Shown one piece after another: positions 1 through 64,000 of a stretch of DNA of 64,000 nucleotides. The position numbers were made by a program, and so were the translations under genes. The notes beneath the pieces were generated by a model, which saw nothing but the letters and a program-made list of their open reading frames with translations, made no database searches and was not told where the DNA came from. The stretch lies in contig NMRA01000111.1 of NCBI GenBank assembly GCA_002633005.1, forward strand, positions 276,866 to 340,865, given 5' to 3'. How positions within the stretch are numbered: position 1 is the first letter of the stretch; every line of letters begins with the position of its first letter. The DNA is from Phoronis australis. Lineage: Eukaryota; Animalia; Phoronida.

Positions 1-2148
1 AAGTGTTTGTCGGTGACAGGGACGGAAGGAGAAAGGTAGAGTATTAGCCAGGATTTTGTTCGTCAGACATTCGCACCCCCGAATTGCCAGGGGGGAGGCA
101 TGGATGGCCCCCTTGGCCACCCTCTAAATCCGCCACTGGGTGAAAGGAAGGTATAAGCAACCTAATAAATGTAATTCAATTGTTTTTTTGGGCAATGATT
201 CGTATTTTCATGTCTTGCAAAGAAGCCGGCGGACACAAACATCATCCCTTTTTGAATAATACTTCTTGGTATATTATATAATAAAGAAGCCCGGAACATT
301 TACTGGCGCTTCACAATCGTTGTATTGTTGTAGATACAGAGGACAAAGAGCACGATAAAAAACGACAAGTGCTGACCTATGGTTGACCCGACAAAGGGTA
401 TTTCTCGGTAATACAGTGCATGCTATTTGTTTGCTCAGTGGAGCCCTACAAAACGCGTTCCCAGAATAAACCCGATTTCTGCACCCATGGTATACGTACC
501 GGAAAAAAACAAGGAAATAATGAATTACGTGAAAACGGCATATTTTTGGGTCCGGCATGCCATTCATTTCTTACAGTGATGACGTTTTTAAGACCAACAT
601 AAACATGCTGTATGTTGTGTCAGAAAAAGTCCGTTGTCATAAACGTCCAAATGATTCACTTGGTTATTTATGCTGGTTCTGAGGAACTCGGCACTTGACG
701 AAATACGTATGCCGAGTTAGCTAGTACACTACGACCTTTCAGTAGGATGTCAATCACACATTTGACATAAACAATTACATTGTTCTTTTGGAGCAGATTT
801 GGTTATAAAATATACGCGATAGCAAATAAAACGGGCAAAATTCGAACACTCGTGTAAGAAAGTAAACATCGAGTTGAAGCACCAAAATGTGCTCTTCTCA
901 AAGATGCAATGCGTGTAGTGACCATGATAACTTTATAAATTTACAGATGCTAATTGAATAACATGTCCTTGATGTTTCGCTCACTGTGGCGATGGTTAAA
1001 TGTCACATTTGATTCGTGATTCATGGGGAGGGTCTGTCCATCGGTCGGCCAACAGACGATGAACTTTTATGAAGAACATATCAGGGGTACATTTAAGAAA
1101 TTCTTTTGGTATGTCGTACATTGATTGTTTACCATTCAAGGCTTTTTGAAAAATGTAGAGCCCAGGAACCCACCCTTATCGGCCGCTCTTCAGTGACTAA
1201 TTAGACCTAGCGGGGCACCAGAAAAGTCGCGCAATCCATAAAGTGAGAACCTCACGAAAACGCAAGGTCTCGTAAGAGTTCGCGATATATCGCCACTGAC
1301 CGCGTGATCACGGTAGCTTTATTCACGAGATTTTTACGCTTACGGAACCTCAGTGACCCAGATACCTGCTTAAGAGACCCGTGTATTCCTATGCCTCTGA
1401 TTTTGCAAAAACAATCAAGCATGTTACCAGAAATCTAAGACTGCGTTTTTATCTTCTGTGACTCATCTGACATTTTACTAACTGGAATGCAGTACGTCAC
1501 CGTAGTTCTCTGTAATTTTCCGGTTATGTGCTTTAGATAACACCTGCCTCGTCAAGAACACACTCATTACCCATTTATCATATGCCACAGTTAACAATTC
1601 ATCCCATTGTGTGCCAATATCCGAATGACCTATTTTTTAATTGTTTTTACCTGACCTTTCAACCACATTCAGCTACTACTCCCTCCCTTTAGCGGTTAAA
1701 GCGGAACAACAAACCTTTGTTTAGTAGTTTACTATTCCTGTCAAAATATTGAATTTCCACTGTTCATTTTCAAACGTTGTTCATTTCAGTGCAATACAAT
1801 GTCAACCACCTGATGAACAACGTCTTAGAAAATCACTGAGAAAGCGAAAAGGAATGGACGATGAAGAAAGAAACAAAACCCGATCATAAACATACACAAA
1901 AACGACAGACATCCCTGCAATGGTGGCTGACCACAGAAACGAAGAACGGCTATAAAGTTTTGTGTTTTAGTTCTCTAAAAAATACCCTGTCCATGGGCTG
2001 AGCGCAAAAAACAAGAATGCAAATGCATGGATATTTACGCGGTCCGGTGCAGTGCCATCTTTGAAAACATCATTTTGTTGTTCTTGGCAGCAGTACAAAC
2101 TTTTCAACAGTTTAAAAAAATCTATAGTTTTGTTTGTAATTTCCTGGA

Positions 2149-2311
2149 GGAGGCAGTGTGGCCTGGTTGATAAGTGCCCGCTTTCTTTACTCGAGATCGT
2201 GGGTTCGAATAAAGCATAAAGATATTTAAAGGTGATCAGTGCAATGGGCCCACATGCGAGGCCTGCGCACGTCTGATACAATGTGTATCAGACCGCCTGC
2301 AATTATTTTTT
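2149..2311 (+). mobile_element. tRNA-derived SINE, internally deleted copy
   Basis: GGAGGCAGTGTGG head with A-box-like and B-box (GGTTCGA) motifs and tail CAGACCGCCTGCAATTATT; similar to 39451-39691. Confidence 0.7.
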
Positions 2312-4447
2312 ATTTGTAATTTCCCCGTTCGAGGAGTTGTATTAGTGAGAAATTAGGATAGCAACCCTTTCAGAGAGCTAGCACGATACCCTTGTTGGGA
2401 GCTTACAAAAAGGAGAAAGTCAAAACAAAAAACTTTAAAAGGATAACTATTAAACGGTAGTTTATATATAAATAAATAAATTCCAAGCCTTTCTTCAGTT
2501 AAAAAGAACCCTTTTGTAAAGTTCCAAGGCCGTAAAGTGTACCAATTAAAGGAAACTGTTTTAGAAAAAACAATCCATGTGATTGACACATCCTGTGTAC
2601 GAGGCTATTTCCGCAACAAATGCTCCACGATAACTCCCCATCCCCTCCTACGAATTTTTCAATTTTCCACAAGTATACATATGAAGACACAATTTACGGA
2701 AATGTTTAAATTTTACCAGCGTACACGAAATGAAAAATATGGCTCCTGTCTTCCAACTATTTTCTAGAGCTGCCCGCCCCAACCCCCCGCACTAGTACCT
2801 TTCCACAGACCAGACACGCATTGTCAGAATATTTCCAGAAATCCATTCCCAGGGTTTCACCAGTCACAACAAAGAAATGCTAAATGACTTTGGCTAATGA
2901 ACAGAACCGGCTGTTAGCAGTATAGTAGCAAGGGAGGACACATGCTATTGCTGAGACTAGAGAAATAACTTCCGACCGAGTACAAGCGAGTGTGGCGAAA
3001 AGATTGCCCAGGGAATTCTGGCATGGATTTGATTTATTTACACAAACGCATTTGTGTGTCCTTAAGTTCCTTTTGCTTTAAATCAGTGATTTAATTTCCT
3101 AGCAAACTGATGAGGCCAATTTTTGCATTTGTAAGGACTTCGACAAGTATTTGAAGACAATTTAGTCACGACGAAAATAAGGCATGGAATTACTCGAACG
3201 AATTCTGAAGGAACAATTTCAATGATACACAAACAGACAAACACCCAAAGGCAATCAGTCAGTTTAGTCATGTCGATGAAAGACAATTTGTGAGAACAAG
3301 CTAGGTGTACGAGCAAAACCAGAAGTTTTGTTTAACGTGTCATGCTTTTCAACTGAGCATGCGCGGCAATCAATAACTTAGTTGGAAGTGTGCCGCTGTT
3401 TTAAATACACCAGAAATCGTATAATTAGTTTCCTCACCACGAAACTACTTAGCAAAATATTAAGTACGATTGACGCGTTTAAGCTAATTAACAAACGGAA
3501 AAGTAATAATAATTTTCGTGACTTGCCAATTGCGGTGCTTAACAACTGCGTAGATTAATAGGCCGCGTGCCGACTTGTTCGTAAACAAATCTGAAGGAAT
3601 TGTATTTTTGTTGTTCAAACGGAGTGCAATAACACCGTTCAATGCTTTCAATCGCCACACATTCTATGATCGGAAAGAAAGGCAGGGAGTCTCTTTCATA
3701 TAATGGGTAGGAAAATGTCGAATTGTCATATCAATGCAATACCTGGAAAATGGGCCCCCCAAAAAAGAATTTGATGAAAGAGACCAACTCGAGATAATGT
3801 CAAAACGTACATGGGATACCTTTCGCCTCTATTAAAACCCTCGTCGCTTGATCAGCGTCATCGGCACCTATACTAAGGCGATACCAAGGCGATATCAAAA
3901 AGGCAAAATACGAGATGATACCAGAGAGAGCAAGATACCCATCCCAGTTCATGTCCCGTCCCGCCTACCTCTCTGAACAGTACAACCCCCCACGACAAGT
4001 AGGGCCTACATTCCTTTGATCCCGGCAAATCTCATCGTCGGGAATTCAACGAAAATTGTTTATGAATGTACCACTCAAAGAGTAAAGGAGTTTGAACTGA
4101 TAACAACATTCGTGTGCGGTGCAATCAGCAAAACAAGCAACGCGTGGTTTCAAGTGCTAGAGTGGGCTTATGCCATTCATCATATTTCATGCTGCGAACT
4201 AAAAACGTACTCCAGCCATGTGACCTCACACAAGTCTACCCGATGACCTCGGATGCCGACATCACATTTTAACAAGATTTGTTTTTTTGCCTTTTTCAAT
4301 GCGATTGTTTTGTTAGTTTGATTCTTGGGTTGATCCTTTTCTGCACAGCCCCCAGGGCGCAACCTTCTATGTTGTTTGCGCTAAGACTATTCAGCCGCGC
4401 AAAACACGATAGCTGCTGGGTCATGTACGAATATCCACGCATACGGC

Positions 4448-4606
4448 ATGACGTCATGAGCACTACCTTATAAGGGATATCGACACGAAATAAATGACCC
4501 AGGAAGCCAAACACAGTCATCGATCGGAAGTACAATAACGCTATTGTCCCGGGTTACAATACGTAAAGACGCTTACGTATTGCAGAGATCCAACAGTATA
4601 TAAAAG
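4448..4606 (+). promoter_or_regulatory. Proximal promoter of the MMP gene (CRE/ATF palindrome, two ETS cores, TATA box)
   Basis: ATGACGTCAT at 4448-4457, CAGGAAG at 4500-4506, CGGAAGT at 4525-4531, TATATAAAAG at 4597-4606, about 120 bp upstream of the ATG at 4725. Confidence 0.6.
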
Positions 4607-4724
4607 CGCGACCATTGAATGTCACACTCAAAATTTGGCTATTCGGTCGGAGATTACGAGTGCATTAGTATTTATATATTAATTTATGTATTTATTTATT
4701 TGGCAGAAGGATTTTACATTCACG

Positions 4725-7700
4725 ATGAGTAGATACGTTTTAGGCATGCTATGTTATTTTGCATTTATCAACGCGTCGCCACTGTCCAGGTTTCCGGACA
4801 CGAGCATAGAAACTGCAAACCCGTATAGAGCAATGGTGAGTTTAGTTTACATTTAATTAACAGTCGCCATATAGGTGTGTGAGACAAACGAAGGAAATTT
4901 GCTGCATTAATCTTTGCTTTCTCAGTGTTAAAAGTTTTGATTTAAGCCACTTGCGACAGTTATAAAACTGGTTTCATCTTGTCCCTTATCTTATGAGCTT
5001 AGAAGCGATCTCAGTGACCTGTTTCTACAAAAGTCTACTGGCTTTCCGTCTTTAACAAAAAGTCTAACATCTAACCACAAATAACAAACGTTGAGTTTTC
5101 GTCTTTTGGCTTTGTCTTTTAGCTTGCTCCGGAGCAGGCTATTGTTCTATGTCTTCGCATCGAGTTGTACTGTGACAGATTTCCTAAAAGTTTAACCTTA
5201 GCCTGATTTCGTGAAATATTATAAGCCATCCGTAAACTGATTTTTAGCCAAAGGTCAGAAGACAAAAGACTACGAGAAACAGATCCCCGGGTATTTCATC
5301 GTGGAACACGCTTTTAGCATTTCACGGCGTGATCTGTCTGATGAGCTTAGTCTGTACAAATAGCCTAATGATCTGCCAGTTCTTTCCGCAAAGCCCTGAA
5401 ACCGCTTCCAAATTGACTAAGGATAAATTTGAATTCAGTTTCACAACGATAAAGTGGTCGAAATCAAAAGTTGGTTTTTGTAATGGAATGCAACCGGTTT
5501 AAAGCACAATTAAGTGCTCCCTGGTGTTGTTCAACTCCTCATTTCTATTTTGGTTCAAAGACAAAAGTTTATAAATAAAAGTCCCATAACATGAAATGCG
5601 GTGTTGGATACATGATAATTTAACCACAATTGTTTCAAAAATGCTTTATGATTATGATACTTGGTAAAAGAAAAGTCGTGATTCTAATTCCATTCCAAAA
5701 TTATAATTTACAAATCAGTACCAATGGCTATAACTCTACCATTCCAGGATTACCTAATGCGGTTCGGATACATGAAGCGACCGTCGCTACACGAACCTCC
5801 GTCCCAACAAAACATGGATTCAGCGTTAAAACAATTTCAGAAGATGGCTAACCTACCGGAAACAGGTATGATGGAAGTTGTGAGACCCAACACCTTCAAA
5901 ACTTAAACGAATCATTAACGCGTATTTTCATAATATAGTTAACAGCAAAAACAAAAAACTCTTAACATGTACAGCCAGCCGCAATATTGTCGAACACTCC
6001 GCATAGCTTCACTATTCAACCGTAGTAGGCCATCTTGATTTCCTGATTTCGTGATATTTTCTGCCATCACATGCAGCTTTAAAGCGAATAATTCTTAAAT
6101 GAATCATCCTGTTATTAAATCTCAGGCGCAGTTCTTCTCTCCTACAGAAAAACGTGACTGTGTGTATCTAATAATAGCGCACACAGTCGTAGCCCTACGA
6201 CAGAGCAAGAGAACGTACGTCGCAACCCTCGTGAATTCACCACAAGAATTTGCAAGCATGGCAGTGGTTCAATTTACTTTTTGCAAAAGGTTGTGGGAAC
6301 GCAACAAATATCCAAGACCTTGTGTGTTTTCTACATCACCTGTGGTGCTAATCAAATCGTTGCCGTGACCGCGGCGAAAACGTTTCGTGTGACAAAAGTC
6401 CAAAGCGCACAACACTCACCAGTCATGACCAGGATTCAAAAACAAACTAAGGGCAATAAAAACTACGCACCTGCTGTCAGAAGACTGTTGATTTAAAGCA
6501 TTTGTCATTATAAAACCAGTATCGCCTGTTCATTGTTCAGATTAGACAAGATTTCTAGCCAGGCTTTAGAAGAACTGACAGTTTTTCATTGCTTCTGACC
6601 AGGCTCATGAAATTTGCTTGTGAGGGCAGCAGGTTATTTTAGCCACCGGAGGAGTATAATGAACGTCAGCGGATTTCCTGGCGTTTTATTGCAACCAATT
6701 TCAATTTTAGCAAAAGATAAGATAACTATAAGTTTTTGAAGAAAGTTTTTTTTTGACACTAGAATGGTTGTTGCAAAATGGCCTCTTCTGTGAAGGGGCA
6801 TATTTTTTGGGAAGATGCGGGTGTTGGGGTACGAAATCTACCAATGGTTGTCGGCTTAGATGGAAAAAACAAAGTAGGACAGGGAAAGAAAAAGTTGGAA
6901 AAGAGCGTCTCCAAACTTTAAACTCATCTATTTCCCCGGCACTCCATTGTATTGGCTTTTAAAGTGATTTTGGGCAAACACAGTGAAATAAATGTTGGGC
7001 AAATAAGGTTTGACACCATCCAGTTTCGTTTCTGCTTCTATGTTCCGACTGGAATGCAACGTATCAAATTTTTAATGAAGCCTGCGAACAGTTGTTCCGC
7101 AAAGTTCTGAACATTTACATTATTAAGTTACCAGTGCAGCCGTTATCGGATCAGAAAGAAGCTTCTCAAGTGATATCCAAAGGTTGACATTATTTTACTA
7201 GAGTTATAGTTAACGGAAATGCCAACGCTATCAAGACGCACTTTCTTTGTTTACTCGAATGAAGTTATGTCAAAACAGATTTACAGGTACAAAGGCTATT
7301 CGTAAGTGGCATTTCCTGTAACCAGTTAAACTTTGATATTCACTGTACTGTGTCAAAACAAAAAGGACACCTGGCTACAAACACGTTAACAGCTTCTACA
7401 TACCTAGTAGTATAACTAGCGCCACCACAAGAGACTACTAAGGCAATGAGACTCACTTCAATAATATCACGTTTTCCTATAATATACCAAAATCATCAAC
7501 CGAAGTGACAAAGTATACATCTACGTTTTGTTTATAGTAATTTATTTTTTCTTCTCAAATTTCAGGAAAGCTGGATGCCGCTACCTTAAAAATGATGAAC
7601 AGTCCACGCTGTGGTGTGGCCGATACCGACCCACCCAAGAGCAACGACCCGAATGCACCAGCAAATTTTGCTTTACAAGGTAAACAGCAGTTAAGAATTC

Positions 7701-10700
7701 AAATAACATATCAAATGGCATTGCTGGAATGGGAGAAAAGGTGTCAAATACTACGGCACACTCATAAAAGTAAAACAACAAATTAGTTGTGTAAGCCTTG
7801 TACATTATAGGTACTAAATGGAACCACAAGGACTTGACCTACAGAATAAACTCCTACACCCGAGACCTCTCTAAACAAGAAGTGGATGACACAATCGCTG
7901 AAGCATTCAAGGTATGACAGCGCCATGAATATATACACAGTTTAATCTAAGGCAGCTATGTTACAGAAAGATATAAACAGCAACATCTTTCGAAAATGTG
8001 TGCACGTCTTATATTAAAGCATATTCTTCGTCTGGACATTTATAACGCTAGAAATTTGAATACGTTAAAAGTTTATGAAATATGAATTGACTAATATGAT
8101 AAATTTTCACTGCTTCAAACAGTTTTGGGCTGACAAGACCCCATTGACATTCACAAGAAAAAATTCCGGAAAAGTGGATATAGAGATTTTATTCGTCTAC
8201 GGAGACCACGGAGATGGGTATCCTTTCGACGCTCAGTGGGGCGTACTAGCCCACGCCTTCTTTCCTATGACCAACTCCGCCCCCATTGCAGGTGACACCC
8301 ACTTCGATGACTCGGAACTATGGACGCTTCGGTCGCCTAAAGGTACAAATGGTGGACTGTAATTTTAAGGCTCTCTGCGCCACAATCAATCGGTACTACA
8401 AAACTGTCATTCGCAAAAACATCGATATTCCTTCTTATCTCGGCTCGTTCTCTTAATTTACAGTGATGCATCCAGGCATTGTATGCCGTGGTGGCCTATG
8501 CGGCAAGCAGCTAGTCGCCTGCACAAACTTGATCAGCTCTAATCATGACTGACGCGATCTGCACTTGATAGTCTTCATTATCTGGTGATTTGTACTTTGG
8601 TGGATAGTCGCCAAATTTGATTTTGTTTTCGAATTCACAGTGTTGTTGATTATACATTTCATCCCAAACGAAATACTTTTTATTTCCAGGTGCTAATTTG
8701 CTTCAAGTTGCTGTTCACGAATTCGGTCACGCTTTAGGACTTCTTCATTCCAACGTGCAGGGATCCATCATGTGGCCTTTCGCAAAAGATTATGAACCAA
8801 ACCTTAAGCTTCATTACGACGACATTCGCGGTATTCAGACCTTGTACGGAGGTCCAGTCGTGAAGCCTTCCACAACTCAAACTCCGACAGTAACACCTTC
8901 TAGCGGAGGAAATATTGACCATTGTTCAACAAGTTTCGACGCCGTGACTGTTGCGGTCGACGATCAAACATACTTTTTTAAAGGTATGTATTAACTATTT
9001 AATAACTTAAGGAATACCTATTGGTCTATTAGCACCAAGCTTTAGCCTATTTACATTGACACGACGTTTCGCTTGGGCATTTCTCCAGCCATCTCCCACT
9101 CGTTCTTCGAATAGCGTTGTAACACCTGCCAGATGGCCAGAGAAATGATTGACCCGAAACGTCGTACCAATGTAAATTGGCCAATAGATTTTAAAACTGA
9201 TGTTACCACATCACCACCTAAAAGCGGTTGTAGGAAGACAAAAAAGATTAGATTGAAACATTTTGATGACTCCTTGATTAAAAAACATCACAATCAGAAA
9301 AACACGATAGTGTTGAAATAGTATGCCATAAACATTTAAGCCTGAGTCAGGCACATTTGTATTCTGAATGGAAAACATTGTTTTAACATTAAAAAGAGAC
9401 AACACTAATTTTGCTGCTGGTTTTGTGTTCCAGACAATAAGATATTTAGAGTTGGACGCTATGGTTTGGACAGAGGTTTCCCAATAGACATCAGTGACGT
9501 ATTTCCGGGTGCGCCGTCAAATATCAATGGAGCTCTTACCTACAAGGGGCGTTACTCCGAGGCTAAAACTTATTTGTTCAAGGTACGTATTAGCAGCATA
9601 TCGAAAACAAATTAGCACCAGGAACGCTAAAAAGATCAGGCAATTCAAGAACAAACTGCCTATTTCTGCGAGACACGAATCACGAATGACGGCTTGGTTG
9701 TTTTATAAGAATGTTCACTGTTTTAGGGGGAATCCTACTGGAGATATTCAGTTTCAAACCAAGGTCCACAAGCAGCAGCTTTCATGAAATTGGACAATGG
9801 CTACCCTAAGAAAATAAAGGATGGCTGGAAAGTGGACGTTAGGGATGTCGATGCAGTCTTTACTTTCGGTGAAGGCGACAACAAAGTGCCTTACTTCGTA
9901 AAAGGTAAACGTTTAACTGCACTGTAATAAATTAATATCCTATTTGCTTTCACAAAGTCGGTTGTGAACATCAATCCTGCTGCTTTGCTAACCGTGTCAA
10001 TAAGAAGTCTGGCAAAGAAAAAATACTGGGTAAGCTGAGCTGCCGAATACCACTTATACAGTAACGGATATTCTCTCCTTCCTGCCGTCACAGCAACGTC
10101 TGCCAGGGAAATGAACATTTCCGCCCTCCAGTTACCAGCAAGTGAAAAGCGTTTTGCCGTGCTTGGTTCACAGCCCCAAACTTTTCGTTATCAGAAACAC
10201 TAGTCTGAAGAAACAAATCCTTGCTCTAACTTAGCGGGCGTGCGTTCAGTAGCGTTAGGACCTACGCTAAGACCTAGCCGAAATCTAGCCAAAGTCACGT
10301 GATTTCATTTAGAATACACGGCAATATCTCCCGTAATCTCGCGAAGTCTTGCTTTTTAGCGAGGTCCTAGCGTTACTGAATCGGAGGCGGGTGTTTCACT
10401 TGTTCCTATTTAAAGCTGTATTTCCTTCTGTTTAGTTAGATCGAACGAAAATAGAATATTAAGACTTTTCACTCTCATAAAATCGGTTTACAATACTTCT
10501 TACCGTTAAAGGATTCTATTTCCGTTACCAACAAGAATATACAAGCCACCAAGAAAAGAGTTCAGTTTTTGTTAAGGTGGGGCAACCCTAAAATGCAAAT
10601 TCAAAAATGGTGCATGTAAGCATTGCATGAGCTGGTTACAGAAATGGAATCCTATTACACTAAGGAATACTATGAGACTGATTTTATGAGAGAAAAAGGT

Positions 10701-11346
10701 ATAATTTTCGTTTTTAGACAGCTGAACTAGACGAAATACAGCCTTAAAAGGTACATTTCCATCATATTGTAAATTTAAAACGCTAATTATAAACTAGGCT
10801 AACTAGCAACTGAAAAATATATTCCAAACCTGTTCATTCCACGATAACAAACGATTTTCAAAGTAATTCAGTGTACGGGAAAGTAAAAAACATTGTTAAA
10901 AAGCCACCAACGTCACAGAGACTGCAGGCGGTATCTCAGTTCATTTTTAATGGCAGATGAGTTGCTGTACCACAAAGATTGTGGCAGTTTTTGTTTTTAA
11001 ACAGTCAGCACAAAAGAAATGCCATTTTGAATTCAACTCATTTATTATATCGATACACGATGATGACACTGTGTTTCACTTTCTACAAACAGGTAACCAG
11101 TATTGGCGTCACACAGGAACCGGAAGAGGTGCTTTTCTAGGGTATCCTCGCCGCTTATCGACGCATTCAGTCTTTAGTAAAATACGAAGATCTAGTTTTG
11201 ACGCAGTCTTTCAATGGACCAACGGCAAGACGTATTTTTTCAAAGGCTCAAGATATGATAGAGTAGCGTACCAAACCTCCAAAGGTGAATATCATATTAC
11301 TGAAGGCAAAGACATTGGAGAACATTGGTTTCTTTGCCGGTCTTAG
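4725..11346 (+). CDS. Secreted matrix metalloproteinase (M10A: signal, prodomain, catalytic, hinge, hemopexin), 9 exons, 512 aa
   Basis: GT-AG exons with matching phases: 4725-4835, 5748-5865, 7566-7679, 7811-7911, 8123-8342, 8690-8983, 9434-9582, 9727-9904, 11093-11346 (1539 nt). Signal [17 protein letters not shown]; prodomain DYLMRFGY and [18 protein letters not shown]; cysteine switch PRCGVAD; [24 protein letters not shown]; zinc motif [12 protein letters not shown]; Met-turn SIMWP; Thr/Pro hinge; hemopexin repeats (TYFFKD, TYLFKG, PYFVKG, TYFFKG) closed by WFLC. Specific orthologue not assignable by eye. Confidence 0.96.
10236..10390. mobile_element. MITE (about 150 bp) in MMP intron 8
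   Basis: Imperfect TIRs TTCAGTAGCGTTAGGACCT / AGGTCCTAGCGTTACTGAA; second copy at 23884-24036. Confidence 0.7.
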
Positions 11347-12339
11347 ACATGATATTTTGCTTTCTTCTGTATATACAAAGTCTCTAACCTTATAAAACAT
11401 CTATGTTTCTCTGGGCAGGCCAAAAGTTATTCAAGAAGCAATTCGTAAATGCACGTTTTCAAAGAATGTTCATTGAGCGAGACACAACTGAACAGCTCGA
11501 TTGTTCTTGAAGTAGATAATTTATCGCATATACTGAGTGGTAAATTACTTGTTTAACGGGGACCTGTTGTGAACTTCACTGTGACATTTGCTGTCACTCG
11601 TGAGTGAAAGCCAATGAAATCACATTGCGACGTTTCGCAAAGACTGGCAAATTCTCGCCAAATTTGCTTGACATTAATTTTCAGAAAGTTGCTGGACCAG
11701 AGTCTGGCTACAAAAATTCAAATTGAACCGATTTTTGGTATGCTACACTTCGAAACGAATCATCATCTTTGATCAGTATACAAAAAGCCCTCAAAGCCCC
11801 ATGTCCTTAGATTCTCTCACAATAATCGCGGACCAGATTTTTCTGGGAACCCAATTATTTTTCGCGATTATTCTTATAGAATGCATGCACAAACGGCTTT
11901 GATTTTTTTGTGACCTGGCCAAGGATCACCTATCGTGAGTCTTTTTTACGAAACTCGGATCCAGCAGCTTTACGATGTTTTTTTATTTCTGATAGCGTAA
12001 TTAGAATAGTCAAACTAGAAAGTATGGGTAAAAGTTCGAGCACTGCAATGCAATGACTGGTTCACTTTTCCACTAAAGGTAGTTCTGAGCACGTTGAAAC
12101 CGTTGAAATATGCCAATTCGCTCAAAATACACCTAGTTTGCCAAACCGTCCATGACTCTTTTGCTAGTCGCCAGTTGACGAAGAGAAAGGGAGAAATAGT
12201 CAAACTATTTATAGTTGTGCAGTGGTAACTGAAAGGGCGGACCTTTAGATCTAGATTTTTTAAATTTGTCTATATGTACATAATGATAAGACTTTTGAAT
12301 TGTTATAAATGCGTTTTATTTTCTTAATATTATGTTCAC

Positions 12340-12345
12340 AATAAA
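12340..12345 (+). terminator. Candidate polyadenylation signal of the MMP mRNA
   Basis: AATAAA followed by T/GT-rich sequence about 1 kb after the stop codon. Confidence 0.4.
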
Positions 12346-13458
12346 TTATTTGTTGTTAAAGTTATTTTGTGTTCTAGAGCGCACACAACTAACTCACTTC
12401 AAATACGTTAATGAAAAACTGGTGCAGCGCTCATCTATGCAGACCATTAGTAGGTCGTTGAGATGAATATCATGCTATTCGAATAGCACAACTGCATGTC
12501 ACAACAAAACACTTTCAAAACATTCTAATAATTTAACTCTTCATTAAACGCATTGTAATTAAAATGCCGTCTTATTTTCGATATCACAAGTAGCCAGTAG
12601 GCAAGGCAAGCAGGACAGTTAGCGACAATACTCCTGGTATACTTACATTAACGAAGTTGTTGGGGGAGAGCAACTACAATTTTCGAAGCAAAATGTTCAC
12701 GTAAGCTTTAAAAACAGCACGCTGACGGCGTTTCTTAGTCGTATCTGTAAGGGGGGGGGGGGCTGCTCCCCTTAAATCCGCCATTGTCGGAGGATGTATA
12801 TACCAAATGCTTAGTGAATGTCACCCTTTAAAGTTCTATTTATTAGAAGAGAACAATTCATTCGTTATGTTGTACCTGGCTTTATTATTATGGATACTGT
12901 TACATACATTTTCAAATAACCACGCCATTGTCTCTTGTCTGTAACGTTACGGTTCTAACTTCACTTGTGTGTCGCTCAGCTTCTAAAAACCAACAATGAG
13001 CTTCATTCTGTACAGAAATTGTGTACTTTTCTGCTTTATGTTGCCTTCAGTTCATGAGTGCTACCGCTGATTTCGAGGCTCACAGATGAGACAAACATGT
13101 GCATAACCGTGTGATAATGAACTTTCAAGAGATTAGTGTAATATGAAGCGGTTGTTCGACCTCTAAATTTTACATCAGGACTTATTCTACATCGCGCAGG
13201 TGCACACAAATCCATTTAGGTACAGTTTGCAACAAGTGCTCAATCGTCTGGAATGTCCTGAGCACGAAACAAAACTATTGTGAAACATTTGCAAAGTCAC
13301 AGAGAGTCAAATAACCAGGCTGACTGTTTTAAATTGTAATTGAAAACCATTAACAACAAGTATAAGTACATTTCCCACCCACACGTTTGTTGCCTGCTTT
13401 ACATACAACTCTCGCAAATACACAAAAGATTCCCACCGATCATCTGCATAAAACAGAT

Positions 13459-13514
13459 TGTTGCCTAGTTGCTATCCAACTCACGCTGTTGCCTAGTTGC
13501 TATCCAACTCACGC
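13459..13514. repeat. Exact 28-bp tandem duplication
   Basis: TGTTGCCTAGTTGCTATCCAACTCACGC x2. Confidence 0.9.
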
Positions 13515-14727
13515 AATCACAGTTTCACAGAAACGGACATGATTTTGAGGATGGAGTGTCAACGAACAATGAAAAGGTTCACATAAGTATTTAAGAGGCC
13601 TGGATATGGCTTGTAATGTGTTGCAAAATTTCAATGTTTTCAATATTTATGTTTGATGAGATTATATGTATTTAATGTTGATTACTTTTGTATTCAGTGT
13701 TTTTAAAAATTGTGTTTGATGTCATTATACGTATTCAATCTGTTTTATAACTGTGTTCTATAATGTCATGTTTTCGTTTGATGTTGTTTTCGGTTATATT
13801 CGATAACAAAACTCTGGGTAAATTTAAACGACAGCTGGGATTGGCCTGCAATAAATATATGTTCGACTATTTTTATAAAAGAACGAAAATGATAACACGA
13901 GCAGTTAATGTCATCAAATTCATTGGCGCGGTTGGTACAGTCTGTATAAGTACGACTACGTTACCAACTCCATTGCTTAAATTTAAAGAAATCTCATTTT
14001 GACATGGCAGAATTCTCCAGTGTGAGACAGTCTCAGTAAATTTGGGACACGAAACTAATCGGAAAATGAATTTTCTTGATTCTGACATTTGGGATATGAG
14101 GCAAGGATGAGGGCTGTGACGTTGCCAAGGGAGGATGTATTAAGTCCATGACCCCTTGTTCATTATAATCAAGTCTTCCTGCATGTCAGTTTCACTCTTC
14201 AGTGTGCTTCAAGAAAAGGTCCGTCCCCTGGAAGGTACATGTACTTTAATATTTTTGGAACGGGCGGCGACTCCCGAAAATTAGGATTCCTGGCATTCAG
14301 AGAGTGGACTCGAACAAAAAAGAACCCACATGGCGAGTAGCTTCGTCCGAAAAGTTACAGTTCCTCACGAAACCGCTCGTCAATGGACTCAAGGGCGTAT
14401 AAATAAGCATTTATCTGTCGCATAATATCATTCACCACCTCTGAATCTCCTGAAGTGAGTGCGTGTCCACGAGTATGGATGAAATTGACTAAACTGTGAA
14501 AATAAGGAAGCAGGGGTTCTGGTTCAGTAGCCGCCACATTGATGTATTTGAGAACCAACCACGGCCGTCACCAAATATAATTTTTGAATTTTGCACCACA
14601 CAACACGCCATACCTGGATTCCTGGAAATCACTCGGTCAAATTTAATTGGAACCACATATCCGGGTCTCGAAGTCTGGGGGTCAAATTATTGGAAACTAC
14701 GTGCGGCAACTGAATCACGACGTCACT

Positions 14728-14968
14728 TAAAAAAAAAAAATTGAAGACGGTCTGGTAAACGTTGTACCAGACTTGCGCAGGCCGTTCAGATGGTCTCATT
14801 GCACTGATCAACTGGAACCATTCTTATGCTTTGTTGATATATAGTTAAAACCGAATTGAGGAGCCAAAGACCTGATTCTATGTTCTAGAAGTGTGCCCCA
14901 GTGGAACTCTAACCCGTGACCTTGCGTAAAGGAAGCGGACACTTGTCTCAATAGACCGCACTGCCCGC
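14728..14968 (-). mobile_element. tRNA-derived SINE (diverged copy, same family)
   Basis: Reverse complement aligns by eye along its length with 39451-39691; ends about 75 bp upstream of the deaminase ATG. Confidence 0.65.
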
Positions 14969-15042
14969 TATCATCACTTAAAACCCATAAGTTTCACGCG
15001 ACTTTTTGTATTTGCGCTCAGTATTAGAAAGTCTATAGAGTC

Positions 15043-18000
15043 ATGCTCCTGCAAAAGTTTTTACTTTTCGCTCTTGCTCTCTCGATCGTTTACGCGGGAG
15101 TGGACAACATACCGGAGCAAGAGGCGCAGTACATGTTGCACGTTGGTCAGGAATTTGCGGATCTCTTCACCAACCGAAACCTTCCACAATTTGCCGTACT
15201 TACGGTGAACAGGGCTGGTCTAGACAACGCCTTTGATCCCTGCCGTCTAAGTGTTTCCGACGTTCCGCTAACAGCTCACCAAAACTACGTTGCCAAAAAG
15301 CGCATCACCGCAAGCGAGCCAGGTGGACCAAGGCATTCTGAGAGGCAGGTGCTCGATCTACTGCAAGATTTAATCACAAGGAACTCTCCAGTGCAGTAAG
15401 TGGCATTGAAATAGTGTTAATAACTAAGATCAGTCGTCCTCGGGCAGGTTTGATGTGACGACCAGAAGTATTCAGAGATTGGAGTTTCCAGTTCCATGTG
15501 AATTTTCGAAAAAAATCCAGAAAATGAATCTACATACAGTGGTGTGAGAAGTGTTTCTGATCTCCAGCTTGTCTTGCAATGAAATTTGCCTCTCTGTTGT
15601 GGAGAGATTAGCTCAAAATCGGCAAGAAACTTTGTTTTGTCCATTTTCTCATCCGGGATAATCTTAGGAATACTTTCGAAGTTGGAAAAACAGTTGGAAT
15701 TCAATATACAGAATTATTCATTTTTCGCCAGTAAATAAATGCTTTTTTAAAAGCATTTATTTTAAAAAATTGTCTTCAATATGCTGTTTCGTTTTTGTGC
15801 CTCACTCGTGAACACAACAGTGATTTGTTTCATGATTGAATTTTTTGCAATTGTTATTTTGGCTATAGGTATGTGAAAAAGGAACACAATCACTTATAAG
15901 CTTACTGTGTCACATTTACGTCAAACACAAATGAGGGAATAGTGCATGTGTTATTTACCGTCCTATAACAGGGTTCAATAACTACGTGCGTTGTCCTCTC
16001 GGCTCTTATTTCATTGTTATGTAGGAATGGATGCCGCACACACACGCACGCATATATTTATATATATTGGCAAAACATCTGAAGATCAATAAAAAACACT
16101 TGCCATGCTAGCCTGTGGACACTCATTGAGTCGCCGGGTGAGTGGATGCGTGACCGTAATGAGCTATTTTCCGGAAGATTCGGGGCCGTGTAAGGGTGCA
16201 CATGTGTTCACTATTAGTGGGTCATTTTGACTTTAAAAACACCAATTATGATCAGCTAAATAATTTCTCTTAAAAATAATGCAAAAGTTTTTTACGGTAT
16301 TAGAAACATTCGGAAATTAGTGCCTATATTTATTTCTTGCCGATGCTATGTTACCCATTTCACGAATGAGATAGTTCCCGACTAAATGTCTTCGATGACA
16401 GCCGGTACATTATGTAGCGCGCGCTTCTTGACCGCGTGCTAACACTGGTCGAGTTTTTTTATTAGTCCTCGATTCACGGTTTTCACGTGCACAAAGACGT
16501 TTGGATTCCTGTTGAGGCCGGAGAAGATCTGTACCAGAAAGAAACAATGCAATCCCCATGACAAGTACGCTGCGTCTGTTTTCAAAGTCCAGACCCGCGT
16601 GGGGCACATCCCTCGCAGGAGCAGCAAAACTTTTGCGTTCTTATTGAATCGCGGCGTAAGTTTGAAGTGTATACGGACATAACGGTGAGGCTCGTGGCCT
16701 ACAAATTCAGGACTGTCGGATCTTTCAATTGAAAAATTGGAGACGTTAGAACTGTAGGTAAGGCATTTTTCGCATGCAGTTTATGGGCTGGGCGCTTAGT
16801 TAAGCGAAGTCTGAAAACGTGTTGGGGCACTTATTGGGGCATGGACGCTTATTAGGGCGAATAGCGGCAGAATTTCATACAGCAGTGTAGTTTAATGCAC
16901 ACAAATCACACGTCGTGGAAACCAATCGGCCTTTCCACATACCCTAATCAATCCCAATAGCCTTTGCGCACCACAATTTCCGGACATGCGCAATCGTTAA
17001 ATCGATTCGGTTGCAACTCCGCTATTACGCCGACCGGTCCATCAGTGCATATTGTTGTGGTTCTGTGTGTACAAGACAGCTGTGACACCGGTTTCTGAGA
17101 TTTGTTCTGCAATTATAAATGAAAAGTTTAGCTCCTACTAACAGATGCGTTTACGTAACTTTCGAAAAACTACTCGTAATCAACGCGAAGTTTTATTTAA
17201 TCAAAAAGCACTGTTGCTTATTCAACGTGTACTTTTATTCAGCTCATATAGCCTAAGCTATTTTTATATTTCTGAAATACTATGAGATTATGTTCACTGA
17301 TATTTTATTTCATGATTACATTTCATCAATTGGGAAGACTTGAAATCTCCGCCGCCAGAGCAATGTGTAATGTTGCTGAATTGCCAAGTTTCACAAATGC
17401 TCAGACTAGGGTTTAGCAATAGAGACTCAAGAGATTCAGGAAGGAAGCTAGAGTGATCACGTGCTTCGCTTGTAATACACAGAGATATATCTCGCGAAGC
17501 CTCGCGTGATCTTGCGTTTTCGCTTTCCTTCTCATGCCTTGTTATTATTTTTCCTGTCGATCAAAATATGTCCGACCTTTTTCTGATATAAATCCATTCT
17601 GAAACAACCTGAAGGTTCTACGCAATAAACTTCAACACCAATTCTTGCATTGACCACAGTATTTCGCAATTTTCTCAAACTTTATTCATGTTATTTACTG
17701 CTTTGTTACGTAACAATGTAATGGTCTGTTTGCAGTTCGGTACATATATACTCGGTCAACTCCCCGTGTCGCGGTTGTGCTTTGAAGATATCTCGTGTAG
17801 CCAGAGCCAAGCCGACAGTGCAGTTCTATGTGGGCTACGCGCAGATGTTCATACCCCGCGACAATCCAGTCAGTGTGGGTCAAGAGATCTTACAGTTCAC
17901 CAGAGAACAGTTCAGGAATGTTAGGAATATTCATTTCGCACAACTAGATCCCAGTTGTCTGCAGTCATCCAGGTTGGGAAGCAGGGTGTGGAACCTATTC

Positions 18001-18183
18001 TCCCGCATTTTTCAGACCAGGGGCTCTTGTAGTCTTACCAACTTACGGCGGACAGACGGCACCTGTGTACTCCCGGCAGGTGACGTACCATACATTTCTA
18101 CATTTAATTGTGTCTGTTGTCGCGATGTTATCAGCGGTTTACACATTGGCCGGTGGAGGCATAGGTATTGGAGTAGGGATTGA
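15043..18183 (+). CDS. Secreted AID/APOBEC-like cytidine deaminase (SNAD-like), 2 coding exons, 266 aa in the simplest model
   Basis: Exon 15043-15395 (CA|gtaagt) joins exon 17736-18183 (tttgcag|T) in phase 2. Product: signal MLLQKFLLFALALSIVYA, then QFAVL, NYVAKK, H98-S-E100 (15334-15342) and IYSVNSPC129-R-G-C132 (PCRGC at 17764-17778), i.e. HxE-x27-PCxxC, followed by the strand FYVGY. The C-terminus is uncertain because of an alternative donor after 18079. Confidence 0.88.
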
Positions 18184-18863
18184 GGCATTAGAGAGAGCAA
18201 AGACACAGAAGCAATATATGGGAACATTTGGCAACTACCAGTGGTGCATTAGCCTGTTGGAGGGCCCTGACCAGGACATTTCTTGTTAGATAGTATAAAC
18301 GCAGTTAAAAACACCCTGTTAGGGTATGCGACAAATTCGAAAATGTCGGAGAAAACTTTTGACGTACAGATTCTCCGGGGCTAATTGATTAAGTTTTTCA
18401 AATTCGTGAAGCAGTCTTTAGGGAATGCAAAATTAGTTCTCCAGGTACCCTTCTCCAGCAAGGAAACCTTTTCGATGAGATCCTCCCTTGGAGGGGCGGC
18501 CCGGGGCAATTGTCCCTATGATTCCGGCACTGTCAAATCTCTACGAGTTTAAGAGTTAAGAGTTAAGACAAAATTTCAAATTGGTCGATAAAAACAGAAC
18601 ATGCCCATATGAAGCACTGTATTATCAAGACATGCGATCGTTGTGAGGCTGCATTGTACGGCGGAGTAGAAGGGCCAACTAAAAAATAAAAAGTCGTCGA
18701 CTATCACGATATGAAGCCATTATGACAAGATGGAATTTCATTATAACAACTTAGCTGTCTTTGTCATTCTAGGTTTTGCGTAATTTCCATGCTTTCATAA
18801 CTGTTTGCAAACTTACGTTTACAAATTCATTGCTTACTAAGACAATTCTGTTCCCATTTCTGC

Positions 18864-18869
18864 AATAAA
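18864..18869 (+). terminator. Candidate polyadenylation signal of the deaminase mRNA
   Basis: AATAAA about 680 bp downstream of the TGA ending at 18183. Confidence 0.3.
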
Positions 18870-19818
18870 ACTTTGTCGGAATGACAAATGACAAATCAAC
18901 TCGCTTGCCTAGTATGTTTGAAGATAAGTATTTTTCACGGAAATTCAGCTGAAAAAGTTATTTTTAACCTTTTGCAGTTTTAATAACACATTTTAAGTCT
19001 AAGTTTTCTTAGCCATCTTGTCAGTCAGATAAATTTCCATTATTTTCGGACCATATGTAAAATCAGCATTGTTATGCTGACAAAGGCTTTATCCTGAATC
19101 TTACAGTGCTACTAAGGTTGACAAATCAAAACGAGACTTCTGCGTATTTAATCATTTTATAGGATAATGTCTGTCAGCCCCAGCTCAATTTCAAATAAAT
19201 CAAAGCTTAAAAATACTCTAGTGGACCAACGTAAAAAATGGCGTAGCTGGAGTTTGGGTTGGAAACTACAGCAACGTTGACATAGTTACGACCAGGAAGC
19301 AGCAGTCGAGTTGGCGTAGCATATGAGATGGGATAGGAGTTAGGTGAAGGCGGGGGGTGACAAAGTAACACTAATCTTCTGACACGGGTGACAGTAATCC
19401 TAGCTACTGAGGTAATAATTTGTACCTTACGCCGGTTTTCTTTACTTCAATATATTGAAAATGTTCTAGCTAACCTGATTTCAGCTGAGGGTATCTAGTG
19501 AAACAAGACGAATGCTATCTGGGTTAATAATGACAGACAAACCAGGGTATCTCGACAACAAATTTCCTTAACACAAGTTTTTTCCAACACGACGTTGCAT
19601 TTATTCTTATCCTTCTCAATAGATAAATGCTCTAATCGGCGGCTTGATGATCTTGCTTCAGCTGTCATTTGACGTAAAAAATGACCCAGACTCATGGCAG
19701 TGAGGGAAACACAGAAAGTGTTTATATTCAAATCACGTAACGTGAAAGTATACAGCACAATTGTCCGGCACTTCGTATGTCATGAGACATCTTCATGGAA
19801 GACCCATAGGGGGGTGAC

Positions 19819-19969
19819 CAGAGGCGGATCCAGGATTTTGAGTTGGGGAGGGTGGCAGGGCAGAGTATTAGCCAGGATTTTCCCCGTCAGACATTCGCAC
19901 CCCCGAACTGCGAAATGGAGCCTGGGAAAATTTTAGGGGGAGCCATGGCCCCCTTTAAATCCGCCACTG
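19819..19969. mobile_element. Short MITE with CAG(T/A)GGCGGAT termini
   Basis: TIRs CAGAGGCGGAT / ATCCGCCACTG; flanks GTGAC/GTGAT. Related copies or ends at about 40-138, 12750-12787, 22568-22594 and 44697-44830. Confidence 0.7.
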
Positions 19970-19993
19970 GTGATCGCAACAAAAACATCATAA

Positions 19994-20055
19994 TCTTTGT
20001 GTGCGAGATAGAGCCTTAACTATATTATACTAAGGCTCTATCTCGCACACAAAGA
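19994..20055. repeat. Perfect 25-bp-stem hairpin with 12-nt loop
   Basis: TCTTTGTGTGCGAGATAGAGCCTTA - ACTATATTATAC - TAAGGCTCTATCTCGCACACAAAGA. Confidence 0.9.
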
Positions 20056-20271
20056 CAACTACATCAGACCAGTAGCCTAACCCTCAACTGAACATGTGCA
20101 AAACGCGGGAAAGTCCAGCTAGGCAGAGTAATATTCACGGCCAACTTCCACTCATACCGCGCGAGATCAAGGCTGGCATTCTAGTTTCTATCAACATAAA
20201 CCCAGTTTGTGCTCTGTGAACGCTTAAATCACAGTAAATGTCACTGTTTTGTTGAGATGAATCAAGTGGTC

Positions 20272-22566
20272 ATAACCCATAAAGTTATCTCACTAGTGAG
20301 ATAACAATTTGGCGGGAAACCGAGGCCTCAAACTTTCGAGTTGCCGACTTTACCACTACACCACTCAGCGGCTGACGTCAACGAATGTGAAAATAGAATA
20401 AATGAGCACACGCAACAATCGCATGTTCAGCAAAGGGCATTGCACCGACATTTATACGCTATGAAAAATAATACGCATAATTTCCATAAAAACGATATTT
20501 TAATTCAGTAAATTTTTTCTTTCGTGTTCTCTCACTTGTAAATCACCGATCTCCAATTTGAATACGGGTATCGTGTCGTCGGGATCCTTGACTTGAGCAT
20601 TATAGTCAGTTACTAGTGGTAACATACTTTAGCAGACGATATTTTCCAGGTCGAAGCTTAGCGTGATAAAATGTGTAGTAAGCTATAATAGTTGCTAAAC
20701 CTTAGTTTATAGATTCACTTTATTTATATTTTGTTCAAATTTTCAATTGGTTCTGAGTAAAAGCATTATTTGACAAAAATAGCTCGGCTTTTCTTAAAAG
20801 GTCACGAACTCCGACCCCGGGCCTCTGATAGAGAAAGTAGTTACAAAGCCGAGGCGAGTCGAGAAAGGTAGATCGATTCATTGCAATGTTTCTCGTTCAG
20901 TATGTGGTATATATACATATACATATACATATATATATATATGTATGTATGTATATATTATACTATTAGTTTTGTACATTATTACGTTATCTTACAATAA
21001 ATATCTCAACCACATTCTATTTTTCTAACTGAGCTAGAACCATCGCATCAGCAAAATATTGTCCTGGATAAATGAAATTTAATTTCAATTAAATGAATTA
21101 ATCAGGAAATATTTTTCTCCATCCATCATTCTACAGTTGTTTGATTTCGTGTATATCGTCACTGATCAATTTGTTCACAAATGTCTTTTACGTAATAATT
21201 ATTTGTTCCATTTGAAAGGTTCACTGAACTTCATTACCTTGTCAGACGATCAAGTCGTGTTTCTGGTCAGTCTTCAAAACTTGTTTTCCCGCCTCCTACC
21301 CTCCCGTTTCGTAGTATTTTATACTGGTAAAGTTTTATTCCGTCTTTCCATAGAGTCTCCATTTCGTGCATGTTTTTAGCCTTTTTGTCGGCCATCATTG
21401 TCATGTGAGAAAAACTATGTTCATATACCTATTATAGAATTGTAGAATTCTAGTTTATTTACAACAAACAGCTCAACCACTTTCTATATTCCGAACTCAC
21501 CAATCTTAGCTCGAACCACCGTATCAGCAAAATATTGTCCTAGATAAAATCCGTGTTTTGAGATTGAAGGAGCTCCCTTTTCGAAGTTGCACTTATGCAA
21601 ATGACTCAGGTTATCCGGTGTCATGACCTCAACAAAGACACTAATCATTCGTGTATGCATTTTTTATTTGTTCGTGGGAAATATTCTGAGGAATGACGAT
21701 TAATTATTGCTTGTTTGTCGAATATTGTTCTCAGCTTCGTTTTCACCGTTTTTCGTAAATCAATTTTTCTCCCAGACCTAAGGCGAAATGGAGTTCGTAA
21801 AAAAACGTCACGATATTCGTTGTTGGATACCTTCTTTCTACATTTCTCGTATTTTCTAAAAATAAGGCATATTTGTCTACATACAACTTTGCCGATATTT
21901 GGATCATTTGCTCACAAAACTCGGTATTTTTTTTGTATCACAACTTCTCAACATACAAAATGGAAATATGGTTCAAACTTGTCGACTTAATGATTTTACT
22001 GATCTAAGAAATCATGAGATTTCACTATGGTCCTATTATAGGGGTTTTGAATAACAATGTTTTGATTTTGTTTAGCTTCTGTAGAACTTGATCGTAAGCT
22101 ATTAATCTCAGAGATGTACCAGAATAATCAAGTATTGCCTAAAACTGGTGAACCTCGGGATAACAGATTCATTAGAATTGGTTATAAAATTCAATATTAG
22201 CTTGCAGAACAAGGAAAAATCTTGTTGAGGACTAAATGTCAGGCGTTTATTATTTACGTCCGGTTTTGGACCTGTCTGGATACATCAAGGTGTAATAAAT
22301 GAATTGTCTTTTGTGAATGAGCTCCGTCAGCAAAGCTGGTATTCCGATGTCAAGTGAACCAAGTCAGATGCACAATTGCACCTTTCAAACTTTTGTTCCA
22401 ACCTCAGCTAAAAGTCTTTAAGTACTATCAGTTTCATGGGAATTTTTCTGCTAAATGTATTTTTAAAAATGAGGATAGTGCAAAATAACAAGTGCACATT
22501 TTGTGGACTGGCAAAAGCTTATAATCACATATGTTTGGAATGTTAGCATATGGCTCCGTTTGGGAC
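20272..22566. repeat. Left arm of a 2295-bp inverted duplication
   Basis: Reverse complement of 26628-28922 (coordinates sum to 49194; identical ORFs on opposite strands in the track). Ends exactly at the N at 22567. Confidence 0.95.
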
Positions 22567-23111
22567 NCCCCCTGGGCCCCCCTAAATCCGCCTATGTGGT
22601 GTAACGTGTCAACTTGCCAACTCTACTATGAGTTAGCCTAATTTCCACTTGTGGGATATCAATGGGAGTTTATTAGGCAAAGGAATTGCCAAGCCTTTGT
22701 CTCCTGCAGCCCCAAATTTCAGATTCGCTTGTCACCATCACTACTTCCCTCCTCTGTCGGCGTCACCAATTTTACGCCGCCATAGGCGTGCGCCTTTTGC
22801 CGTTTTGGACGGCTTAATCCGGTGACGCAGCTACAAGAAACCTGGGTAGGCCTACCTTGGTTTCAATGAAATTTCATTAGAAAGAGAAATTTCAAAAATT
22901 TTCAGTCACTATGTCTATGTCACGAGCATAGTGAAATCGCTTGAGACGAAAAGTTTCAAAGTTTACACTATTTCGATACGTATAAGTTTAAATGGCCACG
23001 TTTTATGGACAAATGGCTCAAATATCGATAGTTCATTTTCTAGTTGTTGACTGTGTTCAGACAACAGTTACCACGAACAGTTTCTGGCGACAAAAATTTT
23101 ACACCACACCC

Positions 23112-23350
23112 CATGCGCGCACCCAGGGGGGAAGGGCCCCCCATTTAGCGAAGTGGGCAAAAAGGTCCGCCTCTGAGAAACAGAAAGTCCGAGAAAATGA
23201 GACAAAAGTCCACTAAACAAGCACAAACGCGCAACTCACGGTGGTGCCCCTTTTCTTTTTTCTTTTTAGTCCGCACGCATTTTTGTTACCAAAAGGTCCA
23301 CATCGTCAGGAATTCGAGCCCCCCATATTGAAGGCTTGGGTGCGCACATG
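23112..23350. mobile_element. MITE with CATGCGCGCAC TIRs and 5-bp TSD (CACCC)
   Basis: TIRs CATGCGCGCACCCA / TGGGTGCGCACATG; CACCC on both sides; second copy at 53282-53500. Confidence 0.8.
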
Positions 23351-23414
23351 CACCCCTCGCTTGAATGTGTCTAGCTACGCTTGGTTCTTTCAGTGCAAAC
23401 CCATGAATTTGTAG

Positions 23415-23657
23415 GTCTGTGCAACCTTCAACCCGTGAGCGACTACCGTGCGACTTGTGGCGACTGCTCTGGGAATGACCTATGGGATATCTACGGCGAT
23501 AGAGTGAGTCTTGAGGAATGCGCAAGCAGATGTTCAAACGATCACAGATGCAACGCGTTCATGTTCTACAACGGACATAGGTGTTATCCCAAAACCATGG
23601 CCTGTCGTCACCCATCACTGACAAACTCTCTGAATGTATTTTACACGCCGATGACCA
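23415..23657 (+). CDS. PAN/apple-like domain exon A (phase 1-1)
   Basis: tttgtag|GT...ACC A|gtaagt, 243 nt: LCNLQPVSDYRATCGDCSGNDLWDIYGDRVSLEECASRCSNDHRCNAFMFYNGHRCYPKTMACRHPSLTNSLNVFYTPMT. The pattern DCxGND..CxxxC..CxAF..CYPK is typical of PAN/apple modules. Confidence 0.85.
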
Positions 23658-23883
23658 GTAAGTACGGTGAAATGATGCAAGACTAAAATTTAAAGGTGAG
23701 CCTATGGCCTACGCCCAGGGTCTAATCTCCGTTCTCGAACACGAACACCGTCGTATTTTCATCGTTTTACTTCTTTAGTATAAATTAACGCAAGACAGTG
23801 TGTGTTAGGGTTTACATGTACGCATACCGGTTTCTGTTCAAACTTCGCACTTGATGACCGTTAGATTTCAGGTGTTGAGACCA

Positions 23884-24036
23884 GGCGTGCGTACAGTAAC
23901 GCTAGGACCTACGCTGAGACCTAGCTAAAATCTAGTCCAAAGTCAAGTGCTCTCATTTAAAATACACGGCAATATCTCACGTAATCTCGCGAAGTCTTGC
24001 CTTATAATGAGATCCTAGCGTTGTTGAACGGGAGGC
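23884..24036. mobile_element. MITE, same family as 10236-10390
   Basis: Colinear similarity to 10236-10390 including the TIRs. Confidence 0.7.
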
Positions 24037-25461
24037 TGATTCGGACTGGTCATCATATCATACACAAAATCTATTCACACCGATTTCTAGTCTATTCATA
24101 TTTGCACGACTTTTCAATCACTCATTGCTGCAACTTTCTTAGAGGAAAGGGCAGCGTATGTAGTATACCGCTCGCTTGTTAGTCAAGCACTCTATATCCA
24201 CGTCATCACGTCACGTTAAGATTCAGTGCCCGTGTATGTTTTCTTGTCTTTTCGGGCCTGTGCAGCTTCCTCCAAAATATAACTATGCAGTGGGTCAGGT
24301 TTGACGACCATTATGTAGTCTAAATGGGGAATGATTGCAGCGAATGGTATTTTGGGGCCTGTTTCAGGAAAAATGACGTAAGACGTACATCAGGAATTTA
24401 ATGTTACGCTCCATACAGCTACTTCAGAAAAATATTTAAATCTCATTTTAGCAAAAGTGCAGTCTGTGAAAATGTATACATAACTGCCTAGTTAGTGAAA
24501 CAATTTATAAAATTACTTCTAGGCTGTAACGTGCTCATAGTTAGTTGGCCAAAACTCCAAATTTCTGCTTAAAGAATTTAATCATTGTCATGAAACGGAC
24601 CACAGTTGTTGTGTGTAGTTGGTTAGAGTAAAAAAGTCCTCATATCTCACCCCTGATTCGTTTCTCCAAATATGCATTACATATGTCTGTGTAGCTACCC
24701 CGAAATAAAAATGGAATGAGCGAGGTTTGATGGAAATTACGTAGACTAAATGGCAAATGATTGCCGCAATTATATTCAGTAGTTGGTTGAAACAGGGAAT
24801 TTTTTTCTATTCTCCGATTTCCCTAGCATTTAGGCATAATTCTTTTCAGTTTTGAACGCTTTCATACATATTTTGTATATTTTTCATATAATGGCATTCA
24901 GGACTAGTCTGTAGCGCTTAGCCAGAGGCAAAGTAGCTGAAAAAGATTTATGGTCAAACGTTCAACCGCCACTCTGTGAGCGCACGGCATGCGGACTTCG
25001 TTGGCAAAGGCAATGGTACATTTTGAAAGGTTGCGGATCCAGGGTCCTTCGTACATAGCCTCAGGGGTTGTTTCAAAATTCCTTGTTGGAACACGGGTAC
25101 CAAAGTATCTGGTGGCTAATCCGGGGGAAAATACAGAATTAACCGAATTTCAGCAGCCTACGTCAGAATTCAACAAACCGCCAATTTCTTAAATGATTAT
25201 TTTAGATTACAAATACCACCTCGTGCACTGTGCAACAGTTCCAGAGTAGTATGACACAGATTTTCCCGACTGTCAGCCTACATCCAAATTCACTGAAGCA
25301 TAAATTCTTATAACCTTCTAATTGTTAAAAATCGTCTATGAAGGTTTTCAGACAAATGAAAATAACTATGGTGTCCCGTCACAAGGCCACACATTATGAA
25401 ACTAAAGGCATACGCAACTCAACTTTTAAATTAATTGCATTTTTACTTTCCCATGTTGCAG

Positions 25462-25692
25462 ACGGTGATGCAGAGCTAAACGACTATGAATCCTTGCCCG
25501 GGGACTGTCCCGGCAACGACATCTGGAGCTTGTACAGAAGATCCACCAGGCTGGAAGACTGTGCTAGTCTCTGTTCCCACAGTTCTCTCTGCAAAGCGTT
25601 CATGTTCTTCGATAACCGCGAGTGCTATCCAAAGTCGCAGAGCTGCCAGTGTCCGTCAAGAACCAACCCCAAAAATGTATTCTACCGCAAAA
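25462..25692 (+). CDS. PAN/apple-like domain exon B (phase 1-1)
   Basis: gttgcag|AC...AAA A|gtaagt, 231 nt: GDAELNDYESLPGDCPGNDIWSLYRRSTRLEDCASLCSHSSLCKAFMFFDNRECYPKSQSCQCPSRTNPKNVFYRK. Confidence 0.85.
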
Positions 25693-26627
25693 GTAAGTCG
25701 GTCAGTTTGACGAGTTATTTCCGTTTTATTAGTGAACGCGCACATTTTAATACATGGTACATGTACCTGACAGAGAGTCTAGTTCTTGGAAACGACGCTG
25801 ATACATTGCAACGAAAAGAAATCATAATAACTGCGTAATTGATCAGCACAATAAATTATATATTGTCTAATATGACTTGTTTCCTCTTTTCTACCACTAA
25901 TAAGTATTTATACATATGTGTTTAAATCCTCATAATGTGTAGAATTAATAACTCGTGTAAAAACGTTGAAGGCTAACATATAAACATTTTGGTGTGGAAA
26001 TCTCTGGTGGATGTCTACATTCATAGCGCATTTCTATTAAATGTATTTCTTTTACTAACTTTCTCACATTACAGTACGGGTAAATTCTTTTTCACTGGCA
26101 GTCTTCGTTGACCATGACTGAAAACGGGGAACACCTGAAGCGAGCAAACACTTGAATATATTGAAGTCCCAGACAAGTAACATGATTTTCATAAGTTGTT
26201 TTTTAAATAATGCTGACACATCGAATTTTCTGTTCCTTTTCTTTTTTAATAATTTATTTCAACAAAATAATAGAAATTAACAAAACAAGCGAGGAGAAAA
26301 AACCTTCGCTCTATCACATTCACACTCCCCAGTTCTGCTTGACTTAAATTTACTATGAATCTATAAGAGTCTCAAAAGAGCTACGCCATGGGGAAATTTT
26401 TTTACTCTCGTATTTTTCCATATCTTGACAACATAAATTACATTTTTAAAATTCCCCAATTACAGGGCCACAGGTGACCTTGGAACAGGTATAAATAAAG
26501 TATTATGGTAGAGTTAAAATGTCATTAATTTCATAGAAATAACCTCCAAAATATGTAAATAACAGGAATTTTTTCTCAAATAATAAATGATATTGCTTAC
26601 CATATTTGAAAGCGACGTTTGTGTTTC

Positions 26628-28922
26628 GTCCCAAACGGAGCCATATGCTCACATTCCAAACATATGTGATTATAAGCTTTTGCCAGTCCACAAAATGTGC
26701 ACTTGTTATTTTGCACTATCCTCATTTTTAAAAATACATTTAGCAGAAAAATTCCCATGAAACTGATAGTACTTAAAGACTTTTAGCTGAGGTTGGAACA
26801 AAAGTTTGAAAGGTGCAATTGTGCATCTGACTTGGTTCACTTGACATCGGAATACCAGCTTTGCTGACGGAGCTCATTCACAAAAGACAATTCATTTATT
26901 ACACCTTGATGTATCCAGACAGGTCCAAAACCGGACGTAAATAATAAACGCCTGACATTTAGTCCTCAACAAGATTTTTCCTTGTTCTGCAAGCTAATAT
27001 TGAATTTTATAACCAATTCTAATGAATCTGTTATCCCGAGGTTCACCAGTTTTAGGCAATACTTGATTATTCTGGTACATCTCTGAGATTAATAGCTTAC
27101 GATCAAGTTCTACAGAAGCTAAACAAAATCAAAACATTGTTATTCAAAACCCCTATAATAGGACCATAGTGAAATCTCATGATTTCTTAGATCAGTAAAA
27201 TCATTAAGTCGACAAGTTTGAACCATATTTCCATTTTGTATGTTGAGAAGTTGTGATACAAAAAAAATACCGAGTTTTGTGAGCAAATGATCCAAATATC
27301 GGCAAAGTTGTATGTAGACAAATATGCCTTATTTTTAGAAAATACGAGAAATGTAGAAAGAAGGTATCCAACAACGAATATCGTGACGTTTTTTTACGAA
27401 CTCCATTTCGCCTTAGGTCTGGGAGAAAAATTGATTTACGAAAAACGGTGAAAACGAAGCTGAGAACAATATTCGACAAACAAGCAATAATTAATCGTCA
27501 TTCCTCAGAATATTTCCCACGAACAAATAAAAAATGCATACACGAATGATTAGTGTCTTTGTTGAGGTCATGACACCGGATAACCTGAGTCATTTGCATA
27601 AGTGCAACTTCGAAAAGGGAGCTCCTTCAATCTCAAAACACGGATTTTATCTAGGACAATATTTTGCTGATACGGTGGTTCGAGCTAAGATTGGTGAGTT
27701 CGGAATATAGAAAGTGGTTGAGCTGTTTGTTGTAAATAAACTAGAATTCTACAATTCTATAATAGGTATATGAACATAGTTTTTCTCACATGACAATGAT
27801 GGCCGACAAAAAGGCTAAAAACATGCACGAAATGGAGACTCTATGGAAAGACGGAATAAAACTTTACCAGTATAAAATACTACGAAACGGGAGGGTAGGA
27901 GGCGGGAAAACAAGTTTTGAAGACTGACCAGAAACACGACTTGATCGTCTGACAAGGTAATGAAGTTCAGTGAACCTTTCAAATGGAACAAATAATTATT
28001 ACGTAAAAGACATTTGTGAACAAATTGATCAGTGACGATATACACGAAATCAAACAACTGTAGAATGATGGATGGAGAAAAATATTTCCTGATTAATTCA
28101 TTTAATTGAAATTAAATTTCATTTATCCAGGACAATATTTTGCTGATGCGATGGTTCTAGCTCAGTTAGAAAAATAGAATGTGGTTGAGATATTTATTGT
28201 AAGATAACGTAATAATGTACAAAACTAATAGTATAATATATACATACATACATATATATATATATGTATATGTATATGTATATATACCACATACTGAACG
28301 AGAAACATTGCAATGAATCGATCTACCTTTCTCGACTCGCCTCGGCTTTGTAACTACTTTCTCTATCAGAGGCCCGGGGTCGGAGTTCGTGACCTTTTAA
28401 GAAAAGCCGAGCTATTTTTGTCAAATAATGCTTTTACTCAGAACCAATTGAAAATTTGAACAAAATATAAATAAAGTGAATCTATAAACTAAGGTTTAGC
28501 AACTATTATAGCTTACTACACATTTTATCACGCTAAGCTTCGACCTGGAAAATATCGTCTGCTAAAGTATGTTACCACTAGTAACTGACTATAATGCTCA
28601 AGTCAAGGATCCCGACGACACGATACCCGTATTCAAATTGGAGATCGGTGATTTACAAGTGAGAGAACACGAAAGAAAAAATTTACTGAATTAAAATATC
28701 GTTTTTATGGAAATTATGCGTATTATTTTTCATAGCGTATAAATGTCGGTGCAATGCCCTTTGCTGAACATGCGATTGTTGCGTGTGCTCATTTATTCTA
28801 TTTTCACATTCGTTGACGTCAGCCGCTGAGTGGTGTAGTGGTAAAGTCGGCAACTCGAAAGTTTGAGGCCTCGGTTTCCCGCCAAATTGTTATCTCACTA
28901 GTGAGATAACTTTATGGGTTAT
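26628..28922. repeat. Right arm of a 2295-bp inverted duplication
   Basis: Reverse complement of 20272-22566. Contains a (TA)/(TACA) microsatellite and the palindrome GTTATCTCACTAGTGAGATAAC near the outer end. Confidence 0.95.
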
Positions 28923-29052
28923 TACACGGTTGTATCTGCCATTCGAGGCTAATACTGTGGTATAAAATAAATTATTTTTCCTAACATAACAAAGGTGCAC
29001 GACAAAAAACACCGCATCAATCACCCAAAGGCATGTATTTGCATATTTGTAG

Positions 29053-29295
29053 GTCTGTGCAACCTTCAACCGGTGAACGGCTACCGCGCGACTTGTGGGG
29101 ACTGCTCTGGGAATGACCTATGGGATATCTACGGCGATAGAGTGAGTTTGGAGGAATGCGCAAGGAGATGTTCAAACGATCAGAGATGCAACGCGTTCAT
29201 GTTCTACAACGGACACAGGTGTTATCCCAAAACCACGGCCTGTCGTCAGCCATCCCTGACAAACCATCTGAATGTATTTTACACTCCGGTGACTA
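29053..29295 (+). CDS. PAN/apple-like domain exon A' (recent direct duplicate of exon A)
   Basis: tttgtag|GT...ACT A|gtaagt, 243 nt. Near-identical to 23415-23657 with scattered substitutions; the downstream intron is also similar. Confidence 0.85.
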
Positions 29296-30359
29296 GTAAG
29301 TAATGTGAAATATCGAAATTTGAAAGTAGACTTATAGCTTACTCCTGGGCCCAGGGTCTAACCTCTAACTCGAACACAAACACCGTTGTGTTTTTGTCGT
29401 TCTCCTGTCTACTTTAGTACAAGCACAAGATAATGTCAATGTTTGTGTGCAGGAGTATGTTAAGGTTTACGATTACGACTTTCTATTCAAACTTCGCACT
29501 TGATGACTGTTAGATTTCAGGTTTCTAGATCAGACTCGAGCTTCTTATCATCTTATTCAAAATCTATTCACCTGATTTCTAGTCTATATATATTTGCCCG
29601 ACGGTTCAGTCACTCATTCCTCCGCCCAACTCCATGTGGTGCAACGTATGCCGTACTCTCTTCTACCGGTACACCACTGAATCATACAGGGTTGCCAAGA
29701 GCTTGGCACACATTGCCGTGTACTTGTTCTCTGCATGAGGACGTGCTGTGACAGACTTTGCAGACTGGTGTGACGAGCCTTTGTTGGAAATTCTCCAATT
29801 TTGTATGTATGCTGATATAAGGCATGTGTCTTTCTTCTACGTTCATCCGTAATGTTTATATTGATACCGAACCCAGTTCATGGCCGATATTTCCATGAAT
29901 TGTGGGTAAAACGTACCGACCCTATAATGTTACTGAAGATTGTTAATTAACTAAAGTGACATAGTCAAATGGAGGCAAAAATCGCCCCGTATCTCCATGT
30001 GTTGTGGTAAAAATATATGTCAAGTAGCTCTTCTGTATGTGGAGGATAACTGAGCAGACCACCAAGGAGAGTTGAACTCCGGCGGTTTGCTACTGCTTTG
30101 TTTATCATGCATGAGTCCACATCAGTGTCTCTAGTGTCGTAATCTCGCAGCAGACGTCACATGGCTGTGGAACCAGTTCCATGTATCATGTTATGCATAT
30201 CTCTTGTTTGCTGGCACCTGCGGTAGAAGTTTGTACAGGTAAATGTATATACTATCGTGATTACCATAGCATGTCGTCATTTGAACTTCATTAAGCGTTT
30301 GGAGCATTATGTGCACCTTGCCGACTAGGCCTACTGCACGCTTTTCTCGTCTTCTTTAG

Positions 30360-30587
30360 CATGCGCCGACGTGAACACGAATGGTTGCACAACAAGATGC
30401 GGTGACTGCGGGGGAAATGATATCTGGAGTATCTATGCTAACTCCGTGAGTCTAGAAGAGTGTGCCAGAAGATGTAACGGCGACCCGCAGTGCAAAGCCT
30501 TTATGTTCTACAATGGACACCGATGCTATCCAAAGGATGAGACGTGCGCAATAACGTCAAACACCAACCCTAAAAACGTTTTCTATG
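30360..30587 (+). CDS. PAN/apple-like domain exon C (phase 1-1)
   Basis: cttctttag|CA...TAT G|gtacgt, 228 nt: CADVNTNGCTTRCGDCGGNDIWSIYANSVSLEECARRCNGDPQCKAFMFYNGHRCYPKDETCAITSNTNPKNVFY. Confidence 0.85.
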
Positions 30588-32059
30588 GTACGTTTGAAAG
30601 AAAATTTTACTTTCAACTCGTATTTTCTTCAACGTGTCAAGAAGTGGTGTTCCGGTAACTCGCCGTAAGATGTCCACAAAACCGTCTAACCCATACCAAG
30701 ACTTGGCGTATGAATTCTTTCGGAAACGCATACTTTCCTGAAATCTATTTGCATCCGCAAAAAGCCTCCAAAGAGCTCTTTTGGAAAATGTGATTCTTTA
30801 AACTTGCACATTTCCATATAATTTGATTTTAAAATTTGGTCAGTTCTGTAAGAATTGGACATGGTATAGAAAATATTTGAAAACAATGAAATTAGATCTT
30901 TTTAAGGTGTGAAACTGCAAATAGAATTTCCATAGGTTGATTTGAGTTATAAAAACACGCACAATATTTTATTTGTTCACATTAAACCAAATGAAAATTT
31001 AAGATAAATTTCTGAATTTATCATTGTCACCTGGCAGTGAAACTTGGAACTACCATTTGAAAACTTTAATTTTGTTATTGAAGTTGCAAACAAAAATATA
31101 TTAAAGTAAGAAAACCGAGAATGTCAGTCAATTTGATAGTAACACATTTGCAAATCGTTTTTAGGTGAAATTGGAAAGCACTAATTTTCCAAAATAGAAT
31201 TTAATTTAGACAAGATTGTGATAATTACTATAATTTTAGGTCTTTCAAGGGGATCCATCATTTATGTTACTTGGTAAACTGCGAGCATTTTTAATTCTGG
31301 CAAAATTAAAATAAAACCTAAAATTCCAAGAAAAAAATCAGTCATACTGTTCTGCCAAATTAGGCAGGAATGAACACTTACTAATGGTGTTTGACCAACC
31401 AAGGAAAAACCTCCTCAGCTTTTAGAATGTTTGGATTCATTGCACTATTGAATTGACTGTTTAAAAGGAAAATGTATTTTCTAGAAAGAAATTGACTGCA
31501 TTGGCAACAGTGAATGAAGAGGGAGTTCGCCTCATTAATCTGCCATGCAACTGCTTCTCAGATAATTCTCCCTCAGCCTGATTTTACCCGTCTTGATATT
31601 CCTCCACCACCGTGTCTTGGTTTCATTAAATTCATACACTGAGGTGCATGAGCCTGCATGCGCAAAACACGACAAGTTTGATGGGAGGTGGTTGAATTGA
31701 AATGAATGACACTGGAACACTTTTCAATGAAGAAAACGAAATCAAAATTAAAATCGGTTTTGAACAGGGAGGGTCACTTTTGTCCGTAATGACTACGCTA
31801 GCATTATTAATCATAGAAGAAAGACAACCCCATCTTGTTTCGACTTTGCCACATTTTGACTTCCAGATAAAGCGAGGGATTCATAACTAGTTAACTCCAT
31901 TTTTGAATGTTCTCCATACACCAATTGGTTTTCAGAGGTAGATACTTTTGTTTGGAAAAACAAGAACAAAACATGTTCAGGAAAATGGGAACTTTTTCGG
32001 TCCTTGTTTCCGGAAGAGCCCCCATAGGGCCTAGGTGTTGGTGGGGGCTCCTTCAAGAA

Positions 32060-32900
32060 TTCCCCTAAGCCCCTCAACCCACACACCCACGATCCAGGAC
32101 CGCCTCGACCCAAGACCCCCACGACCCACAGCCCCTTCGACCCAGTCTACACAAGCTCGACTCGATCTAGACGTAGAACAAGCGCTGACTTGCATGACCA
32201 ATGAGTTGGGCCGTGAGCTCGGCTGGCTTTTCCTTGTTTTTTGCACTTAAGGCAGTCGATTCGACGAGCTTGAAAGCCAAAAAAAAACAGAAAAAAAAAC
32301 AACGCGACCAAATCAAATCAAAAGGACGACCAACCTTAAAAATGTCGTTCCCGGCAGAGTGTAATCGTCTTGTCTGCTCTTCAGTGAATTGCAGAGTGTG
32401 AGGAACCAACAAAACTGTAATTTCACCAGTAAATACAATTTGAAAAAACTGTTAACTAAAAAGTATTTCGACGTTACATGGAGTATATTGTAAACGAGTA
32501 TACAACAGAAAGCAAATAACAAATATTTGTAATCATGTGCATTCACGTAAACGTACTCTCTCCCTAAGTTCAGTAGAACTGGCCATTGGTAGAAGCTCGT
32601 GGAACTATTTCCGTGACAACGGGAGCAAGCTCACAATGCGCTAAGTCAGATCACGTTCTCACGCCACTTTCTGTTTTAATCACCAGACTTGAGCCAGCGC
32701 AGACTCGCGTGTAGGTCTGTCTTATGGGAAAGTCACTCAGCGACGTAATAAGATTATGAAACATGTAAAAAGCGCAAATATACCTCCATTGCCACAGGTC
32801 GTGGGTCGAGGGGGTCGTGGGTCGAGGGGGTCGTGGGTCAAGGGCGTTGTGGGTTGAAGGGGTCGTGGGGTATGAGGGTCAACGGATTTTAGAACAATCC
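32060..32900. mobile_element. Non-autonomous DNA element with GC-rich GGGTCG subterminal repeats (left TIR decayed)
   Basis: Colinear with 35016-35903; right end TTTTAGAACAATCCC. Confidence 0.75.
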
Positions 32901-33725
32901 CTCCTTGGGAAGTTATCGGTATTGCTTCTACATGCTATATCTACTTTGCATACGCATGAAACACCTGAGCGCGATCTTATGAAATGCTGTTTCCGATTGT
33001 GTAATATCCTTGGCTTTTACCGTTTTGTTTTGGAATTGTTTGGAATTTTTTACTTTTTCGCAGATTTTTCCACTAACGCGTTGAGATCACTCATTTACCT
33101 GGTATATTTTCTTGCGATTTAGGGAATGCAAGGGCACGGATTTGGGGATTATTGTACCCGATCAAAGATCACTTGTAGCTTCAATGCATAATATAAAATC
33201 GTTTTAATTTGAATTTTAAAGGTTTTCGGAGCCAAAATAGTGTTTATCAAATTTAAGGCAGTGTCATTCCACAACTTTTTAGAAAAATCTGCTAGGCTTT
33301 GGGACATTCAAATGATTCACGGTATGGAAATCATCGCATTCACTATTGCCAACTTAACTGCGGGATTTTGCAGCTCAGTGCATCGTTAATTGACCTTGAA
33401 TCTTATCTGGACATCTCGTGACCCTTGAGTGCACCCATGCAACGAGAACAGCATTTCATCAGCTTTGTCCAAGCAGCAACTGTATAAATTATACTCTAAC
33501 GTTTTAATCCGCCTTAGTCTGATGTCATAAAGAAAGTTTCCAATTTATAAATTATAAAAGTTCGACACAGTGTTCCGAAAATCCGCAAATCATTCATTGT
33601 TTCGAAATAGTTAAATACTATTTTTGATTTCAAACAACAGATAACGTAATTTGAAAAATGTTGAGTTTACGTTGAATTTTTTATTATTCTAGCTTTAAGT
33701 AACGGCGTGTGACATCACATTTTAC

Positions 33726-33868
33726 AATGACTTCACTTGACTGACTTCGCTAGTTCCGCAATAATGCGGCGAAGACATCCGATTGGTTCTCGATGATGAC
33801 GTTTGGCTAATTGACCAATCAGATGTCTTTGCCGGTTGACTCGGCAAAGTCAGTCAAGTGCAGACATT
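33726..33868. repeat. Imperfect palindromic MITE-like element
   Basis: Arms CACTTGACTGACTT...AAGACATCCGATTGGT / ACCAATCAGATGTCTT...AAGTCAGTCAAGTG. Confidence 0.6.
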
Positions 33869-35015
33869 AACAACATTCTAGACATTAGAATAGTTGGTGA
33901 TCTCAAATTTTTATTCCATAACAAACGCAACAGACATCAGAATGAGTAAAGAAAACATTTTATCGGTGTAAATATTGTGTAAAACGCTAAAATTCGGAGT
34001 AGTCAAAATCCAGGAAAAACGTTTACTTACGCCGTCATAATTTTTTTATAATAAACTGGGAAATATTATCCAAGTCGTTAAAGCTTAAAATGTCACCACA
34101 CAACAGAATTATCACGAATTCATGCTCCCGTAACGAAAAAAAGAAAACAATTTGGTGACTCCTTTCTTTGTAAAAAACAATTTGGTGACTCTCTACCTTG
34201 TTTTGCTGACTGCAGTAGAGAAAACGCAAAATATCAAATAAAAAAAGGCAAAAACGAATATTAAAACTGTGTCGAACTCCTTTTTTAAAAATAAAACTGC
34301 TGTTTCATGATTGAAGTATTTCTGAAAATTCTGTGCCATCTTTCTAAGCCATTTTCTCTTCTAATTTCAGATAAGTGCTTCCCATATTGAAGCTGGAAGA
34401 GTGGTCTATGGGCATTTGGTAACTCACAGAGTACCACGCGAGCACCAAATGATGAATAAAACGTAAATGAAAACTCTTTGTCTCTTTGAAGTGGTTGAAA
34501 TAACTGAATAGATTACAACACGGTAGTGACAACACAGATTAACGTTTTTAATCTTCTCATAGGGTTGCTAATACTTCAATATAGTTTGAGCTAACTGGTT
34601 AGTTAACGTCTTTGTAAAAGTTTGTTTGTATACGAACTTAAGAGAAGATTTTCTGAGAAAACATTTAATAAGTGATAGTGTTAGTGTATCCACTTTTACC
34701 ATTGAAAACGATAATTATCTTATGTGTCATATAGTTGAATTAAGAATGATTATACTCTCATTTTACCTCTGAAGTGCTCGTTTCGTTAGGTGGCATTGGT
34801 CAACCTTGCGCTCGGTCTCGTGTAAATAAGCAGTAAATTTGACCTAGATGTTGGAGATATCAAATGAGTGACACAAAAAAGTAACTGTCCTCTGGATTGA
34901 ACTTAGGTTTTCCGAAATTGGACTTGTTTCTTTTTTACAATTTGGAGAAAGATTTCATGTTTTTGCTGAATTTGCCTAAAATCGAGCAGCTTCAAGGCAA
35001 TGGGACAGGCTTTTT

Positions 35016-35903
35016 CGGATTGTTCTGAAACCCCCTCGACCCCCACACCCCTCAACCCACGACCCCCTCGACCCANCTCGACCCACGACCCAGAACCCCG
35101 TCTACACAAGCTCGACTCGATCTAAACTTAGAATAAGCGCTGACTTGTAGGACCAATGAGTTGGGATGTGAGCTCGGCTGGCTTTTCCGTTTTTTGTGTG
35201 CAGTAAGACAGTCGATTCGGCAAGCTTGAAAGCCAAAAACAGAAAAAAAAAACAACGCGAGTAAATCAAATCAAAAACCTACCAACCATACAAAATGTCG
35301 TTCCCAACAGAGTGTTATCGTCTCGTCTGCTCTTCAGTGAATTGCAGAGTGCGCGCGAGAAACCGACAAAACTAATTTCACCAGTAAATACAGTTTGAAA
35401 AAACAAACAGTTAACTAACAAGTATTTCGACGTTACATGGAGTATATTGATAACGAGTATAAAATATAAAGCAAATAATAAAAATATGAAATTATGTACA
35501 TTCACGGTAACGTGCTCTCACTCCCTAAGTATATTAAAAGTGTGCCATTGATAGCCACTCGTGGAACTGTGCTTTGCGTTATGTTGACTTGCACGACATA
35601 GGGATGACGATAGCGCACTCACAATGCGCTATTCAATACCACCGGCGTTCTCACGCCACTTTCTGTTTTCAATGACCAGACTTCAGCCAGAGCAGACTCG
35701 CGTGTAGGTATTTCTTATCGGAAAGTCACCCAGCGACGTAACAAGATTATGAAATATGTAAAAAGTGCACAGATACCTCCATTGCCACAGGTCCTGGGTC
35801 GAGGGGATCGTGGGTCATGGGTCGTGGAGGTTGTGGGTCGAGGGGGTCGTGGGTCGAGAGGGTCAAAGAGCCGTGGGGGTCGAGGGGGTTTCAGTACAAT
35901 CCG
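35016..35903. mobile_element. Non-autonomous DNA element (about 890 bp) with TIRs and subterminal tandem repeats
   Basis: TIRs CGGATTGTTCTGAAACCCCCTCGACCCCC / GGGGGTCGAGGGGGTTTCAGTACAATCCG with one mismatch; arrays of GGGTCGA/GGGTCGT; contains an N. Confidence 0.85.
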
Positions 35904-36982
35904 GTTTTTCTATAGAGTTCGCGTATACGCACGCGCTAGAGAAGTCCTTGCTGCGAAAGCTGTGAAAACTTACTTTCAGTGAGAGAGGGCATTAGCGGAA
36001 GTACCTACCTGAATATTATCAAAGGACACAAGAGAGCTCTTCCTTGTCTTTCAAGTCAGACAAAAAGGGGCTAATTTAAGTACATTGCACGGAATTACAA
36101 CTCTTTTCTCCACACATCTAATGTTAGAAAATGTTCCGTCTAATTGTGGTACATGACCATACGTTTTTTTAAACAGTTTGTAACTATTTTTGCTGAGTTT
36201 TTGTAAAGTGAACCACGTTTTTCGAAAAGTAGTTCCATTTCCCTATCCAAAGACACACTATTTTAGAGGTGGTTCGGAATCTTGCAGAGTTTTTGATTTT
36301 TTATTATAATATAATTTTTGGTAATGAAGGGATATCCCCATAACAACTCCATGGTCAAAACTTTGAAACTTTGACATGGTTCCTCACACGTTTGCAACTT
36401 TTCTTGATGACTCCCAAGATCAGAACCCATTACCCCCTTTTTTAAAGAGCAAACCAACTCTTTTGCTATCAAACCTGAACGTGTCGTGCTGCAGCATTCC
36501 AATAACCTTCACTCTTCAATAGTGTCCAATAGGCATGTATCGGCTTAGATAGAACTCTGCCTTGTTTCGGAGATAAGAGTGTGTTGTTTTCATCAACCTC
36601 GTTTTGGAATGTCAGACACATTTTCACAGATCATATCAGAAGCCGTCGGGGTGAATGGTTTTGGAAATACTCCCCATTTCAATAGCTTAAAAGTACCGGA
36701 ATTGAAAAGGTATCTTCAAAGAAGGGTATTCTTTTCAGTTCAAAATTAATCCGACAAACTTTCTTTATCCACTCGCTCCGCATTTTCTTATCTTTGATTG
36801 ATGTCGGGAAGGCGACGGACTTAACATCCACGGATGTGTTGTTTTTGTGCTGTTTTTCTGTTTTGACTTTAACGACAACTCTCAGTGGTAAAATCCCATA
36901 CTGTCTTTACATATTAGTATAAAATATCTCCAAAAGTGGAAAAGGAAACGAAATATCACCTAAGTTGATCATGCCAGATTAA

Positions 36983-37790
36983 AGATAGCCTCCAGCGACC
37001 AAAACATCAGAAATACAAGTATTTTTTGATAAAATATTGTTTTTATTACTTGTATACCTCAGAAAGTAATTAATTGCAACGTACATTACACTTCCCATAA
37101 ATCGTAGCCTCTTCGAGCGCTTCAGAGAAATTCTCAAAAAAGTGGTACATATGACATCATCGTGCCAACAAACTTTGCCCTAAGCCTCACTGCGCAACAG
37201 CTGAGTGTCATTTCTTGGACTTAGATTGGTTTTCGGACTCTGGGCTAAAATGCCGCGTTGCGTGGTGTACGGGTGCAGCAAAGCGGCAATGGTATACATT
37301 TGTGAATCATGTCATGTGCCGTTCATTCAATAGATTCGTATCTATAAGGACTGGCGACAAAATTCACGATCAGCAAGATCTGTTCTAGCCTTGGGGTAAA
37401 GCTGTATACTAAATTTAGTGCTTTGCGCTGATGGGGGTAAAGATGACCAAGTAAAATCTGACACAAAATTAGTGTCATTGAAAGCTCCACCGAGTAAACT
37501 GAATTATTTACCTGTGTTGGAAAAATTGGCGTTCTACCTTTAATCTGCTGCTAAAATTGTAACGCGCTCTTTTGGGTCGGCTTTTGACGCTGTCACCTAT
37601 TGGCTAGTCTCTGTTCCCCGATTCTTCAATCAATTGTTCTTCTCTTCCACGAGGTTTCGTACATGTCACAAATTATCGGAACTGGTTTTTTAAAAATATT
37701 TTAATACCAGTAAACCGAACTTCAGAACAAATTTTGCTGCTGAATGATACGGTTTTAAAGTACTATGACTGAATAACGTAATGGTATAAC
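36983..37790 (+). mobile_element. Decayed THAP-bearing DNA transposon fragment (Kolobok-like left end)
   Basis: Starts TTAA|AGATAGCC. THAP start MPRCVVYGCS at 37250 with KDW and SKICS remnants; colinear with 61830-62690. Right end approximate. Confidence 0.55.
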
Positions 37791-39450
37791 TTTCAAAAAT
37801 CATATTTAAATTTGTATGTTTTGATTTTGTGGGGCAAAAACGGCTGTTTTGCAGGTTTTCACTGAAACCATTTTTGGCCAAATTTGGCACTCTGTAGCAG
37901 CCATATTGCACAAAAAACAGACTTAATAATAAATTATTTAGTCAGTCCTAACGTCTTCATAATCTAAAATAAAAAATCTTGCCTCTCTCGTAGTTTTGGC
38001 TTGCGAAGCATTACACGAACTGCACGTCCTCCTATTTGCCTGTTCTCAGTTGTCTCAACAACCAATAGGGGACCTCTTGCAACGTGCAATTAGCTTCACT
38101 AAGTTACAAAAAATAACTGCAAGCAAATGCTGTAATTTATTTCTATACGATTTTGACGCTTCAAAAACAAAACTGTAAATTGATACAGGCCGTAATGTAA
38201 AGACAGAAAGAAAGTAAACAAAAAAGGCGGAAGTACCAACAAATAATAAACCACTGCACGCTCGAATGATCCATGCTATTGTTACCGATACATAAATATC
38301 CCATGACATAAAGCCACCAACGGCGGCTCAAAGGAAAACCAACAAAGTGACGGTAACCGTCCAACATAAGAGCGCAGAAATAGCGAAGTTTGAAATACTA
38401 AACAGAATTTATTTATTGAGTTATAGTGGACATTCCTCAAATGAACTTTAAAAATGCTCTATTTTTAAAAGTGTTCTTCAATTTCTATTCATCATATACC
38501 CTTGCAAAGCGGTAAAGCCATCCTTGACGTCAGCATAATATGGGACTCGTTTACCTAAAATCAAAGCAGAGTGGCTTTATTTAAATACATTATTTGAACA
38601 AACTATAACACTGATTCAAGGTGATATTTTCATCGTTTAAGACTGTCGCAGGCGACGCCGAACTGTATGACATCAAATCATATCAGTTTTCACACCAAAA
38701 CTGGCATTCGTATGAGATTATGAACGGAGATATAGTGCATTCAGGCTGCAAAAACGCTGAAGAATATAGAAATCATATGAAGGCTGGGTGTCGACCAGAC
38801 AGATTTTTACAAGTTCAAAGTGCCTGCACTTGCATTATCTGCTAAATTTCAAGTTCACTCTAGCAAGCAGTCAGCAAAATGTGAGTCAATGGACCAACGC
38901 CTAGCATGCTTTCTATCAAAACAGACTCGAAAATCGAGCAATAGGTATTCATAGCCAAAAGACGTAGCCCAAAATTCTAAATTTCCAGGCAGTCCAGCCG
39001 GCGCCATTTTATATTGGAATTTAGGGGAGGTAAATTCAGCCGGGGCCACCTTAAAGTCAGTCAAGCTTCAGATCTTAAATTTAGCAAGCACGAGTTGTTG
39101 CTCTAGTTCAAAAACGCGAAGGCAAGAAGGTATGCATGAAGATTAAAATAATTTATTATCGAATGAATTCCAAGAAAAACGACGAAGAAGTCATTTAAGG
39201 CCACTTTCCATAACAAATCATATTGACAAACAACTTTGCCTACAGACGCCTTTTTAATTTCCTGTTTTAAAATGTTGAACTTTTGATCTAATTTTCTAAA
39301 AAAAACTCCTGTCAGGCCCATTCCTTCAGAGTGTGTGTGTTAAGTGAGTGAATGGGAATGTACAGAGCACACCTGCGACGAGGTAGGTGAACCCAATGAC
39401 ACGCGTCAGCTAGACGACACTCATTTCACTGTGACCAAGACCAAGGTACA

Positions 39451-39691
39451 GGAGGCAGTGTGGCCTTGTGTGATAAGTGCCCGCTTTCTTTACTTGAGGC
39501 CGTGGGTTCGAGTTCCACTGGGCCAAACTGCAAAACCCTTGAGTCCGGTTTCTAGCTCCTCAGCTTGGTTTTGACTATATATTAATAAAGCATGAAATTG
39601 GTCCCAGGTGGTCAGTGCAATTGGCCCACATGCGCGGCTTGTGCACATCTGCTACAATGTGTTTCAGACCGCCTGCAATTATTTAAAAAAA
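39451..39691 (+). mobile_element. tRNA-derived SINE, apparently full length (about 240 bp)
   Basis: A-box-like TGGCCTTGTGTGATA, B-box GGTTCGAGTTCC, A/T-rich tail; three copies in the window. Confidence 0.75.
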
Positions 39692-40502
39692 CACGGTAGG
39701 TTGAAATTGGCCCTTTCCAATTTATCATTACTAGAAGTTCTTTTTCCTTTTAGTCTAAGATAAGCACAACAGGGACAATATTAATAAAAAATCTTACAAC
39801 CAGCGCAGCTTCTGAAAACTTCATGACTCAGAAGTACAACAAAATTAGACCTCACATTTCACTCCTGCATAAAGAGCATCGTGAGACAAAAGGAGAAAAA
39901 GAATTGAAAGCAAAAAGTCATCACGTTGTAACAACCTTGAACTGAAGGTTTAGTTCATTGGCTATTTCTAAAGATGTATACTCTCATTAAATTATGAATA
40001 TGCAAATGAAGTACTAATTTATAAACATCCCGGGTTCTCCAGTGTGCCGGAAACTATCCGAGAACCAGTTACTATTACAATCCCGAGAAAGTCTCGTCTT
40101 GTGACACTATTTTTATGAAAATGAATGTGGTAATATTTCATCATAGCGGACGAACACTCGATGCCAGCCACCGACGACTGTAGTCTGGCTACTCGGCCGA
40201 CACTCATCACGGTGACCACAACGAAAGCTTTCGTTCTGTAAATTCATTTTGTTGTCACCTTGGACAATATTCAACATCATAGGCCTACCATTTTGCGTCT
40301 CTGGTAGTGCAAATTTTGTACACACTTTTCGTCCACATTTCTTAGGACGACATGGGAATCTCTGGGAAACCCCCACAGTATTTTCATTACCCTAATGAAA
40401 CAAGGCAAAGTTTTTAATATTTTTTATTTTACTATCACAAAACGATAGCGCAATATTTGGAATTACTTTGTTTTTATATATGTTCAGATTCGTTCAAAAG
40501 TG

Positions 40503-40775
40503 TATAACAGCTTATTATTTAAAATGACTTATTCTTATTAAAATGACATAGGCAAAAAATTGAATTTCGGACCTCAAAAGCGAGGCTGCCTATATTAATA
40601 TGGAGCGCCCCGCTCTCTGACCCCTTTCGGCGAGGCCCCTATATTAATATAGAAGGCCTCGCTTTTGAGGCCCTCTATATTAATATAGGCGGCCTCGCTT
40701 TTGAGGCCTGAAACTCAATTTTTTGTCTATGTCATTTTAATAAGAATAAGTCATTTTAAATAATAAGCTGTTGTA
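40503..40775. repeat. Foldback-like long inverted repeat with internal modular repeats
   Basis: Arms of about 95 bp (AACAGCTTATTATTTAAAATGACTTATTCTTATTAAAATGACATAG and its reverse complement); internal repeats of CTATATTAATAT and GGCCTCGCTTTTGAGGCC. Confidence 0.85.
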
Positions 40776-43320
40776 TCGGTTGTGTTTTTTGTTGTTTAAA
40801 AACCTCAATTTATTTACAAATTGCTTATTTTCTTGATTATACTTGAACACACAGTTCTCCAGGAAGTCCCTTGCTACAAATATAAAAATTCACGATTTTA
40901 ATGAGACAGCGCATCTTCAGCTTGTTTATGCATATGTCTTCCTAAACATGCATACCTTATCAGATGATTGCTGTTGAACATTTTCTCTCATTTTTCGCAG
41001 TCGTCACCAATCCCCCCTATGCGGTTGAAATTCCAAGTCGCTCTGGTAGTTACTATATCTCAAAATTGTCATCGATCATATTTGGACCAAGCAGACCGCA
41101 TGAACTCGTAAAGTCCCAGCTACTCGTTAGAGCGAACATCCACAGCCACTGTGGGATAACACCCGGTGTACCCAATTCAGTTACTATTGGCATGATGAGT
41201 GCTAGTGACCACAGTCACGAATGGCAATTTACCGACGGTGTTCACACTAGTCTTTTAATATGTTTCGTGTTTGTTCAATGCCATAAAATGTGATGTCAAT
41301 GGCTTTTACCCCTGCGCAATTAACGAAGCAAACATTCTTTGCCACGATGTAAAGCTAAAACGCAATCTCTATGTACTGTTTTGATATACTGACAGTATTT
41401 GAAAAACAGAAACCAGATGCGATTTGTACTTCCGAATTCAGTGAATTTTAGAATGTGGGCACTGCAGTTACAAACGAATAAACAAATATTATGCACAGTT
41501 AATAATTAGTGTTGATCAACTGGTTTAATTTAGGGAGATGTGCCGTCTTTGACCTGGTTTTGACGTACGTCTGAAATAGCAGACTTCAAATCTGTCAAAT
41601 TTCAAAATTTCGGGAGTGCGAATCGTGAACCAAAATCCTCACACTCCACTTGGAAACAAACCTGAGTTACAAGCTGAGCTCACTTGCACACGTGAATAGT
41701 TGTCCATCTGGGCCTTTGTCCCATGATGCTGACAACAATTTTGCAAGACATAACATAATGACAAGAGCAGTTTTCTATAGAAAGTAACAAAACACAAGGT
41801 TTAGTTTTTACAGCAGCTGGTATTGAAAGAGAAACAAACTTACAGGCAGGTTAGCAGTACCCACAATACTTGGCACAGTTGTACCTTCCCCAAGGCTCGT
41901 ATCGACCGACACAGGCGGCTCGAGTGAATATGTGGCAGTCAGTGCGCTTATTCTCACAGCCTGTAAAATATTTCACTGAAAGCTACATTTCGCCCTGTTT
42001 AGCTAGCGAAAAACTAAAATATCTAATTACACATTTTACTTTCATTAAACCTGTCTCAAACTATTCATCCACGCACGATAGGGCTCCATTTCCTTTACCA
42101 ACAAGAACCCCAGAGCCATCTGCAGGTCGAAAAGCACGTCAAATTTTCAGCTAGGTGGTTGTTTTACGTTTCCGAGAACATGCCTTAAAAGTAACAGCTG
42201 ATCAAATATTGTTGCTACATCGTGCTGTACTAACAATCGTACGGTACTTGAAAAATAACTCCTGTAATACCTAGAGGGCAGCAACAGCACAGAATGTCTG
42301 ACTTAAACCTCAATGTTGCATTTCACCCGTTAAGCAGTCAATGTTGGATTCTGAAACGGTCCGATTTGGTATTAAACATCCCCTCACTCATCTTATTTTG
42401 AATTACTCTCGAATGAACCTGCAACTCAAGTCAAAGTCAATGCGAAATTTCATTTTCGAATTCGCCCTTTTAGACTTGGCCAACCTAGTAAAGCATTTTA
42501 TTTACTTGCTGATTGTCTCGACTGTTTTGTTGGTAACGGAAATATAATCCTATCATGGTAGGAATATTATAGGAACGACTTTATGTGGGTAAATGTCCCT
42601 TATTATTCGATTTTTGATTTCAGCAAAACAAAGGAAATGTAAATTAAAATCGCACAATTGAAATTGGTGGTTTGGAATTAAAAACATTTTTCTGGCCCTG
42701 TGCATGTCATTTTAAAACATCAAAAGCTGACTTACGAGTGCAAGTACAGAATCCACAGTATTTAGCACATATGTACTTGGCCAAAGGTGCGAAGTCGACA
42801 CACACGGACTTAGTGTACAGAGCGCAGTTGTCCAGCTTGTCTTCACATACTACATAGAAGAATAACATCGTAAACTTTAGCATATTTACTGTCGTGTAAC
42901 TTTAGGGGTGTATCGCGGGTGCCATAAATGTGCAAAACTCTTGTCACCTCTACTACTATTCCCTTGATTCAGGCAGCGGAGCTCGTACCTGTCCGTCTCC
43001 AATTGTCCTAAGGTCAAGATTCGTTTTGTTACGGTCCAGTTTGGGGGAAAGTTGATTCTATTTCGGCCATGCTTTGAAGATATAATTTGAAAGGTTGAGG
43101 TTCTGGGTTCCTTTATACACTGCCTGTCTCAAAATGTTTTCTTTAAACATGGCCAGGTAGCCCAGTTTCTAGTGACTGGGGACATATCATACTCAAGGTT
43201 CTCAAACTTAACACCCCCAGAGTTTAAATTCAGTTTCCGTGAATCCGATACTGCGCCCACGCGTATTGTAAGGTTACGTACACCATAGTCTCCTGCACAG
43301 ACCTTCTAGATTGGTTACAC

Positions 43321-43589
43321 CATAGACTATAGTGCATGGACCTCCAACTCTGTAAATTTTCAATGGTCGAAATCTGTGACGTCACTATTTACAAGCACAA
43401 GCGACACCTGACAGACATAACACACTTTACTTCCGGCAAGTACGCCGTCTGCCATACGGGACACTAAAGTGCAAGCATTCTCCGTCACAATACACTAACC
43501 AGAAGCTGCGTCATGTTTAGAGGGTGGCGCCTCCTCTAGGATATTTCGCAAGAAAATGTCGGAGTTGCGAATCTTGTCTATAATCTATG
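43321..43589. mobile_element. P-superfamily-like MITE with 7-bp TSD
   Basis: TIRs CATAGACTATAG / CTATAATCTATG; GTTACAC at 43314-43320 and 43590-43596. CATAG termini with 7-8 bp TSDs are characteristic of P-type elements. Confidence 0.75.
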
Positions 43590-46500
43590 GTTACACCTTG
43601 TTTTGAGAGTGAGTTTATGAACAGTCACGTGCTCTGCATGCACGTGCAAGGCAAGCAAGTCAGTTTTGGAGAATGAAAAGTTAGCCCGCACGCATTGAAT
43701 ACGTCGAGCGCAATACGGCCATGCAGGGTGGGGGAGACGTGCCCCCAAAAGTTTGCAGGCATCTAGGTTAAACCGTAACAGCCGTGATAGGACCGTGGAC
43801 AGTCGAGGATAGAAAAACTCCGAATACGGATAACAGAAAATGCAAGAGAATATTTAGCATGGTTTTCCCTTTGAGTGCCCTGGCCAGGACATTGTTGTTA
43901 GGGTCTCTGTCATTGCATAGAGGGCCCAATGTTGAAATCAATTTTCTCTTTTTCCTTTTTTGTGAAATCGTACAACCAGCTTTCATGTTGAGGAAGAGCA
44001 CTTTTTGCAGGTCACGCGACGATGAAATGAATTGTCAGCTCTTTTTCAAGCTTAATGATTTTAACCTTTCATCTTAAGGTGTCCCATTTCAGACGGGACC
44101 CTCTTTCGGTGGAGCGGTTTGAGGGAATTGTCCCTTAGTCTCTCTATACATGTAATAAATCGGACACTGCCAAGTATTCACAAGGGGACAGATGAGATTC
44201 CAAATTCATCAAAAACACGAGAGTCGTGCACAGCACAGCAGTATCAAGACATTCGACTCAAACAACAAAAAATGTGAAATTTACAATAGGATTGACCGCC
44301 ATCGAAAAGGTGGAATTTTAAAGAACGTGAATCCCACTATTTGAGAATTACACAAAAGAACTATTTCCGATGGTTAGTTATATTAAATGTTTTCCTTAGT
44401 ATCACAAGAACAGTATTTCTTTTGAAGACCGTTACTACTGTAGGAGTTGTTTTTAATGAATTTGCAGGAAATAGAGAGAACTCGCCGAATGAAAACCTTG
44501 GACTCCTTGACGAAAAGCCCGACTATACGTGCAGTCTTTAAAAGACATCAATTAACTTTGTCCCTTTCAAAGACATGTAGGACTGGCCATGTACTAATGT
44601 TGAGCTTATCATTACAATAAACACTGATTTTTGGTTCGATTGAGAAGGATTTTCACAACAAAGTAAAGGCTACACGTGCTAACAGTGGTAATATTACAGT
44701 GGCGGATCTAGGATATCACAAGGGGGGGCAGCATTTGCGCAAACTGAACCACGATTGTAGATGCGCATAGCACCGAATGGGGGGAGGTCGAGAGGGGGGT
44801 TTGCCCCCCCCTCCCGCCCAGGAAATTTTTCTGTTTTTACCTCTAAAATCAAGCATTTTCCGTGATTCCTGAAGTATTATCCAAGAAAAAAGGCAAGAAA
44901 AAACGGAGAACGTGTCAAACAGGAAAAACTGCAAGTACCAAAGACTCGAACTTACGACCTGGCGGATAAAGCGCGCGTGCGTTACCACTACACCACCACA
45001 ATTTAGCTACTAAACTCATACTAGGAGACCTACTTGTTTATGGTCCACAGCGTTTGCGCGCGAAACCTACTTCTTTTTGTAATGCTTATTACACGTTTTA
45101 TATTTTGTGCCATCAATTCTTAACAAATTTGTCGTATTTAAAATAGTCTTCAAATGCCCAAAAGACCAAATCCGTTTTTCGTGTTGGCAATAATGACGGG
45201 ATTGCATTGGGAATCGTCTTAGGATAAGGTTTGACAAAGAGAGTATTGCGAGTTTCTGAGTGATTCACTAAGGCTTCGATCAAAATTCACATCTTACCAG
45301 CAGCTTCTGTTTTTTCATCGATACTCAGGTTCCATTTTCTTTAAAAAATGAAGTAAATTTTCTTCATTGCACAGTGGAGCTGACGACGGAAACGGAGTCG
45401 TAGTGCGCAGCGCCACGGCCGGTCGCCTGGGATATCGCGGGAGAGCCGATACTTAGCCATAGTTACGTCACGAATGCGCCGTGTTCCGAATTTGACACTT
45501 GAAACTGGATTTGAGCCCCCCCAACACTAAAACTGCACACATTTAAATCTTTTTTCATCCGTATAATTTTAATTACCAGGGTTAATTAATAAACTCAACA
45601 TTTGCCTACGCTCTTACTGTTTAATTTTTGCTTTGAGCAGCCAAATAGGCTTTTTTGGACATATGAGGGAAAACACAACACGACTAAATACAACATGAGT
45701 GGATCGATAAATGGAAGAAAATACGTCAACTTTGGTCGTTGAGAAAAGGCCAACACGTAAGTGCAACCTTAATAGAAAACCGTATCAAGAAAAAATCTGA
45801 TTCTACCGTAAGATGTCGCTGCAACTAAATCTATCGTGATACAGAGTGCGAAAGGGCAAAATCATTGGCGTGTTTCATTTTCGAGTGAGCAAGACGTGGG
45901 GGTCAGTCTTCAAGACAAAGTGAAGGAAATTTTTTTAAAAGTCAATCGGGTCTGTACCCGGGTATTTCGTGGCAAAGGCTTTGATTATAGTAGAGGCAAC
46001 ATTCGTGGACGTGGTTGGAGATTCAACCCGTGTCAGCGTCTATATTGACGTTCACAGCCTCAGCAGACCTCTTACAAGAAGTCGTCTTTAGAAAGAGGAG
46101 GCTGAACTGCCCAGGGTACGAATTTTTAGTTCAGGTTATGAGTGTGGTTTTCCAGAAGCTGGTGGTCACGTAGCTGATTATATATTTTAATGATATAGTG
46201 TTATTTCTGGTGTTGATATTTTGTCATGCATCAAAGAAATTCGTTTAGATTTTATGTATAATCCTACAAAGGTTAAGGCAACTGTTCCCGTTTTATGTTC
46301 TCAAGCGAAGACCAAGGCATTGCAGCAGATAAGTTTCGCATAAATGTATAATTTTGGGATCGTTTAAGAGGGTCTGTAACAACAAAATCGCGGCTATGTA
46401 TACTGTTCCTCGTTCGATTAGGACAAAGTGCAATGTTTCTGAGGAGTCGCGTGATGTATGCAAACTTTGCAAAGCAAAGAAAAACAAAAATGTTTGTCGC

Positions 46501-46959
46501 AGAGTGGCATACTTGGTGAAAAATACCCCGGGAAAATGTAATTGTTGTCAGTTGGGTATAATGGTAAATATTCTAACTTACATTTCGTTGTGGTAGTAAG
46601 AGGGATTGTAGCTGAAACATAAGAAGATCAAACCAATAAAAGTGTCCTATATGGGAAACGCCCTAGAGTTTAACAACTATTTATTATATTAACATCTGTT
46701 TTATTGTTTCATATCAAAATAGAAGCTGCGACACGACGATACGAAGTATCCTGATCAATACTCAGTGTGCAAGGCCTTTTTAGCAGGTCTCGCGAGAGTG
46801 CTGGCGATAACTCGGATTTTACGAGGCAATGACGATTGTTCGAAGATTTATGCTACGCGTATGACTTCCTGGAGTACTGCAAATGGTAGTCGTACGGTCT
46901 GGGATAACAATGTCAAGACGAATTGAAGCACAGTCATATTGAAAAAATTAACGAATACC

Positions 46960-47290
46960 ACGTGTAAAGGTCTTTTGAGGTGGAGAATGTCCACAAGAGT
47001 TTTAAAATATCAAAGTCGGATCCCGACGGTTTCTCTGTGGAATTCTGAAATATTTTGGGGTTACCTGTCAGTTTTTAATAAGGTTGTTTAATGGGAATTT
47101 TCGACACGGGGCTTTACCAAGTATTTAACACCAGGAGAGTCATTTCTGTCCTCCCCAAGGGCAATAAACCAAAAGAAAATTTGGGCAACTGGAGACCCCT
47201 GCTTCCTTAATAAAATTTCAAAATATTATCGGGCTGTTTCGCTCAACGTTTGAAGAATGTAATAGAATTTTCTTTACGTGAAAATTTATC
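46960..47290 (+). mobile_element. Decayed L1/Tx1-like reverse transcriptase fragment
   Basis: Frameshifted remnants PDGFSVEF, YFWGYL, VISVLPKG, NKPKENLGNWRP, ILSGCFAQRLKNVI. Confidence 0.7.
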
Positions 47291-47779
47291 CCAAAACGCA
47301 GTTAGAGATTTTTGGTTACTCATCTACTTTTATTTCTATGCCAAATTAACTCGAAAATGTAATGTATATATATAAAATATAACAGTCGTATTCGTCTATC
47401 TTACGGTACGCAAAAACGAGAAGTTTAAATGAAAAATCCTAACAGCGTTGTTGAGGTTGATAAATATATACTAAATTTTCAAGAACTCGCATTACTGAGT
47501 TGAAATTAAGTAGATTTGCCAAAGCCGAGAAAAAACCGGAAAACGTAGCGAGTCTTCAAAATCTAAAGGTTATCGTTTCATTATTCAGTGAAAATTTGTT
47601 TTTGGTGAACATAACATATACATGCATTAAACATGTTCGCTATTTCAACATTCACTCTGAACTGGCAGTGCTTAATTCTCACTAAAAGATTTTAATTTTC
47701 CTGTCTTGTAATCGAGTCAAGTGAGATCAAGGCGGGGTCTAACTTAAAAGTATTACACTTCACCCCACTTATTGTGTCA

Positions 47780-48580
47780 ACAGCGTACATGGCAAGAGAA
47801 GAGTCAGCAACCCTTATGGTGCTGAGGGAACTAATGTCTCAAACAAAATTACACATATTATTGGAGCTGATAGTACTGCACATCAAGTCTTATCGAGTTC
47901 CTCTGACATTAATGACAGAGGCTAAAAATTTCTCAACTTTCTAGCAAGTACTCACTTAGAGTCGTGTAATGTGGGTAATAAACAAAATTTCAGATCCGAA
48001 GCCAGAATAGAAGTACTTGACTTAACACTTATGTGTTCTTGAGGCTCAGGTTGAAGTGCCGTATAAACCTCAGAATTAAAATGATTAGGAACATCCGGCA
48101 CACGTGTTGGCATAAATGTGACGATGAACTTGAAATAAAAATTAATAAAGGAAACTTTACATTTGATACTTCTTCTATTGAGAAACTTGAAGAATATTCT
48201 AATAAAGTAAACAATATCGTAAAGTGTTCCTTCGAAGCAGCATGTCCTTTAAGAAAACTAAAACATAAAAATACTCGTGAACAGTGGAATTCGGAGCATG
48301 CTGAACTCCAAAGAAAGGCTCGCCATGTTCATCGCAAAGCCATCCACAACAATGATGTTTGGATTGGAAAAAATTAAAACTTACCCAGCCCCTTTTCGAA
48401 AAGGCTATCATGAAACTCAAGGAGAATCATTGAGTCGTTAAACTGAGGATAAATAAAGCCTTACTTCAATTGCTAGACTGGATAAAGCACTCCCCAGAAA
48501 CAAAACAGCACAATTAGGCTGTGTGTAAAAGAAAAAAAAGATAAGCCAAATGACCACGTAACTTTATGGTTAAACGATTG
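47780..48580 (+). mobile_element. Decayed non-LTR retrotransposon endonuclease/linker fragment (LOA/I-group-like)
   Basis: HIIGADSTAHQVLSSSSDINDRG*KFLNFL...NVGNK...IEVLDLTL (APE-type endonuclease C-terminal half), then RNIRHTCW...SFEAACPL...WNSEHAELQRKAR. Confidence 0.7.
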
Positions 48581-49619
48581 CAAGGAAGCTGATGCGGGGA
48601 TGTTCACAAGGAGACATATAATCTCTTTTTTGGAATTGTACCATGAACTCTCTTCTTTTTAAATTACAAAGACTTCGTTAAAGACGCTACTAGACTTTTT
48701 GTTAGCGAGCTTGATACTGGTACGTTCTTAATTTGGGAACAGTCTTCTTTCATCTGTTTTTCAGGCATGAAATATAACATCGAGAGACATAACAAACAAA
48801 AAAAAAACAGTAGCCATATTACTTCATGTCACATCGTCAGGCAATGAGTGGAATGAACATATACATATAGAAATAAACAGTGAAATACACGTGGCAGTGG
48901 GAACAGGGGCATACAGGCACAGAGTGTGAATGCAACACACGGTAGGAAGCCTGCAATCCTATCGAAACAGAGCCGTGTCATACACACCTGTGAGATGTTC
49001 ATTCAACATAGGTTTTTCGTGACTATCAATAGCGATTCCAAAATCTTATGCCGAAATATGTCATTTTCAACATAGCGAATGATGTTATTGTCTACTATTT
49101 CTTGTCTAGTTATTTTTCGGCCATGTTGGTGTACAAAGTGATCTTGAATGGACCTCCCTGCAAGTGGATGGACAACCGTTGCGAGAGAGAGAACACATCG
49201 TGTGTCCAATGTACGATGTTTACGAGAATGAGGACGAAGGCTTAAGGTTTGAGATGTATTGAGCAGATCTCATGAGAATAACATCGAAACACTACCTGAG
49301 GACAACGCTAGTCAAAAGTCAAGAAGAGTTTGTAGCGAGACACCCCGCAAAAGGCATACTTAGAATCCTGTACGTAATAATACGGGCAGACATGTCGTCT
49401 ATCTGTTTACATGAGGGAGTGGAAAGCATGTGTTCGAAAGTGTGTCAGTACAGTTACAAAACAAAATGCTTAAAAGCACAATTTGGGAAGATGACGCAGT
49501 TTGTCTTCAGTTCAGTTTTCATGACAAGAGAAGTTGAGGGTGAAACACATTAATGTAAGCTTAAACTATCTGCATGTAAGAAACTTGAAAAAGGTGTTGG
49601 AAATGACATGTCGCACTGC

Positions 49620-49770
49620 TCCCCTATCACTGCATCACCCCATTTGATTTTCTACCTTAGCTTTGTATTCTTTGAACACTGAGAATACATCACTTTTGTT
49701 AGATACAAAATGCACAGAAGCATATCTTGTATAATCATCAATGAATGCTACAAAAAAACAAGAAAGATGC
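49620..49770 (-). mobile_element. Ty1/Copia integrase-core fragment
   Basis: FFVAFIDDYTRYASVHFVSNKSDVFSVFKEYKAKVENQMG, a classic Copia integrase segment. Confidence 0.85.
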
Positions 49771-49808
49771 GCATACAGAATTTGGCAAGATGATAGAGTT
49801 TGAGTTAC

Positions 49809-49838
49809 CTTCAGTTGTTGAAACAGGAGGAGTTGTGG
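49809..49838 (-). CDS. 30-nt Thr/Pro-rich micro-exon (TTLPVSTTE)
   Basis: Minus strand gtgtttcag|CC ACA ACT CTC CCT GTT TCA ACA ACT GAA G|gtaact; phase 1-1; paralogue of 49988-50017. Confidence 0.55.
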
Positions 49839-49987
49839 CTGAAACACAACAACGTAATGTAAGTAATAAAATGATCTGCATGCAAGAAACTTGAACAGTA
49901 TGTTGAAGGTTACCAACTGTCTGTTACACAAACCTCTATTTTATGGTGGGAGTTGTATCTCAAAATAAAAATCACAGCACGACTTAC

Positions 49988-50017
49988 CTTTAGTTGTCGT
50001 CACACGAGGAGTTGTGG
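49988..50017 (-). CDS. 30-nt Thr/Pro-rich micro-exon (TTPRVTTTK)
   Basis: Minus strand gcgtttcag|CC ACA ACT CCT CGT GTG ACG ACA ACT AAA G|gtaagt; phase 1-1. Confidence 0.6.
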
Positions 50018-51242
50018 CTGAAACGCAACAATATTAGTTAAGTATTAAAAATTTTACAAAAGGTGTTATATGAATGCCACATTATAGTCCATTCGAGACA
50101 AGAGGCACAAAGTAGAATAACAAACATTTATATAAGCACAGTTAAATACAATACAAACGAGTTAATCAATTTTTGTCTATGCACTGTGGCCAAGAAAAAA
50201 GTTTCCCAATGTTTTCAGGAATCTTCATGAAATTGTTGAATTATACTATACGCCTGATAGTATGGCCATGGAATACGGGTTGTTCTATTGTGAGGTTTGA
50301 TATGGAAGAACTACTTTTCCGTATTCAACGCGCATTGAATACGGATGCCTTGTTTCTCGCCAAAATTTCCTCCTGAGCACACAATATACTACCATTGGCA
50401 GAAACATGATTATATATATAGCATCACTTTGGGTTCAGCTCCGTACGCAATATTTTCACATGCAGTACTATGATATGAGTTCTGAAAACTAAAAAAAGTG
50501 AACTAAAAATATTATTGACAATGTTTCTTAATATACCGTGAAATTTTGCACCTGAGTAGAACACTTAAATGACAAAAAGTCTCGAACTTGCCACAATATA
50601 TATGGGATTAGGAAAGCTATATACATTACAAATGCATGCCTCCTTTAGGTCACCTATTGCACTACACCAGTTGAGATTCGTCACGGTCAAATATGAGTCA
50701 GTTTTTGAATTCGTTCTCAAAACAATCAAAATACGTCGAGCCCAAAAGCAAAACTGCAACTTCTGTAAACACTGTATTTTTGTCAATTTTATGATAAATT
50801 TCGGAATACTTTCTACCTAAAAATTATAACAACCGAGCGCAAGGAACATTTTTAAGAAGCGTCTGAACGTGCATCAGCCACATTGTCTAGGTGTCCTGCA
50901 CAGAAATTACTCAACGAAGTAAAAAAATCGTCAGAAACCTAAGCAAACTTTAATTTAGAAATAGATTTAGCTCAAACTCTGAAGAAAATACCGAAAATAG
51001 CAGATATGCTCCCCAAGCCTGTAGCTGCTGTAAAATACAACTTGACTGCTGTGTCATGCAGGCTGCAAAAAATCATTCATAAAAATTTTGCGTGCACGTA
51101 TACGTGTCACGCGATCTGCGATCATCATTGATAAAAGATGACAAACGAAACCAAAACCAGGCATCGTCCTCGTTCAAATACTTTTGCATATCACGAATCC
51201 CGATATAATAACACACTGGTACGAACACGTACTTTGTATAAC

Positions 51243-51960
51243 CTATACGTATAGCACAGGGTTACGTTTATCAAAATTGACATTCATATATTGCTGAAGG
51301 AGATCTGCATAAGCATTACACACCAACAAAAGGTGCAGTTCGTCTCCAAAGTAGTTTACATTACAGAAAAAGCAAATTGTATTACAGAAATCTATTTTGT
51401 TGCTTCCACTTCCACGTTTAATTTTTGGTTCGCACAACGAAATCTTGAGAAATTTTGTATAGAATGACGAGGTAGATTAAATTGAAAACATTTCTCAGAA
51501 GAGTAATTGTGTTTGAAAGATTTAAAATAGAACACTGTGATTTGTGTTTTTTATGAATTTTAACTGCACAACCTTGTAAGTATGCCTAAAAGCAAATCTC
51601 TCTTTGGAAAATTTGTTTAAAAGTGTTAAATCACATGTTACACCTTGGTTTATCCACACTTCATAGAATCCATAACTGGATAAAAGTGAACTGACAGAGG
51701 AAGACCAATTAAAAAGAAAATCTGCCGTTTCTGTCAAGAATAAATAGCATGTCATACATAGCTCGGACATACTTGCTTGACGGCAATTTCAGTATCTTAG
51801 ACCAAAATTTGTACATGTTATCAAATGTTTTGCAATTAGAGGATAACGCCAGCATTCACTTAATACGGCTGCATTGGAACAAGAAGTTCTGCCACCAAGC
51901 ACCATTTTACAGTATTTCACGTGAAAACGTTGTATGGTGTCATACTTTTTCAGCTGGATG
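51243..51960 (-). mobile_element. Decayed 3' end of a non-LTR retrotransposon ORF2
   Basis: NWSSSVSSLLSSYGFYEVWINQGV and TICFFCNVNYFGDELHLLLVCNAY (C-x2-C...DExH...C terminal motif). Confidence 0.7.
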
Positions 51961-51979
51961 TTAACAACTGTCTTTTACA

Positions 51980-52758
51980 GGGTTTGTTCTAAAAACCCTC
52001 GACCCCATAGCCCACNCCCCCACCCACGACCTGCATCAGCAGCTGTATCTTTCCGCACTTTACACATTCAATAATCATATTTCATCAGTGAACGACTTTC
52101 TTATAAGACGTATCTACACGCTAATTGTGCTGTCTCAAGTTTAGTGGTTAAAAACAGCAAGTGGCGTAGGAACATGATCTGAAATAGAGGATTGAGAGTA
52201 TGCTATCGTTGTCACGGAAATAGTTCTACGAGTGGCTACCAATAGCCCTTATTCACTAAACTTAGGGAGAGAGATGATTAACGTGAATGCACATAATTTT
52301 AGATTGTAACATTTGCTTTATGTTGTATACTCGTATACAATATACTCCATGTAACGTCGAGCTAAGTTTTAGTTAACATATTGTTTTTTTCAAACTGTAT
52401 TTACTGAAAAAATTACATATTCGTCGATCTCTCGCTCTCTCCCAAACGCTTGAATCTGCCATTCACTGAAGAGCCCTCTGCCAGGTACGACATTTGAAAC
52501 CTTGGTAGGCCTCTGATGTGATTAGGTCGCGTTGTTTTTTTGTTCTGTTTTTGGCTTTCAAACTTGCCAAATCGACTCTCTTAATTACAAGAAACAGGCA
52601 AAAACAAGCTGAACTCACGGCCAGGCCTGTGGGTCCTTCAACTCAGCGCTTCCTGTATGTTCAGAAGGAGTCGAGGGTGTTGTGGGCCGTGGATAGAGAG
52701 GGATGTAGGTCGAGGGGGTCGTGGTGTGCGGGGGTCGAGTGAGTTTTAGAACAATCCC
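51980..52758. mobile_element. Third, inverted and more diverged copy of the GGGTCG-repeat element
   Basis: Termini GGGTTTGTTCTAAAA / TTTTAGAACAATCCC; internal sequence is the reverse complement of the 35016-35903 interior. Confidence 0.75.
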
Positions 52759-53281
52759 TATTTCATCGTGCATTTCAAAACCAAAAAATCCAAAATTGTG
52801 ATCGTGGTTTTTCTTTGTTCAGATTCCTGCCGAATTCTAGACGAAAGACGAAGCTATAGATCCGCGAATCGATGATTAAAAATGCCGTCACAGCGCCACC
52901 TATGCCGATTTCTCTATAAGACAATACATCCCGGGCTGTTAAGTGTACTGAAAGCATTGATTGGCATCCGACAAAAGTGCCGTGTAAAATAGTCTATTTG
53001 ATAATCGCCGCTTGACCAGTGAAATCCAGATACCTCAAGTACAGCGTGACGTTGCACTAATCGAATGGAACAAGCAGACATCATTTGACGTGATTGAACA
53101 ACATACCGAATTTTAGTGAAAAACACCCGTTCTTGAAAGCCGGAGTAACGAGAAAAAATCAACAAAACAACAAAACGGAACAGGGAAACCTGGATTTACT
53201 GAAGTCCTAGCGAAAAACAATGCAGACAGCATAAGACGAGGTTATCCACATACAGAATGTCAAAGAGATCAGTCACCGATA

Positions 53282-53500
53282 CATGCGCGCACGCGGGGAG
53301 GGGACGAAGTTGGCAAAAGGTCCGCCCCCCTGAGAGACAAAAAGTCCAAAAAAATGGCACAAAAGTCCACTAAATAAGCGCAAACGCGCAATTCACAGTG
53401 GTGTTCCCGTTTTTTTCAATCCGCCCGCTCTTTTGTTAGCAAAAGGTCCACCACGTCAGGAATTGGAGCCCCACCATATTGAAGGCTGGGTGCGCGCATG
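53282..53500. mobile_element. MITE with CATGCGCGCAC TIRs and 5-bp TSD (CGATA)
   Basis: CATGCGCGCAC...GTGCGCGCATG flanked by CGATA on both sides; internal sequence matches 23112-23350. Confidence 0.85.
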
Positions 53501-54799
53501 CGATAACCGGAGATAGGTCTCTACAAAGCGAAAGAAAACCGCCGCCACACCGCCAATTTGCATCCGATAGGAACAAAAAGCACCTGGGTCCGAGGTCTAA
53601 TCCTTGTACTCGAAATCCAACTGGAAACGTCTTTGACATTTTATGTTTTACTTTTTGTGAACTCAAAAATTTGACACTAATGCTGGTGCCATTATGTGCA
53701 AAATAAGATTATAACGTTATCCACGCAAGCCATTTCGGACTCGAGGATAGAATAATTGATACTGTCCTAAAGTTTGCAAAAAAATACTGAGAACATTTCA
53801 AACAAGTTTCGAATTCGATTTCAAGTAAACAGATTACAATACAGGCCTGGGCCACGAGACACATGTTGTGTGCAAATTTCATGAACACCGCTAGTGACAT
53901 TACCGAGAACGGCGTACAAGCCATGAGGTTCTTGAACACTAAAACTTATGACTGCGCAGCAGCCTGAAAAGTGCACAAGAATTGGATCTTATTGATCAGT
54001 AAAGCTCTAGAAGAACGCGAGAACAATAAATCGGAAAAACTTTATATCAAATGCATGCAGAACTAGAGCTTAGTCAATCGAAATTTGTACAGCGTTCGTG
54101 ACGGCATTACCTTGTAAGCGATATCTCCCTGAAACAATGGGCCTCGATAACTTATCGGGATGAACGCTGTAAAACCATTTCATTTGGATCGAGTGAAAAA
54201 GGCGAATTGTCGCGTGTGTTCAAACTTATTCAGTGTAAAATTCAACTTCACGACAAAACAATATATTATGAAAATTTCATTTCACCAAATAAGTAAGCAA
54301 GACAAAGGAAAAGTCTTGGGTTTCGTGAATAACAAGCAAACTACACAAAAAATTCGCTTCACGACAGAGTAATACTTAGCGAATAGTAGTCTGTCAGGAA
54401 AAAATAGCAAGCAACAAATCCTGTCGACTTCTCTTTTCACTTATGTAATCTTCTGAACTTCAGTTAAAATCATTGTTCAATTTCGGGACTAGTGCTACTG
54501 CCACTGAAATGTAGATTCACGTTTTTGACATACAACGGAAAAAACAAAAAGTAAACATTCCTTCAACAACTTCCCAAAATGACCAAAAAACCTCCTTTGC
54601 AATTCCATTGGAATCATACCATGTTCAAAAATTGGTGAATACCATGATGAAAAAAATACTTTTCACTATAGGCCTAAGCCTCATGCATTGTTATATTTTA
54701 AATTACCATATACAAACCTTACATTAAGTAAGAAGAATAAGTAAAAATATTTGATTGTGTTTTAGAAGAACATTTAGATTTTTCATTGACATCGAAAGT

Positions 54800-55480
54800 T
54801 TTGGCTGAGGCTGCAGGGAGTGAACTTAGGTGACTGATTTCTAAATTTAAGTACTTAAACGGCTTGGGAGATCAAACTTACAAAAAAAAAAAATGTTTGA
54901 CTCTTGCGTCAGTCCTATCCTTGATTATTGTGCTGGAGTTCGGGGTTTTAATCAGCATAGCAAATGTTATGCAGTACAAAATAGGTATAGATGCTGTTTT
55001 CTCTGAGTAAACTGATTGGCGCCAAATGTAGCGGTTCATGACGACATGGCCTGGCATGACTCTGTTTTATGACACCAGTGTTACTAAGGTGATTTTTCTT
55101 TGGGATTATAGGTTGCAACAAATAACGTTAATTAAAACGCTTTCTTTGAATAAGTGCTCTTTTGACAAAGAGTCATCTTGCAAAATTCTGCAAAGGCAAC
55201 TGGCTGACACCTGGTCAGAACAGATCCAAAGAGCGCCCAAATTGGAGAATTCTAAATTTTTTAAAAATTGCTTTTGAAACAGAACTGCACATTAAGCTTC
55301 CACGTGACAGATCTTTACGAACATTTCTTTCTCAGTGTCGCAGTGGAATCCTTCTTCTGAGAATAGAAACGGGAGGTTTCATAGGTTTGTTCTTGGAGGA
55401 CAGACTGTGTGAGAAATGTCAGGCAGGAAAAGGTGAGGATTAGTTTCATTTTTTGCCTCATTGTTGTGTATATACACAAA
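54800..55480 (+). mobile_element. Decayed 3' end of a non-LTR retrotransposon ORF2
   Basis: RTFLSQCRSGILLLRIETGGFIGLFLEDRLCEKCQAGKGED*FHFL with stops and frameshifts; left boundary approximate. Confidence 0.7.
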
Positions 55481-55500
55481 ACGTACCGATAGTGGCGTAC

Positions 55501-55597
55501 CTGAGGTCATATCCCACGAGACATTATTCGGCGTATCGACTGAAACCGAAGGTTGAGGTCGATACGCGGAATAATGTCTCGTGGGATATTACTTCAT
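55501..55597. repeat. Palindromic repeat (partial second copy near 59630-59715)
   Basis: ATATCCCACGAGACATTATTC.GCGTATCGAC / GTCGATACGCGGAATAATGTCTCGTGGGATAT. Confidence 0.75.
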
Positions 55598-56983
55598 GTC
55601 CGCCGATCGAGGTACGTTTTTTTGTTTATCCTAAGTTTCTTTCATTTTTGCTGCACATTTTTAAATACTTCACTCAGACTGCTCACGTAGCGGATCACAA
55701 CCTATATGCGCGTTAGGTTGCATGTTTTCTCTAGTATAAGAAACAGTTTTAAATGTAACGATTTATTACTTGAGATAACAGAGAGGAAAACAACGGCAAC
55801 TTAGCACTGAACTTGTATCATCTCCTGAAAATAGTTAAATAACAACAATACTTGATACTGTAGTTACCGAGGAATCCGCGCCTGAGTTGCAGACAATATA
55901 ATATTTAGCAAATGAAATCTGAGACAGAACTGTCATGTAATTAACAGCCCTGCTCCAGATGTTACGATTGCTATAATTGTATCACTTTAAATAAATTATT
56001 TTCGGAAAGTTTAATGATCTAACCAGCTAACGACGTCGAGTCGACATTGCCCTACCGTTTGAACTTTCTATGAAAAAGGTCACTGCAGTGCGGGAGGTGA
56101 ATACATGGCAGTATTTCCCTCCACAGACTCAACGCGTATGGAAAAATGACAATCTAAGAGAAAAGTGTTTGATGCTTTTCGCACTATGTTTAGCCTAGAC
56201 CCCAAATAATTCTTGAATAGTGAATTTTTATGTATCATGTTTTCTAATGTAAGTACCATACATTCTTTAGGTTAACATCTCAGGGATTCCTTTTCAATCC
56301 GGAAATTAAATGTGTATTCTACTGTTTCGTAACTCCTGTTGCTCTTGTTGGAGTGGCATGTCTCAGTTCCTTCCATGTTCTTCCACGATTCTTTCCACGT
56401 TGTGATTAGTTAGTTATTGTTCAATTGCTACAATAATGCACACACATAGAATCTTCCTTGTTCCTCCATGTTGTCATTAACTAATTTGTTTTTATTGTTA
56501 CAGTATTGTAAGCCTCTTCGAGGCTAGATGCTTCTTAGGCACGATACTTAAAACAAAGAAAACACAAAAAATAAATAATATTCCGTAGGTACATGTACAG
56601 CGAAACGCGTAAAAATGTCTTTGAAATTAAAAACTGTCTTTACAAATAATCTGTATTTCGCCTGGAGAGTTAAAAAGCAAAACAGAAACCACAACTCGTA
56701 CGTTGAAATAATAGAGAGTCGGAAGTTTCAAAATCAATGGCGATTGATAAAAGAGGGAAATCACATGAATGCAATTCACGGTTCATTCCGCATAGCAGGA
56801 CTGCAGACCACGAGAGATAACTTCAAAATAAGCAAAATGATATTTAGCCAGTCAAATGTTTTTGTGTAACAAATCCAAGTACGTGGTTTAAGTCAACGCA
56901 TTGAAATTCAACTTTGTACATGTACGGAACTACATACTTCAAACAATTTTAACACAGTTTTAATTACATGTGCACTAACTTAC

Positions 56984-57097
56984 AGCCTGGAGAACAGAAT
57001 CCGCAGAATTTGGGACAGCTGTATCTGGCCCATGACTCCTGGTCAATGCATACAGATCTGCTGTAGTCATGGCAATTTGTTATCTTGTCCTCACATG
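56984..57097 (-). CDS. ShKT domain exon (phase 1-1)
   Basis: Minus strand tttcaaaacag|CA...GGC T|gtaagt, 114 nt: CEDKITNCHDYSRSVCIDQESWARYSCPKFCGFCSPG; paralogous to the 59198-59314 exon. Confidence 0.85.
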
Positions 57098-57545
57098 CTG
57101 TTTTGAAATAAATGAAAGCATTAATTTTGCAGTACGGTTTCCTAACATCTTACTTTCTACGAGCAAAATACACAGGATGTTTGGGAAATGTTGTGACATG
57201 ATCTTACTCTTACAAGAATTGAGTGAACGTACCATGTACTGTGTTTTCATTCACAATGCTTTTCAATACATAACCACTTTAGGATCTCTCACCAGTACTA
57301 CCATCTTCATGAACGACTACAATGGCCTGATCATTGTCATTGTATGACCTGGAGTAGTTTTCAAAATGTACTACACTGGAATTAACAAGAATCTGACAGA
57401 CTGGGCGAAACACTGTACGAGAATGCCTGTGAAAGTGAGAGTGGAGACAGTTAAAAACGTTTACTAAAAAGGGACTATCTCAGTTACGCAAAATAGTAAT
57501 CTGCACCTGCTCAAATAATCAAGATGGCAGTTAGTTTGACTTTAC

Positions 57546-57574
57546 TTCAGTTGTAGTCACAAGCGGAGTTGTGG
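57546..57574 (-). other. Third micro-exon copy (TTPLVTTTE), 29 nt, possibly non-functional
   Basis: gtgtttcag|CC ACA ACT CCG CTT GTG ACT ACA ACT GAA|gtaaag; one base shorter than its paralogues, so the phase is not preserved. Lies between the two ShKT exons. Confidence 0.4.
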
Positions 57575-57799
57575 CTGAAACACGTAATATAAGTTATACG
57601 TTAGAGTGCACCGTATATATGGAGGATGAGGAAATGTCTTGGAGATTATATCAGAATCAGAAATGTTTACTTATGTATGTAGACCTTGGCCTCATAATAC
57701 AATTCACGTTAAAACTTTCCAATAACAATTTTTCGGATTCTAATATAGTTGCTCTTGGAATAGATAATGCCAGGCTTGTACTTCACATGGATCGTGACT

Positions 57800-58120
57800 A
57801 ACTACTGTGGCATTATCTGTAATAATCATCAGCAAAAGTTTCTGTGCACATCACCAAGGTCAGGGCAGTGACACACAAACGAATATCGTTTTCAATTTGA
57901 CCAGTATTGCGTATTCCACAAATTCTCTCATCTGGGGTTAGACCTGCGTGCCGCCCTGTTTCAATGTACAGCTTGTGCATTGAACTAGTAAGTAGTTTCC
58001 TTAGCGAGGAGTCTAAAACATGGACGTATTTTTCACACAGTACTTCCGTTTTGACAGAACAACAAAATTGATAATTAGTTGAAGTATTAATTACAAAGTG
58101 CCAATTTTGTACGTAGAAGT
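57800..58120 (-). mobile_element. Decayed 3' end of a non-LTR retrotransposon ORF2
   Basis: EKYVHVLDSSLRKLLTSSMHKLYIETGRHAGLTPDERIC on the minus strand. Confidence 0.65.
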
Positions 58121-59197
58121 CAATTAATCCCTTACAAAATTTTGAAATGAATAAATCTACGTCACCCGGTCCGTATAATCATACCTTCCACACCCGTAGG
58201 TGAATCATAGCATTTTCACAGAACCTACCCAGTTTGTTGTCTCTAAAAGTAATCTCTATTTTACCTTGAGGGCTAAATATCAAATTTGAACCACAGCACA
58301 TACGTTGAAACAACAAATGGTTTGAAGGGTGACAATAAACAAAAAAAACACGATGAACCGTTTTGCCTCAAAAGAACAGACTACGACAGTCGAGTGTAGC
58401 GATACGCTTTGCGTGCAAAGGTCATCTTCATCAGACAAAAATGCGAACTGTAGCTTGCGTATACATGTACATTAACTTAGAAAAATCACCACAAAACATC
58501 ATACAAAAGATATAATTGCTCTTTGCCAAATAATTACAGTATGACAAAGCGTTTGACTTGTCATTCGTTCAATAACAAGCAAGCAGTCAAACAAGCAAAT
58601 ATAGTTCGAGACAAATTAAGATAATAACAAGTTTTACTTCGCAAAGTAAAAACTCATGTTCGTACTAAGTAACAAATGGCAAATTTTATTGATTTCTTTG
58701 TCGTTTTTTGTGTACTCTGGAAGCAAAATTTTGTTGATTTCTCAATGGGTTTATAGTTAGCTACACGTCCAAAACAACACCCACAATGTTGGTAATGTCG
58801 GTTAAAACCCGCATAAAATTCTGTAACTGTGAAAAAACTGTAATATTGAGCATCAAAATAGAATCCGCAATACATCCGATGAACCAAGTGACGATGTGGA
58901 TGAGATCCGTGATGGGAAATCTAGTGGGCCGTCGGTTCTTACATCTCAATCTAAGTGCTCAAAGAGAGAAGCTACCTGAATAGGTTTTCTAGAACTTTAC
59001 AAATACCAGGAAAATGTCCATGGGATTATTTTCAAAAGGAATTGATTTGATATTAGCCCAGAAATTCTTTAATAATTTCGAATAACTAGAATGAATGTCA
59101 AGATTTCGATGCATTCAAATTCTACCTCGCTTGTGTGACAAACTTGTGTAATGTATATAAGTTATCAACAATTTTAAACTGCGTGTGGCTAACTTAC

Positions 59198-59314
59198 TGG
59201 CTCCAATACAGAATCCGCAGAATTTGGCGCAGTTGCGTCTTGCCCATGGCTCATAATCACCAGTACATGTAGATCTGCCGTAGGAATAGCAACGTCGGTT
59301 CAAGTCTTCACAGC
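59198..59314 (-). CDS. ShKT (ShK toxin-like) domain exon (phase 1-1)
   Basis: Minus strand tttcaaaccag|GC...GCC A|gtaagt, 117 nt: CEDLNRRCYSYGRSTCTGDYEPWARRNCAKFCGFCIGA; six-Cys ShKT pattern ending CxxxCxxC. Confidence 0.85.
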
Positions 59315-60361
59315 CTGGTTTGAAAGAAATCGAAGCATTCGTTTAATTTCAGTTGCATTCCAACTTAATTGTCACAAGCACAGTACATAAAATTCACGCG
59401 AGAAACCACTGTGAAAAGATCTCGAGCTGACTAGTAATGCCACTTTTGTCGTCATTGCCAACGTGGTCGTGACAATGTTAGCACAGAATTTTGTCCTACT
59501 GCCTTATATCTCACGAAAGATGTACGCTAAGTAAAAATTGAAAAATTTTCAATAACAATGCCATCTTTTGTCCGGTTTAACCTTGAGGAGCTTTTAGGTG
59601 TAAGGTCTCCCGTTCGACAAAAACGCTGTCGACATTGGTCTAGTCCGCGTATCGATCTCGTCCGTCGGTCTCGGTTGATACGCGCATTAATGTCTCGTGG
59701 GATATTACTTCATGTACGCTACTCTCGGTACGTTTTGTGTATTTATTTATGATATAATTTTTTAATCCTTTCCTTCAGTTAAACCACACACCATCCAGTG
59801 CCGATGAAGGGCTTTTAATGACATGACTCTCATGCAATTCCGATGAAAAATGTTGGAGTTGCGAAAAGTTTTAGCGAAAACAAGAACCAACCCCGGAATA
59901 ACGGAAGGCAAATTCCACGCAGTCAAGTCGTAACCTCAACAGATCCAAGATAGCGTTGAAGGGCTAGAAACAATTTCTGTATTTAACTAAGTTCAAAATA
60001 CATCAATCCCGTTCCATGAAGTTTCCCAACACAAGAATTAAAATCGAAATACCGCGGGTCTGAGCTAAGACTGAAAGTTAGCCTGCTACGTTAGTGGCTT
60101 GAGATAGCATTTTGGTCTAAATGATCCCACATTTACGAATGCCATTAACACCGAGGTACAAATTTCACGGTTAAATTTCACAATCTGTTGTCCATGAACA
60201 ACGATACTTGAACACATGAAATGATATATCCATACACTGTCTCCGCACTTAAAATTCTAGTCTACCACGCGTCACGTTGTTATTGTTGAACAATGCACAT
60301 GACGTTATGTAACAAGCAAACTTATCCAGTGTATAACTTTTGAAGCTTTATGCAACTCAGT

Positions 60362-60770
60362 CCTGGGCCCGGTCTCTAATCTTTATACTCGAAACGAACT
60401 CGAAACTATTTTTGGCAATTTCTCAGCTCTTTTTGTGCGAACTTAAGACAATTGGTTATCAGAATGTGCTCGAATACATTATAGTCTATGCATAGGAGTT
60501 TCTAGTTCAAGTTTGCCCTTGATGACCCTTATATTCGTGCTACAAACTCGAGTAAAAACACGAAATTTCGAGTTCAAACTCCAACTTATTGCTTTAATAT
60601 TGGGTTTACAAACTGTGAACTAAGGGCAATAAATTACCTACGTAAGTTATTGTGTACTCGAGCATAGAATAATAGACACTTATCTTGAGTTCGCCCAAAA
60701 GTAGAGTAGAAAATGCCAAACATAAATTCGAGTTCCATTTCGAGTAAAAAGATTGGAGACCGGGCTCTGG
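60362..60770. mobile_element. MITE (about 410 bp) with GCCCGGTCTC TIRs
   Basis: GCCCGGTCTCTAATCTTT.TACTCGAAA / TTTCGAGTAAAAAGATTGGAGACCGGGC; related older copies start near 23714, 29345 and 53584. Confidence 0.75.
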
Positions 60771-61829
60771 TCTTAGTCTATCAGCAAATAATAAGAACAA
60801 CTAATACTCTGTAGATAACGACATTCCTTAAAAGTTTTCTAAACGTGCAAGCGTGACCTATGTTTTAGGCGAGTTACACAACTGTAGAGATTTACCAACT
60901 AGCAAAATTTTGAAATTTTGCCATTCTCTATGTTTTTTCAGCAGTTTTGTCCAAAAATAAGAAAATTGCCCGCGGGTGGAATTTTTGATTTGACTTTTAT
61001 CGAGAGCATTGTTATTTCAGTCTAAAATTGATTTTGGGATAACAATAATATGACACTTAGATGAAGCAGGAATTTTGTAGAACCGTTTATGTTAATTAGT
61101 TTTCTCCTAATTAATGAACATAATCGCAATTTTCCGTCCGCAACATTTTGGGTATAATATTTGGATTTAGAAAAAATCTAATAAGCATATTTACACTAAA
61201 CTTAAAATTCCGTTATAACTTCAAAATGGAAATAATATATCAAAGATTGAAAGTTAATGAATTCCCAATGTCTGAATTAAATTAGCACAAAATATCTCGT
61301 GGACGGAAAATTCTGTCGCCGATGGAATTTCTGAAAGTGCATTTACGTGCTTATCTACTTCATAACGTTTTTTCAGCTCATGTTTGACTGCAAAATGTGC
61401 TATGTAAATGTAAATCATTTGACCCAACAAGCTTATACATGACAAAAACAATTGGCAAAATATAAAGATGAACCCTTTTCAAAAGTACTTTAAGCAGGTT
61501 TGAAAGAAAACATTACGACGTGAAGTGTAGACATTTTTAATAATGTACTCTTACAATTACAAAACACGATGCCACCAAAATTAATTTTTCTGCTAAATGG
61601 ACGACACGCTTGTCAGCTTTACTCAGTGTTACATACAGCTTTCATAGTATGTTACGGATTATATAGGTCTTAGCGGCAGTTCAAATGAGCGAACAAGATT
61701 GTCGATTATTTTCGTTTTGTGATATCAGTGTTGGCAAGGTTTTCTCATCAAGGATGACAAGCTTAAAAGCACAATGATGGCAAAAACAAACCACAGAACA
61801 GAAAGATGAATCCATAGACATCTTATTAA

Positions 61830-62690
61830 AGACAGCCTCAAGCGGTTAAAACCCTTTTTTGACACCAGAAATGCAAGTACTGGTCATAAAAATATTGTTT
61901 TTGTTTCTTACATACCACGGAAAGTAATTAATTGAAACGCAAATTACACCGCTCATAATTCGTAGCCTCTTCGAGCGCCCCAGAAAAAATCTCAACCAAT
62001 CAGCGTAAAGTGGTTCATATGACATCATCGCGTGACCACGAAATTACTCGGAAGCCACACTGCGTAACAGATGAGTGCCATTTCTTGGACGTTCTGTACT
62101 TGTCGATCTCAGGGTTAAAATGCCTCGGTGCTTGGTGTGAGGGTGTATCAATGTCAGCGGCAATGGCATACATTCGCACAACTTCCCCACCAATCCCGTC
62201 GTGTGCCGTGCGTGGAATAGATTGGTGACCACGACAAGGACTGGCGATTCCCGAGCGGCAACAGTTTTAGGCTAGGCGCAAAGCTGTATACAAAATCTAT
62301 ATCTTCGCGCCGATGTGGGTAAAAATGACTCAATAAAATCTGACTCAGAAGTAGTGTCATTAAAAGCTGCACCGCTCTTTGAGTAAATGAAATTATTCAC
62401 CGGTGTTGGAAGAATTATCGTTCAACTGCTCATCTACTGCTAAAATTGAAGCGCGCTCTTGTGAGTCGGCTTTTAGCGATTACGTCACCTAACGTGAATG
62501 GCCGGTATAATCTTCTAACAACTGTGATCTTTACTGCAACGAGGTGGCGCACAGTCACAACAAATTGTCTGAACTTGTTTCATTTCGTTACAAGTTATTA
62601 GAATATTTAAGACAAGCAAACCGAATTTAGCAGAAACTTTACTGCTCCAAAGCTGCGTCATGTCCCAAAAGAAGTCGCAAAGTTTTAATA
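61830..62690 (+). mobile_element. Decayed THAP-bearing DNA transposon fragment (second copy)
   Basis: Starts TTAA|AGACAGCC; MPRCLV*GCINVSGNGIHSHNFPTNPVVCRAWNRLV from 62120, with the C-x4-C, FP and W features of a THAP N-terminus. Confidence 0.6.
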
Positions 62691-64000
62691 CGGCACGTGC
62701 GCGTGTCACGAGCGTACTGTTTTCAAAACGACGACAGACTTTCTTCGTTACAAAACTCAAAAGGTGGAGAGTAATGCTAGAAAAATGACGTTTATTAGAT
62801 TGGTTTTCACTTAAACGAATGGCAACGGGCAAGGTCACTAGGTGAGTGTCCGAATTGTCTCCCAGATTTTGCACGCACCCCGGCCGTCGGTCGTTGGCTC
62901 TGCGATATGTTTCACGACGAGGTGACTAACACAACTCATACCCGGCCAGTATGACATTTCGTGGTTTAACAGAGCTCAATTCACAGTGTTACTTAGCTGT
63001 ATTTTGGCGATAGTCTTCTAACAGCTAGCTGGCTGGCTACAAAAAATCTGCAGTGTGCACTACGACGTTTCATGTTACTGTTCCGGCCCAGTGTATAGGG
63101 AATCCGGCCCAAATCCGGAATATTCTGTCTGATTTTGGTGGTTCCCGTAGGCCTAACGGAATTCTGATACTGAATTTAAAACATTCAATTGATTACGAAT
63201 TCTTATAATTGGGTCTGTTTTCATGCAATCGAAACTTTATTTCGTAGTTTTAATTGATTACGGACACTCACAATGTTGTATTGCTATTAAATTTTCATTT
63301 TTTGAGTTTGACCGAGTCAAAATGGCGGCGATTACGGGTTGCAGCATTTGAAGTTGACTTATTTTGAAAATTGAGTTTCTAATATAAAATTTTCTATAAA
63401 TTTGTATGTAATTGCTTCATACGAAAAGATCAAGCTGATATGTGTTGTAACGTTTCCAAGTATTTTGCATCAAATTAAACGGCCTATTGTCGCCTATACC
63501 AATACGCACAGACACTCGACAGCCGCCCGTATTGGAATCGCGCAGCGTTCACACCTTCGGCTTCAAAAAGACATGAATGCAAAAATCCTAACATCAAAAT
63601 TTTTGTATCAAGCAAATTACACTTTATAATAAACTTTGTAAAATTGCTGAGAACAATTCAGACGAAGCGTTTTGTTTTTCCGGCTGTTTCGGTGGCCCCA
63701 GTCACACTCCCGGAGATTCCCATACGGGCCCGTAGGCCTATTAGAATGTGTGCTAGATAATTGAATAAAATGTTCTAAAGGCAATGATTGTGATTAATTT
63801 TATTATTAACTGACATGAAATGAAAAATTAATGTGTTTCCTTGATTTTCCACGTATTTTACACTAAATTAAACGGCCAATCACCTCTGATTCCAATACTG
63901 GGGAGAAACGGTGAAAGACGAATTCGTTGTAACGATGATGTCATAGACTTCGTTTAGTGCAAGCGCCATCTCAAGTTTTTTTGGCGCTAAATGGGGTTCG

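What the first reader, a model, noticed from the sequence alone, without database searches (positions are those of the whole stretch)
15043..18183. Hidden secreted AID/APOBEC-like (SNAD-type) deaminase with an intact active site in an invertebrate
Seen: two unremarkable ORFs join through a canonical phase-2 intron (15396-17735) into a 266-aa protein with an 18-aa signal peptide, H98-S-E100, 27 residues, then P-C129-R-G-C132, preceded by IYSVNS and followed by FYVGY. Established: HxE-x(23-28)-PCx(2-4)C is the AID/APOBEC zinc motif, and signal-peptide-bearing members form the Secreted Novel AID/APOBEC-like Deaminase (SNAD) group, whose substrates and function are largely unknown. The QFAVL and NYVA segments resemble the SNAD N-terminus as I recall it. 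Inference: a catalytically competent secreted C-to-U deaminase, possibly an immune or toxin-like effector acting on foreign nucleic acid, with a Cys/Arg-rich C-terminal extension beyond the core fold.
Basis: partly seen in the sequence, partly recalled or inferred. Interest (0 to 1): 0.9.

Follow-up and report, generated by a model that had tools for sequence, protein, structure and literature searches.

The report
Secreted APOBEC-like deaminase with PAN modules
A transcribed, spliced gene of a likely invertebrate animal joins a predicted signal peptide and an AID/APOBEC-type zinc deaminase motif to PAN/apple binding modules, a layout that would likely let a secreted enzyme dock on foreign cells or viruses and mutate their nucleic acid.

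Summary
The phase-2 intron 15396-17735, H98-x-E100, P128-C129-x2-C132 and an 18-residue signal-peptide-like start are in the sequence. An assembled contig spans the junction, and exon 2 matches AID/APOBEC profiles below their curated cut-offs. RNA reads leave the genome at a second donor (18080) and continue into a PAN/apple exon at 23415. The 'Cys/Arg-rich tail' is therefore intron read-through. The revised model has 405 aa: signal peptide, deaminase, Cys linker, two PAN modules. Two further in-frame PAN exons lie downstream, and a paralogue is also transcribed. By eye the deaminase shares several motifs with vertebrate SNAD1-3, but it fails defining features of each of SNAD1-4, and no tree could be built. 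No deaminase-PAN fusion appeared among 43 PAN relatives, 12 loci or the paper searches. Best reading: a secreted, PAN-aimed C-to-U deaminase of innate defence. Activity, secretion, ligand and host phylum are untested or unresolved.

The parts
15043..15395 (+). Exon 1 (coding): predicted signal peptide (15043-15096), helix 1, strand 1 (QFAVL, residues 49-53), C67, strand 2 region (NYVA, 81-84), H98-x-E100 (15334-15342), helix 2
   Evidence: X1 contig 15104-15395 and X4 stranded depth about 6; no Pfam hit on its own
15396..17735 (+). Intron 1, phase 2, GT..AG, rich in repeats
   Evidence: contig joint 15395->17736; chance test
17736..18079 (+). Exon 2: strand 3, P-C129-x2-C132 (17764-17778), helix 3, strand 4, loop-7 aromatic F156, helix 4, strand 5, Cys linker (C192, C216, C228)
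   Evidence: Pfam NAD1 24.1, SNAD4 22.5, APOBEC_N 22.0 bits, all below cut-off; Atlas APOBEC clusters at 0.76-0.82; reads in 4 of 4 runs
18080..23414 (+). Intron 2, phase 1 (donor cag|gtgacg).
   Evidence: loose ends at 18081 in X2 and X4; no read beyond it
23415..23657 (+). Exon 3: PAN/apple module 1 (phase 1-1)
   Evidence: junction reads match here best; PAN_1 29.9 bits against cut-off 21.4; AlphaFold2 pLDDT 89.3; Foldseek best rows mostly PAN/apple, none at E<=0.001
25462..25692 (+). Exon 4 (inferred): PAN/apple module 2 (phase 1-1), with one extra Cys (C377)
   Evidence: canonical splice sites and open frame; PAN_1 20.3 bits, just under cut-off; junctions not tested with reads
26075..26121 (+). 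Exon 5 (inferred terminal exon, coding part): 15-residue tail and stop; AATAAA at 26494 and 26582
   Evidence: acceptor and frame; not tested with reads
29053..29295 (+). Exon 3b: intact duplicate of exon 3 (90% amino-acid identity); alternative or additional PAN exon
   Evidence: 18 differences in 240 nt, 8 synonymous and 8 non-synonymous codons
30360..30587 (+). Exon 4b: fourth in-frame PAN exon (phase 1-1); no following exon identified

Best explanation
The gene is spliced from a signal-peptide-like, deaminase-motif exon pair into a PAN/apple exon, and it likely encodes a secreted two-part defence protein whose PAN modules would bind a surface ligand while the zinc deaminase would convert C to U in single-stranded foreign nucleic acid. 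Steps. (1) Transcription and splicing of exons 1-2-PAN: shown. (2) Splicing on to exons 4 and 5, giving 405 aa: inferred from splice sites and frame. (3) Entry into the secretory pathway, with disulphides in the linker and PAN modules: predicted. (4) Zinc binding by H98, C129 and C132 with E100 as proton shuttle, and a pyrimidine-sized pocket set by F156: inferred from family knowledge. (5) PAN binding to a glycan or protein on microbes, virions, parasites or infected cells, then uptake or action on exposed nucleic acid: inferred by analogy.
For: Catalytic motif intact with canonical spacing. The 124 nt of exon 2 that code the PCxxC region show 0 listed differences in the 4 runs, against 8 in the next 220 nt (binomial p 0.028, on small numbers). 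The paralogous transcript differs in 12 codons of an 89-nt stretch, 9 of them synonymous, which points to purifying selection. Its contig runs 988 nt beyond the match, against 1013 nt to the first AATAAA in the revised model, which is compatible with a similar long 3' part (the contig's sequence was not seen). The PAN exons have no signal-peptide first exon of their own in four intervals scanned and join in frame. The nearest PAN relatives sit in amphioxus mosaic proteins with tectonin, F5/8, C-type lectin, kringle or laminin-G domains, and in coral proteins made of a hydrophobic N-terminus and PAN repeats. The nearest solved sequence is the apple domain of Toxoplasma MIC4 (E 0.018); MIC4 binds galactose (PMC6829480, search listing). 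Vertebrate SNAD1 is found in plasma (PMC9207270 passages; PMC13402138 introduction). Sea-urchin and brachiopod AID/APOBEC-like enzymes mutate DNA in E. coli (PMC5956068 passages).
Against: No activity is reported for any SNAD in the papers read (PMC11004436 passages; PMC8201067 passages). All deaminase Pfam scores are under the curated cut-offs, and exon 1 hits nothing. The Atlas scores are below 0.9 and count as leads only. There is no usable model of the deaminase (exon 2 alone, pLDDT 38.6). PAN/apple folds also bind proteins or heparin (HGF, plasminogen and factor XI among the Foldseek rows), so a glycan ligand is not shown. No translocation or pore-forming part is evident, so access to nucleic acid inside a target is unexplained. 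Zinc-binding cysteines must survive an oxidising compartment. No raw read is listed across the first junction. There is no infection-challenge or tissue information for the runs.
Confidence: 0.5

Rival explanations
1. A secreted binding protein or small-substrate enzyme: the deaminase domain binds nucleic acid without editing it (as an opsonin or trap component), or deaminates free cytidine or short fragments outside cells.
For: No SNAD activity on polynucleotides is reported in the papers read. There is no evident translocation domain. The substrate-contacting basic residue at the end of strand 4 (Arg in core vertebrate enzymes) is Q154 here by eye alignment.
Against: All four catalytic residues and the loop-7 aromatic are kept, and the PCxxC region has no listed variant in 4 runs. 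The domain matches the polynucleotide-editing AID/APOBEC families, not the free-nucleoside cytidine deaminase family.
Confidence: 0.17
2. An AB-type offensive or deterrent protein (mucus, egg or gland secretion): the PAN modules bind cells of competitors, predators or prey, and the deaminase damages their RNA or DNA after uptake.
For: An enzyme-plus-binding-module layout. AID/APOBEC-like deaminases are proposed to descend from bacterial polymorphic toxins (PMC5889660). There is a paralogue and duplicated PAN exons.
Against: No tissue data. Known secreted relatives are plasma proteins linked to immune organs. The named PAN relatives carry lectin-type domains.
Confidence: 0.15
3. A self-directed role: the protein edits or clears the animal's own extracellular RNA or DNA, or acts in development, with the PAN modules binding matrix or a host receptor as in HGF.
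For: The best Foldseek rows are HGF N-domains. Some carp snad1 genes are maternally loaded (PMC13402138 abstract).
Against: Allelic differences outside the catalytic region are mostly non-synonymous (5 of 7 codons; few sites). The domain has no detectable homologue among 1.84 billion representatives, which fits fast divergence better than a conserved host role.
Confidence: 0.12
4. One reading: a stand-alone 266-aa deaminase ending at 18183 is the main product, and the PAN join is minor read-through into a neighbouring gene.
For: The frame stays open for 34 codons past the donor. Only 6 listed reads carry the PAN join, and dips in depth are unreliable in this tool.
Against: All reads that reach 18080-18081 (3 + 2 + 3, from bin depths) stop there, and none covers 18106-18183. 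No separate start exon was found for the PAN exons.
Confidence: 0.05

Closest known systems
Vertebrate SNAD1-3 (Krishnan et al. 2018, PMC5889660; Pfam SNAD1-3 models)
   Same: Signal peptide (SNAD1/2). By eye against Fig. S1 (34 rows): Q-[YF]-A opening strand 1 (4 of 7 vertebrate SNAD rows, 0 of 27 others); a Cys about 10 residues after strand 1 (3 of 3 SNAD1 rows); a [VI]-A pair in strand 2 (5 of 5 SNAD1/2 rows); F-x-P-R in loop 7 (2 of 2 SNAD2 rows); [VI]-G-[FY] ending strand 4 (2 of 2 SNAD3 rows).
   Different: Cx2C rather than SNAD1's Cx3C. No C---CxxC---C cluster. No Cys at the start of strand 3. It keeps a signal peptide, unlike SNAD3. It carries PAN modules. The host is not a vertebrate (inferred). 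No Pfam hit to SNAD1-3 was listed at E<=10.
SNAD4 of sponges (PF18750)
   Same: Signal peptide, Cx2C, short helix 3 followed by Pro; second-best Pfam match of exon 2 (22.5 bits, cut-off 27).
   Different: Loop 7 has F, not W. No acidic stretch in loop 7. No charged residue before the NSPC motif. No W at the end of strand 5. It has a long strand 1-2 insert and PAN modules.
Secreted dictyostelid AID/APOBEC-like deaminases
   Same: Signal peptide plus a disulphide-bonded C-terminal addition (Table S1).
   Different: The addition here is two or more PAN/apple modules; loop 7 has F rather than W; the host is an animal.
Classical AID/APOBEC enzymes (APOBEC4, NAD1, invertebrate AIDL clades)
   Same: Best profile and Atlas matches of exon 2. 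Strand 3-CxxC-helix 3-Pro-strand 4 aligns without gaps to AID by eye. N-S-P-C also occurs in human APOBEC4.
   Different: These are intracellular and have no signal peptide. The extra zinc-site residues of the APOBEC4/cnidarian and lophotrochozoan-echinoderm clades, and the WP motif before strand 1, are absent here by eye.
PAN-repeat secreted proteins of corals and PAN-containing mosaic lectin-like proteins of amphioxus (P0031-P0073)
   Same: Same PAN subfamily, 43-65% identity to exon 3.
   Different: 0 of 43 carry an HxE..PCxxC motif or a deaminase match.

Membership tests
AID/APOBEC-like deaminases | HxE followed after about 25-30 residues by PCx2-4C | tested here: met
   H98-S-E100, 27 residues, P128-C129-x2-C132; junction contig
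AID/APOBEC-like deaminases | Profile match above the curated cut-off | tested here: inconclusive
   Exons scanned separately. Exon 2: best E 4.6e-5, 24.1 bits against 27; in the 74-aa stretch 7 of 8 listed families are AID/APOBEC. Exon 1: 0 families. Atlas: the ten best hits with a family share the APOBEC family or clan, top score 0.82
AID/APOBEC-like deaminases | Aromatic residue (Y/F/W) in loop 7 that limits the pocket to a pyrimidine | tested here: met
   F156 falls on the AID loop-7 Tyr in an ungapped by-eye alignment to Fig. S1 rows
AID/APOBEC-like deaminases | Asn or small substitute at the start of loop 3 | tested here: inconclusive
   No Asn; T89 or S91 could serve; register uncertain
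AID/APOBEC-like deaminases | Five-stranded deaminase fold with a zinc site | tested here: inconclusive
   Exon 2 alone without an alignment gave pLDDT 38.6; there is no model of the whole domain
AID/APOBEC-like deaminases | C-to-U activity on single-stranded nucleic acid | not testable with these tools
   needs an assay
SNAD lineage | N-terminal signal peptide | tested here: met
   K5, hydrophobic core (8-residue mean 3.05), V16/A18 at -3/-1; by hydropathy only; an unseen upstream exon is not excluded
SNAD lineage | Groups with SNADs in a phylogeny | not tested
   no SNAD protein was returned by any search, so no tree could be built
SNAD1 | Cx3C active-site motif | tested here: not met
   Cx2C (Table S1)
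SNAD1/SNAD2 | C---CxxC---C cluster on strands 5-7 | tested here: not met
   C192, C216, C228, C235: no CxxC before the PAN exon
SNAD1 | Cys in the loop after strand 1 and Cys at the start of strand 3 | tested here: not met
   the first is present (C67), the second is absent
SNAD1/SNAD2 | [quoted passage not shown] | tested here: inconclusive
   an insert of about 23 residues with a Cys is present; its structure was not modelled
SNAD2 | Tyr in the middle of strand 3 | tested here: met
   Y123; also common outside SNAD2 in Fig. S1
SNAD3 | Loss of the signal peptide, N-terminal helical extension, large insert after strand 5 | tested here: not met
   signal peptide present
SNAD4 | W in loop 7, W at the end of strand 5, acidic loop-7 stretch, charged residue before CxnC | tested here: not met
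   0 of these 4 features; Pfam 22.5 bits against 27
PAN/apple domain | Six-Cys PAN pattern, profile match and fold | tested here: met
   PAN_1 matches 4 of 4 exons at E<=0.1; exon 3 at 29.9 bits against cut-off 21.4; model pLDDT 89.3; Foldseek rows mostly PAN/apple, best E 0.019
PAN/apple lectins (MIC4, SML-2 type) | Glycan binding | not testable with these tools
   weak likeness only

The most novel reading that the evidence does not exclude
This is a fifth, basal branch of the secreted deaminases, in a non-sponge invertebrate, bridging sponge SNAD4 and vertebrate SNAD1-3. It is built like an AB toxin: exchangeable, phase-1 PAN/apple exons act as a variable aiming unit that carries an active C-to-U mutator to microbes, viruses or parasites. 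It would be the first secreted AID/APOBEC enzyme whose targeting module is visible in the same chain.
Probability: 0.3. Interest if true: 0.88.

Novelty: new variant of a known kind. Interest (0 to 1): 0.7.

Why it matters
How a secreted nucleic-acid deaminase finds and reaches its substrate is the open question about SNADs; the papers read report no substrate, activity or delivery route. A natural fusion to a compact binding module makes the question testable: the PAN modules can be used to find the target surface, and the enzyme can be assayed with and without them. In the 2018 survey SNADs were listed only for vertebrates and sponges, with no AID/APOBEC at all for cephalochordates and hemichordates (Fig. 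S2). If the host is a bilaterian or cnidarian and the SNAD affinity holds, the gene fills that gap. The domain has no detectable homologue among 1.84 billion representatives, so it is also a very divergent candidate cytidine deaminase.

Tried and rejected
No genome is held for the window, so paralogues outside it could not be mapped. The transcribed paralogue's 20-nt marker has 0 matches in the window at up to 3 mismatches. A weak HSER-like tblastn hit at 959-991 (minus strand) was inspected and rejected.

Homologue searches with the deaminase exons found nothing. Exon 2 against proteins of 81-259 aa: 0 of 9 candidates (full-length forms were outside that range). Exon 2 against 1.84 billion representatives: 1 hit, P0001, a repetitive 1812-aa protein at 19% identity, rejected as spurious; exon 1 was not searched there. 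PDB sequences: 0 for each exon. Metagenome contigs: 0 of 285. Genome contigs, exon 1: 0 of 601. Viral contigs: 0 of 16. The Atlas gave no named lead for exon 1.

AlphaFold2 on exon 2 alone was unusable and was not sent to a fold search. The whole spliced domain was neither folded nor scanned against Pfam, so those tests stay open.

The likeness of the C216-C228 linker to the segment in front of coral PAN repeats was not significant with a 17-sequence profile (E 1.4 for exon 2).

Host lineage: the neighbouring MMP is at most 63% identical to any hit and falls outside all sampled clades in a tree of 30 sequences and 268 columns; unresolved.

The run search listed no holder on record as RNA, which is no evidence either way. 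C>T differences at 18049, 18070 and 18072 in X4 (5 of 5 reads) look allelic and were not taken as editing. Rfam: 0 matches. Earlier findings of the scan: nothing in 3 look-ups.
Full report
OBSERVATION. There is an ATG at 15043, a consensus donor at 15396 and an acceptor ending at 17735. The phase-2 join places H98-x-E100 27 residues before P128-C129-x2-C132. Such a join occurs once in the window and in 0 of 30 shuffled copies. A 429-nt contig from run X1 skips exactly this intron. Stranded reads show plus-strand RNA on exon 1 in X4 and on exon 2 in X2-X4. Against this, no raw-read joint is listed for the first junction in any of the three raw-read runs, and X2 and X3 lack depth over most of exon 1. 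The tool drops some reads without notice, so I leave that unexplained; the first junction rests on one contig.

THE C-TERMINUS IS DIFFERENT. At 80% likeness, coverage of exon 2 ends at 18081 in all raw-read runs. Bin depths correspond to 3, 2 and 3 reads reaching that point, and none goes on. Six loose ends are listed, 3 in X2 and 3 in X4. The 30-letter consensus of X4 matches 23417 with 1 mismatch and 29055 with 2; chance expectation is 0.00. Position 18080 is a donor (cag|gtgacg) and 23415 follows an acceptor (ttgtag|), and the join is in frame. The window holds four such exons and no more on either strand (profile scan): 23415-23657, 25462-25692, 29053-29295 and 30360-30587. All are phase 1-1 with canonical sites, and all match Pfam PAN models. 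Exon 3 folds confidently (pLDDT 89.3). Its Foldseek neighbours are mostly PAN/apple domains of HGF, plasminogen, factor XI and apicomplexan microneme proteins, none at E<=0.001. A candidate terminal exon at 26075 gives a 405-aa protein: signal peptide, deaminase (about 19-192), Cys linker, PAN, PAN, short tail. Only the exon 2-to-PAN junction has read support; the later junctions are inferred. A crude scan found no signal-peptide first exon of their own for the PAN exons in four intervals. A 2298-bp inverted duplication (20269-22566 against 26628-28925; 2 mismatches, one end next to an N) flanks exons 3-5. It may be a recent duplication or an assembly artefact. Either PAN copy gives the same domain order.

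THE DEAMINASE. Exon 2 matches NAD1 (24.1 bits), SNAD4 (22.5) and APOBEC_N (22.0), all under the cut-offs; exon 1 matches nothing. The Atlas puts exon 2 nearest to APOBEC clusters at 0.76-0.82, which is a lead only. Sequence searches found no homologue, so clade placement rests on reading Table S1 and the 34 rows of Fig. S1 of Krishnan et al.. Q-[YF]-A opens strand 1 in 4 of 7 vertebrate SNAD rows and 0 of 27 others. F-x-P-R in loop 7 is in both SNAD2 rows, and [VI]-G-[FY] at the end of strand 4 is in both SNAD3 rows. A Cys follows strand 1 as in SNAD1. N-S-P-C is not diagnostic: it is in 4 of 7 vertebrate SNAD rows but also in APOBEC4, one SNAD4 row and the bacterial row. These motifs were picked after the fact and carry no statistics. 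Defining features of SNAD1, 2, 3 and 4 each fail, so I do not file it in any of them. My odds: basal SNAD lineage 0.55, classical enzyme that gained a signal peptide 0.3, separate origin 0.15.

SELECTION AND FAMILY. A second, more abundant transcript (X1 contig of 1535 nt, depth 253.7; also reads in X2-X4) matches 17872-17960 with 15 differences: 12 codons change, 9 of them silently. Its marker is not in the window. Near-identical reads show 0 listed differences over 17736-17859, which holds the zinc cysteines and loop 7, and 8 over the next 220 nt (p 0.028). Exons 3 and 3b differ by 8 synonymous and 8 non-synonymous codons over about 50 and 180 sites. The gene looks functional and belongs to a small family.

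PAN RELATIVES. A profile of the four exons found 43 proteins among 347 candidates of 141-2000 aa. The named ones are amphioxus mosaics with tectonin, F5/8, C-type lectin, kringle or laminin-G domains, and coral proteins; most unnamed ones begin with a hydrophobic stretch followed by PAN repeats (1-6 per protein). None has an HxE..PCxxC motif or a deaminase match (0 of 43), and 0 of 12 metagenome loci match the deaminase exons. The loci are 1-9 kb long, so a distant upstream exon could be missed.

HOST. An MMP with hemopexin repeats, ShK-like exons, PAN exons and long introns mark an animal. The lack of any close vertebrate MMP suggests a non-vertebrate. The tree did not resolve the phylum, and a sponge is not excluded.

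MECHANISM. Shown: transcription, two splice junctions, motif, PAN identity. Predicted: secretion and disulphides (19 cysteines besides the two zinc ligands, so one is unpaired in the model). Inferred: zinc-dependent C-to-U deamination of single-stranded nucleic acid, and aiming by the PAN modules at a non-self surface. The weak link is access to the substrate, since no translocation domain is seen. The rivals are a non-editing or small-substrate role, a deterrent or offensive secretion, and a self-directed role.

LITERATURE. PMC5889660: main text parts 1-5 of 8 and supplement parts 1-7 of 63 plus term searches. The held supplement is cut near Fig. S16, so the SNAD3, SNAD4, dictyostelid and bacterial alignments (Figs S17-S20) were not seen. 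One SNAD4 row starts at residue 217, so multi-domain SNAD4 proteins may exist there. PMC11004436, PMC9207270, PMC5956068 and PMC8201067: passages only. PMC13402138: abstract and introduction. PMC6829480: search listing only. Searches for a deaminase with PAN or apple domains returned 0 papers. Searches on SNAD terms returned 7, 5, 6 and 2 papers, none listed as describing a non-sponge invertebrate SNAD; searches added none by title or abstract start. The library holds only openly licensed PMC papers and bioRxiv. The secondary-structure labels used here are transferred by eye from Fig. S1; the -3/-1 rule for signal peptides and the transposon labels under 'noticed' are recalled.

VERDICT. A real, expressed gene and a new variant of a known kind. 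The corrected architecture, a secreted AID/APOBEC-like deaminase with PAN/apple modules, is more informative than the one first proposed. Interest 0.7: it offers a handle on how secreted deaminases find targets, but activity, secretion, clade and host remain open.

Noticed in passing
window 5745-11346 (+): Multi-exon matrix metalloproteinase gene with the [11 protein letters not shown] zinc motif and hemopexin repeats; about 50% identical to its best relatives and outside all sampled clades.
   Followed up: partly
window 20269-22566 and 26628-28925: 2298-bp inverted duplication with 2 mismatches, flanking exons 3-5; one copy ends at the N at 22567. Recent duplication, inversion polymorphism or assembly artefact.
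   Followed up: partly
window 29053-29295 and 30360-30587 (+): Two spare, intact, in-frame PAN exons after the predicted terminal exon; possible alternative 3' ends with up to four PAN modules. No terminal exon was found after 30587.
   Followed up: partly
window 17872-17960 (reads of X1-X4): A paralogous transcript about 83% identical here, about ten times deeper in X1, not encoded in the window.
   Followed up: partly
window 15085-15398: Runs X2 and X3 cover exon 2 at 12-14x but show no depth here, and no raw-read run lists the first junction; a tool filter, a divergent allele or another 5' exon are all possible.
   Followed up: partly
window 59115-59342 (-) and 56954-57122: ShK-like exon (Pfam 25.9 bits, cut-off 20.9) and a second copy at 72% nucleotide identity: part of another multi-exon, Cys-rich gene.
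   Followed up: partly
proteins P0032-P0069; loci L001-L012: A mostly unnamed family of proteins made of a hydrophobic N-terminus and PAN repeats (named members from corals), many with a P-C-x10-C segment in front; it recalls the C216-C228 linker here but not significantly.
   Followed up: partly
window 36679-36906 (-), 49635-49940 (-), 51243-51476 (-), 55150-55443 (+), 57813-58178 (-): ORF fragments that by eye recall THAP, copia-type integrase and LINE C-terminal regions (labels recalled; only the last was scanned, with 0 Pfam families).
   Followed up: no
window 32067-32882, 35029-35866, 51995-52757: Three related copies of an element of about 800 bp containing C-rich short repeats (68-80% identity); two of the window's three N letters lie in them.
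   Followed up: no
window 14614-14927 and 16027-17596: Repeats upstream of the gene and in intron 1 draw many reads of 90-95% identity on both strands, so they are widely transcribed elsewhere in the genome.
   Followed up: no
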